This document shows, piece by piece, positions 1 to 64,000 of a stretch of 64,000 nt of DNA. The stretch lies in the IMG/VR virus record IMGVR_UViG_3300035101_000063; one strand, 5' to 3'. Below the pieces are notes generated by a model. The model was not told where the DNA came from. It ran no database searches and saw nothing but the letters and a program-made list of their open reading frames with translations. Every line of letters starts with the position of its first letter. The first letter of the stretch is position 1. Both the position numbers and the translations under genes were made by a program. Origin of the DNA: a virus.

Positions 1-18
1 ATAATCAATACCTCCTAA

Positions 19-90
19 AGCCGATGAGAGGACTTGAACCTCCAACAAACTGATTACAGGTCAGTTACTCTACCATTAAGTTACATCGGC
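19..90 (-). tRNA. tRNA, anticodon UGU (Thr) most likely
   Basis: Reverse complement folds as a cloverleaf: acceptor GCCGATG/CATCGGC, T-arm GGAGG-TTCAAGT-CCTCT, anticodon stem ACTGA/TCAGT with loop CCTGTAA. Position 33 is C rather than U, so isotype is uncertain. Confidence 0.6.
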
Positions 91-103
91 TTAAACTAAA
101 TTT

Positions 104-178
104 TTGCGGAGAAGGGATTCGAACCCTTGACTGACCTGGCGTATGAAACCAGCGAGCTAAACCACTGCTCTACTCCGC
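104..178 (-). tRNA. tRNA with CAU anticodon (Met or lysidine-Ile)
   Basis: Reverse complement: acceptor TGCGGAG/CTCCGCA, anticodon stem CTGGT/GCCAG with loop TTCATAC (U33, CAU), T-arm AAGGG-TTCGAAT-CCCTT. Confidence 0.7.
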
Positions 179-180
179 AT

Positions 181-462
181 CTATAATCTAACTCCTGTCT
201 TTCTCTCTTTAAACCCTCTATCCCATTCTCTTGCATATCCCAAAACAGACAATTCATCATTAGTAGCAAAAGTATTCGCCCTTAATCCTCTATCATAAGC
301 AAGTTGCAACACATATTCTCTATGACGTTTTTCACATATATCGTCATGTTTAAAACTATTTACACAAACCCATCTTCCATTAATCCATTCATGGTATGTT
401 GTCTCCAAACAAGAATCACACCATAACTCTTTAATTGTTGACTCTTCCATATATGGATTCAT
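181..462 (-). CDS. hypothetical small Cys/His-rich protein
   Basis: 93-aa ORF directly downstream of promoter motif at 520-549; several Cys/His. Confidence 0.5.
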   Translation of the reverse strand: MNPYMEESTIKELWCDSCLETTYHEWINGRWVCVNSFKHDDICEKRHREYVLQLAYDRGLRANTFATNDELSVLGYAREWDRGFKERKTGVRL

Positions 463-519
463 ATCTAACTCTCCTTTTTGTTTCTCCTTTCCTAAGCATC
501 TTGCTCAGTATCTATCCTC

Positions 520-549
520 TATTCTAACCCTACAAAACCGTTTGTCAAC
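520..549 (-). promoter_or_regulatory. sigma70-like promoter (minus strand): GTTGACAAAC -35, TAGAAT -10
   Basis: Plus-strand tttgtcaac at 541-549 reads GTTGACAAA on minus; TAGAAT lies 16 bp downstream on minus (plus 521-526). Confidence 0.55.
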
Positions 550-554
550 AAAAA

Positions 555-791
555 TCAGCCATAAACATTAAAATAAACAAAACCTGAACTTTTTCTCGCT
601 ACACTATAATTATTTGTAACACATGTCTCTTTCAAAAGAAATTCAACATTGTCTAATTCAGATCTTAACTTCGCCAAACGGCCATGAATGTATTCAATAA
701 CATCCTTAGAAACATCCTCTTTTAATATGTCTAAAAAAGAACCTATCTCTCCTAAAATACTGATTTTCTTCTCTTTTAACTCTTTAACCAT
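555..791 (-). CDS. hypothetical protein
   Basis: 78-aa ORF downstream of the promoter/inverted repeat at 846-879. Confidence 0.45.
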   Translation of the reverse strand: MVKELKEKKISILGEIGSFLDILKEDVSKDVIEYIHGRLAKLRSELDNVEFLLKETCVTNNYSVARKSSGFVYFNVYG

Positions 792-845
792 GTCAATCTC
801 CCACCTGTTTAGAACATATATATTCTATATATCCTCTCCTTGTTC

Positions 846-879
846 TAGTGTAATATAGATTGACAAATTTTTGTCAACT
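846..879 (-). promoter_or_regulatory. promoter with palindromic -35 region TTGACAAATTTTTGTCAA
   Basis: 18-bp inverted repeat at 860-877 holds a TTGACA hexamer on each strand; AT-rich -10 candidates on the minus side (tattac/tatatt). Confidence 0.45.
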
Positions 880-891
880 GTTTTTTTACTT

Positions 892-907
892 GCGAACTCG
901 AGTTCGC
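892..907. repeat. palindrome GCGAACTCGAGTTCGC (copy 1 of 10)
   Basis: Perfect 16-bp palindrome with a central XhoI-like CTCGAG; sits 13 bp upstream (minus sense) of the -35 at 872-877. Confidence 0.9.
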
Positions 908-917
908 TAATTTATTC

Positions 918-945
918 GTTTGTTTGTTTGTTTGTTTGTTTGTTT
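918..945. repeat. (GTTT)7 microsatellite abutting the distal CRISPR repeat
   Basis: Seven tandem gttt units; the last unit is the first four bases of the CRISPR repeat at 942. Confidence 0.85.
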
Positions 946-1413
946 CAATCCACGCCCCCTTTAAGGGGACGACACAGGCTCGCCAGACCACCGTCCCAAA
1001 TTCCCCAGGTCCGTTTCAATCCACGCCCCCTTTAAGGGGGCGACACAGCCCCGTGTACACATCCGGCGACGCGGAGTTGGATATGGTTTCAATCCACGCC
1101 CCCATGAAGGGGGCGAAACAGGCTCTTGCTTTTCCTCCTTTTTTCCCACCTCGTTTGCGTTTCAATCCACGCCCCCATGAAGGGGGCGAAACAGCCGGAT
1201 AATGGAATCCTTCTGTCCATATGCCCGAATCCGTTTCAATCCACGCCACCATGAAGGGGGCGAAACAGGGCTGTTGGAGGCCCGACAAGTAAAAAACAAA
1301 CTATGTTTCAATCCACGCCCCCATGAAGGGGGCGAAACAGTTCTCTTTTTTTGCCTGGTTTATCATAATTTTCTCCTGTTTCAATCCACGCCCCCATGAA
1401 GGGGGCGAAACAG
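942..1413 (-). CRISPR. CRISPR array 1: 7 repeats x 36 bp, 6 spacers (35-38 bp), type I-C-like repeat
   Basis: Repeats at 942, 1013, 1086, 1159, 1233, 1305, 1378 read GTTTCAATCCACGCCCCCATGAAGGGGGCGAAACAG. The reverse complement ...GCCCCCTTCATGGGGGCGTGGATTGAAAC matches the canonical I-C repeat end GTGGATTGAAA(C/T), so transcription is on the minus strand. The two leftmost repeats are variants (CCCCCTTTAAGGGG-CGACACAG). Confidence 0.93.
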
Positions 1414-1622
1414 AGACCATATAAAATAATATGTAATTACAATAACTTCCATCATTATTTTCGAGCGCCTATCATTTTTATATCTTATTATATATATCAC
1501 TGTTTTAATCAATACTCATTCATAAAACAACACATTACGTAACATTATGATATCATATAATAAAAACTAATTATATATTTTTCGAGCGGTCACAACTTTT
1601 TTACCACCATATAACCGCTCGA
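1414..1622 (-). promoter_or_regulatory. AT-rich leader-like region between the two arrays
   Basis: ~200 bp, very AT-rich, next to the most conserved repeat of array 1. Contains duplicated ttttcgagcg motifs (1461-1470, 1580-1589) and an inverted repeat cgagcggt...accgctcg (1583-1621). Confidence 0.45.
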
Positions 1623-1876
1623 TTTTCAATCCACACCCCCTTAAAGGGAACGACACAGAGCTCGGCGAATGCACGACCAAGACTGCTTAATGATGTTTCA
1701 ATCCACGCCCCCTTAAAGGGTGCGACACAGACGACTAAAAATATCAAGCATTCCTTTCCCATCATTCGTTTCAATCCACACCCCCTTAAAGAGGGCGACA
1801 CAGACTTTCTTATTTTTACTTCCCCCCTCTATTTCTTCACGTTTCAATCCACGCCCCCTTAAAGGGGGCGACATAA
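1623..1876 (-). CRISPR. CRISPR array 2: 4 repeats, 3 spacers, repeat variant CCCCCTTAAAGGGGG-CGACACAG
   Basis: Repeats at 1623 (degenerate), 1695, 1768, 1841 (3' end degenerate, ...gacat). Spacers 1659-1694, 1731-1767, 1804-1840. Same orientation as array 1; lies immediately 3' of the cas7 stop. Confidence 0.9.
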
Positions 1877-1913
1877 TATATTAAATTGTCAAAGAACACT
1901 ATCTCACTATCTA

Positions 1914-2798
1914 TTACAGCCCATCAATCTTTTCAGTCATCTCCACATTACTTGGCAAATCATCTCTATTTGCCACTATATCATAATCATTAAATGAACG
2001 TATTGGTTCATTAGGACTAACAATCCTATTTATTTTTATCAAATCAAACAATTTATGAGAAGGTGCATTACCTAACTTACTATTATGTTTAAAAACATAT
2101 AATTTCCTAGCAACCATCTTTCCTCTACCTGCAGAATGGTCATGCTCAAACATATTAATCATTGCTTCCCATAACAACTCAAGATCTTCTTCTGAAAAAC
2201 CAGTTTTCTCAGCAAAATAAGCAGATATATATCCTTCACATCTATACAACCCATAAGGTACAATGAATTTTTTACCCATCGTACGTTCTTTTTCTAGGTC
2301 CTCTTCCTTAGTAACAGCCATTCTAGTAATAGTTAACTCACCAGGAAGAACAGGATCAATACTTTTTGAAAAATTCATCTGAACTGGACCACGTACTTGT
2401 CCTGCATTAACAGCATTAGTCATTACAGCACCAAAAGTCCTAATATCAAAAAAATTATTACACATCCAGTTAGTTATCATAACTGATTCTTTTTCATCTT
2501 TTGGAAGCTTATTTGTTTCTGGCTTCAAATCATACTCTTTATAAGCCAATTCATGCTGTCTATTTAAAACAGCCTTCTCTTTAACATAAATCTTAAATCC
2601 TACTTCTTCTTCTTTTGTAACTTCGATATAATTTCTTATTTTTCTCTTTATACAAACATCAGAAACTAATCCATGAGACGTTTCCGAATCAAGCCTTGGC
2701 ATACCTCCAGCATCTGGATCTCCATTTGGATTTCCATTTTCAACGTCAAACAAAAAAACAAACTCATAACGATTTTTTATAACAGCCATTTTCATCAT
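1914..2798 (-). CDS. cas7c: Cas7c (Csd2) backbone subunit of type I-C Cascade
   Basis: 294 aa; N-terminal NRYEFVFLFDVENGNPNGDPDAGGMPRLD...GLVSDVCIKRKIRNY is the Csd2/DevR-family hallmark. Confidence 0.9.
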   Translation of the reverse strand: MMKMAVIKNRYEFVFLFDVENGNPNGDPDAGGMPRLDSETSHGLVSDVCIKRKIRNYIEVTKEEEVGFKIYVKEKAVLNRQHELAYKEYDLKPETNKLPKDEKESVMITNWMCNNFFDIRTFGAVMTNAVNAGQVRGPVQMNFSKSIDPVLPGELTITRMAVTKEEDLEKERTMGKKFIVPYGLYRCEGYISAYFAEKTGFSEEDLELLWEAMINMFEHDHSAGRGKMVARKLYVFKHNSKLGNAPSHKLFDLIKINRIVSPNEPIRSFNDYDIVANRDDLPSNVEMTEKIDGL

Positions 2799-4582
2799 CC
2801 TTTCATCTCACCAACAACTTCGTTGTCAATTCTATCTTCTTCGTTTTCATTATCAACTTTTTTTACAAAAAAATCATTCCATTGATGATAATATCCTATA
2901 ACAAATAAACCTTGATCTTCCAAACTCAAATAAGTTGGAAACTTATCAATATCATTATCATAAATAATAGAACCTAATTCTTTAGAATAATAAACCCAAA
3001 GTCCATATTTTTTATTCTTCAACTTCCTCTGATGATGAGTACTCAAGTGAAGTATTTTAGGAAATGCAACAGATGGCTTAACAGATGCAGATGTAAAATA
3101 ATTATCTTTTATTGTTGTTTTTATTTTTCTTTCTTCACTCTTTTCCTGTATTTTTTCCAATACAGCAAATAATCTTCCTAAATTATACGGCAAATCTTTT
3201 CTTTCTCTGTCTAAAGACACACTAACCTCCTTATTGAAATTTCTATTTAAAATTGCTTTTATTAAAGCACAATTATAACGATTTATCCTTTCATGTTCCT
3301 GCCTTTTATTATCTTTATTCTTCTTAGGAATAACCTTTAATCTATCTATCAATAAACTCATCAATGAAACAGGATATGGTATCCCATTTAAAATAGACAT
3401 CATAAATGGACCAACTATATTTGACGTTATATTTTTTTCGTCATACTGAAAAACTATTTCTGAAAAAAGTTTTTTAATACTTGGCATAAAATATTGTTCA
3501 TTTCTCCCTACAATATCTAAAAAATCAAAATGTTGAATTAATTTATTCGAGATACCTTCTATAGTATCTATATGCCAAAATTTAACAGACAAACGAGATA
3601 AATTTGGAACCAATCCTAAAATAAAAAATCTTTCATTACCATTAATATAATCTGGCATTCTCCTTTTTTTAACTGTATCCAAAAATTCTTCAGCTTCATC
3701 AACAAAATCAAAATCTTTTGATGGATTTAATAAAGTACCAAAAATATCATCCATCTTCGATTTTTTCTCAGACCAAAATACTATGGTCATATCGCCCAAT
3801 TCAATTTTATGTTTAGACTCTGAAATATAATTAAACGCAGTACTATATGCAAAAGCTTCATACTTTCCAATAGGAGCATTCAATCCTTGATCTTTGCTAT
3901 TATTTCCATAAGAACAAAATGAATCCATATTAAACGAAACAAAAGGAGCACTTTGCCCTTTCACTCTTATATTAGGATGAAGTCTAGCAATAGCAGTATT
4001 ATCTCCACTTATAATACAACGACCAAAACAATCACAATTACTTAAATATTTATCAGACCAATATCGTTGCAATTCATTTGATTCATGTAAATATTTCTCA
4101 TTACCCAACAATTTAACAACAACATTATTACATTTATCATCTAATACAATATCAAGATCTAAAAAAACATCAGGTTCCCATTTATCTAAGAAACGTATAA
4201 AAGCTTCTAAATCATCATTATTAATCATCTTAAAATGTTCACGATGATATTCTCTGAAAGCTTCAAATCTAGCCTTGCTTTTTTCAGTTATTTTCCAATC
4301 AGTATCATCACAAGCAATACCAAACATATATTCTAAATTCTCCCAACAAAAACCAGGACTTTTATTGATTCCATTAGTACGCTTAACCAAAGGAACCCTA
4401 ATAGATATTGGCCTTGGCTTTTTTTTGCTCTTGTCTTGTATATCTTCAAATCTAATAAAATTACCATAACTATCAATAACTAATGAATACTTTATTTTCT
4501 GGTTACCAAATCCTATTACAGGAATATCAGCACCAGATTCTTTTAAATATTCATAATAATTTACCAACTCTTCAAGAATCAT
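2795..4582 (-). CDS. cas8c: Cas8c (Csd1) large subunit of type I-C Cascade
   Basis: 595 aa; N-terminus MILEELVNYYEYL...RVPLVKRTNGINKSPGFCWENLEYMFGI is Cas8c-like; 4-bp overlaps with cas5 and cas7 indicate an operon. Confidence 0.85.
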   Translation of the reverse strand: MILEELVNYYEYLKESGADIPVIGFGNQKIKYSLVIDSYGNFIRFEDIQDKSKKKPRPISIRVPLVKRTNGINKSPGFCWENLEYMFGIACDDTDWKITEKSKARFEAFREYHREHFKMINNDDLEAFIRFLDKWEPDVFLDLDIVLDDKCNNVVVKLLGNEKYLHESNELQRYWSDKYLSNCDCFGRCIISGDNTAIARLHPNIRVKGQSAPFVSFNMDSFCSYGNNSKDQGLNAPIGKYEAFAYSTAFNYISESKHKIELGDMTIVFWSEKKSKMDDIFGTLLNPSKDFDFVDEAEEFLDTVKKRRMPDYINGNERFFILGLVPNLSRLSVKFWHIDTIEGISNKLIQHFDFLDIVGRNEQYFMPSIKKLFSEIVFQYDEKNITSNIVGPFMMSILNGIPYPVSLMSLLIDRLKVIPKKNKDNKRQEHERINRYNCALIKAILNRNFNKEVSVSLDRERKDLPYNLGRLFAVLEKIQEKSEERKIKTTIKDNYFTSASVKPSVAFPKILHLSTHHQRKLKNKKYGLWVYYSKELGSIIYDNDIDKFPTYLSLEDQGLFVIGYYHQWNDFFVKKVDNENEEDRIDNEVVGEMKG

Positions 4583-5250
4583 CTTTTAACCTCATCACTA
4601 TTCGGATGTGGAACACTTATGCATCCATTTTCTATTTTTGCACGAAAAAACATAGGCAAAATATTACATTTATCTTTTTTCTTCTTTATATCAAAACACA
4701 TATCATATAACATCCAACCAAGATCGCGTGTTTCATTTATAGCAACTGGCATCTTATTAGAAATGGGCTCAAAAAAAGCCGAGAATTCTCTACAACCCAA
4801 ATATGGCTGATTAAAACATTGACCATTTTCAATCCTTCGATTAAAAATACCAAAATGCTTTCCTTTGTTTTTTCCATCGTTTTCAACAGCCTCAAAATGA
4901 GCATCAATAACATAGCTTACATCTCGTAAAACCATAGAATTACGTTGTGTTCTATCAGATTCTATAAACAAAGATAATGGCCTTGAAATATTATTCATAG
5001 TAGATGTGATATTTTTTTTATAAATTGGAGAAGACACTTCATTTCTCCGAATATTACAAAAACGAATTGGATTCAAAACATAAATCTTATCAATTATCCA
5101 TCGAATAGATTTCTTCCAATAAATAGCCTCCAAAATTCCACGTGCAGCTGATGGTGTAATCACATCATAACTAACACGCTCAGCTTTCATTTCCGGCCTT
5201 GTAAAACACGCCAATTCACCCCAAACATGAACTTTTACTCCATAATCCAT
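4579..5250 (-). CDS. cas5c: Cas5c (Cas5d) subunit and pre-crRNA endoribonuclease of type I-C
   Basis: 223 aa; VHVWGELACFTRPEMKAERVSYDVITPSAARGILEAIYWKK matches the Cas5d N-terminal signature. Confidence 0.9.
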   Translation of the reverse strand: MDYGVKVHVWGELACFTRPEMKAERVSYDVITPSAARGILEAIYWKKSIRWIIDKIYVLNPIRFCNIRRNEVSSPIYKKNITSTMNNISRPLSLFIESDRTQRNSMVLRDVSYVIDAHFEAVENDGKNKGKHFGIFNRRIENGQCFNQPYLGCREFSAFFEPISNKMPVAINETRDLGWMLYDMCFDIKKKKDKCNILPMFFRAKIENGCISVPHPNSDEVKR

Positions 5251-5317
5251 AGTTTTCCCTTATATTTTTCAATATCTTATATCACATATTCTGCCAGCAC
5301 CATACTGACAATCTATC

Positions 5318-5350
5318 AAGACATTAATCAATTAATCATGTTTTGTCAAC
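5318..5350 (-). promoter_or_regulatory. promoter of the cas5-cas8-cas7 operon (GTTGACAAAA -35, TAATGT-like -10)
   Basis: tttgtcaac at 5342-5350 (minus GTTGACAAA); tandem 8-bp direct repeat attaatca x2 at 5323-5338 between -35 and -10 (possible operator); ~60-nt leader to the cas5 ATG at 5250. Confidence 0.55.
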
Positions 5351-5356
5351 ATTTTT

Positions 5357-5668
5357 CTACATTATCATTCCACACATATAAACTCTATCAATACGATGTT
5401 CACTAGCATCAAAAAAGGGTCCTTTCTTCCCTGAATATTTTACTTCATCTTTCAACCATTTACCGTTAGTCTCCTTATCTGGATCTTCACAATATATGTC
5501 TTCAGAAACAAAATCCAAAATCTCTGATACCGCTTCAGAATCCGAATCTGTATTTATATACTTACCATTTGCTTTATCTAGGATATCAAGATCTTCATCA
5601 GATACATTCTGAATAAAATATGCTTTCATATCTTCAGGAACCATCTCAAAAACTAAAAAAACATTCAT
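5357..5668 (-). CDS. hypothetical acidic protein upstream of the cas operon
   Basis: 103-aa ORF, RBS ggagataaaag, own promoter. Confidence 0.5.
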   Translation of the reverse strand: MNVFLVFEMVPEDMKAYFIQNVSDEDLDILDKANGKYINTDSDSEAVSEILDFVSEDIYCEDPDKETNGKWLKDEVKYSGKKGPFFDASEHRIDRVYMCGMIM

Positions 5669-5711
5669 CTTTTATCTCCTCTTTGTATACAACTAACCAA
5701 TTAGTTATGCC

Positions 5712-5743
5712 TTATATAACCACGTAACAACCAGTTTGTCAAC
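5712..5743 (-). promoter_or_regulatory. promoter GTTGACAAAC -35 / TATATA -10
   Basis: tttgtcaac at 5735-5743; tatata at 5713-5718. Confidence 0.5.
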
Positions 5744-5754
5744 TATTTTCAATT

Positions 5755-6273
5755 TCAGGCAATCGTATTATTGTTTTTTATATCTTCAAAATCATTTTCA
5801 TTCAAAACTGAAAATCTCTCAACCAAACCTGTCTCTTTATTTATATTAGCACATATACAACCAAATCCAGTTGTATCATCTTTACCAAATACACCATTCA
5901 AAATACCCAATATGCCTACTCTATATCCACCCTCTGGTCTCTTTCCAATTTGTATATTTGGTATATCTGCTAAATCCTTATTACAAATAACACGCATATT
6001 AATAAGTTGATTTATTGCATATGAATCTATAGCTAAAACCTTATTCAATATATCAACCACATCATTTGGTGTAACAATATCCTTTAACATCCATAATCCT
6101 TTTTTGGACGAACTCGAGTTCGTTTCACCTATATCATCCTGGTCACTAATTACCATCTTTTTGTAAAGCTCAAAATCTCGTCTCAAAACCTCAGATGGCT
6201 CTCTTGGATTCAATATGGCTTCTGCAAAAATAAGCGAATCTTCAGGAGACAACTCAAGTACTTCTATCTTCAT
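5755..6273 (-). CDS. hypothetical protein carrying palindrome copy 2 in-frame
   Basis: 172-aa ORF. The palindrome at 6108-6123 encodes ...ETNSSSS...; possibly two genes fused by read-through (internal Met MLKDIVTP just downstream). Confidence 0.45.
   Translation of the reverse strand: MKIEVLELSPEDSLIFAEAILNPREPSEVLRRDFELYKKMVISDQDDIGETNSSSSKKGLWMLKDIVTPNDVVDILNKVLAIDSYAINQLINMRVICNKDLADIPNIQIGKRPEGGYRVGILGILNGVFGKDDTTGFGCICANINKETGLVERFSVLNENDFEDIKNNNTIA
6108..6123. repeat. palindrome ACGAACTCGAGTTCGT (copy 2)
   Basis: Exact palindrome; intragenic. Confidence 0.9.
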
Positions 6274-6310
6274 ATTTTCAACACTTTATCAACTTTGTAT
6301 GGTCCAATAT

Positions 6311-6559
6311 CTATTCATCACTCAAATATCTATCCGTATCTTCAACAACCTTTAAAATAGTCCTATCTCTATATAATATAATCTTTCTAATTAACCTCCA
6401 AATCAATTCAATTCCAATTACAGCAATCGAAAATAAAAACAATAATCCATCTATTGATTCATCAAAATTGAATTCAAAAAGTTCTGCCCCACTTATTATA
6501 AACAACAACGCAAAAAATCTTAAATCAATTTTCCCTATATCTTTTTTTCGTATTGACAT
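6311..6559 (-). CDS. small hydrophobic (membrane) protein
   Basis: 82 aa with two hydrophobic stretches. Confidence 0.4.
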   Translation of the reverse strand: MSIRKKDIGKIDLRFFALLFIISGAELFEFNFDESIDGLLFLFSIAVIGIELIWRLIRKIILYRDRTILKVVEDTDRYLSDE

Positions 6560-6570
6560 TTTTCACCATA

Positions 6571-6897
6571 TTAATTGCATCTTTTAACCATACTAATTGC
6601 ATCTTTCATCTTCTTCACTTTTTTTGTAAGCCACCCAGTACCAGCACACCATTCGCAATCAACTGGGTCATCACATCCACATGCCACCACTTCGGCTTTA
6701 CATGGTCCAACAACAAACTCAGAACCTGGTTTACAAAACATATCTATTCCAGATTCGTTATAAAGTCCCCAATTTATTTGAACCAATTGCATCGCTCTTC
6801 CGAAACCAATAGTCTTCAAAGAAGACACTAATACTTTTTCAGAAGTTGTTTTTGGACCCAAAATATCATTAGCCTTATCATAATCATCAATCAACAT
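6571..6897 (-). CDS. hypothetical protein with a DnaJ-type CxxCxGxG zinc-finger motif
   Basis: 108 aa; CEWCAGTGW plus further Cys pairs. Confidence 0.45.
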   Translation of the reverse strand: MLIDDYDKANDILGPKTTSEKVLVSSLKTIGFGRAMQLVQINWGLYNESGIDMFCKPGSEFVVGPCKAEVVACGCDDPVDCEWCAGTGWLTKKVKKMKDAISMVKRCN

Positions 6898-6909
6898 ATC
6901 ACGTGCCTT

Positions 6910-7431
6910 TCATCTATATTTTTCATAACATTCATCACATAATTGGTTTATTGAACCGACCCTTATTCCTTCAATAAAATTTTTAATTCCATCAGGTTTA
7001 CCTATTAATCTTGCTCTATGTTTCTTTGTAATCATCCTTTCGACATGTTTCCCACAACATGGACATTTCCATTCCATCAAAATAACCTTATTAACATCAT
7101 CAAAAAAAGTAGATATCTCAACCAGAGATTCACTATTCCATCCAAACGCTAAATCAACAGGAAAAACTGGTATACTAACTCCATCATCCAACTTTTTTTT
7201 AAAATTAAAAAAAATATTCTTTTTGTTAGGCTTTTTAAAATGGACACTTGAAACATCCTGCTTCATTCTATCCTTTGCCTTTTTTTGTACTGAATCTAAA
7301 TATTCTTTTATTTTTTCCTCTATCTCAACTATCCTAAGTCTAGCATTCTCTCTTTCAAACAAAGACGATCCTTCATTCTCAACGATCTTTCTCAACTTCC
7401 TAATTAACTTATACTTTGCTACTACATCCAT
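6910..7431 (-). CDS. zinc-ribbon protein
   Basis: 173 aa; CPCCGKH ... CDECYEKY Cys pairs. Confidence 0.5.
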   Translation of the reverse strand: MDVVAKYKLIRKLRKIVENEGSSLFERENARLRIVEIEEKIKEYLDSVQKKAKDRMKQDVSSVHFKKPNKKNIFFNFKKKLDDGVSIPVFPVDLAFGWNSESLVEISTFFDDVNKVILMEWKCPCCGKHVERMITKKHRARLIGKPDGIKNFIEGIRVGSINQLCDECYEKYR

Positions 7432-7434
7432 ATA

Positions 7435-8433
7435 TTACTCACAAGCACATAATCTAGGGTCTACTGACCTACGATTTGACATGATTGCCCCACCATTACA
7501 AACAACCACAAGTATCTGATGAAAAACCATATCACTAGAATCATTGTGATATGTACACCCAGCTGCTCCAACATTCCATGTACGGTCTCCTATTCCACAA
7601 GAATCAATCGAAGCATACCAATATCCAGTTTCACCTTCTAACCCCAATCCTTGGACTATAGATATACAATTCTTATGATTATCCTTAATCACATTTTCAG
7701 TATCATCAGAATATTCAAGGCCAAAACTATGACATACACTTATACAATCTGACCTCTCCTCTGGAAGATCTGACCTATAATACCAACATATCCCAGAATC
7801 ATCAGGGAATTCATATCCATTATCCAAACATACTGATTCTTCTGTTTCAGTATCCATTAAACCATAAAAATCCGTATCAAAATCAGTATCCGTATCAGTA
7901 TCTGAGTCTGCATCCGTGTCCGCATCTGAGTCTGAATCTGAGTCTGCGTCCGTGTCCGTGTCCGCATCTGAGTCTGTATCAGCATCACTATCCACATACC
8001 CATTCATATTACAACATTTCAAACCTCTAGGACATGTACCACTAACAGGAATTCCACCTAAAGAAGAACAACTACTTAGACATTCACTTTCACATTCAAT
8101 ATTGATATCTGTATCAGTATCTATATACATATCAGAATCGCTATCTGTATTAGAATCGCTATCTGTATCAGTATCTGTATCAGAATCTGCATCAGTATCT
8201 GCATCTGTATCAGTATCGGTGTCCGCATCAGCGTCTGTATCGGCATCTGTATCACTATCAGAATCGGCATCTGCATCAACATACTCATTTCCAGTATCAA
8301 AAACATTACTGTTACTGTAAATATAAGCAGAATCTATCCAAATATATCCAGCATCGACGTCCAAAAATGCATCTGGTTCAGCAGCACACCCCAAAGATAT
8401 AAAATATACAAAAACCCATAAAATCTTTTCCAT
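7435..8433 (-). CDS. secreted Cys-rich protein with two long Asp-rich (D-A/S/T) dipeptide repeat tracts
   Basis: 332 aa; N-terminal signal-like MEKILWVFVYFISLGCAA; DADADSDSDTDADTD... tracts flank a Cys-rich core (CESECLSSCSSLGG...CPRGLKCC). Confidence 0.6.
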   Translation of the reverse strand: MEKILWVFVYFISLGCAAEPDAFLDVDAGYIWIDSAYIYSNSNVFDTGNEYVDADADSDSDTDADTDADADTDTDTDADTDADSDTDTDTDSDSNTDSDSDMYIDTDTDINIECESECLSSCSSLGGIPVSGTCPRGLKCCNMNGYVDSDADTDSDADTDTDADSDSDSDADTDADSDTDTDTDFDTDFYGLMDTETEESVCLDNGYEFPDDSGICWYYRSDLPEERSDCISVCHSFGLEYSDDTENVIKDNHKNCISIVQGLGLEGETGYWYASIDSCGIGDRTWNVGAAGCTYHNDSSDMVFHQILVVVCNGGAIMSNRRSVDPRLCACE

Positions 8434-8497
8434 AACAAACGCTCCTTTTCAAAAATACTATCTATACCTCGAATCCCTCGAGGCATCATCATATTAT

Positions 8498-8529
8498 ACA
8501 ATATATGAAAACAAAAAACGTTTGTCAAC
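8498..8529 (-). promoter_or_regulatory. promoter GTTGACAAAC -35 / TATATT-like -10
   Basis: tttgtcaac at 8521-8529; AT-rich -10 candidates at 8499-8506. Confidence 0.5.
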
Positions 8530-8546
8530 AAAATATAGAAAAAATC

Positions 8547-8933
8547 TTAAAAATTTCCATTTACATTAACAAAATTATCAGAATTTTTTATATTTCCGTT
8601 AACCTCTCCTCTCCTTTCGCTATCTGTCTGCCAAGCATCAGGAGAAAATGTTTTTATCTGTTTCGAAACTCCAAAAGGCAATATCAATCTGCCTATAATA
8701 GAAGGCTTATCATCGATACCATTATCTTGACAAAAACCATGAACAAGAATCTTTTTATTTGAAAAAACCTGATAAACTTCACTTTCTCCAAGCTTTAGGT
8801 CATATTTATCAGAGTAATAACTATTTAAAAGCTCTATCTTTTTATTCTCAAGCTCAACAAATTTTTCATATGCATCATAAGTATCCTTCCACACTCTTTC
8901 AATTTCTTCTTTCGATACCATATCATCCTCCAA
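8547..8933 (-). CDS. hypothetical protein
   Basis: 128-aa ORF. Confidence 0.5.
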   Translation of the reverse strand: MEDDMVSKEEIERVWKDTYDAYEKFVELENKKIELLNSYYSDKYDLKLGESEVYQVFSNKKILVHGFCQDNGIDDKPSIIGRLILPFGVSKQIKTFSPDAWQTDSERRGEVNGNIKNSDNFVNVNGNF

Positions 8934-8935
8934 AT

Positions 8936-9118
8936 TTACCCCGTTTCTACCCCCTTCAATTTATCCTCTTGCTCTTCCTCTTGCTCTTTAACATAATTAA
9001 TTCCATATACAATAGAATCATCTGTCTTATCAACAGCAATAATAGCAATATTATCAAACAATTTCTCTACCATACCTAACATATTTACAATTCTATTTCT
9101 ATCCTCTTTATCTAACAT
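8936..9118 (-). CDS. hypothetical small protein
   Basis: 60-aa ORF; start abuts the previous gene's stop. Confidence 0.35.
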   Translation of the reverse strand: MLDKEDRNRIVNMLGMVEKLFDNIAIIAVDKTDDSIVYGINYVKEQEEEQEDKLKGVETG

Positions 9119-9296
9119 TCAATACCCCCATAAAAAACCCCATAAGAAAAAAAGCATCCAAAACAGTCTTATCAGGATATCTCAACGCTGCTTCCCTGAC
9201 CACTTTAGGATCTAGTTTAATAGAAAAAGCAACTTTACATTTATCAATTTTCATTATCAAATCAACCTTTCTTTGGCATCTTGCCAACTATCTAGT

Positions 9297-9330
9297 CATA
9301 GATAATACACAAAAAAACTACATTGTCAAC
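9297..9330 (-). promoter_or_regulatory. promoter GTTGACAATG -35 / TATTAT -10
   Basis: attgtcaac at 9322-9330; tattat (minus) at 9302-9307, 16-bp spacer. Confidence 0.45.
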
Positions 9331-9610
9331 TATCTCGATTTTCATTACCCATAACAATTTCTTCTATAGCACACATATTTGCCATGAGTTCTCTATTAAT
9401 ACGAGATAATTTCTCTATCCTATTTTTGCATACAGGAATCACGTTACAAATTTTTTTAATATCAACTACAACTGAATCACTTTTTTCATTCGTAATATCT
9501 ACATTATTATCAGATAGAAAAATATTTAAAATACTTTCCAATGTTATATTCAATCGTTCCAATTCACCAATCAAATAATCATCACTTTTTTCTTCCATTT
9601 TAACCTCCAA
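9326..9610 (-). CDS. hypothetical protein
   Basis: 94-aa ORF; RBS ggagg. A second GTTGACAAAC motif (9614-9622) lies directly against its RBS. Confidence 0.45.
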   Translation of the reverse strand: MEVKMEEKSDDYLIGELERLNITLESILNIFLSDNNVDITNEKSDSVVVDIKKICNVIPVCKNRIEKLSRINRELMANMCAIEEIVMGNENRDS

Positions 9611-9671
9611 TAGTTTGTCAACACTATATACTTATTGACTCCCCATTATCTTAGCTCTTTTTTTGATGTAA

Positions 9672-9706
9672 AGAGAATATATATTATTGGAAATACAGTT
9701 GTCAAG
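9672..9706 (-). promoter_or_regulatory. promoter CTTGACAAC -35 / ATATAT -10
   Basis: ttgtcaag at 9699-9706; 17-bp spacer to atatat. Confidence 0.45.
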
Positions 9707-9832
9707 TACTTTTTTAAATAAAAAATATTCCAATAATTTCCTATCCATATCTTTCATACAAATAACTAAATAATAGATTCATATGTCGTATCAATCATTA
9801 TTTTAGAAATATCCATATTAATCTTCTTCTTT

Positions 9833-9848
9833 GCGAACTCGAGTTCGC
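9833..9848. repeat. palindrome GCGAACTCGAGTTCGC (copy 3)
   Basis: Exact palindrome 3 bp downstream of the stop of the small ORF at 9852-10022. Confidence 0.9.
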
Positions 9849-9851
9849 TGT

Positions 9852-10022
9852 CTATATATATCCAAGATACAATAACCACGATGGATATCCATGTGGACAT
9901 ATACCATCAGGTTCCACTACACATCCATCTGTTGCTTCACAAACCGAAGAAAAACCCCATCTCTCAATTTGCTCCAAATCAGGCTTAGGCATAGTTGGTT
10001 CAGGATATCTTTTCTTTTTCAT
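9852..10022 (-). CDS. small Cys-containing protein (56 aa), below the ORF-track length cutoff
   Basis: ATG at 10020-10022 preceded by RBS ggagagata; translates MKKKRYPEPTMPKPDLEQIERWGFSSVCEATDGCVVEPDGICPHGYPSWLLYLGYI. Confidence 0.3.
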   Translation of the reverse strand: MKKKRYPEPTMPKPDLEQIERWGFSSVCEATDGCVVEPDGICPHGYPSWLLYLGYI

Positions 10023-10053
10023 AATATCTCTCCTCTACTTAGTATATTTATTT

Positions 10054-10566
10054 TTATATCTTGGTTCCTTCGAGGTTGGCCCCTTCGAAGCCAGCCCATT
10101 TGAACTTGACCTCTTTAAGGTTGGCACTTTCAAGATTGGCCCCTTTAAGGTTGGCACTTTCAAGATTGGCACTTTCAAGATTGGCATCTTTGAGATTGAC
10201 CCCTTCAAGGTAAGCCCATTTGAGGTTGGCATCTTTGAGATTGGCCCCTTCAAGATTGGCATCTTTAAGGTAGGCCCATTCTAGATTGGCATCTTCGAGG
10301 TCAACCCCTTTTAGGTCAACCCCTTCGAGGCCAACCCCTTTTAGGTTGACCCCTTTAAGGTTGGCACTTTCAAGATTGGCACTTTCAAGATTGGCACTTT
10401 CAAGATTGGCACTTTCAAGATTGGCCCCTTTGAGATTGGCCCCTTTGAGGTTAGCTTCTTCGAGGTCAACCCCTTCGAGGTCAGCCCCTTTTAGGTTGGC
10501 TCCTTCGAAGTTGACCCCTTTGAGGATGGCTCCCCGCAAATTTCTTCCACTTAAATCAATTTTCAT
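10054..10566 (-). CDS. pentapeptide-repeat protein, paralog 1
   Basis: 170 aa; MKIDLSGRNLRGA... then continuous A(N/D)L(K/E)G pentapeptide repeats. Confidence 0.8.
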   Translation of the reverse strand: MKIDLSGRNLRGAILKGVNFEGANLKGADLEGVDLEEANLKGANLKGANLESANLESANLESANLESANLKGVNLKGVGLEGVDLKGVDLEDANLEWAYLKDANLEGANLKDANLKWAYLEGVNLKDANLESANLESANLKGANLESANLKEVKFKWAGFEGANLEGTKI

Positions 10567-11194
10567 TTTTTATCCCTTCGAGGTTGGCCCCTTCTAGATC
10601 GACCTCTTCTAGATCGACATCTTTAAGATTGGCTCCTTTAAGATTGGCTCCTTTGAGGTAGGCCCCTTTAATTTTGGCCCCTTCGAGGTTGGCTCCTTCT
10701 AGATTGGCTCCTTCTAGATTGACTCCTTCAAGGTTGGCACATTTAAGGATGGCCCCTTCTAGATTGGCCCTTTTTAGGTCTGCCATTTCTAAATTGGCCC
10801 TTTTGAGGTCTGCCATTTCAAGGTCTGCCCCTTCAAGGTTGGCCCCTGTAAAGTCTGACCCTTTAAAATTGGCATATCTTAGGTTGGCATCTTCGATGTT
10901 GGCCATTTTGAGGTTGACCCTTTCGAGATTGGCACCTCTTAGGTCTGCCCCTTTGAGGTCAGTACCTTCAAGGTTAGCACCTTCAAGATTGGCCCCTGTA
11001 AAGTCTGCCTTTTCAAGGTCTGCCCCTTCAAGATTGGCACATCTTAGGTATGTCCATTCGAGTTTGGCCCCTTTTAGGTTGGCTCCTTCGAGGTTAGCTT
11101 CTTCAAGGTTGGTCCTTTCTAGCTTAGCACCTCGCAAATCAATTCCTTCGAAGTTGGCTCCCCGCAAATTTCTTCCACTTAAATCAATTTTCAT
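10556..11194 (-). CDS. pentapeptide-repeat protein, paralog 2
   Basis: 212 aa; same N-terminus MKIDLSGRNLRGA; C-terminus ...EGIKNEN; 11-nt overlap with paralog 1. Confidence 0.8.
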   Translation of the reverse strand: MKIDLSGRNLRGANFEGIDLRGAKLERTNLEEANLEGANLKGAKLEWTYLRCANLEGADLEKADFTGANLEGANLEGTDLKGADLRGANLERVNLKMANIEDANLRYANFKGSDFTGANLEGADLEMADLKRANLEMADLKRANLEGAILKCANLEGVNLEGANLEGANLEGAKIKGAYLKGANLKGANLKDVDLEEVDLEGANLEGIKNEN

Positions 11195-11747
11195 TTTTTA
11201 TCCCTTCGAGGTTGGACCCTTTGAGATAGGCCCCTTCTAAATTTATCCCTCTCAAATCTGTCTTTTCCAGCTTGGCCCCTTCTAGGTAAGCCCCTTTAAA
11301 GTTGACTCCTTCCAAGTAAGCCCTTTTAAAATTGGCCCCTTTGAGGTTGGCTCCTTTGAAATTGGCCAAGTAGAGGTTGGCACATTCAAAATTGGCCCCT
11401 TCAAGGTTAGCATCTTTAAGGTCTGCCCCTTCAAAGTTGACCAATTTTAGGTTGGCTTCTTTGAGTTTGGCACCTTCTAGGTTGGCCCATTTAAGGATGG
11501 CCCCCTCAAGATTGGCCCCTTTTAGGTTGGCTTCTTTGAACTTAACCCCTTCGAGGTCAGCCCCTTCGAGGAAAGCCCCTTTTAGATTGGCCCCTTCAAG
11601 GTTGGCTTTTTTTAGATTGGCTCCTTTTAGGTAGGCATCTTTGAGGTTGGCCCCTTCAAGGTCAGCCCCTTTTAGGTAGGCACCTTCGAGGTCAGCCCCT
11701 TCCAAAATGGCTCCTCGCAAATTTCTTCCACTTAAATCAATTTTCAT
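11184..11747 (-). CDS. pentapeptide-repeat protein, paralog 3
   Basis: 187 aa; MKIDLSGRNLRGA ... EGIKNEN. Confidence 0.8.
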   Translation of the reverse strand: MKIDLSGRNLRGAILEGADLEGAYLKGADLEGANLKDAYLKGANLKKANLEGANLKGAFLEGADLEGVKFKEANLKGANLEGAILKWANLEGAKLKEANLKLVNFEGADLKDANLEGANFECANLYLANFKGANLKGANFKRAYLEGVNFKGAYLEGAKLEKTDLRGINLEGAYLKGSNLEGIKNEN

Positions 11748-12275
11748 TTATCTCTTAGCTCCTTCTAAGTTAGCTCCTTCTAAGTTGGCTCCTTTGAAAT
11801 TGGCTCCTTCTAGATTGGCCCCTTCGAGGTTAGCCCATTTAAAATTGGCTCCTTCGAGATTGGACCCTTCAATATTGGCCCATTTTAGGTCTGCCCTTTC
11901 GAGGATGGCCCCTTCGAGATTAGCCCCTTTGAGGATGGCCCCTTCGAGGATGGCCTCTTTGAGGTTAGCCCCTTTGAGATTTACCTCTTTGAGGTTAGCC
12001 CCTTCGAGGTTGGCCCTTTCGAGATTGGCCCCTTCGAGGTTAGTTCCTTCGAGGTTTGCCCTTTCAAGGTTGGCTCCTTTTAGGTTTGCCCTTTCAAGGT
12101 CTGCACCTTTGAGGTTAGCACATCTTAAACCTGTCCATTCAAGGTTGGACCCTTCGAGGTTAGTTCCTTCGAAGTTAGCTTCTTCAAGGTTGGTCCTTTC
12201 GAGGTCTGCCCCTCGCAAATCAATCCCTTTCAAAATAGCTCCTCGCAAATTTCTTTCACTTAAATCGATTTTCAT
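11748..12275 (-). CDS. pentapeptide-repeat protein, paralog 4
   Basis: 175 aa; MKIDLSERNLRGA...; its TAA stop overlaps the next ATG (taaATG). Confidence 0.8.
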   Translation of the reverse strand: MKIDLSERNLRGAILKGIDLRGADLERTNLEEANFEGTNLEGSNLEWTGLRCANLKGADLERANLKGANLERANLEGTNLEGANLERANLEGANLKEVNLKGANLKEAILEGAILKGANLEGAILERADLKWANIEGSNLEGANFKWANLEGANLEGANFKGANLEGANLEGAKR

Positions 12276-12708
12276 TTTTTATCCCTTCGAAGTTGGCCTC
12301 TTTGAGATAGGCCCCTTCCAAATTGGCCCCTTCCAAATTTACCCCTCGCAAGTTGACCTTGCTCAAATCAGTTCCTCTCATGTCAACCCTTTCCAAATTG
12401 GCACTTAGTAAGTCAGTCCCTTCCAAATTGGCCCCTCGCAAGTTAACCTTACTCAAGTTGGCCTCTCGTAAATCGGCCCCTTCCAAATCGGCCCCTCGCA
12501 AGTTTGCGTTACTTAAATTAGCCTTGCTCAAGTTGACCCCTCGCAAATTGGTCCATTCTAAGTTGGCCCCTTCCAGATTGACATTATTCAGATTAGCCTA
12601 TTCTAAGTTGGCCCATCGCAAGTTAATCCCTTCCAAATTGGCCTTGCTCAGATTAGCCTTTCGTAAATTGGCTTCTCGCAAAATTTTACCACTTAAATCG
12701 GTTTTCAT
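12256..12708 (-). pseudogene. pentapeptide-repeat paralog 5/6 interrupted by an in-frame TAG
   Basis: ATG at 12706-12708 gives MKTDLSGKILREANLRKANLSKANLEGINLRWANLE, then TAG (plus 12598-12600). The frame continues ANLNNVNLEGANLEWTNLRGVNLSKANLS... to the family C-terminus ...EGIKNENRFK at 12256. Confidence 0.6.
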
Positions 12709-12721
12709 TTTTTTTCCTTAT

Positions 12722-14929
12722 TCAATTCCAAATTCCATCAAACTTACCCACAAGTTGAGTCTTTCGATATCTCACAAGAATTCTTTCCAGCACTCTATAA
12801 ATATCATCTTCAGCCGTTTCAATATCTATAGAATTCATCCAATGCCCAATACAAGCATCAGGCTTATTGAATCCCATTCCATCCTTCAGAAAAGCCCCAT
12901 CACAAACACTACACAGATGGCCTAGAGCGCCCCTCAGTAGGCTCTTCCTTTCCTCGGTTAGTTCAGGTTCTGGCACATGAGAAACCCGCTCAGATTCCCG
13001 CTCAGCCACTCTCCTGATTTTCTGAGAGTAATACTCTCGATTGGCTTCATACTCAGCTTTGCGAATCCTTTCCGAGAGCTCTTCATCACTCTCCTCTTTG
13101 AGATCTACAAAATCAGACTTTTTACTAGAAACTTTTTGGCCACCCTTGAAAACATAATCATTATCAAGAGCCATATAGGCAAGTTTGACTTTGTACTCTA
13201 TAATATTTTGAATGTGAATATCAAGAGGATGAGAAGAAACCAGCCTTTTGATAGTCACATTGTTACTCTTCTGACCTATCCTGCAAATTCTGTCCTCTGC
13301 CTGAATATTCCAAGAGGGTGTCCAGTCAAGATCAACAAAAATCGCATTAGAAGCCCTTGTCAAAGTAAGACCAACACCCCCAGCCTTGATTGTCAGACCA
13401 ACACCTTTCAATTCGCCACATTGAAACCTCCTTACGACATTCTGTCTATCCTCTGCAGACGTATCACCGGTTATTACGTCCCATCCATCACGACTAGCCA
13501 ACTCATCTATAGGGGATCTATGAGCAGAAAAAACAACGACTGGCGTATCAGTTTCCTCATGCTCTTCAATTAAATTCAACATAGCAGGAATTTTAGCTTT
13601 AGCCAACAAAGCCCTTACTCGAGAAAAAGCATTAAAATCAGGGATTGTATCAAGGTCCAACATTGAAAAATCATCTGCATCAAAATTGATTCCTTGAGCA
13701 TCGGCAATTTCTTGAGCAAGTTCTTTCAATTCCTTATTGAGAGACCTACTAGAACAATCAACCTCAATCCTCTGATAAGTCTTAGGAGGAAGGTCTTTGA
13801 GAACGTCTTTTTTGAGTCTACGAATCATAACTCTCTTCATTCTCTCAACAACTTCCTGAGTGGGAAGACCAAACTCATACCCACCGTACTTACTACATGA
13901 ACCATTGAAAAGATTAACAAACTTGTTAAATCCACCCAAAGGATACATTCCAAACGCACACAAAACACCCCACAAATCAAATGGTCGATTCATCAACGGA
14001 GTTCCAGTCAAAACCCAAACCTTGGCAACATTTTTTGATAATTGTGTAACCTTTTGTGTCCTTTTAGCTTTGTAATTTTTTGCAAGATGACCTTCATCAA
14101 AAATAACAATTGTCTCGTTCAAACCAGAACGTTTGTCTGATGGAATATCAGCAACCAGAATCGGGTCACCCTTCTTATTTATTTTCCCACTATCAATTGT
14201 GGGCATCAACCATTTGGGCAGAATATCATAATTGACAATAACTATCTCACCCTCGTTAGGGACAATATTATCGTCTTTTTTACCCTTGACTATCCTAATA
14301 GAATAATCTGGTCTCCAAAGTTGAATCTCATCTCTCCAGTTGTATTTAACAGCAGAAGGGCAAGTAACTAAAACTCTTGATTTCTCAGGAATGGCAACAA
14401 GAGCCTGAACGGTTTTCCCGAGTCCCATATCATCAGCCATCAACGCATGATTATGAAGAGCAAGAAATCTAACTCCATCACGCTGAAAATCATAAAGAGG
14501 ACTTCCGTCAACCCTGACACGTTCAGCTCGTTTTTCAGCTTCTTGAGAGGCTACGGTACCGATTGAAGCACGCTTCCTTAGACTATCAGGAACATCGAGT
14601 TTTAGTTGGTCAGCAATCTCGATGACTCTATCCAAGTCCTCAGTCTTGACACTCACTGTCCAGTGCTTTTCGTCTGGATTCCATCGAGCCCCAGGCATAG
14701 AACGCAACAGAGTAATAGCATTTTTGTCATACCCCATGATGACCTTGCCATCCTCGGTCAATTTACGGACATTATCTCTATTCTGGTCTACGCCAAGTTT
14801 TCGATGACAAGCTGTTGATTTGCAAACTGTATGCCAAGTACCATTTTCAACGAAAGCAAAACCGTCACCCACGCCAACTTGCTCTCCACAACACTCACAA
14901 CGTTTCGAAAATTTGTTTTTTATAACCAT
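12722..14929 (-). CDS. SNF2-family (DEAD/H-like) helicase with N-terminal zinc ribbon
   Basis: 735 aa; CECCGEQ...CKSTACH Zn ribbon; ALMADDMGLGKTVQALV (motif I), FDEGHLAKN (DEGH box), C-terminal helicase lobe; G+C visibly higher than flanking phage DNA. Confidence 0.85.
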   Translation of the reverse strand: MVIKNKFSKRCECCGEQVGVGDGFAFVENGTWHTVCKSTACHRKLGVDQNRDNVRKLTEDGKVIMGYDKNAITLLRSMPGARWNPDEKHWTVSVKTEDLDRVIEIADQLKLDVPDSLRKRASIGTVASQEAEKRAERVRVDGSPLYDFQRDGVRFLALHNHALMADDMGLGKTVQALVAIPEKSRVLVTCPSAVKYNWRDEIQLWRPDYSIRIVKGKKDDNIVPNEGEIVIVNYDILPKWLMPTIDSGKINKKGDPILVADIPSDKRSGLNETIVIFDEGHLAKNYKAKRTQKVTQLSKNVAKVWVLTGTPLMNRPFDLWGVLCAFGMYPLGGFNKFVNLFNGSCSKYGGYEFGLPTQEVVERMKRVMIRRLKKDVLKDLPPKTYQRIEVDCSSRSLNKELKELAQEIADAQGINFDADDFSMLDLDTIPDFNAFSRVRALLAKAKIPAMLNLIEEHEETDTPVVVFSAHRSPIDELASRDGWDVITGDTSAEDRQNVVRRFQCGELKGVGLTIKAGGVGLTLTRASNAIFVDLDWTPSWNIQAEDRICRIGQKSNNVTIKRLVSSHPLDIHIQNIIEYKVKLAYMALDNDYVFKGGQKVSSKKSDFVDLKEESDEELSERIRKAEYEANREYYSQKIRRVAERESERVSHVPEPELTEERKSLLRGALGHLCSVCDGAFLKDGMGFNKPDACIGHWMNSIDIETAEDDIYRVLERILVRYRKTQLVGKFDGIWN

Positions 14930-14964
14930 AATTGTCTCCTCCTCAACATCTTGTTGAGTATCTA

Positions 14965-14999
14965 CATTGATTTTAAGACATTAAAAATAGTTTGTCAAC
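14965..14999 (-). promoter_or_regulatory. promoter GTTGACAAAC -35 / TAAAAT -10, followed by 5'UTR hairpin CTCAACATCTTGTTGAG (14942-14958)
   Basis: tttgtcaac at 14991-14999; 17-bp spacer; taaaat (minus). The ~70-bp cassette is duplicated at 16646-16714. Confidence 0.55.
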
Positions 15000-15016
15000 T
15001 TTTTTTTAAGTTTTCT

Positions 15017-15721
15017 CTAAAGTTTTTCTTTTTTAGTAATAGGTCTAGATATTTTACTGATTTTGGGTGTAGGTGATCTAAAAGCAACAGTATTTGTACC
15101 TCCAATACTACGTGGCTTTTCACTCCTCATGAAAACCTTTCCATCTTTTATAATGGCAACAGATGTAATTCTTTTTCCATTATCAAGAATTTTTATTTCA
15201 TACCCTCTACCAAGTTTTTCTATCCTAAAATTTTTCTTAACAACAAGTTTGTTAAGAATATCAATATCTTCATTTTCTGTAGCCATTATAATTTGATTTT
15301 GTATATCAAGAGTTTTTGGCTTCAAAAAATATATTTGTGATACTTTTTTTTGTGCAAAAATACGCCTAATCTTTTTTTCGTATTTTAAACTGTCATAATC
15401 ATCCGGTAATTTTTCCCATGGCAAAATTTTTGCCAACTCCGATGAAGACAACATCCACTTAGTTCCACAAACCTTAATATTTACATCTTTATCAGATATC
15501 AACTTCAACCATTTATCCCCTCTGGTATGAATATCCCATCCTGGTCCACTTGCTATATTAGCAATAAATTCCATACCGATTAGATTCAACGCCTTTACAA
15601 ATATTTTTTCAAAATATTTTCCACCAAGACCAGAATCCTCGATATCTGCAATTTTTTCTTCTAATCGATCAAGTAATTCTCTCATAAGAGAGATTATAAA
15701 TAAAAAATAAAATATCTTCAA
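15017..15721 (-). CDS. hypothetical protein
   Basis: 234-aa ORF; no confident family assignment (weak D..D.K pattern only). Confidence 0.5.
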   Translation of the reverse strand: MKIFYFLFIISLMRELLDRLEEKIADIEDSGLGGKYFEKIFVKALNLIGMEFIANIASGPGWDIHTRGDKWLKLISDKDVNIKVCGTKWMLSSSELAKILPWEKLPDDYDSLKYEKKIRRIFAQKKVSQIYFLKPKTLDIQNQIIMATENEDIDILNKLVVKKNFRIEKLGRGYEIKILDNGKRITSVAIIKDGKVFMRSEKPRSIGGTNTVAFRSPTPKISKISRPITKKEKL

Positions 15722-15764
15722 ATACTTTTTATTTACCCAATCCCAATAAAATTAATCATCTGGT

Positions 15765-16235
15765 TCATTGATATAAAAACTCTATAATATCCTCAAAGGA
15801 TACATCGCCATCGGACCATTCTGAGCATATGGATAAATCTATGAATGATGATTTCTCGCCGACTATAAGCTCGACATACTCGTAGCCGTACACATCGCTA
15901 CTGACACCTCGATACCTAACCAACGTCGTATTACGAGATCGACTCTCATACGCCTCATGTGCTCGCCATACTCGTCCCAGCGCATCATTTTTCACTGCCA
16001 TAATATCAGGAGCCATAACTAAATATGGTTTATTCTGCCATCCGCCGTCGGATGGAGAAGGCATTTTCTCTTCTATTAGAGAGGATTTTTCTTCATGTCC
16101 TATCATGTGCCAGTTATCGTCTCGACTCTTATACACACGCAGATACGCACGCGCGTAATCTGAACCGAATAGTAGCAAACCCTTAATCCAATCCTCTTCT
16201 ACGCTATATGTTGGCATTGTTGCATAAATTTTCAT
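15765..16235 (-). CDS. hypothetical protein (higher-GC island)
   Basis: 156-aa ORF; composition visibly GC-richer than the phage average. Confidence 0.5.
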   Translation of the reverse strand: MKIYATMPTYSVEEDWIKGLLLFGSDYARAYLRVYKSRDDNWHMIGHEEKSSLIEEKMPSPSDGGWQNKPYLVMAPDIMAVKNDALGRVWRAHEAYESRSRNTTLVRYRGVSSDVYGYEYVELIVGEKSSFIDLSICSEWSDGDVSFEDIIEFLYQ

Positions 16236-16319
16236 AGTTTATCTCCTTTGTTATGGCCGAATCGGCCTACATTCCACCGACATTCCACCGACATTGCTAA
16301 CGGGTAGACGGGATCAATT

Positions 16320-16676
16320 CTATCCATTCAATCGCGCAGCATGGGCTTCCGCGTCTTTGGGGTTTTTGAATACCCCGTTACAATTTCGCGCCCAACTCAA
16401 ATCATCATCCAGATCGACAGCGGCTACAGCCCAATGTCGAGGCGCATCCATATAAACTAGAAATTCCGTTGGCTTGACATAGATAAAGATGAGACTGGGG
16501 TCTTCGCTGGCGATTTCCTCAGCATCTGCTACTGAGATGTCATAACGCGCGTCTTCTATGGGGTCTGCATATTTGCAGAGCACTGAATCTGAATTACTAC
16601 GCTTGAAATCAATTGCCTCATACCCTATCAGGTTTTTCATCTTTCTTCTCCTTTCGCTCAACATCTTGTTGAGCAT
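16320..16676 (-). CDS. hypothetical protein (higher-GC island)
   Basis: 118-aa ORF preceded by the duplicated promoter/hairpin cassette. Confidence 0.5.
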   Translation of the reverse strand: MLNKMLSERRRKMKNLIGYEAIDFKRSNSDSVLCKYADPIEDARYDISVADAEEIASEDPSLIFIYVKPTEFLVYMDAPRHWAVAAVDLDDDLSWARNCNGVFKNPKDAEAHAARLNG

Positions 16677-16714
16677 CTATACTGATTTTAAGACATCAAA
16701 AATGCTTTGTCAAC
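16646..16714 (-). promoter_or_regulatory. second copy of the promoter + 5'UTR hairpin cassette (GCTCAACATCTTGTTGAGC at 16656-16674)
   Basis: Near-identical to 14931-14999: tttgtcaac at 16706-16714, taaaat -10, hairpin, then RBS aaggagaag and the ATG at 16676. Confidence 0.55.
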
Positions 16715-17739
16715 TTTTTTTTTAGGTTTTTATCCATCATGGCATGACGATCCTGTGACGTCATCACTTTCCACTGATATTCGCTAATGGTAATTTCATG
16801 CGCTATATATTCCTCATCATTATCATTCTGCACATCATGCACATCAGAAATGCGGCTACTAGGAATTTCTTTTATGGCATAAATATTAGTGTTTATACCA
16901 TCAAAAGTACTACGCCAAACTAAACCATCGCCTTCAAATGCCCACCCATGACACATCTCCCCGCCATCTATCATGCGAGGGTCCGATGAAAGAGTATGCT
17001 CTATCAAACCTTCTTTTCCAACTACAACCCACTGGTCATCTAAAACCTGATAAATACCTAAATTTTCCATCCACGTTGTTTGTGGCCTAGCAAGGCTGCC
17101 CAACCATTGATGAGTAGGAATGGTATATTCTTCCAAATTAAGAAATCTACTAATTGAAGGTCTTGAAGCAGTAGATTCCATCGTATATAAAGTACACTCA
17201 TAAGATACATCCACTAATTCGTTATTTTCGTTAGTATCGAAGCGTCGAGCTTCAAGCAATGGTGGTCGCTCAGGCACAAGCCAAGTAAATGGAATCTGTT
17301 TTGCGGTCAAACAATCATTCGACATTGCGACATCGAGACTTTGGATGAGGGAAGAAATGTTGCGTTGCACAAAATTCACTGGTAAAAACCATACTTTGTC
17401 TTTACGGTCTGATATAACTACTGGATAATTTTTATCTATCCCCTTGTGACCCCGAATTGGGATCCACATATAAAGACCATCCCCAATTGATGCAACATTA
17501 ACGGGAGATTGCCTAGGAATGTCTACGCGATACCATCCCAACTTTAAGACATCATTGGCAGGAACCCAACCCGCCCCAGATAACCCAGATTTTGACCGAT
17601 AATATAGTTGCCCTGCTATACAAAAATCATGCACGGCATCCGAGTCAAATTCATACGTCAGAATTTTCAGCGGATCATCATCCACCAAAATAATGACATC
17701 TGTATCACCCTCACTCCATGATAACTCTACTTTTTTCAT
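16696..17739 (-). CDS. hypothetical protein
   Basis: 347-aa ORF, no recognisable motif. Confidence 0.55.
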   Translation of the reverse strand: MKKVELSWSEGDTDVIILVDDDPLKILTYEFDSDAVHDFCIAGQLYYRSKSGLSGAGWVPANDVLKLGWYRVDIPRQSPVNVASIGDGLYMWIPIRGHKGIDKNYPVVISDRKDKVWFLPVNFVQRNISSLIQSLDVAMSNDCLTAKQIPFTWLVPERPPLLEARRFDTNENNELVDVSYECTLYTMESTASRPSISRFLNLEEYTIPTHQWLGSLARPQTTWMENLGIYQVLDDQWVVVGKEGLIEHTLSSDPRMIDGGEMCHGWAFEGDGLVWRSTFDGINTNIYAIKEIPSSRISDVHDVQNDNDEEYIAHEITISEYQWKVMTSQDRHAMMDKNLKKKLTKHF

Positions 17740-18038
17740 TGATCTTCTCCTCTTTCTTCTTTAGTTGACATCTCGTCAAACATCTTAGTAAGTTTTCTTT
17801 GACAATAATTTGATTTTTTTCCGAAAAGAAAATAAATTCTCCTGTCTATATCCTCAGCTTCAGAAATGGCTAAATTCTTGCATTGCTCTGAGCAGAATAC
17901 TCCTTCTAAAATCCTTTCTCCACAAAACATGCATTCATTTTTTTTAATATTCATAGAGAAAATCCTCATAGAGAAAATCCCATACAACCTATAACACATC
18001 CTTGTGTGTCTCGTAGTACCATACACGGCACTACACAA
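17736..18038 (-). CDS. hypothetical Cys-containing protein
   Basis: 100 aa; CMFCGE...CSEQC. Confidence 0.4.
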   Translation of the reverse strand: MCSAVYGTTRHTRMCYRLYGIFSMRIFSMNIKKNECMFCGERILEGVFCSEQCKNLAISEAEDIDRRIYFLFGKKSNYCQRKLTKMFDEMSTKEERGEDQ

Positions 18039-18448
18039 TCATCTCTGTACGGTACGGCTTGTTTAACAAGCCTTGATACAATAAATAGTACTCCTGGCAT
18101 GGGCTCAGGAAGCCCCTCTACGTTACCGTATGATGTTTCATAAATCAGCGGTGTCGCCGATTTACCATCATACCCATAGGCATCGTAATAGACGCCTATC
18201 TGATTGATTTTTTCTTGGCATCTTGCGATGCCTTCCGAAGGGTATTCTTCCACGACATGCGGATGATCCTGAGCATCAAGCCGTTCCCAATACGTTACCT
18301 TATGGGGGGTAAGATTGACAATACGGTGATGCGGTATAAGATTTGGATACGGATTCGCCTCCCCACAATGCGGACACTCTGGAAGATACGATGCATATCC
18401 TTCACTGTCATACCCGCAAGATGGGCATATTATTTTTTCTTCTTTCAT
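17966..18448 (-). CDS. zinc-ribbon protein
   Basis: 160 aa; CPSCGYDSEGYASYLPECPHCGE. Confidence 0.5.
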   Translation of the reverse strand: MKEEKIICPSCGYDSEGYASYLPECPHCGEANPYPNLIPHHRIVNLTPHKVTYWERLDAQDHPHVVEEYPSEGIARCQEKINQIGVYYDAYGYDGKSATPLIYETSYGNVEGLPEPMPGVLFIVSRLVKQAVPYRDDCVVPCMVLRDTQGCVIGCMGFSL

Positions 18449-18497
18449 CTTCTTACTCCTTTTTCTGGCCGTAAATCGGCCTTATTTCGGTCAATTA

Positions 18498-18692
18498 TTA
18501 GTCGACCTTTAGTTCTTCCTTACAGAGTGGGCAATAATCCCACTCTCCATCACATTTCCATCCATTTTTTCGGGCAAAAGACCTTGCCCCTCTGACATCA
18601 GCATACGGTGTTGAAATAGAAGCACAACACTGATTCTCTTCTTCGCCAATAAAATTGTCACAATATATCGTAACGCCTTTTTGATAACTCAT
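18498..18692 (-). CDS. small Cys-rich protein
   Basis: 64 aa; CDNF...QCCAS...CDGEWDYCPLC. Confidence 0.4.
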   Translation of the reverse strand: MSYQKGVTIYCDNFIGEEENQCCASISTPYADVRGARSFARKNGWKCDGEWDYCPLCKEELKVD

Positions 18693-18732
18693 AATTTATC
18701 CTTTCGTCATCAACTACTTAATATCTAAGAGC

Positions 18733-19005
18733 TTAATGAATTATAGATACAGGTAACAGTGTTGATTGATGAGTTCTCATCCGAAACAGTGTCTCCTGTC
18801 TGATTGCCGAAACAATAAACATCTCATGTTCAACAGTTCTACCCGTCGACTTTAGCACAGCTTTACTGCCAAACTTGATAGCAGTAGCTGTCAATTTGCT
18901 GAATTGTTTTTCTGAACATCTTATCCTGAAAACAGGATTTTCAATTTTAATGATTTCTTCAGCTTTCATCTTATCTATCATCCTTTCATCAGCAACTGCC
19001 AACAA
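18733..19005 (-). CDS. hypothetical protein
   Basis: 90-aa ORF. Confidence 0.4.
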   Translation of the reverse strand: MLAVADERMIDKMKAEEIIKIENPVFRIRCSEKQFSKLTATAIKFGSKAVLKSTGRTVEHEMFIVSAIRQETLFRMRTHQSTLLPVSIIH

Positions 19006-19181
19006 TAGGTTGCATTACGCGTGCCAACTTTCAAAACGCGAAATTATTAGTTTTTTTGCTGTATACTTTTTTCAGAATGGATACTTTTTGCGTGAAAAAA
19101 TTGCGTACTTTAAAAAACTCAATGATTTCAAATAGAAAAAATTGCGTACTTTATTTACCTTTTTTCATACAAAAAAGAAAA

Positions 19182-19685
19182 TTAGAGGATTTCACCGTAG
19201 ACATAAACATCGGCAGTTAATACACTAGCCACAGCTTCAGCCGTTGTACATTTCACATAAATAGTTGAATCAGCAGTAATTGCAGCTTTAGCTCCAGTAA
19301 ATGAGATTATCAACGTAGCCCCAAGCGTAGTAAGACTTGTTAAGGCAGTTGCAGTAACTAACTGAGTTCCACCCGTTGAAGTCCCAATAGTAATTTCTGC
19401 AGGTGTACTTGGTGTACCAGTAACTGTTTTTACCTTTACTACAGCAAAAGTTGGATGCCATGCATCAGATGCTGATCCTCCTAATGCTATAGATACCTCA
19501 TCATTCAAAGTATGAAGATCCAAGTCTTCTGCAACCGCACGCAGTCTACAACCGATTGTTGTATAAACTCCATCCAACGCATCATCCACATACTTCCCTG
19601 GATAGGTGGAATCATTCATTATCTGGGATGCATATGGAATTGCACTATCCACTCTTAATTCTTTTCCTGTCGGCACTTCTGACAT
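19182..19685 (-). CDS. hypothetical Ala/Thr-rich protein (possible virion component)
   Basis: 167-aa ORF, beta-rich TxTxT tracts. Confidence 0.45.
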   Translation of the reverse strand: MSEVPTGKELRVDSAIPYASQIMNDSTYPGKYVDDALDGVYTTIGCRLRAVAEDLDLHTLNDEVSIALGGSASDAWHPTFAVVKVKTVTGTPSTPAEITIGTSTGGTQLVTATALTSLTTLGATLIISFTGAKAAITADSTIYVKCTTAEAVASVLTADVYVYGEIL

Positions 19686-19725
19686 TTTGTCCTCCTTTAA
19701 ACAACTATATATTTAGTTGCTTTGT

Positions 19726-20058
19726 TTATTTTGTTGTATATGCAAACTTAGGAAATTTACTTCCTCTTCCCCATACTTTTTGAGATATACCATAAATAGC
19801 ATCCATATATCCTGTACGACTATCATTAACACTTTCTATATCTTTACCTATTCTATTAATAACATCATGCAATATTTTTTCATATTTACCCATACCACTT
19901 GCTGCATCTAATTCTTCTGCTGCTTTCCATAAATGTCCAATCGCTTGACCAAGAGCAATATCTCCTTTATTCAATTTCAAGGATGGGTCAAATCCTTTCA
20001 TACCTTCCTCTATTCCTTCTAAAATATCGCTCATTCTATTATTATCTTTATCGCTCAT
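19726..20058 (-). CDS. hypothetical protein
   Basis: 110 aa; conserved intergenic hairpin upstream. Confidence 0.45.
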   Translation of the reverse strand: MSDKDNNRMSDILEGIEEGMKGFDPSLKLNKGDIALGQAIGHLWKAAEELDAASGMGKYEKILHDVINRIGKDIESVNDSRTGYMDAIYGISQKVWGRGSKFPKFAYTTK

Positions 20059-20105
20059 TTTTTTGTCATCCTTTTAGCAACTGTATATTTAATTGCTTTA
20101 TTTTT

Positions 20106-20633
20106 TTATTTTATTTCAAATGCTGTATTTTTAATATCACTCGAAATTTTCTTAAATTTATTCTTATCCCTACCAGATGACAACAAAATACTTAACTCAT
20201 CACTTATATAAGATGTTTTTATCAATAATCCATAAATAAGTTTCTTCAAATCTTCCTTATTAAACTCACTCATTGAAGCGTATTTGTTTAATAACTTTTC
20301 AATATCTCTTATGGCTCCTTTTACCATATTAGCTGAATATTTATCTTTACTTTCCTCGATTCGCTCTAAAATATTACTCATTCTTGGTGCTGAACCTTCA
20401 TACATCTTGCTCAATTTTTTCTTTGCAGACTCGAGCTTGCTTCTGTCTTCATCGCTCAATTTTTTGCCAGCTCTATTGATATAGAAATTCAATCTACCCA
20501 TGGCAGTCTTTAAATCATTCGATGCTGTTTTTAATCCAGAAGCAATTTTTTCTGCACTCTGTTTAAAAAAACCTTCTGGTGGTTCCCATTTTGTAACAAC
20601 ATCAGCAGACCATTTCTCTTCAAATATATCCAT
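20106..20633 (-). CDS. hypothetical coiled-coil protein
   Basis: 175 aa, Lys/Glu-rich. Confidence 0.45.
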   Translation of the reverse strand: MDIFEEKWSADVVTKWEPPEGFFKQSAEKIASGLKTASNDLKTAMGRLNFYINRAGKKLSDEDRSKLESAKKKLSKMYEGSAPRMSNILERIEESKDKYSANMVKGAIRDIEKLLNKYASMSEFNKEDLKKLIYGLLIKTSYISDELSILLSSGRDKNKFKKISSDIKNTAFEIK

Positions 20634-20737
20634 TGCTTCCTCTCTTAATATTCAATGTTTCACGTGAAACACTTATTTCTTTTTCTTTCCGCCCTTGCCT
20701 TTTTTCTTACATCCCATTTTTAATATCATCCTTAATG

Positions 20738-20751
20738 CGAACTCGAGTTCG
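20738..20751. repeat. palindrome CGAACTCGAGTTCG (copy 4)
   Basis: Immediately 3' of the stop codon (20754-20756) of ORF 20754..21083. Confidence 0.9.
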
Positions 20752-20753
20752 TT

Positions 20754-21083
20754 CTATTTCTTTTTGTTTATTTTATTAATTTCGTCAACTACTACACTAA
20801 AACATTCATTCAAACTCAACAATTCATTTATTTTTATTAAAAAATCATGTGAAAAACCCTTCCACATAATCCTATCAATAGTAAGGTTGTCCTTTTCTAT
20901 AAGATCTTTAAGAGCATCAATATATTTATCAAACTTCTTCCTTATCATTGTTCCTGACCTAGATAATTCAGAAGCACTTCTTGGCATAAGTGTTTTATGT
21001 ATATTTTCAGACCTATTTTTCGCCCTTAATAAATCTGCATTATTACTCTCTATAATATTAAATATATCACTCATTTTTAACAT
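20754..21083 (-). CDS. hypothetical protein
   Basis: 109-aa ORF. Confidence 0.45.
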   Translation of the reverse strand: MLKMSDIFNIIESNNADLLRAKNRSENIHKTLMPRSASELSRSGTMIRKKFDKYIDALKDLIEKDNLTIDRIMWKGFSHDFLIKINELLSLNECFSVVVDEINKINKKK

Positions 21084-21448
21084 TATGACGTAACCATTCT
21101 TATAATAACTGGATTCGTCGGTCCAGTAGTACCCGCTGTTCCTCCAGATACAACAACAGCAAATGAAAGATTATTAAAAGGTAATCCACTTGGAACAGCT
21201 AAAGACATAGTTTGGCTAATCGCTGCCTTAAAAATAAAATCAGGTGCCGTTGTCCCAACAACTGGTGATGCATTGTCATATATTTTCAAGTAAGCAGGAT
21301 TATCAGAATTATTCGTATTATCAATTTCAAGCTGATAAATACTGCCTGATGCACCAGTTACAGAATTATTAGACGTTTCATCAGCATCATCATTAACAAT
21401 CAATTTAGTTCCTACTGGTGGAACCTGGTCACTAACGGATAAAGTCAT
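21083..21448 (-). CDS. hypothetical protein
   Basis: 121-aa ORF. Confidence 0.45.
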   Translation of the reverse strand: MTLSVSDQVPPVGTKLIVNDDADETSNNSVTGASGSIYQLEIDNTNNSDNPAYLKIYDNASPVVGTTAPDFIFKAAISQTMSLAVPSGLPFNNLSFAVVVSGGTAGTTGPTNPVIIRMVTS

Positions 21449-21479
21449 TTATTTCCCTCCAAAAATCTTATCTTTCAAA

Positions 21480-21767
21480 TTATCTACTACTAACATTATA
21501 CTTATTTATCTCAACAATGTCTTTTAAAACCTCTTTAGCAAACTCTATCATCATCATTGCATTTGAACCACTATCTTCAACAGCAGCCATAGTATCCTTC
21601 TTGCCTGGAAATTGTTTTTGACGGTCCATAGTTCTTCTTATAATTCCAACTTGTTTTTCTATTCTTTCCAAATTAGAATATACATCTTTAACTTTTCTAT
21701 CAGCTTTTTTTGCATCTTTATACCATTTTGCTTCAACTCTTTCTAATAAATCTTTCATGCAAATCAC
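21480..21767 (-). CDS. hypothetical protein
   Basis: 95-aa ORF. Confidence 0.45.
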   Translation of the reverse strand: MICMKDLLERVEAKWYKDAKKADRKVKDVYSNLERIEKQVGIIRRTMDRQKQFPGKKDTMAAVEDSGSNAMMMIEFAKEVLKDIVEINKYNVSSR

Positions 21768-21768
21768 C

Positions 21769-22386
21769 TTATTTGTTCTTCAAATTTATAATCACATCTG
21801 CAGTTACAGGAACCCATATTTCAGTCCTTCCGGAAGGCCATTTTCTTCTTGTTGGGTCCACCATTGGTGTCTCATATCGAATAGATTTAAATATTACATC
21901 ATCAATCTTATACTTATCTCTGTTATCCCAACCAACAATATGATGCAAAAAATTGTCTTTTTCCTTAAGCCATCTCGCAAAAGAATAATTCAGCTTTCTA
22001 GATTTTCTTTTTACAACTTCTAAAAAAGCTTTTCCTACAGCCTGAATAATTTTAGGTTCAGTACCCATCATATTAAAAAGATGATTTGATGCAGGTGCAT
22101 CTATTGATATTCCAGAACCACCACCTTTACCTGGCAATAAATGAATACGAGCACTATATTCCTTGCCTGTTTTTGTATCCTTTATCCTCTCTCTACTTAC
22201 AACAGGTTCGTTATCATATCCAAATCTAAAATTTAATGGTCTTCCCCAAGATGAACCATCAGGCAATATACCTTTTTTAAAAAAAGCAACTGCATCACCA
22301 TATTCTTTACCTTTTAATTTAGCAGATTCAATTAATGCTTCTTCAGATATAGATAGAATAGATTCAGCTAATTTCTTTAATCTCAT
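21769..22386 (-). CDS. hypothetical protein
   Basis: 205-aa ORF. Confidence 0.5.
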   Translation of the reverse strand: MRLKKLAESILSISEEALIESAKLKGKEYGDAVAFFKKGILPDGSSWGRPLNFRFGYDNEPVVSRERIKDTKTGKEYSARIHLLPGKGGGSGISIDAPASNHLFNMMGTEPKIIQAVGKAFLEVVKRKSRKLNYSFARWLKEKDNFLHHIVGWDNRDKYKIDDVIFKSIRYETPMVDPTRRKWPSGRTEIWVPVTADVIINLKNK

Positions 22387-22398
22387 ATTTACTACCTC

Positions 22399-22986
22399 TC
22401 AATAAATATAATCACCTAAACTAGTCCAAGAAGTTAATCCATAATATTTTTTTATAAAATTAATCAATCGTTGACCAGCTTCATATACTGGCTCTGCATC
22501 AGTTATACCTGTACTAATATATTTTTTATTATTTATAATAGGTTTAATATACTTACCCCAAACAACAGATAATTCCTTGCCTATCTTATCCATTCCATCA
22601 CTACTAGTAACATCAACATAATTATTCATCATCCATTTATTAAGACCAGACATCGCATTTCTCATACCTTTATTCAAATCTCTAACAACATTTGATGTCA
22701 ACTTTTTCTCTTCAGCATTCAATGGTTCCTCTAATTGCCATCCAGTATAATCTACAGGCAAAGACTCTCCAAAAAGCTCTAAACGATTCAAAATCATAGA
22801 CATATCTGATTCATTTTTAGGAGTACATTTATGCTTTGTACACATATTTTTATAAATAGTCATAACTATAGCATAAAATTTATTTTTATCCTTGCCTTTT
22901 AAACCAGGATATTGTTCCTCTGTTGTCTTCACAGCTCTAGCCCAAATAGCCTCAGACTCTGAACCTTTTATAACACCTGTTGGCAT
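22399..22986 (-). CDS. hypothetical protein
   Basis: 195-aa ORF. Confidence 0.5.
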   Translation of the reverse strand: MPTGVIKGSESEAIWARAVKTTEEQYPGLKGKDKNKFYAIVMTIYKNMCTKHKCTPKNESDMSMILNRLELFGESLPVDYTGWQLEEPLNAEEKKLTSNVVRDLNKGMRNAMSGLNKWMMNNYVDVTSSDGMDKIGKELSVVWGKYIKPIINNKKYISTGITDAEPVYEAGQRLINFIKKYYGLTSWTSLGDYIY

Positions 22987-23045
22987 CTAAGCCTCCCTTT
23001 GGTGAACAACCTTCAACTATTTTTAGCAAACAACTATGATACTAG

Positions 23046-23438
23046 TCAATTAAAACCGAGGACACCAGATATTATTGACTTGACTACAACACCAAGACTA
23101 TATCCAATTTTCGTAAAAAATTCTCTAACTTTCTTTTTGTCATCAGCTTCCATATTCTGAATAGCTGCCAAATAATCAGAACGGTCCTTTAAGGAAGCAA
23201 AAGATAAATCTGGCACTTCATCATTCATAATGTTTTCTATCAATGCCTCAAGCATCTTAATACCATCAATACCATGTTTTGCAAGCAAATCACCAGCAAT
23301 ATTTAAAATCGCTTTTTGCCATGGCTTCTTAGCTTCACTTTCTAACTCTGCAAGAGCTTTTTCAAGTTCTGAAACTCCAGCAACACCAACCGTTTTTATT
23401 ATACTACTAATCAATTCTTCCCATTTAGTACTCATCAT
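23046..23438 (-). CDS. hypothetical protein
   Basis: 130-aa ORF. Confidence 0.45.
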   Translation of the reverse strand: MMSTKWEELISSIIKTVGVAGVSELEKALAELESEAKKPWQKAILNIAGDLLAKHGIDGIKMLEALIENIMNDEVPDLSFASLKDRSDYLAAIQNMEADDKKKVREFFTKIGYSLGVVVKSIISGVLGFN

Positions 23439-23455
23439 ATTTCTCCTTTTTCAAC

Positions 23456-23806
23456 CTATGGACACAACGTATTAGTATCAGGAACCTCTGGTGGGTCCTC
23501 TGATGGCCTTTCTTCTATCAAGCCACTATTAAATCTCATCATATTAGTATGATACTTTACTCTTGCCTCAACAACAAGCACTGTTTCAGCAAGATTCTGA
23601 CATTCAGCAGTTGTAAACCCTTTTACACCTTCAATTTCAGAACATTCACACATACTTGCTATCAATGCTTTACCATTCACAACAGTTTCATCTGAAGCAG
23701 CATCAATAAAATTCAACTCCTCTCTATAAACCGATTTGTTTCTTACTACTGATTTATTACACCCAAACAACGACAAAACTAATACCAACAATACAAAAAA
23801 TCTCAT
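23456..23806 (-). CDS. putative lipoprotein
   Basis: 116 aa; MRFFVLLVLVLSLFGC lipobox-like signal peptide. Confidence 0.5.
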   Translation of the reverse strand: MRFFVLLVLVLSLFGCNKSVVRNKSVYREELNFIDAASDETVVNGKALIASMCECSEIEGVKGFTTAECQNLAETVLVVEARVKYHTNMMRFNSGLIEERPSEDPPEVPDTNTLCP

Positions 23807-23821
23807 CTCATCCTCCTTCTT

Positions 23822-23837
23822 GCGAACTCGAGTTCGC
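23822..23837. repeat. palindrome GCGAACTCGAGTTCGC (copy 5)
   Basis: Fills the 30-bp gap between the stop of 23837..24253 and the start of 23456..23806. Confidence 0.9.
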
Positions 23838-24253
23838 TATTCATTACTTAATATCAAATCCCTAGGAATAACTTCAATACTTTCTAAAAAACAACCATTA
23901 CAAGCAGCATCAATATCATTAACAAAATAATTTAACATTTTACAACCTTGCAATAAAAATGAAAAATTTTCTTTACCACCATTTATATTAATAAAATATA
24001 ATTTTATATCAAAATTATTACCATTAAAATATTCTTTAAAAACATAAAATAATGAATTAAAAAGATTACCTTCTTCATCTTTCTTCATTGCTGATTCAAT
24101 TGTAACATTACTACATATACATCCTCCTTTTTCCATTCCGTGTCCTATACTAATTCCAGATATCCTTGACACCTCATATTCATTCCCTGAAATTACCAAC
24201 ACAAATCTACATGATTGTATAAATTCAATTTTTCTTGTTTTCATTTCCCACAT
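23837..24253 (-). CDS. hypothetical protein
   Basis: 138-aa ORF. Confidence 0.45.
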   Translation of the reverse strand: MWEMKTRKIEFIQSCRFVLVISGNEYEVSRISGISIGHGMEKGGCICSNVTIESAMKKDEEGNLFNSLFYVFKEYFNGNNFDIKLYFININGGKENFSFLLQGCKMLNYFVNDIDAACNGCFLESIEVIPRDLILSNE

Positions 24254-24618
24254 TCCTCTACCTCTTCACAACTCTTTGCTTTAGCAACACATTCTGGTTC
24301 TATAGAAAAATCACCTTCATCCATTATCCTTTCGCAAACATCTTCACAAGCCACATCATCACTATTACCAAACTCCTCATCTGGTCCTGGAGACCCCTCA
24401 GAGCCATCACAACCCATATTCCTTAAATTATCACACGCTCTCTCACAAGGCGTCTTATCTCTCCTTTCATCACTATCAAAAGCTTCTGGAACAGGATTAA
24501 ACGTATCAATCTCACTATCATGAACAGGTAACTCAGGAATAACAGGACTTGGACTACACCATGAAACAAACATCATTGACCCAACAAAAACAAAACTTCT
24601 CATCTTAACATTCCCCAT
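24241..24618 (-). CDS. secreted Cys-rich acidic protein
   Basis: 125 aa; signal-like MRSFVFVGSMMFVSWCS; multiple Cys. Confidence 0.45.
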   Translation of the reverse strand: MGNVKMRSFVFVGSMMFVSWCSPSPVIPELPVHDSEIDTFNPVPEAFDSDERRDKTPCERACDNLRNMGCDGSEGSPGPDEEFGNSDDVACEDVCERIMDEGDFSIEPECVAKAKSCEEVEECGK

Positions 24619-25421
24619 CCTTTAATAATCGTAAAATCTCTAGTTTCATTCCATGTAATATATTCAGAATCTAACCAACAATACCCATAATCACGCCAAT
24701 ATTTACCCCAACTATTCATAACTCTAAATTGAATATCACTTCCAACTATCCTATATCCAACAATAACCATAGCATGATTTCCAACAATATTATCAGAATC
24801 ATCTGGCCTATATATTACTTCTCTACCGACCGCAGGCATAAATGACTTTGAAATCTTAGTACCAAAAACTACAGGATAACCATCACATATTGCTGTCCTT
24901 ATTGCATCAATCCTGTTTTTATCAGATTCAAAAATAGCAAAATATTTACCATTTTTACGTGAATCTGCTCTCATCCATGTTTTAAAAACAGGTTTTCTAT
25001 TAATATCTCGCTTTATAAATGGCCAATTAATCTCATCTGGAACACCATATTTAACCAAACCTTTACAACAAGCCCTAATATATGTTCCATCATCTTTTAA
25101 CGGGATAACATCATGTTGAACTCTTGAATTCCAATACAAAAACATTCTAGATGGATAACCATATTTAAAATTTGATTCATTGTGTCGTTTTTTGTTCTCA
25201 AGAATTCTTATCGCACCAGCTACAGCATTCCCTACACATGAATTGGTATTTAATTGATCAACAACTTCTGAATATTGTTCTAATGATTCAAACTCAGGAA
25301 AAACACCTTTTTTAGTTTTATAACTATAAACAAAATCTCTTTTATCATATGGATTTTGTTCACAACCCAATCCTCTTTCTCTCCAAAATTTCCTAACTAA
25401 AAACCGCTTTATACCACTCAT
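24600..25421 (-). CDS. papain-like (C1 family) cysteine peptidase
   Basis: 273 aa; NSCVGNAVAGA (catalytic Cys region), GNHAMVIVGY (His), VMNSWGKYWRDYGY (Asn-Ser-Trp-Gly) in the canonical order. Confidence 0.7.
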   Translation of the reverse strand: MSGIKRFLVRKFWRERGLGCEQNPYDKRDFVYSYKTKKGVFPEFESLEQYSEVVDQLNTNSCVGNAVAGAIRILENKKRHNESNFKYGYPSRMFLYWNSRVQHDVIPLKDDGTYIRACCKGLVKYGVPDEINWPFIKRDINRKPVFKTWMRADSRKNGKYFAIFESDKNRIDAIRTAICDGYPVVFGTKISKSFMPAVGREVIYRPDDSDNIVGNHAMVIVGYRIVGSDIQFRVMNSWGKYWRDYGYCWLDSEYITWNETRDFTIIKGWGMLR

Positions 25422-25649
25422 CTATCTACTTTCCTTCTTCTTCATCTCATCTTTCATCATCTCAAGTGCAACTGAAATAACTTCTCCTGTCTCAATTCCT
25501 ATCTTTTTGCTCATCTCCTGAACTTTATTCCACGTATCAATTGGAAATATTACCATAACAAAACCATCTGTATCATCACCAGTATACTTTTCATCAATAG
25601 AAATATTTTCAGAAAGTTTGTTACTTTTTGATATAGCCTTCATAACCAT
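25422..25649 (-). CDS. hypothetical protein
   Basis: 75-aa ORF. Confidence 0.4.
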   Translation of the reverse strand: MVMKAISKSNKLSENISIDEKYTGDDTDGFVMVIFPIDTWNKVQEMSKKIGIETGEVISVALEMMKDEMKKKESR

Positions 25650-25661
25650 TTTATCACCTTT

Positions 25662-26450
25662 TCATCTCACCATCGATGGGTCTATTCCATTAACTTCCCT
25701 CCCAGCACTCTTTCCTAATTCTTCATTATCATCAAATGAATATTTCGAAGGAGCATCTTTAAAGCCTTTAAACAAAATACCCTTTGCTGTTTGTACAATC
25801 TGTCTAAAAGTAACAGAAACTGTTGCTCTTCTTGGTGTTCCATCTCTAAATGCTAATGTATATGTTACATCACACCCAGTCATTATACAAAAAATAGCAT
25901 CTCCTCCAGATTCATTTAAACCAAAATTTGGAATATTTAAAATTACAATCGGTGGAGGATATGCCACCTTTACATTATCAATACTTTTATATGTTGGATA
26001 ACAAAATCCTCTCAAAAAATGAATCTGTTCTTTAATATCAACATTATATGGTCTATTGTCTCTTTCTTCTAATCTATTTGACCCAGGTTCTGAATATGAC
26101 AAAAATTGTTCTTTAGCCGTTCTAGTTTTGACTGGCATCATAAATCTAGATAGTTGAATATCAAAACTAATCGTTCTTCCATTATTTGATGACCATTGAG
26201 CAAGAGCGTGTGAAGCACCACCTATATCTTTCAAAGACCATCCTATATCAATACTATCCTGTATGGTTTCCGGCCAATACTGAAGTGCTCTTTCACTAAA
26301 ATCAAAATCATCTCCAGGATCAATACCAGCTTTGTATATTTTAGATGGGTCAGTAGGGTCAACTCCAGCAATTGTTAAAGATGCATATTGACCACCTTCT
26401 GGTCCATTCATAATTGCGTCAACAATACTTACTACTAATCCAATAGCCAT
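25662..26450 (-). CDS. hypothetical (likely virion) protein
   Basis: 262-aa ORF in the structural-gene run. Confidence 0.5.
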   Translation of the reverse strand: MAIGLVVSIVDAIMNGPEGGQYASLTIAGVDPTDPSKIYKAGIDPGDDFDFSERALQYWPETIQDSIDIGWSLKDIGGASHALAQWSSNNGRTISFDIQLSRFMMPVKTRTAKEQFLSYSEPGSNRLEERDNRPYNVDIKEQIHFLRGFCYPTYKSIDNVKVAYPPPIVILNIPNFGLNESGGDAIFCIMTGCDVTYTLAFRDGTPRRATVSVTFRQIVQTAKGILFKGFKDAPSKYSFDDNEELGKSAGREVNGIDPSMVR

Positions 26451-26452
26451 AA

Positions 26453-28912
26453 TTACTCCTTAGTAGTAATCTTAAAAATCCACATAACATCACCATATAA
26501 AGACGCAGAACCAGCAATAGCACGAACCGATGCATAATATGGAACTATTGGTGGACCAGGGTCTGATGGGTCATCAGGAAGAATTATTTCTTCATCTGTA
26601 ACAACATCAACCCATGTTTCATTATCACCAGCAGGAGTAACTGGATTCCAATTTAATAATTCCCAAACAGTACCGGTATCTTCACTATATACACGAAAAT
26701 CCAAATCTGTATTAGGTGTTCCAGAATCACTATCACCACGATATTTAACTGATAATAAAACTTTTGTATTATTTAAAAATTGCTCTCCAGTTAATGTATG
26801 AATAACTGTAGCACCATTTTCAACACCATAAAATTCTTCTTGAAATCGTCTTGTAATCTCCCATTCAATAATTCTAGTATGAATAGGCAAAAGATCACTC
26901 AATTTCATTTTTAATCTTGTAATTGCATACTCTATTTTTTCATATGTATCATAAAAATCATATGCTTCTTCTATAACGTCAATATAAGCACGCATACTAC
27001 TAGCTCTACAATAACAACAATCCATATCATCAAATAACGGAAAATATCTAACAGCAATATCATCAGATACTTGTATCGGAGAAGAAACACCAACTCCAAA
27101 TCTAATATCTACAGTCCAAACTCCAATATCTTCTTTTGGGTCTGATGATGGAGAAGATGTAAGAGTCCAAGTTGTATCTTCACGATCAATATAATAATAA
27201 ACATCATTTACATTAGGTGGAATACCATATTCTGGACCAACAGGATTATAATCATATACAGATAAAGCAAACAATTCCTTCGTCTGTATACCATTAGAAT
27301 CTAATATCATATTAAACGCTTCATACTGACATCTACGCATCTCTATTTCATATCTATACCCATTCTCCCATCTTCTTTCTTCAAGCTCTTCTTGGCTAAT
27401 CTGCGTAACAGACTGAACAGTTGCGGGTCCACGTAAGACTGCATTAACTTCTGATATTGGAGCATAATATCCCTGAGTCACATCTACAGCATATGCCTGA
27501 CCTATTGTCATGCCGTCCCATCTAGAAGAATCCAATGCAATAAGCATATTATCTATTATAGTAACCCATATCGGACTTCCACCAGAATCATAGTCATAAA
27601 ATAGTTCATCTACAGAAATATGGTCATACCGTATAAATGTTGGCATAACATCAGTATAAAAAGTTGTTCCTACTTCATAAACAGAATTGCTTGGAAGTTT
27701 AGACGCAAGTTCAGCACTACAAATTTTATACAAACCTTGCATATAAACATCAAAAAGACTTATTTCCCCTCTAATACGATACGAATCTTGTGTTGATTTA
27801 ATACCCCAAAATTTTGTTACATTAGCTATAGATGACCTCTGAACATCTTCTGGGTCATTCTCGTCATTATTAAATCCGTAATCATGCGCCAAATAATCAA
27901 TATTAGGTGGCGCATTAAATTTCATATAATATCCCCTAACTTGATATTTTGCTTTTATATCTAGTGCCGTCTGTGATGAAAATTCAGACAATATAGATAA
28001 ATCAAAATCTAATTTACCAGATAAATAATTAACATTTCCAACAACAGCACCACCTATTATTCCTCCACTTTCTGCATGTAATGTCCCTTCATTTTCACTT
28101 ATTGGCAAATCATAAAGTATTCTATATCCACCACCCTGTAATGGAATATAAATTCTTAACGTAGATGACTCAATCAAAGTTGATGGAGGAACAACATCAG
28201 ACCACCTATTCTCAAGCCTTATTGGAGTAACAGGAAATTCAACATATGGTCTCTGAGACCCATCAGTAATACCTATTTCTACAGTACCTTGAATTAGATC
28301 ATCTTCTATAGACTTATCCCATGACCTATTTGTTAAATAATCAAATAATAACGTTAAATCTCCACCCTTTACCCATATCTCATTTGCCAACGAAGTGTAT
28401 TGATTATATATTTCAACTTGGTCAAAATTTCTAGCCCTTACATTTACAACTTCATACTTCGCATCCATCCATTTAACTTGCCAAAATTTACCTACATCAG
28501 CTAATGGCTCATACGGATACCAAGGAAATTGTTCCGACATTACATCTTCATCAGTACTTGGCACTGATGACAAACTAGATCCTGGTAATCTATCTGGATT
28601 TTTCTCACCTATTAATCTAATTACATTTCCTTTATCTTTATCATAATAATTAAATGCTTCTGTTACATAAAACCATTTTACTATAGTATTTAACGTCCTA
28701 ACTTCATATGGGTCTCTTTGTTTAGGCAGAAGTTTAATATATTCAATTAAATTCTCACCTACATCCCCCCATGTATTAAGCAACATTTGCAAATAATTAT
28801 ACTGGTCTAAATTCCTCCATTGAGAAGGTACATTTAACCAAAATACTTTTCTTCCCCAATATCCCCTCCCAAAAAAACCAGTCCCACTTGGATAATTTAA
28901 AGTCGTTGTCAT
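26453..28912 (-). CDS. large hypothetical structural protein
   Basis: 819-aa ORF, tightly packed with neighbours. Confidence 0.55.
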   Translation of the reverse strand: MTTTLNYPSGTGFFGRGYWGRKVFWLNVPSQWRNLDQYNYLQMLLNTWGDVGENLIEYIKLLPKQRDPYEVRTLNTIVKWFYVTEAFNYYDKDKGNVIRLIGEKNPDRLPGSSLSSVPSTDEDVMSEQFPWYPYEPLADVGKFWQVKWMDAKYEVVNVRARNFDQVEIYNQYTSLANEIWVKGGDLTLLFDYLTNRSWDKSIEDDLIQGTVEIGITDGSQRPYVEFPVTPIRLENRWSDVVPPSTLIESSTLRIYIPLQGGGYRILYDLPISENEGTLHAESGGIIGGAVVGNVNYLSGKLDFDLSILSEFSSQTALDIKAKYQVRGYYMKFNAPPNIDYLAHDYGFNNDENDPEDVQRSSIANVTKFWGIKSTQDSYRIRGEISLFDVYMQGLYKICSAELASKLPSNSVYEVGTTFYTDVMPTFIRYDHISVDELFYDYDSGGSPIWVTIIDNMLIALDSSRWDGMTIGQAYAVDVTQGYYAPISEVNAVLRGPATVQSVTQISQEELEERRWENGYRYEIEMRRCQYEAFNMILDSNGIQTKELFALSVYDYNPVGPEYGIPPNVNDVYYYIDREDTTWTLTSSPSSDPKEDIGVWTVDIRFGVGVSSPIQVSDDIAVRYFPLFDDMDCCYCRASSMRAYIDVIEEAYDFYDTYEKIEYAITRLKMKLSDLLPIHTRIIEWEITRRFQEEFYGVENGATVIHTLTGEQFLNNTKVLLSVKYRGDSDSGTPNTDLDFRVYSEDTGTVWELLNWNPVTPAGDNETWVDVVTDEEIILPDDPSDPGPPIVPYYASVRAIAGSASLYGDVMWIFKITTKE

Positions 28913-28918
28913 ATTTTA

Positions 28919-31183
28919 TCATCCAAACAATTTTATTGTATAAACAGCTGTTACTTCACTTCCTAAATCAAAATTTGGTACATAATACGCTTTTTTCGTT
29001 CCTACAGATGTTGGAACATTATCAACACCACTATTAGTTTCTACGATACATGATGTATTATTTGTTGCACCACCCAACTCATAAACTTCTTTAACCAACC
29101 ATGATTTATTAACTCCATCACCTCTCAAACAAATATGAGAACCAGGATTTATTCCTAAATTCCATCCAATTAAATTTATTCTATCACTAACAAGAGTATA
29201 AATAGCTGCACCTTCTAAAGAATCAACTAAATATATAAGACCTCCAGCGGTAAATCCCCAACTAGTCGGAGCACTTACTACTATATCCGCATTAAGACCA
29301 CTTTTCTTTACTACTGAAAAATTGCCAGTTGAAGGTACAATTAATCTTTCACCTCTATAAAAAAGTTTTTTTCCTCTCTCAACACCGTCCCATCCTACAA
29401 ATTTTCCCATTGCCTTTATCAAATCATTTGATAAAACAACCCTAAAATCTACATCCCATTCTTCTTTTATTGAACCAACTAACTTAATCGGTGAAAAACT
29501 CGTATCATCTGAAAATGACCATGATACAGAAAAATCCGTTGAACTCCAACCAGTTGTCCAATTTGCATCATTACGATTTTTATTAAAAAAAACAAATCCA
29601 GACCTAGTAAAAGAATATAATACACTATTAAATTCTTGTGTACCTACTCTTTTCCATAAATTAACGGAGTCATCCCAATAACAACCACATGCAATTTCAA
29701 AAGATGCACCATCATCAGGATTTGTATAATAAACACGAACATGTTCTGCCAAACGAAGAATTTCTAAACGAAAATCTCTTCCTCCTTCATTAGGCAATGC
29801 TGCCATTTTTGCAGTTCCATACTCAAAAAAATTAAATAAACGTTGAACACCACTTGTTCCAAATGTAAAAAGGCCTGCTCCATATCTATCCCAAGAATCC
29901 CAATCTCCATCATAGCGTATATCTACAGAAGTAGGAGCACTTATAAATGACCTCACCATTTTATAAATTTTGTCATCATCTATAAATACTACAGAACAAT
30001 AACCAATTTCATTTATATGAAAATCATTGGTACCACTCATATACCCACCCTTGCATACAAGAATACCTTCACTAGAAAAATAAACCGATACAGTTTTTTC
30101 ATCTACATTAGAATCAAATATAACATTGTTTGACCTCCATAATAAAGTCCATGAAGATGAAACAGAATCTGGATGAATATCCTTAATCCTCTGTTGTATA
30201 TGATACAATAAACTACTAATCTGACTAGTTAATGAACCATTAGATAATTGTGCATCAGTATATGTTGTATTTTCTTTACAATAAACATTGTTTGCATGAG
30301 GATTTACATCTGTAGCAACAGCATCATCAGTATCAAGATTTTCAAACTCTACAAATTCCCAATAAACAACAGCAAACGTTCCAGTCCAATTAGATTCAGA
30401 AACATCAAGAAATGACATAGAAATCCATGGATCAGTATAACAACCATCTTCATCCAAATCTGATACAGTTATTGCACTACCACCAATTTCTTGTGTGTAC
30501 CATGACCCAGCAGATATCGCACCACCATTACTTCCAATCATCCCTGTATCATTACTTATTCCGACTACAAGTCTAACTTTCCCAGCCCAATTATACGTTT
30601 TATCAACAAATGATATCCTACCTGTAAGTTGAAATCTTGTTGCACTACTAGTAGTTTTTTCAATTTTTCTTCTTACAAGTATCCCTTTCTTACCTAAAAC
30701 CTTATCCCTATAACTACCATCAGTCCTAATTCTTGATTGCAATATAGAAATATCACCAGATTGCATCAATATATGAGCAAGAATAACTGCATCATCAGGA
30801 ACATTAGATGGAATATCAACCTCAAAAGCTCCAGTCGTATCCTGAAAATCCTGATAATTAACAACCATATAAACAACCCATTCAACATCTGAAGGAATAG
30901 GCCATGTTTGAGAACTCATATCTAATATGACTCTTGATTCCAATCTAACAACTGTGGCCATTCCATTTGTAATATTCTGATGAAGAATCAATGAATCATT
31001 TTCTGGTCCGAGCTCAATTCTAAAAGAAGTATCTGCTCCACCTTCAGATTCTAATACTTCTGCACCTCTATAAACACCAGGACTATTCACTCCTGTCTGA
31101 ATATTTGCTGCATCACTAGCATATCTTTCAGCAAAACGAAACTTTATCCTAGACTTATTTATACTACTAGAAACTAGAGACAT
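28919..31183 (-). CDS. large hypothetical structural protein
   Basis: 754-aa ORF. Confidence 0.55.
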   Translation of the reverse strand: MSLVSSSINKSRIKFRFAERYASDAANIQTGVNSPGVYRGAEVLESEGGADTSFRIELGPENDSLILHQNITNGMATVVRLESRVILDMSSQTWPIPSDVEWVVYMVVNYQDFQDTTGAFEVDIPSNVPDDAVILAHILMQSGDISILQSRIRTDGSYRDKVLGKKGILVRRKIEKTTSSATRFQLTGRISFVDKTYNWAGKVRLVVGISNDTGMIGSNGGAISAGSWYTQEIGGSAITVSDLDEDGCYTDPWISMSFLDVSESNWTGTFAVVYWEFVEFENLDTDDAVATDVNPHANNVYCKENTTYTDAQLSNGSLTSQISSLLYHIQQRIKDIHPDSVSSSWTLLWRSNNVIFDSNVDEKTVSVYFSSEGILVCKGGYMSGTNDFHINEIGYCSVVFIDDDKIYKMVRSFISAPTSVDIRYDGDWDSWDRYGAGLFTFGTSGVQRLFNFFEYGTAKMAALPNEGGRDFRLEILRLAEHVRVYYTNPDDGASFEIACGCYWDDSVNLWKRVGTQEFNSVLYSFTRSGFVFFNKNRNDANWTTGWSSTDFSVSWSFSDDTSFSPIKLVGSIKEEWDVDFRVVLSNDLIKAMGKFVGWDGVERGKKLFYRGERLIVPSTGNFSVVKKSGLNADIVVSAPTSWGFTAGGLIYLVDSLEGAAIYTLVSDRINLIGWNLGINPGSHICLRGDGVNKSWLVKEVYELGGATNNTSCIVETNSGVDNVPTSVGTKKAYYVPNFDLGSEVTAVYTIKLFG

Positions 31184-31201
31184 TTTTTACTTTACTCCCT
31201 A

Positions 31202-31768
31202 TTATTTCTTTCTTGCTCTTTTTTTCTGATTCCTAATATTTTTAAGTTTTGCATCTTCAGCTTCTTCAGCTTCTTCATCAGACATAGGTTCATTTACAAG
31301 ATTAAAATCCATTAATACAACAAGATCATTCCCATCAATTAAATCTCCACACCATTCATAATCAATTGGTTCAATATTAACTTCAACATCCTTATCAAGT
31401 AAAAGTTCTATATCTTTTTTTCTTTCTCTTTCCTTCTCTAAAAGATCTTTATTCTCTTCTTTTAAAATAGCAATTTCTTCATTAACTGGTCCCCAATTTT
31501 CAATCCTGTAACCCATTCCACCTTGACTAGAAACTGGCGTACCATGTTTTTCAAATATCTTATCTTGTTTCTCATAATAAGATTTCATCTCATCAGTTAC
31601 TTCACGCGCTATATCAATAGGTCCAATAATCTCCTTTAATACTTTTACACGTTTAGCATTTTCCCACCTTGGAATAACTTCAACTGTCTTAGCAAGCTTT
31701 TTAAAAATCTTCAACAACGCATCAACATCTCGATATTTCATACCTTTATAACCCTCTTCTTTCTTCAT
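31202..31768 (-). CDS. hypothetical Lys/Glu-rich protein
   Basis: 188-aa ORF. Confidence 0.5.
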   Translation of the reverse strand: MKKEEGYKGMKYRDVDALLKIFKKLAKTVEVIPRWENAKRVKVLKEIIGPIDIAREVTDEMKSYYEKQDKIFEKHGTPVSSQGGMGYRIENWGPVNEEIAILKEENKDLLEKERERKKDIELLLDKDVEVNIEPIDYEWCGDLIDGNDLVVLMDFNLVNEPMSDEEAEEAEDAKLKNIRNQKKRARKK

Positions 31769-31771
31769 CTA

Positions 31772-32653
31772 TCAATAAAATCTTTTCCCATGTCCTTCAT
31801 AATTACCAAGTAATGATTGCTTAGACAAAATAGAATGTCTTATTAAACCATCTTTTTTATCAGCAAAAGCTTTTATCTTTTCTTCACTTTCTATTTCCTT
31901 TGGAAAAATTGGTTTTATAGTCCTATAGTTATCTTTATTTGGAATTGAAAATGAAACACATTCCTTTTTCTTCCTTATAATATTTCCTTTATCATCTTTG
32001 TTCTCTTTAAATAATATACGCTTTTTAAAAACTATTTTTCTATCTCTTATTTTAATCTCTCTTATATTATTTAACATACTATCAAAACAACAAACAGGAA
32101 ATTGATAATCAGAAAGCCACATCATTGGTATTGTTGATTTTAAAAATAATTCAGCACCTCTTCTTGATATACAATATCCCATCAATGTCCTAGTTTTTCT
32201 AACTTGACCATCATCAAAAACGTATATCCGTCTATCTGGTCTTGTCCCACATAAATAAAACATATCAGCATCACTAGGAATAACTACTTTTTTTTCTATC
32301 AATTCTCCATCTTTAAAATAAGCTTTTGACTTTTCAACATCATCCTCCATAATAATTGCCCATTCATCATCAGTATTCAAAAACTCCTGAATAGCCTTTC
32401 TATGACTTAAATTACACGCAACATGAGTTGGTGGAAGAATACTATTTTCAAATAATATACCTTCATTAACAAATTTATCACGATACTCTAAATTCCATAC
32501 AGGAAACCCTCTAGTATCAAACGTATCTTCAATAGCCCATTCCATGCCATCTATAGCGGATATCCTTATTAATTTTTCATGCTCAAAAGATTTCTCCATT
32601 TTTTCTCTTCTATCTTCTGAACGGTCCAAATTTATATAATATATATTCATCAA
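31772..32653 (-). CDS. glycosyltransferase family 25 (LPS-biosynthesis type)
   Basis: 293 aa; N-terminal IYYINLDRSEDRREKM is the GT25 signature. Confidence 0.6.
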   Translation of the reverse strand: MMNIYYINLDRSEDRREKMEKSFEHEKLIRISAIDGMEWAIEDTFDTRGFPVWNLEYRDKFVNEGILFENSILPPTHVACNLSHRKAIQEFLNTDDEWAIIMEDDVEKSKAYFKDGELIEKKVVIPSDADMFYLCGTRPDRRIYVFDDGQVRKTRTLMGYCISRRGAELFLKSTIPMMWLSDYQFPVCCFDSMLNNIREIKIRDRKIVFKKRILFKENKDDKGNIIRKKKECVSFSIPNKDNYRTIKPIFPKEIESEEKIKAFADKKDGLIRHSILSKQSLLGNYEGHGKRFY

Positions 32654-32671
32654 ATACCTCTCATATTATTA

Positions 32672-35600
32672 CTACCCACCATATATTTCATCATAAGTAG
32701 TTTTAAGCTTAACTCCTCCCCATATATGAGCAAACCAATCAACTTCAAGAAGTTCACTACCTGTACCTTGAACTTCAAGTTCTAATGTATGATCCGTATC
32801 ATTTTTTTGCCAACTTGCATTCCCAACTCCACCACTTAAAGCAATATGATATCTCTCTGTTTCATGAAATTGTATACCATTCACAGAATTCCTCCACACC
32901 TCAACATCCCAAACCCAAATCTCAATTGCATCAACAGTAGCCCCATGTGCTGTACCAACTAAACGACATTCAAAACAATATAGATATTCTTCTTCTATCA
33001 CTAAAGGAGAAGTAGTTCCAGAACCAGTAGTAGTAAGAACCGTTGGTGTAGTATCAGTAGTTCTATACATCATTGGAATAGCTTTAAATGCTTGAGAACT
33101 ACCTAATGTAGAACCATCGAGTCTTCCAGCTGTAAAAAATTCACCATAATCAAAATCAGCCTTTGACCTTTGCCCTCTAACAACTACACCAGGATGCGTA
33201 TCACTATAACATCCATATCCAAGCATTAAACTATAACTACTGTTTTGACAAACATGCGCAGAACCAACAGCAATTGTATTACTACAGTTTTGAAAAGTAG
33301 AACTAGTACAAATAGCAATAGATTTTGTAATATTAGTTGGATTCGTACTAGTCAACAATAATAATGAATCTTGAACTGATGATATAGTATTAGAATTTCC
33401 TCTATAAATCAATCCTGAAGAAGTAGTGAAACTATTAGAATCACCAACAATTATAGAATCAGACAAATATGACCCATCAAAATCATTTCCACCACCAACA
33501 ACAAGATTACCACCCATATAAGAATCATCTAAAGTATTAACATCTTGAAATACAAATAAATTATTAGCTCTTATAACAAGTGATTCATGATCACCATCAT
33601 CACCTATATGCATGTGTACTGTTGAATATCCACTCGCTGTTAATAATTCACCACCCCTATAAATTACAACCGCTCTTTCAATACCAGTATCTCCAGCAAG
33701 AGATTGCCATAATTCTAGTTTTGCTCCTTCTGATGACCCAGACCATGGACTTGTAGCAACAGTCCTAAGTTCAAGAGCACTTGCAAACGATGTTCCATTT
33801 GATGCTTGAAAAACTATCTCACCTAATGCCGACCCATAAGAAACAGCACCATGATTCCCAATAGTATCAGTCTGAGATTTTCTTATCCTAACCATCGGTC
33901 GCTCACCTGTATAATCACTAAAAAACGACAAAGCTAATATATTATCATATGTATTATCTCCATTGCCAAATATCTCAAGAGCAGCCGTTGCTGCAGCAGA
34001 AGATGAATCCGTAATCGAAAGATATCCATTAGAATCAAGACGCATAGCCAATGCTGGAGTAGTAGTAGTTTTTTCTGTTATATAAAAACTTAAATCAGAC
34101 CCAGAATTTGTTCCAGAAAAAGTACTAGCAGCAGAAACTATAATACGAGCACCTTCAGCCCATGCACTTCCTGTAGATCCATAAAAATTAATCTCACCAA
34201 GATAACCATCTGCAGGAACAGCAGTATGAGAACCTACAGAAACATTATAACTTCTTATAAATGATAACGCTGATGAATCTGCTAATGTAGTTGTCCACTT
34301 TCCTGATGTTATTCCATCTTGAATTTCAGCCTTACTATCTAAAGATGTAGCTTGTCTAGTACCATTATGACCTACTATAAGAACACTATTTACAGTATCC
34401 CACATAAATATAGAAGAGGAATCAACACCAGCTCCTGTACCATATACAATCTGTCCAGCAGGCTCAGATACACTACCACCACCTGAAGTATATGCCACAT
34501 TTAATGCAGCCAATAATGATACTTCACCAAAATTTGAATTGTACGTTGTCCATTCTGATGGACTAATAGAAAAAGGAATTGCATCTTCAGACCATACACC
34601 ATGAATAGCAGATGAAGATACATCAGTAAAAGCAACTATATCTGTTGATATCGATCCAACATACACTATTCCACTAACATTTCCCTCTGCAGCAATATGA
34701 ACAAAAGCATTTGATGTTGCACTTGTAGCTAATATATCTACTTCTCCATCTCCAGTTACATTACCATCAGCATACAAATTTACTTCTGCCAATCCACTAC
34801 CTGTAGAAGTTGCTACAATATCAATTTTGGGAGTACCACCATTAGCATAAATCTCAATATCTGCTTTATCTGTAGTTTCATAATTATAACTATTTATAGT
34901 AAATCTAGACCCACCTGTTCCAGTGTCACCAATAACATTAAATTCAATCGCAGCTTCACTTGTTCCAGCATACTTCTTATGACTAAATTCTAATACAGAT
35001 AACGTATCATCTGGTTCAAAGGTACTAAACACTACTGTATCAGTAGAATGATAAACCTCTAGTTTATCTACATCTGCAAATTTAAAAAATACAGAATCAC
35101 TTACAGATAATATAACATCCTCAGTACTTGGAGCACCAATTACTACAGATGCATAACCTGCAACAGCATAACTTCTAACAACTACAGTTGCATCATCATA
35201 TGCATCTGCACCATTATTTAATGCTTTTATATCAAGTTCAGCATCAATATTTCCACCACCACCAGATTGTGAAATTATCTCCATACTTGATAACGAATCT
35301 GTTGATATAGCAAACAAATCTGTATATGCATAACCAGTACTTGGGTCTGTACCAAATTCTGCATTTGATTGAACAGTTCCTTCTGCTTTAATCGAAACAT
35401 CCGATACTGACCCACCATCAGATAATATCACTATCGATGTTGTATGTGCAGCCAAATCTTGAGCTCTAATTAAACAATTTACATCATTATATCCCTCTGC
35501 TAAAATTTGTACTTCAGCAGTACCAGATGTAGCACCTACTCCAGTTGATGCTTTTAATACAGACAAAGCATCCAATCCTGAAGCAATACTTTCAATTTCA

Positions 35601-36655
35601 ACAGTAGAAGTCTGAAGATGAGATGTATCATCATTAGTCATTGATTTTAAAATCAACTGAGAACCATCTGTATTTACTCCTCCTTCTACTTCAATATTAA
35701 AAACAACTAAATCTGATGCTGTACCTGGTACCATTCTTTTTCTTATTGTTGCATTATCATTTGTAGCTTCATCAACAAAAGAAATAACTTGTTCTGAAGT
35801 AGTATTATCATAATAAACTGACGCAACATCATTACCCTCTGAAACAAAATATATACTATCTTCATTACTACTAGATGGAGATTCTGTTACATCCCATCTA
35901 AACCCTGTATCAACATACGTTTTCGATGCAATACCTGGAACTGAAACACTACCATCTCCTATTCTCATAGCATCAGTATCTGTAGTTGGATACACATATG
36001 CTGGAACTGCATTTCTACTCCAATACCCACTAGTTGCAACTATTTCTAATTCTTCATCACCACCTGGATTTAAAACATTAATCGTAATATTTGAACCAGA
36101 AGTTATTTTACTACTTAGAAAATCAGCTGTAGTATCAGCATTGGTAACTTTTACTTTATTTGTATCAGCACCTGTAGATGCCAAAAAAGAAAAAATCTGT
36201 CTAGCATCTTCACCATCAGCAAATACTGAACCATTAAACCAATTTATTGAATAATCCGCTGTAACATATCCAAAAATATGAACGTCTGAATCTATTGGTG
36301 CTGTATTAAATAATTCGAACTCAACCGTGGTTTCTTCCACAGTTCCAGCAGTAAACGTTAATCCTATCAAATTATATGGAATCAGTACTAAATCACTTGA
36401 TGAATCAACCGTAACTTTCATATTATAAGTTCTTGAAATAAGAATCAAATCAGAAAGCATCTCAAGTTTATAAGTACCTGAATCATCATAAACTCTAGCA
36501 TTTGGAAGCTGATAAAATATACACTTAGATCCTTCCATATTTGAAAATACAGTAGAATCAATATCATTTGAAAGATCTTCAAATCTTTGCTGCCATGATT
36601 GCCAATCAGCATTCCATTGTGGAATAGGCCAATTATATCTTGGACTTTCTGACAT
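32672..36655 (-). CDS. very large tail-fibre / baseplate-associated protein
   Basis: 1327 aa, Ser/Thr/Gly-rich beta-rich repeats; directly downstream of the baseplate J-like gene. Confidence 0.6.
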   Translation of the reverse strand: MSESPRYNWPIPQWNADWQSWQQRFEDLSNDIDSTVFSNMEGSKCIFYQLPNARVYDDSGTYKLEMLSDLILISRTYNMKVTVDSSSDLVLIPYNLIGLTFTAGTVEETTVEFELFNTAPIDSDVHIFGYVTADYSINWFNGSVFADGEDARQIFSFLASTGADTNKVKVTNADTTADFLSSKITSGSNITINVLNPGGDEELEIVATSGYWSRNAVPAYVYPTTDTDAMRIGDGSVSVPGIASKTYVDTGFRWDVTESPSSSNEDSIYFVSEGNDVASVYYDNTTSEQVISFVDEATNDNATIRKRMVPGTASDLVVFNIEVEGGVNTDGSQLILKSMTNDDTSHLQTSTVEIESIASGLDALSVLKASTGVGATSGTAEVQILAEGYNDVNCLIRAQDLAAHTTSIVILSDGGSVSDVSIKAEGTVQSNAEFGTDPSTGYAYTDLFAISTDSLSSMEIISQSGGGGNIDAELDIKALNNGADAYDDATVVVRSYAVAGYASVVIGAPSTEDVILSVSDSVFFKFADVDKLEVYHSTDTVVFSTFEPDDTLSVLEFSHKKYAGTSEAAIEFNVIGDTGTGGSRFTINSYNYETTDKADIEIYANGGTPKIDIVATSTGSGLAEVNLYADGNVTGDGEVDILATSATSNAFVHIAAEGNVSGIVYVGSISTDIVAFTDVSSSAIHGVWSEDAIPFSISPSEWTTYNSNFGEVSLLAALNVAYTSGGGSVSEPAGQIVYGTGAGVDSSSIFMWDTVNSVLIVGHNGTRQATSLDSKAEIQDGITSGKWTTTLADSSALSFIRSYNVSVGSHTAVPADGYLGEINFYGSTGSAWAEGARIIVSAASTFSGTNSGSDLSFYITEKTTTTPALAMRLDSNGYLSITDSSSAAATAALEIFGNGDNTYDNILALSFFSDYTGERPMVRIRKSQTDTIGNHGAVSYGSALGEIVFQASNGTSFASALELRTVATSPWSGSSEGAKLELWQSLAGDTGIERAVVIYRGGELLTASGYSTVHMHIGDDGDHESLVIRANNLFVFQDVNTLDDSYMGGNLVVGGGNDFDGSYLSDSIIVGDSNSFTTSSGLIYRGNSNTISSVQDSLLLLTSTNPTNITKSIAICTSSTFQNCSNTIAVGSAHVCQNSSYSLMLGYGCYSDTHPGVVVRGQRSKADFDYGEFFTAGRLDGSTLGSSQAFKAIPMMYRTTDTTPTVLTTTGSGTTSPLVIEEEYLYCFECRLVGTAHGATVDAIEIWVWDVEVWRNSVNGIQFHETERYHIALSGGVGNASWQKNDTDHTLELEVQGTGSELLEVDWFAHIWGGVKLKTTYDEIYGG

Positions 36656-38835
36656 TATAATATTTCTCCTATTTCATTTTTTATAACAAGACTTCCCAAT
36701 ACTATCACTTGATTTGAATCTGGAATAAGATTTCCATCTACTAAATAATCAGTTGGTCCAGTTATAGAAATATTCACATAATTAATCCCAGCCGAAGATT
36801 CTGTAACAATATCATATAAATCAGACAAATATAATGGTTGATTAAACTCTCTTCCCTTTAAAAGACTTATAACAACAGATTCAATCTGAGATTTAACTTC
36901 AGAAATAACATATGCTTCAATAATCTTAACTTTTATAGAAATGTCAGCCAAAATAAGAACAGAAATTCCATCAACAACCTCTACAACTTGTGTAACTTCT
37001 TTTATTCCATCCAAATATTCTTGTAACGCAGACCTCAATCCAATAGATGGAGAAGAATAATTACCATCTAAATCTAATGACAAAATAGGAACCTGAACAT
37101 AATTTGACAAACAATCATCAGAAAATAAAACGCCTATTCTATCTTTCATATCTGACATAATTAAATTAATTTGAGAAGATAATGAATCAAAATTACCATC
37201 TATAGAAGATAAAGTACTTTGAATATTACTAATACGAATAGCCAAAGAAGATATTTGAGAAACTATATTATTAACTTCTATATCTACAGCCCCATCTGTA
37301 TTAGTAGCATTCATTATATTATTAGAATTTAACAATACAACATTTTCTATAGCAGAAGATGCAGAAGATGCGACACTTGCAGCTTGTGTAGATTCCTGAT
37401 GAGAACCCGTTATATCTACAAGCATATTATTAACTTCTGCCAAAATATGATCAATATTAGTATTTCCATCCTGAATATATTGAACTAATGCTTCACCAGT
37501 ATTTATTGCATCATTAGCTAAATTCATAGCCAATGTACTTCTAGAAGAAGCCTCATTCATTGAACTTCTAGCAGAAGAAGCACCAGCAGAAGCAGCCCCA
37601 GACCAACTATATATTTGTTGTCTTAATGTGTCTAATTCATCCACTGATGTCTCTATTGATGCTAAAGCTGTTGTCAAAGATGCAGCATCAATAATTACTG
37701 ACTCTTCCATTGCTCCAATAATACTAGAAAAAGATAAAAGCAACGTTTGAATATCAACAACTAATGCATTAAATACTGTATCACTATAAAAACTCCTTGG
37801 ATTAACAGCATATGCTTTTGCAACTGCCCCATATGCTGGATCTACAAAACTATTTGAAAGAGCCTCGTAATCTTGTTGTGTTATTGCAGCACCACGAGCA
37901 GCAAAACTTGAAGGAGCCAAACGTTTTGCTTTCTCAGCATCTTCTGGATCTAATCCACCTACAGCACGATTTGTATTGTTAACATCAAATAAAACAGGTT
38001 GCCCATTTATCGTCAAAGTATCAATAGAAGATTGTATTGTATTACTTCTTACATTACCATTTTTACCATCAATAATCAAAAAACGAATTTTTATCTCAGA
38101 ACCAGACGCAGGTATATTACCTGCCAATCCATCACCAAATCTAATAATCGGTGGATTAGCTAAATAACTAATCTCATAATGATTCGTTTTTTCATACTCT
38201 AAAAAATCCTTTTCTTCCCACAACTGACCATCAACCCATACTTCAGTAGCGTCTACAGCAAGAAAACGATCTTCTAAAATATTGGCTAATCTATATGTCT
38301 GATTCTTACTACCATTTGCAGTATAAGTTAATATCCTAGTATCACCTTGCCTTACATCTACATTTATTGTTGCACCTTCTGACAAAGCAGATGATTGCGT
38401 TATTTTAGCATAAGACTCAAAAGTCAATCCATTTGGTCCTTGAAATCTCCACCGATCTTTCATTATGAATCCTGATGTAGTTCCACCAGGAAAAGTCAAA
38501 ACCAACGTAGTTCCAGCAGGAGAAGCAGGTGTCATCTTATATGCAATTTGTTCTACAAGTCGTTCTACTGCGCTTCTGGTCCTTGCTGTAGATAAAAAAC
38601 AATCTGATGCAGTCCTATCCAAATACCATGTTAAAGCAGCATAAGCCCATGCCACAAGGTCTCTCAACATTATCCCCTGAGAAGTACTTGCATAATCATT
38701 ATATACGGTACCATATTCTATTTTTAATCTACGAAGCAAATCATCAGCAATAGAAACAAAATCTCGAGCAGCATATTTCACTTCATTCAAAAACGTTTGG
38801 TCTGGAACTAACGGACTATATTGGTCATCTGACAT
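36655..38835 (-). CDS. baseplate J-like (gp6/gp47-like) wedge protein
   Basis: 726 aa; follows the gp25/W-like gene in P2/Mu order; long Ser/Ala-rich coiled segment. Confidence 0.5.
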   Translation of the reverse strand: MSDDQYSPLVPDQTFLNEVKYAARDFVSIADDLLRRLKIEYGTVYNDYASTSQGIMLRDLVAWAYAALTWYLDRTASDCFLSTARTRSAVERLVEQIAYKMTPASPAGTTLVLTFPGGTTSGFIMKDRWRFQGPNGLTFESYAKITQSSALSEGATINVDVRQGDTRILTYTANGSKNQTYRLANILEDRFLAVDATEVWVDGQLWEEKDFLEYEKTNHYEISYLANPPIIRFGDGLAGNIPASGSEIKIRFLIIDGKNGNVRSNTIQSSIDTLTINGQPVLFDVNNTNRAVGGLDPEDAEKAKRLAPSSFAARGAAITQQDYEALSNSFVDPAYGAVAKAYAVNPRSFYSDTVFNALVVDIQTLLLSFSSIIGAMEESVIIDAASLTTALASIETSVDELDTLRQQIYSWSGAASAGASSARSSMNEASSRSTLAMNLANDAINTGEALVQYIQDGNTNIDHILAEVNNMLVDITGSHQESTQAASVASSASSAIENVVLLNSNNIMNATNTDGAVDIEVNNIVSQISSLAIRISNIQSTLSSIDGNFDSLSSQINLIMSDMKDRIGVLFSDDCLSNYVQVPILSLDLDGNYSSPSIGLRSALQEYLDGIKEVTQVVEVVDGISVLILADISIKVKIIEAYVISEVKSQIESVVISLLKGREFNQPLYLSDLYDIVTESSAGINYVNISITGPTDYLVDGNLIPDSNQVIVLGSLVIKNEIGEIL

Positions 38836-38836
38836 T

Positions 38837-39265
38837 TTAATACCCTTGTACAGTTGGTGGATAAATTATTTGTTGAGTACTGTCCTGTCCTCCAACAGAA
38901 TACGTAATATCAAACGTTATTTTAGAACCAATACCATCATCATACTTCAATTGACTAGGAATTACACTTATAACATTAACCCATGGTATAAATGTTTCTA
39001 TAGCAGTAGATACCATACTTGAAAGACGAACCTGTTGAATAGGTGTCATATTTGAAAACAAAAAATCATGAACATTCACCCCAAGGCCAACATTCATCAC
39101 CCTCTCTCCAACACCAGTCAAAAGCAATGCTACAATATTTGCAAAACTATATTTTGTTGGATCTTCCATTTCTGGAAAACCAACAGCACCAATTTGAAAT
39201 GGAAACTTGAACGTCTTAATAATATCCAAATCTTTTGCAGAAGGAACCGTATTAACAATACTCAT
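38837..39265 (-). CDS. baseplate wedge protein gp25/GPW-like
   Basis: 142 aa; LLTGVGERVMNVGLGVNVHDFLF resembles the gp25 GER motif region. Confidence 0.6.
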   Translation of the reverse strand: MSIVNTVPSAKDLDIIKTFKFPFQIGAVGFPEMEDPTKYSFANIVALLLTGVGERVMNVGLGVNVHDFLFSNMTPIQQVRLSSMVSTAIETFIPWVNVISVIPSQLKYDDGIGSKITFDITYSVGGQDSTQQIIYPPTVQGY

Positions 39266-39284
39266 ATTCTATACCCTATCACAA

Positions 39285-39298
39285 CGAACTCGAGTTCG
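39285..39298. repeat. palindrome CGAACTCGAGTTCG (copy 6)
   Basis: In the 36-bp gap between 39302..39655 and 38837..39265. Confidence 0.9.
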
Positions 39299-39301
39299 CA
39301 A

Positions 39302-39655
39302 TTAATCCAAAGGACATCTTGGCAATTTAGGAACATTAGGTATCTTTGGCCTTGCTGGCATACTAAATGGTGGTTGTGGTATAGGAACTGCCAATTTAAC
39401 AGAAAAATCCCTAACCGCAATACCAGGTACTTTACCGGGAATCCTAGGTATCTTAGGTATTGCCGGCATACTAAATGGTGGTTGCGGTATAGGTATCGCT
39501 AACTTTGGAATTTTAACCTCAATACTTATTCCAGGTATATTAGGAGTCTTTGGAATCCCAGGTATCTTTGGCCTTGACGGCATACTAAATGGTGGTTGTG
39601 GAATAGGTATCGCTAATCCAGGAACAGGTAATAATGCAATTTTACATTTACTCAT
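39302..39655 (-). CDS. proline-rich protein with three tandem ~35-aa repeats
   Basis: 117 aa; LA(I/V)PIPQPPFSMP(S/A/R)xPKIP repeated three times; inserted between the spike and W-like genes. Confidence 0.55.
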   Translation of the reverse strand: MSKCKIALLPVPGLAIPIPQPPFSMPSRPKIPGIPKTPNIPGISIEVKIPKLAIPIPQPPFSMPAIPKIPRIPGKVPGIAVRDFSVKLAVPIPQPPFSMPARPKIPNVPKLPRCPLD

Positions 39656-40602
39656 GATATAAAAACATTCTCACTTAATTCTCTATAAAGCATCACAGGA
39701 GGTGTTGCACCTGGTGTTGTAGGACTTCCTGGAGCAGTAGAAGTATGCTGATGCATAATTCCCCAACCAATAGCAAACTTATTGCCCCTAATTGCTGGCT
39801 CAGATGCACCTTTTCCAAGCATTACAGTACCAGCATTTGCAGAAAATTGTTTATTTGCATCTGCAACAACATTATCCCCTGTTAACACAATATCTTTCCC
39901 ATCTATACCTATTGCACCACCTGACTTTGTAGTCAAAGTAATCTTGTCATCACCTAGAAAAAGCATCGATAATACATTTCCATTAGAATCCAATGTCTGA
40001 AGTGTAGTTTCATTATCTTCGGCATTCATATATAATGAAGACCCATTACTATTCGTTATCAGTGTATGACCTTCTGTTGTCATACTTATGAATTGAGATG
40101 TTGGCTCTCCTTCACCATCTCCTCTAGCAATTGTAATTTCCAACTTATCTGGGTCATCATTGAATCTTAAAAAATGACCAGCTTTTGTCCTTATACCTCT
40201 CTTTGATGGCCCTTTTTTTTCAGCATCATCAGAAAAAAATGTATCTGAAGTATTTCTAGTTGTTAAAAATCCTCCCATATATAAAGGTTTTCTTGGGTCA
40301 CCAAATTCAAACTGAAGCCACACAAGAGAACCTTCTTCAGGAGGATGAAATATACCAGTCATTTTTCCATCAGAATCCTCTCCTAATCCTGGCATACATG
40401 GTAATATCCAATATCCACCTGGAACATCTTCAGCCTTTGGCATATTTATAGCTGGACATGTAGCTCTTATCCTTCCCCTGTTATCAGGGTCTGCTATATC
40501 AATTACCCTTCCCAAATAACTACCATAATATCTACCGCAGAACCTCTCTAGACCATGCGTAACATCTGCAAGATAATCCCTAAGCCATTCAATCCATTTC
40601 AT
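39652..40602 (-). CDS. baseplate central spike (gpV/Mu gp45/VgrG-N-like)
   Basis: 316 aa; GRVIDIADPDNRGRIRATCP...GSLVWLQFEFGDPRKPLYMGG matches the gpV OB-fold N-terminal signature. Confidence 0.65.
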   Translation of the reverse strand: MKWIEWLRDYLADVTHGLERFCGRYYGSYLGRVIDIADPDNRGRIRATCPAINMPKAEDVPGGYWILPCMPGLGEDSDGKMTGIFHPPEEGSLVWLQFEFGDPRKPLYMGGFLTTRNTSDTFFSDDAEKKGPSKRGIRTKAGHFLRFNDDPDKLEITIARGDGEGEPTSQFISMTTEGHTLITNSNGSSLYMNAEDNETTLQTLDSNGNVLSMLFLGDDKITLTTKSGGAIGIDGKDIVLTGDNVVADANKQFSANAGTVMLGKGASEPAIRGNKFAIGWGIMHQHTSTAPGSPTTPGATPPVMLYRELSENVFIS

Positions 40603-41927
40603 TTTGGAAGCTGACCTCCAGAAGATTCTTTCTGCTCTCCAGACACAGCCTTATATCCACGTCTATAAACATTCAATCGCATTTCCCATGAACCAGGACT
40701 CCACGAATGAACCATCTTCTCTATACAAAACGTACCATTAAATAACACACCAGCACCCCACAACTGACAAAGATTACCAACCATTTCACTAGGAACACCA
40801 ATACTGTTTATTTCCATATGCATACCAGGATCACCTTGACGTTGAAATTTTCTAACCTGATTTTTAAAAATTTCTGTTCCATATGGTAAAATTGGTGCAC
40901 TCATAAAAGTTCCAAGAGAACCATCATTTTTAAAAGCATCAGCTATATATTTTTCATATCCATCAGATGCTTTTATATCTTGTGGCTCAGTATTCTCAAC
41001 TTTACCATCTCTTGCATCTTCTTGATCTTCAGACCTAACATCATATTCAACATCTTCAGCAGTCTCAGAATCTATTCCCCTACCATTTGTTCCTGCTGAT
41101 GCAGAACTAGGTATCCTACTCAACCACACTGCCTCATCAGATTTAGGTGTAAATCCAAAACAAGGATATTGATTATTTAAAGGATCTACAATACCTCTTA
41201 TTACATATTTATTTACATAATCAGTTTCATTCAAATTACCACTCGTTATATCTTTTTCAGTATGAACAATTATTGTCTTCTCACCCTTATATTTCTTAAT
41301 AAAAAATGAACAATCATTATCTTTACAAACAGTTATAAAAATTTGCCAAATACTCATACCTTCAAGACCAGCATAGAAATTAGCCTTTTCTTTATAAGAA
41401 ATCGTTCTTGGTTCAGCAAGCTTCCATGCATTCATATTTGATAAAGCATTTGATGTTATATCAACTTCACAACCTATCTCTTCCCCTAGTAATTTTAATA
41501 ATTTTTCAACATCATATCCAGCATTCTTCAAGATATCTTTCGAAACTGTATATCCCGATAGCTTCATCGGTACATGACTAACTTCTAAATTACCAGATAA
41601 ACCATCTGGTCCTATTGATAATCCTTTTCCTCCAACAGCTAATACACCATGAGCCCATTCTGTCCATTCCCCTGATGCATATCCCATTCTAACTCTCACA
41701 AGATTATCTTTTTTAAATGGCGTTTTTGATGCGTCAAGCGCAGTCATAGCATAATCATAAGGCATATCTACACCTATAACTATACCAGTTATAACCATAT
41801 CACCTTCCCATATCATAGTCAGAGAAGTCAAAAAAGGATGTGATGGAGACCCCCAATGCCATTCCTCACCACTTTCATGGTCTTTGATTATTACTTGTGC
41901 AACAGGATCTATAAATCTAACTGTCAT
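40599..41927 (-). CDS. baseplate hub protein (gpD/Mu gp44-like)
   Basis: 442 aa; sits between the LysM X-like and spike genes in the P2/Mu arrangement. Confidence 0.5.
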   Translation of the reverse strand: MTVRFIDPVAQVIIKDHESGEEWHWGSPSHPFLTSLTMIWEGDMVITGIVIGVDMPYDYAMTALDASKTPFKKDNLVRVRMGYASGEWTEWAHGVLAVGGKGLSIGPDGLSGNLEVSHVPMKLSGYTVSKDILKNAGYDVEKLLKLLGEEIGCEVDITSNALSNMNAWKLAEPRTISYKEKANFYAGLEGMSIWQIFITVCKDNDCSFFIKKYKGEKTIIVHTEKDITSGNLNETDYVNKYVIRGIVDPLNNQYPCFGFTPKSDEAVWLSRIPSSASAGTNGRGIDSETAEDVEYDVRSEDQEDARDGKVENTEPQDIKASDGYEKYIADAFKNDGSLGTFMSAPILPYGTEIFKNQVRKFQRQGDPGMHMEINSIGVPSEMVGNLCQLWGAGVLFNGTFCIEKMVHSWSPGSWEMRLNVYRRGYKAVSGEQKESSGGQLPK

Positions 41928-42325
41928 CTTTCAATATAATTCTGTGTTTGAGGTAACAAATATGTATCTATCCAACTTTTAGATGGAATTTTTATTGTCC
42001 TACCTTGATAAAGTTGAACATCTGGAAGATCCAAATTGTTTCTTGCTGCAATTACCCAATAAAGTTCCTGTCTATCAATTCCCCAAAATTTAGCAGCTAT
42101 TTTATCCAAACGTTCATTTTGCCCACTAATAACATAACTAAATTCTCCATCCTCCACACCATCCCAATTAGGCATTTCAAACATAGATCTAAATCTAATC
42201 AAATTATTCTTTTCCTTATCATAAATCAACTGCTCAGGCATAAAATTCATATAAGAAAATGTACTAGCTCTCAATAAATTCTTCTTTGGATTTGGGTCTG
42301 TTCCAATACTCATTTTATATCTCAA
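41924..42325 (-). CDS. LysM-domain tail protein (P2 gpX-like)
   Basis: 133 aa; YVISGQNERLDKIAAKFWG...GRTIKIP LysM-like motif; just after the tape measure gene. Confidence 0.55.
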   Translation of the reverse strand: MRYKMSIGTDPNPKKNLLRASTFSYMNFMPEQLIYDKEKNNLIRFRSMFEMPNWDGVEDGEFSYVISGQNERLDKIAAKFWGIDRQELYWVIAARNNLDLPDVQLYQGRTIKIPSKSWIDTYLLPQTQNYIER

Positions 42326-45300
42326 CTTGGTGGTGGAGTAGTAGTTCCTGTCACAGGAATACTCACACCACCACTCATTACACTAGTTTGACGTATATTT
42401 TCTTCTAAAATACGTTTTAATAATTTCCTTGTTTGAGCACCTTCATTTGAAACAGCCAAAACAACACTAGCAAGACCAGGTAAATTCATAGCAGCTTCAA
42501 AATTCTTTTTCACATTTATATCAGATTCGGAATCAATAGATGTTTCTATATTTCCACCTAAATCTTTTACCATTGCTTTAGCAACAGATGCCAAAAACAT
42601 CTTTTGTTTAGCAAGGTCTCTCATTTTAGCAGCATATGTATCTATAGTAAGTATAACAGAATCATTAAGAGTTGTTTCAATTGCTCTCCTAATAATATCA
42701 GTACTATCTGTAATACCTAAAGCAAACTGTTCCATCGTAAAATATCCACCACGATATGCAGCGTTAGACTCTCCTTCACCAGCAAGAGGACCAGATTTTA
42801 TTGGAGAATGTGCTATCATTCCATCTGCTATAAAATCAAGACCATCATCAACAGATTGCCTACCTTCTTCTAATCCTGATGTTAGACCATTTATAAATTG
42901 CTCTGCTGTCGTCTTTCCACCCAAAGTATATTTTTCAACATTCGATTCCGTCTTATCAAGAATAAGCTCACTTTGGGCATCTGTTAATAAAGATATAGCT
43001 TTTTCAAGAATTTTAACATCATCACTATCAGGAAACCAACTTTCCTTTTCCGCTTTAAGAGCAGCTCTTAATCTGCCCAATTGACCTGCCATCTCTTCCG
43101 GTTTACGCTGCCATGCCAACTTATACATTCCAAATTTATCAGCACTTCCACCAGCTATTACCTCAGCTTCAGCTATTGCATTACTAACAGATTTTGGCCC
43201 AAAAATAGACTCTGCCATTTTCCACCCAGCATAAGCAGCTAAACCAGCAAGACCTGTAGCACCAGCAGCAGTTGGATGAGATGCAACAGCTTTCAAAAAA
43301 GCTATTCCAGCTTGAGTACCAGCTCCGACCATTCCTGGTCCAAAACCAGCCAACATAGCTCCACCTATAACACCTGCCTGACCAGTAGTTCCTGTCATCT
43401 CTCCTAATTTATTCCAAGCCCACTTAATTCCATCCCATATTGCCATCCCCAATTTAGGAATATTTTCTTTCAAAAAAGGAATAAAATCTTCATTCCAAAA
43501 ATCAATCATTGCTGGTTTCATATCATATTTCCAAAATACTTTAATCCTAGGAACAACTTTATTATCCCAAATACCTATAAAATAATCCCATATTTTTGCA
43601 GCCTTATTTTTTAAATCATTAAAAATTTTATAAAATGGACCTAAAATTTGTCTAACAGACGAATCATCCATAAATAATAAAGCACCAATACCTCCAGCAG
43701 CAATTAATGGAGCAAGAGGACCTGCCATACCCAACATATGCATTATTGGAGCAAGTTCACTTCCAAACTGACTAACTGTATCAAATACTAATCCAATTTT
43801 AGATCCAAATTTTGCCGCGTTTTTAGCACCAACCCCTGTATATTCAGCCATAGATGCAAATACACCACTAATACCCATCTGACGAAATTGAGATAATGCA
43901 TTTACCCATGGTCCCCAAGTTTTATCAGAACCAAGTTCTTTTATTTCTTTTCCTGCTTCACGCATACCAGCAATTTGTTTTCCAACAAGATTTCTTACAT
44001 TTTGTCTAGCTATACTTCTAACAGTTGTATCAAATGACTCTTTTGCTCTATCATATGTTTCTTGTAAGGTTAACCCGGAACTATATGCATCTTTTCCAAA
44101 TTTCTTTAATGCACCAGACCCATCAACAGCCATTTTTGCCATTTTATCTAATGCAGCAGTTCCTTGTTTTGTATTAGTCGCCAAATATGATAATCCAGCA
44201 GCTCCTTCCCCAAGAGCACCACTTAATCCAGATAAAGCTCTTTGAACTTGTGGAGACACATCAGTTCCAAAACGTGCATAAACATTATTAACCATCTTCA
44301 TACCAGCAACTACATCACGACTACCAGTTTCAATAATCTTTCTGGCCGAATCAAATCCAATACCAAGTCTCATAAGATACTTAAGCAATGGATTATCCAT
44401 AAGAGCACGGTCATCACCAATATTTAAAGCTTTTCTAATAGCTACATCCTGTTCAGCAAACATTCTTGCTACAGTATTTGCCTTTGTTATAGCTTCTTCT
44501 TGCGTATCTCCCATCTCTCTAAATACACCAGACATTCTAGCTGATGATTGCATTAAACTCATTATCTCGTCAGAAGTTCTTGCCATAGAAGGAGGCAATG
44601 TTTTAAAAACTTCCCCTAATTCATCCAACTGAACTTTTGCATTCTTTACAGCACCAGTTCCAGTTCCAGCAGCCTTTCCTATTGCCATAAGGCTGTCAAT
44701 CATATTAGCGGCCTCTTTTGGTGAAGCTTGCCAACTTGTTGTCATATCACCAAGAATAGCTGTATATTCAGACATAGGAACGTTAGTTGTTTGAACAACT
44801 TTTACCCAATCTTTTGTAGACAATCCCAATTCATTCATAGCCTCTGTTGCTCCCTTATTAGCTACATGAATTGACCTCATTGTCTCTGCAACAGCATCAG
44901 CCGATGTATTCATACTATAGGCCATACTTGCCGCTTGACTTGCAAACTTCCTCATCTCCTTTCCTGATAAATTCAATGATGCAGCAACTGGTTTAGTAGA
45001 CTGAAGCATACTCACCATTGTAGCTTCCAAACTATTTGTAAGATTACCAGTCTCTCCAGTTAATGTTCTAACATTTGATGCCATATCAGCAATATTAAAT
45101 TGCATCACAGAATTTCTTATTTTATCAAAAGATGATTTTATTTTATTTGCAGATTTTGACCCAATATTGCCAAGCTCTTTAAATGTCTTAGATAAAATAC
45201 CTACTTTATTAGATGCTTTACCGGCATTTTTTTCTGTATCTTCAAAAAAATTCTCTTTCTTGATTTTCTTGATAACACTATCCTGGTCTATTAACATTTT

Positions 45301-45396
45301 GTTAACATCATCAAGTGCTTTTGCAGCCTTTATAATGCCATCCTTCATCCCAGCATCAACAGCTGCCATCTCCAATGATATACCAAGAAAACTCAT
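42322..45396 (-). CDS. tail tape measure protein
   Basis: 1024 aa, Ala/Gly/Met-rich and helical, lying between the tube genes and the baseplate hub. Confidence 0.7.
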   Translation of the reverse strand: MSFLGISLEMAAVDAGMKDGIIKAAKALDDVNKMLIDQDSVIKKIKKENFFEDTEKNAGKASNKVGILSKTFKELGNIGSKSANKIKSSFDKIRNSVMQFNIADMASNVRTLTGETGNLTNSLEATMVSMLQSTKPVAASLNLSGKEMRKFASQAASMAYSMNTSADAVAETMRSIHVANKGATEAMNELGLSTKDWVKVVQTTNVPMSEYTAILGDMTTSWQASPKEAANMIDSLMAIGKAAGTGTGAVKNAKVQLDELGEVFKTLPPSMARTSDEIMSLMQSSARMSGVFREMGDTQEEAITKANTVARMFAEQDVAIRKALNIGDDRALMDNPLLKYLMRLGIGFDSARKIIETGSRDVVAGMKMVNNVYARFGTDVSPQVQRALSGLSGALGEGAAGLSYLATNTKQGTAALDKMAKMAVDGSGALKKFGKDAYSSGLTLQETYDRAKESFDTTVRSIARQNVRNLVGKQIAGMREAGKEIKELGSDKTWGPWVNALSQFRQMGISGVFASMAEYTGVGAKNAAKFGSKIGLVFDTVSQFGSELAPIMHMLGMAGPLAPLIAAGGIGALLFMDDSSVRQILGPFYKIFNDLKNKAAKIWDYFIGIWDNKVVPRIKVFWKYDMKPAMIDFWNEDFIPFLKENIPKLGMAIWDGIKWAWNKLGEMTGTTGQAGVIGGAMLAGFGPGMVGAGTQAGIAFLKAVASHPTAAGATGLAGLAAYAGWKMAESIFGPKSVSNAIAEAEVIAGGSADKFGMYKLAWQRKPEEMAGQLGRLRAALKAEKESWFPDSDDVKILEKAISLLTDAQSELILDKTESNVEKYTLGGKTTAEQFINGLTSGLEEGRQSVDDGLDFIADGMIAHSPIKSGPLAGEGESNAAYRGGYFTMEQFALGITDSTDIIRRAIETTLNDSVILTIDTYAAKMRDLAKQKMFLASVAKAMVKDLGGNIETSIDSESDINVKKNFEAAMNLPGLASVVLAVSNEGAQTRKLLKRILEENIRQTSVMSGGVSIPVTGTTTPPPS

Positions 45397-45406
45397 TATT
45401 TACCTC

Positions 45407-45422
45407 ACGAACTCGAGTTCGT
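45407..45422. repeat. palindrome ACGAACTCGAGTTCGT (copy 7)
   Basis: 10 bp upstream of the tape-measure start codon. Confidence 0.9.
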
Positions 45423-45603
45423 TACCTTCTTCGTCTTGGTCTGCTATAACTTTGCTGATTCTTTTTAACATTCATAGCAGATCTATCTAATGAAGATTTT
45501 TTTTCTACAAACCGCTTTCTTCTTGAATATGGCATATTCATAATGGTCAAATAACTCTGTCCTTGTCTTTCCATTAAATAAAACATTTCATCCTCAAGGA
45601 CAT

Positions 45604-46431
45604 CTATTTGACCGATGGGAAGAAAAAACTTGGCTGACCAACATCCAACTTACCTTCCCATTCATGTCCACACCTCTCACACATAAACTGCACCAACGTA
45701 TCTATATTATCTTCTTTTTTATCAAAAAGATCTCTCAAAGTAGCTCTATCCCTTATCGGTAAATCCATCAACAAATCAATAGCTTCTTTATACTTATTCT
45801 TTCTATCTACTTCAATATCATCAATCGAATCAACACGAGACAATAAATGTAATGTTAAAAGTTCTTTATCTCTTTTTCTTTTACGCTGCTCTGTAAGCCA
45901 TTCTTCATCTTCTATCCTTATCACATGCCATTTTACTTCTCTTCCACTAGGAAGAACATTAACCATTTCTCTTTCCATCCTATTTGGCATTGGTGAAATT
46001 TCAATTTCTGATAAATTTACCGTAACATGCTGACTCACATTACACTCTGGACATGTAACTGTACAATCATAAAAATCACCAAGTGATATTCTACGAAGAG
46101 CCAAAAGAATAGCCATTCTATCTTGAGCTATCAGATTACAAGCTATTTTTCTTAATAAAGACTTATCACTAATAGACCCTATTTGCTCTAAACAATTCCC
46201 AATTATAACATTCAATCTAGAAACTATTGAACCTTTACTAGCCAACAATTCTTCTTCTGGTCCCTTCATCTCACGTAATACAGCATGCACGTGAAGATCT
46301 CCATCCTCATGAATATATCCTGCTGGCAACTCAATAGTAATACAACCTGGCCCTATATCAAGAACATGACCTTTTGTCTTACCTAATACAATTTTATCAT
46401 CGATAACCTTTTCATCATTCATCTCATTCAT
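45604..46431 (-). CDS. hypothetical protein with CxxC pairs
   Basis: 275 aa; CPECN...CERCGHEW. Confidence 0.5.
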   Translation of the reverse strand: MNEMNDEKVIDDKIVLGKTKGHVLDIGPGCITIELPAGYIHEDGDLHVHAVLREMKGPEEELLASKGSIVSRLNVIIGNCLEQIGSISDKSLLRKIACNLIAQDRMAILLALRRISLGDFYDCTVTCPECNVSQHVTVNLSEIEISPMPNRMEREMVNVLPSGREVKWHVIRIEDEEWLTEQRKRKRDKELLTLHLLSRVDSIDDIEVDRKNKYKEAIDLLMDLPIRDRATLRDLFDKKEDNIDTLVQFMCERCGHEWEGKLDVGQPSFFFPSVK

Positions 46432-46600
46432 CTGTAACTTCTTTCTCTATTTTAGCAATCCTAAATTTTTCCCTAACTCTTCTCTCCACATAATCTAAAA
46501 TCAACTCTCTAACAACATCACTAGCACTTCTACCATCCTCCTTACATTGATCAAGAAACCTCTTATATACACCACTTTTTATTTCAACATTCAACCTTGG
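46424..46600 (-). CDS. ribbon-helix-helix (CopG/Arc-like) DNA-binding protein, 58 aa (below ORF-track cutoff)
   Basis: MPRLNVEIKSGVYKRFLDQCKEDGRSASDVVRELILDYVERR...: beta-strand RLNVEI followed by helices; stop overlaps the next ATG; divergent from the plus-strand operon. Confidence 0.55.
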   Translation of the reverse strand, partial: PRLNVEIKSGVYKRFLDQCKEDGRSASDVVRELILDYVERRVREKFRIAKIEKEVTDE

Positions 46601-46692
46601 CATATAACAACCTTCCTAAAACACTACTTGAGTAAATAATACCACTTTTATGCTATCATTATCAACACTTTTGCATTTTTTTATCAAAAAAG

Positions 46693-46720
46693 TTGACAAA
46701 CTTTATCATAATGTTAATAT
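46693..46720 (+). promoter_or_regulatory. plus-strand promoter AGTTGACAAAC -35 / TAATAT -10
   Basis: ttgaca at 46693-46698, 16-bp spacer, taatat at 46715-46720; ~45 bp upstream of the ATG at 46765. Confidence 0.6.
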
Positions 46721-46764
46721 TCATATAGATAGTCGATAAGATTTCGACAGAAAGGAACAAACTA

Positions 46765-46974
46765 ATGAAAGCCTCAGAAATTTATATCTATCAAAAAAAT
46801 GACCCAAATAATACAATTACAGGAATAGTCGACAACAGAGGTTATCTCTATTGTACAGAATGTGCTAAACGACTAGAAAAAGAAGGAACTGCTATTTTTA
46901 TTATGAATTCACATCTCTCCAAATCAAACACTGAACATTGTGATTCATGCAAAAAACAAATAGCCGTATGGTAA
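46765..46974 (+). CDS. zinc-ribbon protein
   Basis: 69 aa; CTECAKR...CDSCKKQ. Confidence 0.5.
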   Translation: MKASEIYIYQKNDPNNTITGIVDNRGYLYCTECAKRLEKEGTAIFIMNSHLSKSNTEHCDSCKKQIAVW

Positions 46975-46981
46975 AAAAACA

Positions 46982-47332
46982 ATGAAAAACCTGAATTTAC
47001 TAATCATTGATGATGATGAACAAATTACTCGTATGCTTTCCAGAGTAATGAAAAATACTTGGAAAAGTATAACAGTCAAACATTCCTGTGATGATGGACT
47101 AATAGCTCTTCAAGACGGAAATTTTGACATAATCCTTAGCGATTGGGATTGCCCAAACAAATCAGACGGACTAAAAATAGTTCAACATTCAACAATACCA
47201 TTCGTAATATATACAGCAAACTATACACTCAAATATGATATGCCCAATATACATATTCTTACTAAACCATGCGATGTCTGTGAAATCTATGATGCTCTCA
47301 TTACTGAATGGATCAATAAGTGTTTGACATAA
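46982..47332 (+). CDS. stand-alone response-regulator receiver (CheY-like REC) domain protein
   Basis: 116 aa; LLIIDDDEQITRML...DGLIAL...FDIILSDWDCPNKSDGLKIV...IPFVIYTA...LTKP carries the conserved acidic pocket, phospho-acceptor Asp, Thr and Lys in canonical spacing. Confidence 0.7.
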   Translation: MKNLNLLIIDDDEQITRMLSRVMKNTWKSITVKHSCDDGLIALQDGNFDIILSDWDCPNKSDGLKIVQHSTIPFVIYTANYTLKYDMPNIHILTKPCDVCEIYDALITEWINKCLT

Positions 47333-47342
47333 AACACAATTA

Positions 47343-47642
47343 TTACCCTTTTACTATCTTTTTATTTCCACTTTCATCATCAACTAAAATAACAACATCT
47401 GGAACAAAACAAATAGCTTCTGCAACATTATCACCTTGCTGTGTAGAAACTTGTATTATACATCCTCTTCCGGGAATCTCCATAGCCTTTGTTGACTTCA
47501 TCCATCCTTCATTTTTGGAACTTGCCTTACAAATTAACTGAAAAGTATCTGGATTACCAAATATCTCAACATCAGAAACTTTCTTCCTCAAATCATCAGA
47601 ATTCACAACATTTACAGTCTTCTTTTTACACATCTTACACAT
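47343..47642 (-). CDS. hypothetical protein
   Basis: 99-aa ORF. Confidence 0.45.
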   Translation of the reverse strand: MCKMCKKKTVNVVNSDDLRKKVSDVEIFGNPDTFQLICKASSKNEGWMKSTKAMEIPGRGCIIQVSTQQGDNVAEAICFVPDVVILVDDESGNKKIVKG

Positions 47643-47676
47643 CCTCTCTGTTTCACGTGAAACATCAATTTTTTTA

Positions 47677-47886
47677 TTATCTCTTAAAATAATTTATTAG
47701 AAATCTAACTAGAGCATCTTTCAATCTAGTAATATCCTCAGATGCCTCAACACCATATCTATCCAACATAGCTACACTTCTAGGATTTTTTATCATATTA
47801 TCTGCTAACTTCTCAGCAGCACCATATGAAATACCCTCCATAATTTCTGAACCACTAGACTCTATAATATCCTTCATAATAACCAT
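47677..47886 (-). CDS. hypothetical protein
   Basis: 69-aa ORF. Confidence 0.4.
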   Translation of the reverse strand: MVIMKDIIESSGSEIMEGISYGAAEKLADNMIKNPRSVAMLDRYGVEASEDITRLKDALVRFLINYFKR

Positions 47887-47888
47887 TA

Positions 47889-48188
47889 TTAACCCTTAAT
47901 TGGAGGAATAACACCTGATTTATCATCCGGAAAAAAATAATGTCTTCCTCTTATTGTGCGCCATATTCCACGTTTACCGTTCACAATATGACGTTTTTCT
48001 CTTGCTTCTTCAAGCATAGTATGACCATCAATATTCAATATCTCATACACACTAATCTTTCTCTTCTTCTTTTTATTAACTGGAATTTCTTCAATTTTAC
48101 AAATTCTACCACTACATGGACACCACGGTAATTTTAACATTCCAATAGGTTTTATCACACCAGCAATATTACCAGAAGATATTGTCAT
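47889..48188 (-). CDS. hypothetical protein
   Basis: 99-aa ORF. Confidence 0.45.
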   Translation of the reverse strand: MTISSGNIAGVIKPIGMLKLPWCPCSGRICKIEEIPVNKKKKRKISVYEILNIDGHTMLEEAREKRHIVNGKRGIWRTIRGRHYFFPDDKSGVIPPIKG

Positions 48189-48595
48189 TCTTTTTCCATT
48201 TTATCTTCTTCAATTTCTTTCAAAAAATCGCCACCAAATTCTTCTAATATTTTAGCCTTAACACCTTTTATCTTTTTCATATATAATTTATTAAATTCCA
48301 TCTCTTTTTTGCTATCCATTCTGTCTATTTCTTTTTCCATCTCATTATCAATATCAGATAATTTTCCTTGAAATTTAGAAAGAGCACTGCCTTTCATTCG
48401 CTTTACTATCGACAATGACAACGCAACCAAAGCTTTTACCGAAACAAAATTAGACATATAGTCTTCAATCTTCCAAGCCTCATCAATCTTTTCATCATCA
48501 TTACCTAACTCAGATGATTCACTCATTACATCAGCATCAACCCTATTAACCAGTAACTCATCTATACTATCAGAATATATCTTTAATTTTCCCAT
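48185..48595 (-). CDS. hypothetical acidic coiled-coil protein
   Basis: 136-aa ORF. Confidence 0.45.
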   Translation of the reverse strand: MGKLKIYSDSIDELLVNRVDADVMSESSELGNDDEKIDEAWKIEDYMSNFVSVKALVALSLSIVKRMKGSALSKFQGKLSDIDNEMEKEIDRMDSKKEMEFNKLYMKKIKGVKAKILEEFGGDFLKEIEEDKMEKE

Positions 48596-48604
48596 TTTAC
48601 TCTC

Positions 48605-48928
48605 CTACTCTCCAATAGAACGAAGTACAATCTTCGCACCATTTTTTGTTTTCACAACATCAACGAACTCGAGTTCGTCCATATTTGAAAGTCCTTTTGC
48701 TATCTGATTACTAATAGATAAAGCATGTCTACCTTCGATAAGCATTCTTAATGTTTCTACACCATTTTTATATACAACTTCAAAAATATATTTATCAACA
48801 TCACGTCCTTTAATGGAACGTTCTCCCAAGGATTTTAATGCCCTAAAAAGACGTTTACCTTTGTAAGATAATACATGTTCCTCTTTAACCGGCTTATCAA
48901 TAATAAAATCAGATAATCTATTCCTCAT
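48605..48928 (-). CDS. hypothetical protein carrying palindrome copy 8 in-frame
   Basis: 107 aa; palindrome 48663-48678 encodes ...DELEFVD... Confidence 0.45.
   Translation of the reverse strand: MRNRLSDFIIDKPVKEEHVLSYKGKRLFRALKSLGERSIKGRDVDKYIFEVVYKNGVETLRMLIEGRHALSISNQIAKGLSNMDELEFVDVVKTKNGAKIVLRSIGE
48663..48678. repeat. palindrome ACGAACTCGAGTTCGT (copy 8)
   Basis: Intragenic, near the 3' end of 48605..48928. Confidence 0.9.
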
Positions 48929-48940
48929 TTTACCAATTCC

Positions 48941-49420
48941 TTATCCCATTACCATTCCAACTCTGACTGCTTTGTCACGAGCAGATGTTTTCTTTATTTT
49001 TCTAAACATACGATTCATTGACAAAACCTTAACCGTCCCATCTGCTGTAACAGAAAACCATTTTGAAATGTCTCTTATTTTTGAATACAAATCAACTATT
49101 ACATTATCTTTATCAAATAATCTATTATCGTATCTATACCAAAAACCAAATGCATTTCTTGTCCATTCTGATCTTATAAGAATTGGTATATTTTCATCTT
49201 CTGAAACATAGATATAAATCCTTATTTCACCAACATTTTCACCTTTTTTATTATATAACGGAGACAACATAACCATTACATGACCACCAGGAAAAGATCT
49301 TGGAACAGGAGAAATAAAAGCTCTCTTTGTGAATCTTTTATTGAACCCTTCACGTAAAACATTCATTAGTTTTACAGCAAGTTCTCTTCTCGTCATTGTT
49401 GAAGTATATTGAAATTCCAT
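48941..49420 (-). CDS. hypothetical protein
   Basis: 159-aa ORF. Confidence 0.5.
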   Translation of the reverse strand: MEFQYTSTMTRRELAVKLMNVLREGFNKRFTKRAFISPVPRSFPGGHVMVMLSPLYNKKGENVGEIRIYIYVSEDENIPILIRSEWTRNAFGFWYRYDNRLFDKDNVIVDLYSKIRDISKWFSVTADGTVKVLSMNRMFRKIKKTSARDKAVRVGMVMG

Positions 49421-49433
49421 TATCTATAAATTA

Positions 49434-49991
49434 TCATACAGGATCTAACAATGTAAATTCTGTTATAGCTTCTGGCTGAACCTCTAATTCAGCCAAACTA
49501 ACTTCACCACTTTTGCCATCAAAATCTGATCCAGCTTTATACCGTATTGGAATAGAATTCCAAAGAAGCCATGCTTTACCAGGAAGAAAAATTCCAGCAG
49601 TCATCGGAAATTGAAATCCTTCAGCCACATTTGGAAAAGGACTATCAGATAATCTAATATTCGTAAAATGAAGCAATAACAAATGTCTATTTGTAACCTC
49701 TAGACCAGTTATTGCCCTATACATCCATTCCCACATAGTATCATCAAAACCACGAACACCTCTTGTTAATACTATTGGATCAACTTGTCCTCCAGAATAA
49801 GCATATTTCCGAAACATAGAATTGATCTGTTTTATATTATCAACTTCAGCAGTATATTGTGGTGCTGTAATACTCGAAAAACCTAAAAAGGGTGTCCCTA
49901 AAACCCAAAAAGGAGGCGACAAACTTGGAACTACATCGAATAGCCAAAATTTATGAGTTTGCATAAAATCCAATAAACGATTTCTTGCCAT
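49434..49991 (-). CDS. tail tube protein paralog (gp19-like fold)
   Basis: 185 aa; HKFWLFDV...GFSSITAPQYTAEV...LTRGV...DTMWEW fits the contractile-tail tube pattern. Confidence 0.5.
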   Translation of the reverse strand: MARNRLLDFMQTHKFWLFDVVPSLSPPFWVLGTPFLGFSSITAPQYTAEVDNIKQINSMFRKYAYSGGQVDPIVLTRGVRGFDDTMWEWMYRAITGLEVTNRHLLLLHFTNIRLSDSPFPNVAEGFQFPMTAGIFLPGKAWLLWNSIPIRYKAGSDFDGKSGEVSLAELEVQPEAITEFTLLDPV

Positions 49992-50012
49992 TTATGCACC
50001 TTCATAAAAATA

Positions 50013-50540
50013 TTAAGAATATTTTACTTCAAATTTTTCCACTGCAAGATCTACTTCACCTAAAGAAACATCTCCAGCCGTAGAATCCAAATCTCCATTT
50101 GGTTTAGCACGAATAGCAAAACATTCTCCACACTCAATCCTACGAATATCATCACCAACTGTAGCTGATGTAGCTAAAGCCATCTCAGACCTCTGATAAT
50201 GATATATTATTACATCTGCTCGATATTCCGCACCTTCAACAGATGCCATTACCATATCATAAAATGTAGTATCACGCTTTGTAATACCTCTCATCATAGT
50301 CAATTCTGATACAGTAGGTGGACCAGGAAATTTTTCTGTCCATTTAAAAATACCTTCTCTATATTCAGCTGCTTCCACCGAAATTTCTGGAATTGTAACC
50401 GATTGAAAACCAGCTTGACCATTTGTATCATGACCATCACGATCAGATTGAACTGATGGTTGAAGTGGATCGCCCTCCCCATTATTTGCCACAACATGAT
50501 ATCTAAAACCTTGCATGAAATCTGTATTTGCTGCTCGCAT
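50013..50540 (-). CDS. tail tube protein (T4 gp19/Hcp-like)
   Basis: 175 aa; GFRYHVV...FQSVTIPEISVEAAEYREGIFKWTEKFPGPPTVSELTMMRGITKRDTTFYDM matches the conserved EYREG...PG...L.RG tube signature. Confidence 0.65.
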   Translation of the reverse strand: MRAANTDFMQGFRYHVVANNGEGDPLQPSVQSDRDGHDTNGQAGFQSVTIPEISVEAAEYREGIFKWTEKFPGPPTVSELTMMRGITKRDTTFYDMVMASVEGAEYRADVIIYHYQRSEMALATSATVGDDIRRIECGECFAIRAKPNGDLDSTAGDVSLGEVDLAVEKFEVKYS

Positions 50541-50552
50541 TTCATTAACTCC

Positions 50553-51281
50553 TTATGGCCTATCCATACCAGGAGGCCGACTTTCCCTGCCTATCGATGG
50601 TGCAAAATCAAATACACTTGCTCCCCATCCATTATCAAGAATAAACATTATTCTTCCAGCATCAGTTAATGTACCTGTGCCAACTACTTTAAATTTACAT
50701 CCTGGAGCAACAAGTAAACCAGGTTCTATCCATTCATTAAAACCATTCCCTGTTGTAACAGTTGCACTACCAGCACATACAGCATTCGAATCCCTATCAA
50801 CAACATAAAAAATAACCGCAGTAATACCAGGTGCACTAATCAAAACATCTTTTACTCTGAAACCATTTATTGCAACAGATTCTTCAATATCTATCAATCC
50901 ACCATCTGCCAAATTACAATATCTTCTATAACGCCCTCTCTTTATAGTCTCATTAGAATCACAATCACCCACTAATGTTACAACACCATCAACATCACAA
51001 GTAGCACCAGACGGTGCCCCTGTAATAGTCAAACCATCAGTTGGTACAACTCCACTTATCAATACAATAGTCATACTTCCCGTAGTACCATTATCTACTA
51101 AATCTGCTAAAAGACCCGTTCCACCAGTCCAAGATAATGCGTCACCAACTACAAATGGTCCACTAGCTTCATTATCATAATCAAATGAATATTCTACATT
51201 GACTGGAGCAACACCTGATAAAGAAGCTCCAGTCAAAAACTCATGAATGAGCACATTTGGAATTACCTTTATTAGAGCCAT
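50553..51281 (-). CDS. hypothetical tail protein between sheath and tube
   Basis: 242-aa ORF. Confidence 0.5.
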   Translation of the reverse strand: MALIKVIPNVLIHEFLTGASLSGVAPVNVEYSFDYDNEASGPFVVGDALSWTGGTGLLADLVDNGTTGSMTIVLISGVVPTDGLTITGAPSGATCDVDGVVTLVGDCDSNETIKRGRYRRYCNLADGGLIDIEESVAINGFRVKDVLISAPGITAVIFYVVDRDSNAVCAGSATVTTGNGFNEWIEPGLLVAPGCKFKVVGTGTLTDAGRIMFILDNGWGASVFDFAPSIGRESRPPGMDRP

Positions 51282-51293
51282 TTTAAACCCCTA

Positions 51294-54089
51294 TTAACTA
51301 GTGAGTGCCTTTTGCTGAAATCTGAACACTATGAATTCCGCTGGCTTATTAGGTGCAATCCCTACATCACAAAACACGATACCTTGGTCCACTGTATTCT
51401 GAGGATTATTTGACCGGTCACAAATCACAAAGAATGACTCATCTGGACTATTTCCAGCAAAATATCCTGATTGGTGCAAACCTAACAAGAAAGAAACGAC
51501 CTGAGTTCTTATTGCACTCCATAATGAAGAACCATTGTTTTTAAATACATGCAAATGAGTACTATTAAACACTGATTTTTCAACAAACATGAAAAGCCTA
51601 CGCATCTGAATATATGGCCATTCACCTCCAGAAATATCTAATGTTCTAGCACCCCATACAACACGTCCAGTATTAGCCCATGCTACTAAAGCATTTATCT
51701 TTTCTGGATATATAATACCAACCTGTGTATCAGTCAACTCAACTTCAAGACCAGTTGACCAATTCAAAACACCTTTTTCGGTACCAGCAGGAGCTTCACC
51801 AACATTTCTTATAGTATCAGTCCTTGCGTAAACCCCAGCTACATGTCCACCAACAGGAATATCCTGATTTACTCCACTCACAGGGTCCTTAATCTTGATA
51901 TGCGGATAATACAAAGCAGCATATGAAGTATATTTATTAAGTTGAAATTTCTTCCAATTAACAGCCTCTTGATAACTAAGACCATGAGGAACCGTCAAAA
52001 TAACAAATTTATCCTTCACCAATTCAGCATATGTAATAAGTGCATCAGCAACATTTGTATCTGTCTGAAAATCAGCAGCTACAAGTTGCATCAAGGCATT
52101 TACTTTTCCAAAAGCATATATGCCTTCCTGGTCAACTGCCAAATCTGCACCTACAACATCATCACTAGAAACAGAAGAACCATCAGACCCTCCTGTTAAT
52201 ACCGTTGCTATCTCATCATCTGGATTTGTATAATAATCTGCTGTTTCAGAATATACTCCTGCTGGACCTGCAACTGGATTACCCTCAATTTTCCATGTTA
52301 AATCAACAACACCAGTTGTATAATTAACAGTATTTACACCAGAAACAAGATTAAGCGAAAACTTAGCAGGATACCCAGTTGCTTGGGTATCTGACATTAC
52401 CATATTCCCATCCGCATCATCCTCCAATGCAATTGGAACTGCATATATACAACCAAATTTAATTTCGCTACCAACAGCAACTGTGTCACTTGCCCATGCT
52501 GTAACACTCTGTATCGTAATAAGATCATCAGTTGTAGGACTTATACCTGTAATCTGACCAGTTGTATAATCAATTGTTGCCAACGATCCACCAGAACCAT
52601 CCCATAAATTACCAGATCCATCATCTATAACATGAACAGTTGTAGGTCCAGTAAGAGTCAATTCCATCACAACTGAACCAGGAACAATCTGAACAGGATT
52701 TGATGTATTACCAGGTGATATTACAGATTCTTGACCACTTGCTTGAGCAGTTCCTGTTCCTATCTTTGTTGATGCCTCAATAACAGCATACAAATCACCT
52801 GTTAACCATGTTACAGCCCCACCTGTTAATACACCTGTTATTGTCGTTGCATCATTTGCAGTTATTACTGCAGATGCTCCCTTTGATATATTTACAACAA
52901 TCTTACCAGCTAAATTATCTGCTGCCCCACCACCAGTAAAATTTGCTCCAGAATCTGTAAGAACTACATTATCCGCTGTGGCTGCACCAGTAAAAGATAC
53001 TAAGCCATCAGCCATCTGAAAATCCATATTCAAAGTCTTCTGAAATGGAGCATTTGCCAATGTATATTCCCAAGCCTTTGTTGTTCCGTCATATGCAACA
53101 GGAGGAGTAGAAGTGCTGCCTTGTGGTAATTGAGTATCAGAAATATCCTCAGACGTAATTTGTGTTCCTGCAAGCGCTGCAGGATTCATTCCGTTTCCAT
53201 AATCAACTACTTCGATATAATCAGACCCAGCACCATCAGCATTTATTACTGTAGCAACAAAATTTGGATCCTCTGAATCATCAAATACAAGATCTGCCCA
53301 TGTCTCAACAATTGACCATGAACGATTTGTTGCATCATAATTTACATCTTCTTCAACGATTACTGTAAATCTTGTCCACCTAGCTTCAGCCTGAACAAGA
53401 TAATCATCACTTCCTGGAATTATCCTTACTCTAAAATAATTCCCAGCCAATCCTGGCCATGCCATTCTAAACCTGAATATCGTATAATTATATTCAGCTA
53501 CAATATAATCAGTACTTCCTGTAAATTGACCAGGTGTAGTCAATTCTACATGAATCTCCCCTGTTTCCATATCAACAGAACCAGTACCACCATCAGCTGA
53601 AACACCCGATGCTGTTGTATCTAACGTTAACACACCACTAGCATCAGCAACAAATACGTTTTGATTTGCTGGTGTACCAGAATTTGTAAAAGTCAATGTC
53701 AATGTAGCAGGAACAACCGGAGAATGATCTAATTCCAAATCATAAATCCCTGTTCCTTCAGCAGTATTTGATACATTTTCACTTGATACTGTTGCAGCAA
53801 AATCCCAATAAGCTGTTGCAGCATCACTAGCCACAACCCTAACAAAATACAAAACTTGTCCACCATTAGAGAAAAAAGCAAACGCTTCATGAGCAGATAA
53901 ACCCTTCTCTGTAAAACTTCCAAATCTGTTCGAAAATTCCTGAAAACTTGTCGATATAATTGGTTCATTAACTGGACCTTTGGTAGAAAAACCAATAAGA
54001 CCCAAATTAGATGTTGAAACACCAGTAATCGGACCAGGACCACTAGGAACCTCTTGAATATAGACCCCAGGATATGTGTAATCAGTCAT
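51294..54089 (-). CDS. tail sheath protein
   Basis: 931 aa; N-terminus MTDYTYPGVYIQEVPSGPGPITGVSTSNLGLIGFSTKGP is the contractile sheath signature; lies upstream of the tube genes. Confidence 0.75.
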   Translation of the reverse strand: MTDYTYPGVYIQEVPSGPGPITGVSTSNLGLIGFSTKGPVNEPIISTSFQEFSNRFGSFTEKGLSAHEAFAFFSNGGQVLYFVRVVASDAATAYWDFAATVSSENVSNTAEGTGIYDLELDHSPVVPATLTLTFTNSGTPANQNVFVADASGVLTLDTTASGVSADGGTGSVDMETGEIHVELTTPGQFTGSTDYIVAEYNYTIFRFRMAWPGLAGNYFRVRIIPGSDDYLVQAEARWTRFTVIVEEDVNYDATNRSWSIVETWADLVFDDSEDPNFVATVINADGAGSDYIEVVDYGNGMNPAALAGTQITSEDISDTQLPQGSTSTPPVAYDGTTKAWEYTLANAPFQKTLNMDFQMADGLVSFTGAATADNVVLTDSGANFTGGGAADNLAGKIVVNISKGASAVITANDATTITGVLTGGAVTWLTGDLYAVIEASTKIGTGTAQASGQESVISPGNTSNPVQIVPGSVVMELTLTGPTTVHVIDDGSGNLWDGSGGSLATIDYTTGQITGISPTTDDLITIQSVTAWASDTVAVGSEIKFGCIYAVPIALEDDADGNMVMSDTQATGYPAKFSLNLVSGVNTVNYTTGVVDLTWKIEGNPVAGPAGVYSETADYYTNPDDEIATVLTGGSDGSSVSSDDVVGADLAVDQEGIYAFGKVNALMQLVAADFQTDTNVADALITYAELVKDKFVILTVPHGLSYQEAVNWKKFQLNKYTSYAALYYPHIKIKDPVSGVNQDIPVGGHVAGVYARTDTIRNVGEAPAGTEKGVLNWSTGLEVELTDTQVGIIYPEKINALVAWANTGRVVWGARTLDISGGEWPYIQMRRLFMFVEKSVFNSTHLHVFKNNGSSLWSAIRTQVVSFLLGLHQSGYFAGNSPDESFFVICDRSNNPQNTVDQGIVFCDVGIAPNKPAEFIVFRFQQKALTS

Positions 54090-54115
54090 TTTTTACTCCA
54101 TGTTGCCAAGCCGAC

Positions 54116-54592
54116 CTAACGGCGTTTCTTCTTTTTTTCTTCTTTTTTTATTTCAATATTCGGCAACGCTTCACCCTGGTCAACATCTAAAAAATCACAT
54201 ATATCAACTTTCTTCTCTTCACTCATTTCATCCAATGAAATATTCTCCATTTCACCTTCAGTTAATTCAACTTTAACTTTCGATACTGGAGGAACATCCA
54301 TAGCTATTGTAACACCTTTTTCAGCAATAAGCCTTGCCATTTTTGATTTCTTAATAACATCTTTAAATGTTTTATCAGAAATATTCTTTTTATCTACATT
54401 TAAATCTTTTGGTCTACTCGTCCTACGAAAAAAACCTCTTCTACAAAGCGATTTAAATTCAATCGTAGATTCATCTATAATTTCAACCTTTGTATTAGGT
54501 CTAACAGAAACAGATCGTCCTTTCTCAACCATAACGGGCCTAACAACTCTTCCTGAATAATAATACCAAGACATATCAATTCTCCATTTCAA
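54116..54592 (-). CDS. hypothetical protein
   Basis: 158-aa ORF, Lys-rich C-terminus. Confidence 0.45.
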   Translation of the reverse strand: MKWRIDMSWYYYSGRVVRPVMVEKGRSVSVRPNTKVEIIDESTIEFKSLCRRGFFRRTSRPKDLNVDKKNISDKTFKDVIKKSKMARLIAEKGVTIAMDVPPVSKVKVELTEGEMENISLDEMSEEKKVDICDFLDVDQGEALPNIEIKKEEKKKKRR

Positions 54593-55274
54593 CGCCCATT
54601 TGAACGCTAGAATAAGGATCTGTCATAGCTGGAGAACAAATCCCATCAAATGTGTCAATTTCACCACGCACAGTAAAAGACAACGTCCAAGCAGCAATTC
54701 TGTCAGCAATATCAGCCAATTCTGATGCGTTAGAATATGACATATCTCCTGCATCATATTCTCTCACATCTCCCAAACTGTCAACAACTTTAAAATTAAA
54801 GTATGGCGGTCTCATCTTTTTCATTACATGAGATACCATTCTATTTAATTCTTGTTTCCTTCGTGCATAAATCATAAGGTCAAAACCTATATCATATGGG
54901 TCTGGCCTAATCTGCTCTTCATATTTATTATAACCTATTATGATACCATTATCTCCATATATTGGAATCGCATCCTTAGAAGGAGCACGCCCAACAGTAC
55001 CAGCATATGGTTGCCTATTAAAAGCATCATTCATACTGTTAGATTTAAACACAAAACATGGAAGAATATAATCTTGATAGGCATCTTCAGGAGAATCAAA
55101 AAAAGCAGGAACCTTGTTTTGAAACCTATCTATATCTGTATTTACACCATCAACATCAACTACATATTGCGCTCTAAAATCACCGTCAATAGAATAATAT
55201 ACAATTTCAGCACCAATGGTAAGCATACACCCCAAATCAAAATCCCTAACATCCAAAGTGCCTATTACTGTCAT
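54576..55274 (-). CDS. hypothetical (tail/neck) protein
   Basis: 232-aa ORF. Confidence 0.5.
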   Translation of the reverse strand: MTVIGTLDVRDFDLGCMLTIGAEIVYYSIDGDFRAQYVVDVDGVNTDIDRFQNKVPAFFDSPEDAYQDYILPCFVFKSNSMNDAFNRQPYAGTVGRAPSKDAIPIYGDNGIIIGYNKYEEQIRPDPYDIGFDLMIYARRKQELNRMVSHVMKKMRPPYFNFKVVDSLGDVREYDAGDMSYSNASELADIADRIAAWTLSFTVRGEIDTFDGICSPAMTDPYSSVQMGVEMEN

Positions 55275-55285
55275 TTAATCCTCTT

Positions 55286-55301
55286 GCGAACTCGAGTTCG
55301 C
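55286..55301. repeat. palindrome GCGAACTCGAGTTCGC (copy 9)
   Basis: In the 31-bp gap between 55309..55605 and 54576..55274. Confidence 0.9.
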
Positions 55302-55308
55302 CAAAAAA

Positions 55309-55605
55309 TTAATCAGATGGCTCTTTAACAGGCTCATTATTCTTATCTTTATCTTCATCACTGGATGATTGTACAATATTAGATTCATCATCACAACCAT
55401 CACAATCTATTTCTATCACATCATTCTCTGCAGCTTTATTTATAAAATCATATGCTCTTTCTACTTCATCTCTACTTCTATCCAAAGCTCTACCCATCAA
55501 ATCATTCTCTACTCCCATCAAAGTAATATTCAAATCATCTAACCTACTAACCTTACTACTATTCTTATCAACATTATTAGGATTTATATCAACCGATTTT
55601 GTCAT
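55309..55605 (-). CDS. hypothetical acidic protein
   Basis: 98-aa ORF. Confidence 0.45.
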   Translation of the reverse strand: MTKSVDINPNNVDKNSSKVSRLDDLNITLMGVENDLMGRALDRSRDEVERAYDFINKAAENDVIEIDCDGCDDESNIVQSSSDEDKDKNNEPVKEPSD

Positions 55606-55622
55606 CTTTCACCTCTCAACTC

Positions 55623-56474
55623 TTATTTCAAAAAAGGAGCTAGTTCTTTTGCAAAACCCTCTCCTGATTTAACTACAGACGAATTAATTTTATCAGCTTT
55701 TAATGATAAATTAAATATATTTTTATCACCAGTCTGTATATATTCTACAACCTTTTCCATGCACTTCATAGCATATTTTTTTGTTTCCTTAAAAGCTGGC
55801 CTCCAATGCGCTCTTCCTTTTTCACCATCAAACCCAAATTCCTTTCTAAGTACATTATATCCCAAATCTTCATGAACTTTAAGCCCTATTCCATTTGTTG
55901 TTTCACCAATATCAACATTTGGAATTCCTGACCGTAAAAAATCCAATTCAATCTTACCTCTATTCTTAAATATTCTCTCTTGTAATGCTAAAATTTCATC
56001 TTTTCTTGCCAATCTCGAAACAATTCTAGCATGTGTCGAATTAACTTCAATAGGAACCATATTTGATGGCCAAGGACCATATCTATTTAATACAGATATC
56101 CATTCAGGTGAACCATTATGTGAATTAAAATATAATACTGTTTTTGTAGCATATTCTTCTGTTACTTCTGCATTTTCACCATCTAAATAAATAGCAATTA
56201 CATCATTTTCTTCTTCACTATCTACTATCCCTATTCTCAAATCTTCTGCATATAATTTATCTTTTCCGTCAATACTAATTGATACATTCGCCTTTTTAAC
56301 TTCCTCTACTAAAAAATTTGCTACATCTAGTAAAAAAAAGAAACGAGATTCCTTTAATCTTTTAGGCCATTCATTCTCAATTTCTTTCATTAATTTTATT
56401 GTCTTACTACTTAATGAAAACTGACACAACGTAGATGGCCCATTAGTACATTTATATTTTCTTATTCGTCTCAA
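55623..56474 (-). CDS. hypothetical protein
   Basis: 283-aa ORF. Confidence 0.5.
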   Translation of the reverse strand: MRRIRKYKCTNGPSTLCQFSLSSKTIKLMKEIENEWPKRLKESRFFFLLDVANFLVEEVKKANVSISIDGKDKLYAEDLRIGIVDSEEENDVIAIYLDGENAEVTEEYATKTVLYFNSHNGSPEWISVLNRYGPWPSNMVPIEVNSTHARIVSRLARKDEILALQERIFKNRGKIELDFLRSGIPNVDIGETTNGIGLKVHEDLGYNVLRKEFGFDGEKGRAHWRPAFKETKKYAMKCMEKVVEYIQTGDKNIFNLSLKADKINSSVVKSGEGFAKELAPFLK

Positions 56475-56476
56475 AA

Positions 56477-56803
56477 CTAACCAAACAAATCCGTTACTTG
56501 GAATGTTGCTGTATTACCCCTACCAGTCCAACCAGGCATCTCAACATATGCTTGAATTCTATATGGACCTGCCTGGTCAAAATCACCAACCTGAACAACA
56601 TATTTAATACTTGTTGTTCCATAAATAGAACCAACCCATATTTCAACTGTCCTATCTGGCTTTTCAACAATCAAATTTGTAACTGTAGCTCCAGCTTCAA
56701 CTAAATCAACACAAGTATCTACAATTATCTCAGTACCTATATCTCCTATATAATATTTACCATCAAGATCACAATTAGAACAAACTGTAGCCATTATGTG
56801 CAC
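56477..56803 (-). CDS. hypothetical protein
   Basis: 108-aa ORF. Confidence 0.45.
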   Translation of the reverse strand: MHIMATVCSNCDLDGKYYIGDIGTEIIVDTCVDLVEAGATVTNLIVEKPDRTVEIWVGSIYGTTSIKYVVQVGDFDQAGPYRIQAYVEMPGWTGRGNTATFQVTDLFG

Positions 56804-57112
56804 TCCTCTAAATGAAATGCTGATGTCAAAATCAATCCTGGAGATATCATAGAAACCTCCTCTATCACCAATCCTATATTTGATACAATATTGACAGATA
56901 TGTTAAGATTAGATGTTAAATCTACTTCTTTAGTAATTTTTGATACTAAACACAATCTTTCTTCTGACATTGTGATACTAATCCCAATCTAGTAGTAACT
57001 TTTGATACTAATCTTAAAATTTCTCTATAAATTTTTACTATTGCACCAGTAAACCCATAACCTCGAGTAATCAATAATTGCGTTGGACCTAATCCTCTTG
57101 TAACAATCCTAT

Positions 57113-57379
57113 TCATATATTAGATCTTTTCTCTAAATATCCATAAACAATATCATGCATTATTTCTGTTAATTCATCAGCAACTTTTCTAAATTCCTTC
57201 CTTTTTTTTTCTAATTCTTTATTATTAATTCCAGCTCTCAAAATAGACTTTGAAAAATGAAAAATAACAGTATCAAGTTCAGAAGTATCACTTAATTGTT
57301 TAAAAATTTTATTCCATGATATTTTTAATTTTGAATCAATATTTGTTTTTTCTATCAATTCTCTCATATCTTTTGGCAT
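57113..57379 (-). CDS. hypothetical protein
   Basis: 88-aa ORF. Confidence 0.45.
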   Translation of the reverse strand: MPKDMRELIEKTNIDSKLKISWNKIFKQLSDTSELDTVIFHFSKSILRAGINNKELEKKRKEFRKVADELTEIMHDIVYGYLEKRSNI

Positions 57380-57396
57380 ATCAATTCTCCTTTAAC

Positions 57397-57981
57397 TCAC
57401 GAACTCGAGTTCGTTTCTGTTTCTATTGGCGAAATTGGCGGATTAGGAACAATAATTTTATCATCATAAAACATTTTAGTAGTAATAATAGTAGCTAATA
57501 CAATACCTACTACAAAAACAAGAATCATCCAAGGTAACATTTTTATCAACAAAAGCTTAACAGGTATTTGATTAAGCATCGCATCATCAACAGCTTTCTT
57601 CATCCTCAATGCATGAATATCTAAAACTCCACTATCTTCATTTGTTTTAGACAAAATCATATCTTTAAAAGCTATAAGACGATTCAACTGTTTCTTTATT
57701 CCACTAATATCATCTGATGCATTACACAAATCCTGTTTTCTCTCAACACTTCTTATTCTAACATCATGATCTTTTATCGTTTTCTTATTATCATCAACCT
57801 TCTCTCCTTGTGCTTCTAGAAAAGTCTGTGTCTCTATAGCAATTCTCTCTAATGACTGAAGAGTAATAGTTTGACGTTTAGTAACTTCTGATAAATCCTC
57901 ATATAGAGTTCCTAAATATCGGATATCATATTCATCACTCTTTTTCGACATCTTTTTGTTCTCTCCAAGATGACGTTTCAC
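57397..57981 (-). CDS. coiled-coil membrane protein; C-terminus encoded by palindrome copy 10
   Basis: 194 aa; one TM segment; ends ...ETETNSSS, translated from the palindrome at 57399-57414. Confidence 0.5.
   Translation of the reverse strand: MKRHLGENKKMSKKSDEYDIRYLGTLYEDLSEVTKRQTITLQSLERIAIETQTFLEAQGEKVDDNKKTIKDHDVRIRSVERKQDLCNASDDISGIKKQLNRLIAFKDMILSKTNEDSGVLDIHALRMKKAVDDAMLNQIPVKLLLIKMLPWMILVFVVGIVLATIITTKMFYDDKIIVPNPPISPIETETNSSS
57399..57414. repeat. palindrome ACGAACTCGAGTTCGT (copy 10)
   Basis: Overlaps the last codons of 57397..57981; 20 bp upstream of the start of 57113..57379. Confidence 0.9.
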
Positions 57982-58264
57982 TAACTAAATTACTTAAAAT
58001 TTCACAAATCTGACTCTGTTGCTCATTCATTTCTTTAATTAAAACAACCATATTATTTTGGCTATCAGTAATTTGCTTTTGAATATCAAAAAAATTAGTA
58101 GGTACCATCCAGGCATAAGAGCCATCAGAATTCCTAACATCATGCATCTTATATATTTTATAAACAATTACTAAAGTAGAAATACTAACAACCGTTAAAA
58201 TAAATACAGATATAATCAAAATTACTGGGTCAACAAAAATTACAGTTTCAAAATTTTTAGTCAT
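57935..58264 (-). CDS. small membrane protein
   Basis: 109 aa with one TM. Confidence 0.45.
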   Translation of the reverse strand: MTKNFETVIFVDPVILIISVFILTVVSISTLVIVYKIYKMHDVRNSDGSYAWMVPTNFFDIQKQITDSQNNMVVLIKEMNEQQSQICEILSNLVSETSSWREQKDVEKE

Positions 58265-58356
58265 GATATTCTCCTGATTTTTAAATATATTACAAACATA
58301 TACAAAATACTACATATACAAATATACTACAATTTCAAAATTACCATGTCCAAAAA

Positions 58357-58977
58357 CTATGTTACACGCTTTCTATAATATACTGATTCCATTGATGGAT
58401 TTCCATTTTCATCAAATAAATCAAATCTTACTACCTCTGTAACACCGTCTGTTTCAAAAAAAATCATCTGATTATTTATTATTCGCCAATCACCCTCCTC
58501 TATATTTAAAACTTTTGTTAAATATTCACCAAGAGGTGTATCATTCCAAACACCTTCCGGAATACTCTCATCAAGACCCGTCATCAACTTATCATGTTCA
58601 TCCTGAGTAAGTGCCGTACCTCCTGTTTGTACTATCGTCGAAGAAACAGCTTGAAGAACCATAACCTGAACATTAGGAGTATATGCAATAGGATCACCAT
58701 CTAATCCACCAGTAAGATTTCCACCCTTAACTACAGCAACATAAGCACCATCCCAAAATCTTAATTGCCATGGAGAATATAAAGTCAATGTTATACCAGT
58801 AGTAATATCTTCATCCAATAAATCTTTCCCAGTAGCAAAACATATTTCATCATAATTCATACCAACAGGAGACTGCATAATATCACTAAGAAAATCATAT
58901 AAATCCTGGACAATAACCTCAACTTGAGGAGCCAAAATATGAATCAAATGATTATGCCAGTCTACATAATAAGACAT
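58357..58977 (-). CDS. hypothetical protein
   Basis: 206-aa ORF. Confidence 0.5.
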   Translation of the reverse strand: MSYYVDWHNHLIHILAPQVEVIVQDLYDFLSDIMQSPVGMNYDEICFATGKDLLDEDITTGITLTLYSPWQLRFWDGAYVAVVKGGNLTGGLDGDPIAYTPNVQVMVLQAVSSTIVQTGGTALTQDEHDKLMTGLDESIPEGVWNDTPLGEYLTKVLNIEEGDWRIINNQMIFFETDGVTEVVRFDLFDENGNPSMESVYYRKRVT

Positions 58978-59363
58978 TATTTTTTGCTTACCTTGCCATT
59001 ATCTTTTATCTTTCCAGTTAAAGAATTACTTCCAGTCAAACTTTTTAATATATCCTCACTAGCTTCTATTAATAAATCATATGATTCAATTAAATTTTCA
59101 AATCGCTCTTTATTAACTTCAATTTTATCCATTATATCATCTCTATTATCCTTATCTATTTCTCCATCATAATAAATCTGGTCAACATATTCATACTGAA
59201 TAGAACACGCTTCACGCATTTCAATATATTTCAAACGTTCTTTTTTAAGAGATCTAACCTCTTCTATACTTTGTTCAATAGTATCAGTTTTATCAATATT
59301 AGAAGCTCTTAATTTTTTTCTAATATTCTCATCCTTATCTTTATTTTTTATTTTTATTCTCAT
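58977..59363 (-). CDS. hypothetical coiled-coil protein
   Basis: 128-aa ORF. Confidence 0.45.
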   Translation of the reverse strand: MRIKIKNKDKDENIRKKLRASNIDKTDTIEQSIEEVRSLKKERLKYIEMREACSIQYEYVDQIYYDGEIDKDNRDDIMDKIEVNKERFENLIESYDLLIEASEDILKSLTGSNSLTGKIKDNGKVSKK

Positions 59364-59365
59364 AA

Positions 59366-59692
59366 CTATACTATAGATGTCAATCTTTTCATTGCATTAC
59401 TATATATCGTCATTTTCCTTCTGTTCTCACACATCAAATCATCAACTTTTCGTTCTTCAACCGGAATCATTTCAAGTTGAGATTTCAATGCAGTTTTGTC
59501 ATATTCACTACCATTCAAAAGACGATTTAAATTATCTCTTCGTCTAGATAAATGATGTTTTACCTTTTCCAACTCTAAAAAATCATTTTCTAGACATGAC
59601 AAAACAGATGCAACTCTTTTTATCTCTACAATATTTATATTTTTATCCATTATAAACCGTATCAGGATTCCTAACAGCAACAGTTTCACCAC
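59366..59692 (-). CDS. hypothetical protein (true start possibly the ATG at 59650)
   Basis: 108-aa ORF; the upstream 14 codons overlap the preceding gene, and the internal ATG at 59648-59650 gives an ATGGATAA overlap. Confidence 0.45.
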   Translation of the reverse strand: MVKLLLLGILIRFIMDKNINIVEIKRVASVLSCLENDFLELEKVKHHLSRRRDNLNRLLNGSEYDKTALKSQLEMIPVEERKVDDLMCENRRKMTIYSNAMKRLTSIV

Positions 59693-62114
59693 CAGTAGCA
59701 GGAATCGTTACCTCTGATGTAAATGGCTCAATTTTAACTGATGCACCAGATGTATTTCTAACTCTTGTTCTTCCATAAATAGGAGAAACAAAAACCATCG
59801 AAGCACTTACTGTTGTACCAGATGTAACAAACGTTAAAATAATAGGAACAAATATATAATCACTAGATGTAACCGTTATAGGAACAGCATTAACCTCAAA
59901 TGAATCTCCAGTAGTCTGTCCAACTATTGGATAATTTGGGTCAAGTTGAACTTCATCATTACTTGTAACCTCTGATATATAAGATACTTCGTCTCTAGTA
60001 ACATTATAAATCAAGTCTCCAACTTCAGAAGATGAAAATGCACCAACAGCAACAATCGTTGTTGAATTGGTTCCTGCTTCTGCTGTATCAGCAAAATTTG
60101 CCAAAATAAATTGCGAACCAGACCAAGAAGAATATCTTAATATATATTCAGCATTATTTTCACTAGCATCAATAAGAACCAATCTTCCTCCAGCTGTTTT
60201 CCCTGGAGTATCAACGGTTACAGACCCACTCACATCTAATGTACTATCACCAGGTGTTTCCCCTCCAGCAGCGGAATACTCTGTTTTGTTTATATTTCCA
60301 CCTTGAGATAACAACCTGTAAACTCCAACCCAATCATATGGTGCAACATTCGAAACAGTCATAGATGTAGAAGTTGGCCTTGATCTAGTTACTCCATTTG
60401 AATCTTTTAGCTGAAAATAATTCTCTTCTGAACTTTTATAATCAGAAATTAAAACCCCAACAGACCCAAAGAAAATACCACCAGCTAATGTTCCAAACGG
60501 ACATTCAGAAATAGGAGTAATTGTTGAAACAGTAGTTCCACTTGCTGGTATATAATTACCTACATCAACCTGAATTTGCTCTCCATCTATAAAAGTACCC
60601 CTTGTATTTCTAAGAAGTATAACCTTATTAGTTGTATCATGAGATAGAACTAAACCAATAGCACCAGAAGTAACTCCAGTTACTGAATCCCCTTCGTCTA
60701 CAGTACCTGTAACTGTTCCAGTATAATTTACTCTATATGTGACACCAATATACTCTTGACCATCAAGATCATCCAAATTATATGTGGAACCTCTTCTGCA
60801 TACATATTTCATATACTCATAAAATTGAGCTAAACTTGCTTGATTTAAATCCCATGTTATACTATATGGCTCATCTGAACCATCATCATCAATATCGGCT
60901 GTAACCGCAGTAAAAGCAACTGTTGGTAAAACATTTCCATCAAACCAAGTGGTTAATGCTGGACCTTGATTAGCAACAGATCCAGACCCAGTTGCTGCAC
61001 CAGTATCATCCTCATTTGTAATTGCTTCAGACCCATTAAAGGCTATAAATGGGTCTCCTACATAATAAAAATGCAACGTTGGGGTAGGATTAGTACCTGA
61101 AACAAGAGTTATTATACCTCTTGCACCTGATGTATCTCCTGAAATTTCATCTCCAATATTCCAATTACCAGACCCTCCAGAAAGAGTAATACTTGCATAT
61201 CCAGTAGAATTATTAGAATCTGTGCTAGAAGACAATGGAGCAGAAACATTACCTCCTGAAGTTGTATTCATTCTAATTTCAACAAATGAATATCCACTTG
61301 TGTAACATCTAGCATAAACCGTCAAATAACCACTATCTATAACTGGAAAATTATCTGTAGTATAATCTGTTATGGGAATAGCTCTATCCAAATGACCATC
61401 TTCCCACCAATCTTGATTTGTCTGATCAAAAGATGTAACACGCTCACCATTTTGATAAAGGTAAATATGAGTATCAGATAAAATTCCACCCTGCGTATAT
61501 ACATTTCCCCAAATCATCTCTCCTGTAACAGAAACCGCCGATTGAGTTGCTGTATGTGCATTACAAGTCAAAGTTCCACTACTACTGTCAAAATTATTCG
61601 CAGCAGCGCTAGAATCAGGTCTTACAAACAAATAATCTGTTGTACCACCTGGAACAACAACATCTAATAATATACCAGCATCTCCATCTGTATGAGTTAT
61701 TGCATTTCCAACATCACCTAATACTATATTATTACTAGCATTTGTAACAGGAACAACAACTATACCAGTATTACTATCAACTATTCTTTTCCATCCTGAT
61801 GTCTTTAAAGCACATCCAGTAAAATTCTCATAATCACCTATTATATGCTGCATAGTTCTCAAATCTATAAACCATGGCTCAGCATCTGCAGCATCAATTT
61901 TACCAATTGTATATTCACCAGGTGTTTCAGCTGAAAAAATAACCCCATCATCCATTTGAGGAGCAGAAGAAAATAAATCCTGCATCGCAGAATAAATATC
62001 AATCATCTTCTGTGTATCTGCTTTAGTACTACCACCACTCCATGTAATCTGTTTTCTTCTATTTTCAGACAAATAATAAATTGTTAAATCACCTGACAAA
62101 ATTGTATTACTCAT
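59643..62114 (-). CDS. large Thr/Ser/Gly-rich structural (fibre-like) protein
   Basis: 823-aa ORF. Confidence 0.55.
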   Translation of the reverse strand: MSNTILSGDLTIYYLSENRRKQITWSGGSTKADTQKMIDIYSAMQDLFSSAPQMDDGVIFSAETPGEYTIGKIDAADAEPWFIDLRTMQHIIGDYENFTGCALKTSGWKRIVDSNTGIVVVPVTNASNNIVLGDVGNAITHTDGDAGILLDVVVPGGTTDYLFVRPDSSAAANNFDSSSGTLTCNAHTATQSAVSVTGEMIWGNVYTQGGILSDTHIYLYQNGERVTSFDQTNQDWWEDGHLDRAIPITDYTTDNFPVIDSGYLTVYARCYTSGYSFVEIRMNTTSGGNVSAPLSSSTDSNNSTGYASITLSGGSGNWNIGDEISGDTSGARGIITLVSGTNPTPTLHFYYVGDPFIAFNGSEAITNEDDTGAATGSGSVANQGPALTTWFDGNVLPTVAFTAVTADIDDDGSDEPYSITWDLNQASLAQFYEYMKYVCRRGSTYNLDDLDGQEYIGVTYRVNYTGTVTGTVDEGDSVTGVTSGAIGLVLSHDTTNKVILLRNTRGTFIDGEQIQVDVGNYIPASGTTVSTITPISECPFGTLAGGIFFGSVGVLISDYKSSEENYFQLKDSNGVTRSRPTSTSMTVSNVAPYDWVGVYRLLSQGGNINKTEYSAAGGETPGDSTLDVSGSVTVDTPGKTAGGRLVLIDASENNAEYILRYSSWSGSQFILANFADTAEAGTNSTTIVAVGAFSSSEVGDLIYNVTRDEVSYISEVTSNDEVQLDPNYPIVGQTTGDSFEVNAVPITVTSSDYIFVPIILTFVTSGTTVSASMVFVSPIYGRTRVRNTSGASVKIEPFTSEVTIPATGGETVAVRNPDTVYNG

Positions 62115-62123
62115 ATATGTCTC

Positions 62124-64000
62124 CTAATTCAGGACAAGACTTTCTTGAATTGTCACTTTTAAATCAAAACCAGTAGACCTAATTGTACCAGTAGTACTAA
62201 ATGGCTTATATCTAGGGTCATCTATATCTTCTGATTTTCTGCATCTAATTATTATCGCAATATCTGATGAATACACAAATTCTTCGGTTGCAACACCTAA
62301 TACATTGGTATCTTTATTCATTAACTGCTGACCATTATCCTGTCTAAAAATAGCAGTTTGTACACCACTTATTGGGTCTTGATTCTTATCAACAACCGTT
62401 ATTGTCAAATCAACTACTGTCTGGTCAATAGAATATAAATTAGCTTCTTGTACGGCAATACTAGTAGTAGTTTCTGTGATAAACAGAAACATATCCGTTA
62501 CGTCATTCGTAGCAGTAAATCTATATTTCAATTTTATTCCGCTTGAAATGCCGCTTATTCCGGTCCAATTGCCTACTGTTCTTGCATTCAACCAACTTCC
62601 ACTCCAACCGCTTCCTGTGTCGTATTGAAATTCTACTGTAACGTCCGTCCATTCATCTGTTCCCCAAGAAATAGCTCCTGAACCTAACATGGATGTTATA
62701 TTACCGGTAAACGAAATATGGCCTTTTGAAAAATAACTTTGTTCTACTTCTATCACATCTCCATTGGACATATTCAAAGAACCATCACCATTGAATTCGG
62801 GATTACCACTAACTATAGTTATATAATTATTATCATCAGAAGGTGGTATTAATGCACAAACAATAAATCCCGATGTATCAGATTTAAATCCATCGTGAAT
62901 TTGTACACCAATATCGCCAGGATAAGATGCGTTTATGCCGCCTGGCGCTCCAATGCTTCCAGAACCAGCATGTAAACCTTTTACAACCGTATCCACCCCA
63001 GCAATATCGAATGTTTGGTCATAATCGTAACTACAATTACCAATCAAAGTTCCTATTGCTGTTGTTGGAAGAGGGGCTGAAAAATTATAATTAGAATTTT
63101 CAGCCCATATCCTAGATATATCTATGTCAACACAACTTCCTACAAGAGTAAATAATTCCCGACTTTTATTATTCATATCATCAGGAGAGTCTATTCTTCC
63201 TAAACACCTAAATTTTATTCTATTACAATCGGTGAAATAAAATACTCTATAACCTGCTGGTCCCAATGTTTTCCAACCACACAAATATACGTCTTTAGCG
63301 TTTTCCATTGCGATTGCGTTAGTTGTTAAAGTGGGATTTTGGTAATCTTGGGAAGACGCAGCAATAATATTTGTTACCGTGGCATCATTCGTATCTCTAA
63401 GAACTAAAACCTTAGCATTAGAATGTATATCTGCAGATATTCCAACGCAATTATCTATAGTAAAATTTTCACACCTTCCAGCGTAATAACAAAATAAATA
63501 CGTATTCGCTCCATAAGCATTTCCGCCCAATACGGAAATACAATTCTTTATTAATATATTAGATGAAGTATTTGCTCCAAGGTACATCCAATAAGCATAT
63601 GCTTGTACAGCTAAACAATCTATTATATCAGCACCATTACCGCAATCAACAACGCCTATTGCGGAATTTGAATTTGACGCCAATGCAAACGGATCATTTA
63701 TTACAACACAATTATTATATATGGATTTTTGTAAACACGCAGCAGAACCTAAAGATACAGATGCCCCAACATAATCAGCATAGTAATAATAAGCACCAGA
63801 AGTACCAAAAAAAGAACTGCCAATATTACAAATACTCAATTCAACCTTTCCAGCTCCTGACATAATTATTTCATATCTGTTATTTTCGAAATTACTCCCA
63901 TCTTGATAAGTATTTCCACTTGTATAATTTGCAATATCTGATGTAGAAAAATGTACGTTTGGTACCTTTACATCACATCCACTGGGAGGAACAAATCCAC
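62124..64000 (-). CDS. beta-helix (pectin-lyase-fold) tailspike/depolymerase-like protein, N-terminus beyond window end
   Basis: Repetitive NCxxI/NIxxAS beta-helix-rung segments. The frame stays open upstream of the annotated Met (63863) to position 64000, so the gene likely starts outside the window. Confidence 0.55.
   Translation of the reverse strand, partial: GFVPPSGCDVKVPNVHFSTSDIANYTSGNTYQDGSNFENNRYEIIMSGAGKVELSICNIGSSFFGTSGAYYYYADYVGASVSLGSAACLQKSIYNNCVVINDPFALASNSNSAIGVVDCGNGADIIDCLAVQAYAYWMYLGANTSSNILIKNCISVLGGNAYGANTYLFCYYAGRCENFTIDNCVGISADIHSNAKVLVLRDTNDATVTNIIAASSQDYQNPTLTTNAIAMENAKDVYLCGWKTLGPAGYRVFYFTDCNRIKFRCLGRIDSPDDMNNKSRELFTLVGSCVDIDISRIWAENSNYNFSAPLPTTAIGTLIGNCSYDYDQTFDIAGVDTVVKGLHAGSGSIGAPGGINASYPGDIGVQIHDGFKSDTSGFIVCALIPPSDDNNYITIVSGNPEFNGDGSLNMSNGDVIEVEQSYFSKGHISFTGNITSMLGSGAISWGTDEWTDVTVEFQYDTGSGWSGSWLNARTVGNWTGISGISSGIKLKYRFTATNDVTDMFLFITETTTSIAVQEANLYSIDQTVVDLTITVVDKNQDPISGVQTAIFRQDNGQQLMNKDTNVLGVATEEFVYSSDIAIIIRCRKSEDIDDPRYKPFSTTGTIRSTGFDLKVTIQESLVLN

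Follow-up and report, generated by a model that had tools for sequence, protein, structure and literature searches.

We find that an uncultured tailed phage of a myovirus lineage encodes, amid its tail genes, a 116-aa protein (here called REC) that, judged from its sequence, is a true receiver, and that is an orphan within the window (the whole 64,000-nucleotide stretch of DNA analysed, IMG/VR record IMGVR_UViG_3300035101_000063), in which we detected neither a kinase nor an Hpt domain. We tentatively propose that REC is a phosphorylatable, CheY-derived accessory gene of this lineage, whose product would act mainly as a sink, decoy or competitor on the flux of phosphoryl groups in the host; a host phosphotransfer pathway, perhaps a defensive one, is its plausible target. 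Bacteria signal chiefly by two-component phosphotransfer, and, to our knowledge, very little is known of direct interference with it by phages. The positions of the relevant features are collected in Table 1.

Table 1. Genes, control elements and catalytic residues of the REC cassette, numbered as in the window
Feature	Position	Strand	Description and basis
Putative RHH (ribbon-helix-helix) gene	46424-46603	-	59 aa; ORF call
Candidate RHH/tail-operon promoter	46636-46665	-	TTGATA, 18 nt, TGgTATTAT; consensus scan
Cassette promoter	46693-46720	+	TTGACA (46693-46698), 16 nt, TGtTAATAT (-10 at 46715-46720)
Leader palindrome	46732-46748	+	GTCGA-N7-TCGAC; candidate operator or 5' mRNA hairpin
Zinc-ribbon gene	46765-46974	+	69 aa; ORF call
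REC gene	46982-47332	+	116 aa; ORF call
Acidic pair D10/D11 of REC	47009-47014	+	alignment with CheY and Spo0F
Phospho-acceptor D54 of REC, motif SDWDCP	47141-47143	+	alignment with CheY and Spo0F
T78 of REC	47213-47215	+	alignment with CheY and Spo0F
K95-P96 of REC	47264-47269	+	alignment with CheY and Spo0F

Alignment equates residues D10, D11, D54, T78, K95 and P96 of REC with D12, D13, D57, T87, K109 and P110 of CheY. None of D11, D54, P58, T78 and K95 varies across 28 family members, in which position 10 holds either Asp or Glu. A receiver is defined by five catalytic residues, of which pseudo-receivers miss at least one (PMC12632262); because all five are present and conserved, we take REC to be a receiver, and a pseudo-receiver is ruled out on the same grounds. 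The initial annotation had described a stand-alone receiver domain with its acidic pocket, phospho-acceptor Asp, Thr and Lys intact, a description with which alignment, family conservation and structural model all agree; the loss of Asp or Lys upon alignment, which it had named as counter-evidence, was not seen, D10, D11, D54, T78 and K95 all being in place. The check that it had suggested against the Pfam Response_reg profile (PF00072) came out in part as expected, in that a match with E=1e-6 was obtained, the score of which (29.3 bits) falls 0.9 bits short of the gathering score of 30.2; we ascribe this near miss to the shortened α3/α4 region, only residues 7-85 having been aligned. The REC homologues P0001-P0004 carry precomputed PF00072 matches, and the best relatives in the PDB are CheY proteins (E=1.4e-5, residues 2-68).

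Receivers that can be phosphorylated share accessory features, namely a Pro at D+4 and a small residue at T+1 (PMC12632262). The former is present in REC as the invariant P58, and the latter as Ala at position 79, which is Gly in 86% of the family. At K-3, where 86% of receivers carry Tyr or Phe, with Y-T coupling being typical rather than obligatory (PMC12632262), the window REC has I92, and 89% of the family have Ile, Val or Leu. Receivers without α4 or Y-T coupling are still able to signal, via the α1-α5 surface (PMC12632262).

A (βα)5 fold is predicted by AlphaFold2 from a 64-sequence alignment (pLDDT 94.2, pTM 0.89), albeit with a pLDDT that relied on CheY-rich rows, which bias the model towards the canonical fold; a family-only alignment of five sequences gave a pLDDT of 59. 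The predicted elements follow one another as β1α1β2α2β3α3β4α4β5α5 (strand 5-9, helix 13-23, strand 29-33, helix 36-45, strand 50-53, helix 64-69, strand 74-78, helix 83-86, strand 92-94, helix 99-115), with a short α3 and an α4 of a single turn (83-86), and a Foldseek search with the model returned the receivers of FixJ, CheY, ArlR and PmrA (TM 0.66-0.86). Conserved residues cluster on the active-site face and α1; they are R17, R21 and L23 (α1), W27, W55-D56-C57-P58 (the β3-α3 loop) and G63; residues 81-91, the remnant of α4, and the surface of α5 are variable in the family. As modelled, REC would be an unusual receiver, in which the usual output face (α4 and the aromatic switch) is reduced and the donor-docking face is conserved.

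The ORFs for RHH, zinc ribbon and REC lie where the initial annotation had placed them, save that the RHH product, a putative ribbon-helix-helix protein of Arc/ParG-like type, is 59 aa long and not 58. We regard all three genes as real because of their low dN/dS against relatives (REC 0.06, with 0.063 against the relative L005; zinc ribbon 0.12-0.46; RHH 0.1-0.19), and that for REC is under strong purifying selection. As had been noted, RHH is divergent from the zinc ribbon and REC. The intervening 161 bp (46604-46764) hold divergent promoters, and REC begins 7 nt 3' of the Cys4 zinc-ribbon gene, without a clear Shine-Dalgarno of its own, behind a near-consensus promoter that is kept across relatives. 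Apart from the zinc-ribbon and REC genes, the window has no credible gene on the plus strand: the remaining plus-strand ORFs of a greedy ORF pass lie inside a CRISPR array, the repeat of which is of type I-C, or overlap an ORF on the opposite strand (confirmed by Pfam at 11748-12275 and 38837-39265), and the cassette is indeed the sole strand switch. Neighbours in and around the cassette are RHH, the zinc ribbon, the baseplate hub, a 'Lockin' gene and small unknown ORFs; the slot behaves as a hot spot, in which small ORFs are gained and lost. No intrinsic terminator was found 3' of REC, an Rfam search of the cassette gave no match, and PADLOC returned marginal matches only (PDC-M60B and the N-terminus of SduA).

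An earlier reading of the cassette as an inserted moron has not survived. RHH and REC share the same slot in four relatives (L001, L009, L015 and L030), the REC proteins of which are 40-59% identical to that studied here, and the G+C and GC3 of the cassette are in line with those of its flanks; because of this synteny and unremarkable composition we reject a recent insertion, and the cassette is old and syntenic.

RHH runs at its stop codon into the start (ATG) of the baseplate-hub gene (45604-46431), the two genes sharing 8 nt, and because of this overlap we take RHH to head the tail operon on the minus strand as its first cistron; the suggestion that it serves simply as a private repressor of the cassette is thereby set aside. 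Its matches to Pfam are all below cut-off in the window copy (RHH_5, 18.0 bits against 26; ParG, 17.8 against 21.4; RHH_1, 15.8 against 20.5), and, at 25.4 against 21.4, the ortholog in L030 clears the gathering score of ParG. A profile built from five orthologs, across which 32 residues are invariant, matched ParG in the PDB (1P94, E=8.5e-4) over the RHH core, and RHH matched the PHROG Arc-like repressor with E=1.4e-3.

The zinc-ribbon protein has two CxxC knuckles (C30xxC33 and C59xxC62) about 25 residues apart, and all four Cys residues are invariant in nine sequences, as is the motif M47-N48-S49-H50; searches of Pfam and the PDB gave nothing above noise (best E=0.023 and 0.24, respectively). 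Its family consists of six clusters, every one from this phage clade; an identical protein, P0005, is carried by a contig of ~173 kb, which may represent the full genome of this phage. The gene does sit beside REC, as first described, although the further notion of an obligate partner has to be rejected because L030 and every other phage lineage with the REC family lack the gene; it is a lineage-specific companion. For one homologue we discarded the JGI name 'deoxycytidylate deaminase', as this protein has only 70 aa and no deaminase match in Pfam; it has a CxxCA-like Cys knuckle, which we take to resemble the zinc motif of deaminases.

In a consensus scan, the cassette promoter agrees with the consensus at 10 of 12 positions and has an extended -10; its -35 is invariant in seven related loci, and L030 has an equivalent (TTGACA, ~17 nt, TATGCT). 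Support for this promoter comes from such conservation across phages, because the count of promoter-like matches in the region 45300-48300 shows no excess over chance (19 found, against 15.6 ± 3.8). On the minus strand, two copies of (T/C)A(C/A)CACTTTT, at 46640-46649 and 46663-46672 and 23 bp apart, flank or overlap the candidate promoter, the region of which shows conserved blocks in the seven-locus alignment. The leader palindrome lies some 5-20 nt 3' of the inferred start site and directly 5' of the Shine-Dalgarno AGAAAGGA; it occurs once in the window, where none is expected, and its arms are invariant in the seven loci, with a counterpart in L030 (TCGGC-AAGAT-GCCGA) that contains one compensatory pair. 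Covariation in a leader hairpin is not significant (84/500 shuffles) and is too weak to call, and the fold of the leader RNA has a z of -1.7.

REC belongs to a family of stand-alone 'DWDCP' receivers of 108-150 aa, which form some 25 clusters and head the results of a search of 1.84 billion representatives; their contexts, where visible, are all IMG/VR viral contigs or phage-like arrays of small genes, with a G+C of 36-54%. A 53-kb contig from the same type of phage gave the sole close match among 185,579 species genomes. The next-nearest relatives, outside the family, are bona fide CheY proteins, and within the family DWDCP grades into the DWNMP of CheY (P0030, P0021 and P0045, the first of which has DWNMP exactly). 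Most REC-carrying phage lineages (L021, L023, L024 and L028-L033) are without an adjacent RHH or zinc ribbon. At a dN of 0.27-0.32, against 0.12-0.14 for RHH and the hub, REC diverges at about double their rate, and it shows allele exchange. Among 50,697 cultured-phage records, blastn with the cassette DNA and tblastn with REC found no match, and tblastn with two further family members gave weak matches (~29% identity) or nothing. Pfam detected no HisKA, HATPase_c, Hpt or CheA domain in the 74 ORFs of the window, which holds no che genes either. An inference of the host was dropped, the signals being inconsistent (Cas7, 61% to Nitratidesulfovibrio plasmids; sheath, 33% to Bacillus phage BCD7; MAG label, 'uncultured archaeon').

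Because α4 and the Tyr/Phe switch residue are missing, we infer that REC acts mainly on phosphoryl flux itself; the idea of a phosphate sink fits this anatomy, with the donor-docking face kept and the output face lost. In the model that we propose, host RNA polymerase would transcribe REC together with the zinc-ribbon gene, probably early, from the host-type promoter. D54 would then accept a phosphoryl group from a host donor, be it the DHp domain of a histidine kinase, a domain of CheA-P1/Hpt type or acetyl phosphate, such that REC may drain or block a host two-component pathway in the course of infection. We speculate that the target could be a defensive pathway of the Detocs type, Detocs being an anti-phage system that uses two-component phosphotransfer, and for whose stand-alone receiver, DtcB, the role of a phosphate buffer has been proposed (bioRxiv 10.1101/2023.01.24.525353). 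The RHH protein and the promoter-proximal palindrome probably set the timing of the cassette, and late minus-strand transcription antisense through it would help to shut it off. The conservation of α1 across phages of very different G+C could equally point to a partner other than a kinase.

The arrangement of the locus may point to a different role, that of a timing switch, in which phosphorylated REC, sensing the host via acetyl phosphate or kinase cross-talk, acts with the zinc ribbon (as a split output) or with RHH to control the divergent promoters, and with them the baseplate, tape-measure and tail operon. The divergent order of RHH and REC is kept down to 40% REC identity (L015 and L030), the overlap of RHH with the hub start implies control of tail genes from the shared region, REC follows the zinc ribbon after a short gap and has no clear Shine-Dalgarno, and conserved promoter-proximal elements exist. 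However, REC mostly occurs in lineages with neither RHH nor zinc ribbon beside it, L030 does without the zinc ribbon, and the divergence of REC at about double the rate, along with its allele exchange, would be odd for a core timing component; we hold such a switch to be unlikely. Were it true, it would be a rare use by a phage of receiver chemistry to read host physiology.

REC might instead be an effector-type single-domain regulator (cf. CheY-FliM, DivK and CpdR), the phosphorylated form of which uses a non-canonical surface, α1-α5 for example, to bind and re-programme a specific host protein (motor, protease adaptor, kinase or polymerase). That its nearest relatives outside the family are CheY proteins speaks for this, R17 and R21 in α1 and W27 at the start of β2 could make a binding patch, and in receivers allostery can also reach the α1-α5 surface by a second route (PMC12632262); we nonetheless judge it unlikely, as the α4-β5-α5 face is truncated and variable, the aromatic residue at K-3 is gone, α5 is poorly conserved, and one target would have to be conserved across the hosts of phages with 36-54% G+C. 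Least probable, and very improbable in our estimation, is a small phosphoesterase that hydrolyses a signal, be it a cyclic nucleotide or a phosphorylated small molecule, as proposed for 'cRec' domains or HAD-like enzymes. Receivers do catalyse the loss of their own acyl phosphate, divergent phage Rec domains have been proposed as cyclic-phosphate-processing enzymes (Iyer et al. 2021, PMC7824862), and the near-invariant W55-D56-C57 at the entrance to the active site could form a ligand pocket; against this, the cassette and the neighbourhoods examined contain no NAD+/ADP-ribose enzymes, RNA ligases or WYL domains, and the DWDCP motif grades into that of CheY.

We return to REC as a sink or decoy for host phosphoryl groups. 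A compact receiver family that has an intact active site and is without an output surface would be a simple, portable route of interference; if REC does act in this way, phages would be shown to have a novel means of taking over a host or countering its defences, and chosen kinases could be damped with it. A bolder version, which we consider distinctly unlikely, is that the 'DWDCP' mini-receivers form a phage-specific takeover/anti-defence class of stripped CheY derivatives, acting as universal phosphoryl decoys that silence host two-component signalling, Detocs included, in many unrelated lineages, and placed here on an RHH-controlled early promoter antisense within a tail operon.

Amongst known systems, the RHH gene resembles the Arc/Mnt/CopG/ParG repressors in its size, in its position at a divergent promoter, and in the predicted make-up of its product, two helices after a putative N-terminal β-strand (PRLNVEIK); it differs from them in heading a tail-gene operon, and the scores of the window copy are marginal. 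REC itself is most readily set beside CheY of E. coli and Vibrio (PDB 3CHY, 2CHE and 3TO5), which is likewise stand-alone, of similar size and equipped with the same catalytic quintet, and whose motif SDWNMPN is echoed by SDWDCPN; the fold is the same (TM 0.7-0.79). However, REC is only 21-24% identical to CheY, has deletions of 7 residues after α3 and of 5 residues in α4, has Ile in place of Tyr106, is phage-encoded and has no che genes nearby, and on account of the truncated α4, the Ile and the lack of che genes in the window we discounted a chemotaxis orthologue. Spo0F of the Bacillus phosphorelay is also single-domain (27% identity; PDB match with E=0.018), and its function is phosphotransfer itself; in contrast to REC it has a full-length α3/α4, dedicated kinases and Spo0B, no such partners being seen here.

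Phage-borne receivers offer further comparisons. Proteins gp30 of Alteromonas phage V22 (149 aa) and gp11 of phage A5 (147 aa) are annotated as CheY-like, class II auxiliary genes (PMC10579305, PMC7289586), and share with REC the character of a stand-alone phage receiver in or beside a tail/host-recognition module, but are some 30 residues longer; tblastn with the window REC and two family members against the 50,697 phage records gave no match to either. The cRec domains of jumbo phages are divergent phage receiver folds with a conserved catalytic Asp outside a kinase operon, which is true of REC as well; what defines them is linkage with genes for NAD+/ADP-ribose processing, RNA ligases or WYL domains (PMC7824862). 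That linkage is absent here, the REC family is still detectably CheY-like, and a cRec reading is unsupported by gene context.

For a sink or decoy, the apt comparison is with DtcB (bioRxiv 10.1101/2023.01.24.525353), which is described, like REC, as a receiver that stands alone, keeps its acceptor Asp and is free of any effector domain; its proposed role is to take up phosphoryl groups from a kinase. The difference lies in the setting, since DtcB shares its operon with the kinase DtcA and the effector DtcC, whereas REC is a phage orphan. The published work on Detocs reportedly finds that phage homologues of DtcB inhibit the system. A second phosphate-sink receiver, CheY1 of Sinorhizobium, is also encoded in an operon with a kinase.

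The product of the REC gene is very probably a genuine, phosphorylatable CheY-like receiver, in keeping with the initial annotation, which described a stand-alone domain with intact acidic pocket, phospho-acceptor Asp, Thr and Lys. When aligned with CheY of E. coli and Spo0F of B. subtilis, REC has D10/D11, D54, T78 and K95-P96 opposite CheY D12/D13, D57, T87 and K109-P110, such that neither the conserved Asp nor the Lys is lost. Since the receiver definition of Bourret and colleagues requires a DD pair, a D, a T/S and a K (PMC12632262), and all are present, we regard REC as a receiver; a pseudo-receiver reading is ruled out by the same five catalytic positions. The D+4 proline and small T+1 residue typical of phosphorylatable receivers (PMC12632262) are also found, as P58 and A79. 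Response_reg, the Pfam model named in the initial annotation, matches at E=1e-6 and 29.3 bits, though 0.9 bits below its gathering score and with residues 7-85 alone aligning, and the closest solved structures are CheY proteins (E=1.4e-5). Given five family sequences, an AlphaFold-type prediction had low confidence (pLDDT 59); with 64 rows, including CheY-like relatives, it reached a pLDDT of 94.2 and a pTM of 0.89, in the order β1α1β2α2β3α3β4α4β5α5, with an α3 of six residues and an α4 of one turn. Foldseek places this model among solved receivers (TM 0.66-0.86).

REC belongs to a subfamily of truncated receivers that, in our searches, is nearly confined to viral or phage-like contigs. By alignment with CheY, REC misses seven residues after α3 and five in α4; furthermore the K-3 position, a Tyr/Phe in 86% of receivers and the driver of Y-T coupling to the α4-β5-α5 output face (PMC12632262), is Ile in REC and an aliphatic residue in 89% of family members. 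A word-indexed search through 5.8 billion proteins returned four relatives only; an exhaustive profile search over 1.84 billion cluster representatives gave 1,717 matches at E≤1e-3, of which the top ~25 clusters consist throughout of stand-alone proteins, 108-150 aa long, with [LI][TS]DWDCP, PVV[IV]xTGN and KP in common. A minority of the family carries DWDMP or DWNMP and, as the latter is the CheY motif, the family merges by degrees into CheY; deltaproteobacterial CheY proteins rank next among the profile matches.

All retrievable contexts of the family are viral or phage-like, with a G+C of 36% to 54%: syntenic myovirus contigs (loci L001-L016, L025-L027 and L030), IMG/VR contigs in which a DNA ligase and a dCMP deaminase lie close by (L028, L029, L031), and arrays of small unknown genes that all run one way (L021, L023, L024, L032, L033). 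A pattern-limited scan of 185,579 species, one genome each, yielded a single close match, a 53-kb contig of the same phage type (L035, CAYUTF010000016.1) that encodes a 93% identical REC together with the ribbon-helix-helix (RHH) and zinc-ribbon genes; it lies inside a MAG labelled ‘uncultured archaeon’, where its bacterial-type promoters and Shine-Dalgarno sites indicate that it is likely mis-binned. No member was found among 50,697 cultured-phage records.

The surrounding DNA is that of a contractile-tailed phage (G+C 35%), encoding a sheath, two gp19-type tube proteins, a tape measure, gp25/gp27-type baseplate parts and tail fibres, with essentially all genes on the minus strand. The ORFs of the cassette are present where they had been placed, and the cassette is indeed the sole real strand switch of the window, since the remaining plus-strand ORFs lie inside a CRISPR array or overlap minus-strand ORFs (two of these Pfam-confirmed).

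Features of the cassette and of the wider window
Feature	Position	Strand	Basis
tRNA-Thr(TGT) and tRNA-Met(CAT)	18-179	-	
Type I-C CRISPR-Cas effector module with its repeats	942-1883 and 1914-5250	-	Cas7/Csd2 E=1e-109; Cas8c/Csd1 E=3e-142; Cas5d E=8e-42
332-aa repeat-built ORF	7435-8433	-	
Five successive pentapeptide-repeat proteins (170, 212, 187, 175, 96 aa)	10054-12546	-	Pfam E 1e-32 to 1e-78
SNF2-family helicase	12722-14929	-	
Papain-like C1 peptidase homologue	24600-25421	-	
Family-25 glycosyltransferase, LPS-biosynthesis type	31772-32653	-	E=6e-12
RHH gene, 59 aa	46424-46603	-	ORF
RHH/zinc-ribbon spacer, 161 bp	between 46603 and 46765		
Zinc-ribbon gene, 69 aa	46765-46974	+	ORF
REC gene, 116 aa	46982-47332	+	ORF
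‘Lockin’ gene	47343-47642	-	Pfam PF26760 from precomputed matches on homologues

The RHH assignment made initially is probable: the sequence has the pattern of a β-strand (PRLNVEIK) followed by two helices, the L030 ortholog gives an above-threshold ParG match, and a profile from five orthologs matches ParG 1P94 (E=8.5e-4), but the window copy itself matches Pfam and PHROG only below threshold. The RHH stop codon and the ATG of the baseplate-hub gene overlap by 8 nt, making RHH the first cistron of the tail operon. The zinc ribbon has invariant C30xxC33, C59xxC62 and MNSH motifs and is known here from this phage clade alone; Pfam and PDB searches gave no informative match. A gap of 7 nt separates its ORF from the start codon of REC, for which no Shine-Dalgarno sequence is obvious, and so the two genes are, to judge from this arrangement, likely co-transcribed and possibly coupled in translation. 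The strong promoter claimed for them is likewise seen, as a near-consensus TTGACA-16-TGtTAATAT whose -35 is invariant in seven loci, with a TTGACA-type promoter at the equivalent place in L030. Back-to-back with it, on the minus strand, stands TTGATA-18-TGgTATTAT.

Conservation of non-coding DNA is highest in the leader, CATATAGATAGTCGAT(A/G)AGATTTCGACAGAAAGGA. A palindrome within it, GTCGA-N7-TCGAC, has a single occurrence in the window (0 expected) and, from its sequence, may serve as an operator or form a 5' hairpin; the L030 counterpart, TCGGC-AAGAT-GCCGA, retains symmetry via one compensatory pair, with weak statistics (84/500 shuffles), and the leader RNA fold is unremarkable (z = -1.7). 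At the other end no terminator follows REC, whose stop codon is 10 nt from that of the convergent ‘Lockin’ gene (a literature search on PF26760 found nothing), so that early plus-strand and late minus-strand transcription must collide. We suggest that late transcription would shut the cassette off in this way, a plausible route to its temporal shut-off.

We do not follow the initial view of the cassette as an inserted moron. RHH and REC are found at one site, flanked on one side by the baseplate-hub gene and on the other by small genes lying downstream of the tail tube, in relatives with REC identities of 94%, 55-59%, 50% and 40%, and cassette G+C and GC3 match those of its flanks; this argues that the cassette is a long-standing accessory hot spot and did not enter recently. 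What lies between promoter and REC differs: the zinc ribbon alone in the window, an extra 58-aa ORF in L005 (9820-9996), extra 68/69-aa and 78/79-aa ORFs in L009 (7147-7353, 7751-7987) and L010 (7576-7815), five ORFs in L015 (4742-6004), and in L030 a small ORF plus an unrelated 274-aa Cys-rich protein, without the zinc ribbon (4001-4972). This site is a hot spot of small-ORF gain and loss, with at least four unrelated small-protein families besides the Cys-rich protein; Pfam gave no match for any of these. REC itself is under strong purifying selection (dN/dS 0.063 against L005), yet its synonymous divergence from L005 10001-10351 is 0.46, whereas flanking genes of these otherwise near-identical phages differ by 0.03-0.06, which points to exchange of REC alleles by recombination. 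At longer range, its non-synonymous change is about twice that of the RHH and hub genes.

Elsewhere in the window are two tRNA genes, a helicase, a peptidase homologue and, among large tail-fibre and baseplate genes, a glycosyltransferase. The pentapeptide-repeat proteins could be DNA mimics or anti-defence candidates. The 332-aa ORF is made of degenerate 12-18-nt repeats (TCTGTATCAGTATC...), with a predicted product that is acidic, Asp/Thr/Ser-rich and of low complexity, and had no Pfam match. Some 11 CRISPR repeats, GTTTCAATCCACGCCCCC(A/T)T(G/T)AAGGGGGCGA(A/C)AC, directly follow the cas genes from ~30 nt after cas7 and form two sub-arrays whose repeats differ slightly. Adjacent cas3, cas4, cas1 or cas2 genes are missing, and the 103-aa and 172-aa ORFs beyond cas5 lack Pfam matches; the module could be a nuclease-less, adaptation-less Cascade. 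The closest Cas7, from a Nitratidesulfovibrio plasmid, is at best 61% identical. A related phage (L012, 10430-10710) has a gene with a precomputed match to Pfam ‘Tad6’ (PF25188), which from its name we take to be a family directed against Thoeris defence; were this so, the phage group would possess dedicated counter-defence genes.

As to how REC might act, a Pfam scan of the 74 window ORFs found no HisKA, HATPase_c, Hpt, CheA or receiver phosphatase; within the 64 kb, REC is therefore an orphan, in a genome for which contigs of 125-173 kb are on record. Across the family the active-site loops, the β3-α3 loop (W55-D56-C57-P58, G63), α1 (R17, R21, L23) and W27 are conserved, and variation falls on residues 81-91 and the α5 surface. 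In complexes of kinases and regulators, Spo0F-Spo0B and HK853-RR468 for example, the donor docks on α1 and the active-site rim, and REC thus keeps the phosphotransfer face without the usual output face. This conserved face, the intact and conserved site, the missing α4 and switch residue, the orphan state, the host-type promoter, the viral or phage-like distribution as far as seen and a fast, exchange-prone evolution together argue that phosphoryl chemistry itself is the function of REC.

We tentatively see REC as a sink or decoy for phosphoryl groups that would act on a phosphotransfer pathway of the host. A timing switch internal to the phage, in which REC would act with the RHH protein and/or the zinc ribbon, seems rather doubtful. 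The partnership with the zinc ribbon is lineage-specific. An effector-type single-domain regulator would signal through a non-canonical surface and is, we think, unlikely; that REC is a cRec-like phosphoesterase is most improbable. For the sink or decoy there is a host precedent in DtcB, the stand-alone receiver of Detocs defence, proposed to absorb stray phosphate from DtcA (bioRxiv 10.1101/2023.01.24.525353); two-component systems with a defensive role would make obvious candidate targets.

Annotations of stand-alone CheY-like genes exist for the cultured Alteromonas phages V22 (gp30) and A5 (gp11), where they lie even beside tail modules (PMC7289586, PMC10579305), and for ammonia-oxidiser phages; none of these is detectably close to the REC family. 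A full-text search across 7.7 million open papers plus 0.34 million preprints did not find the phrase ‘phage-encoded response regulator’, and searches with related terms gave annotation-level mentions only. The new part is the truncated receiver subfamily, and not a new kind of system.
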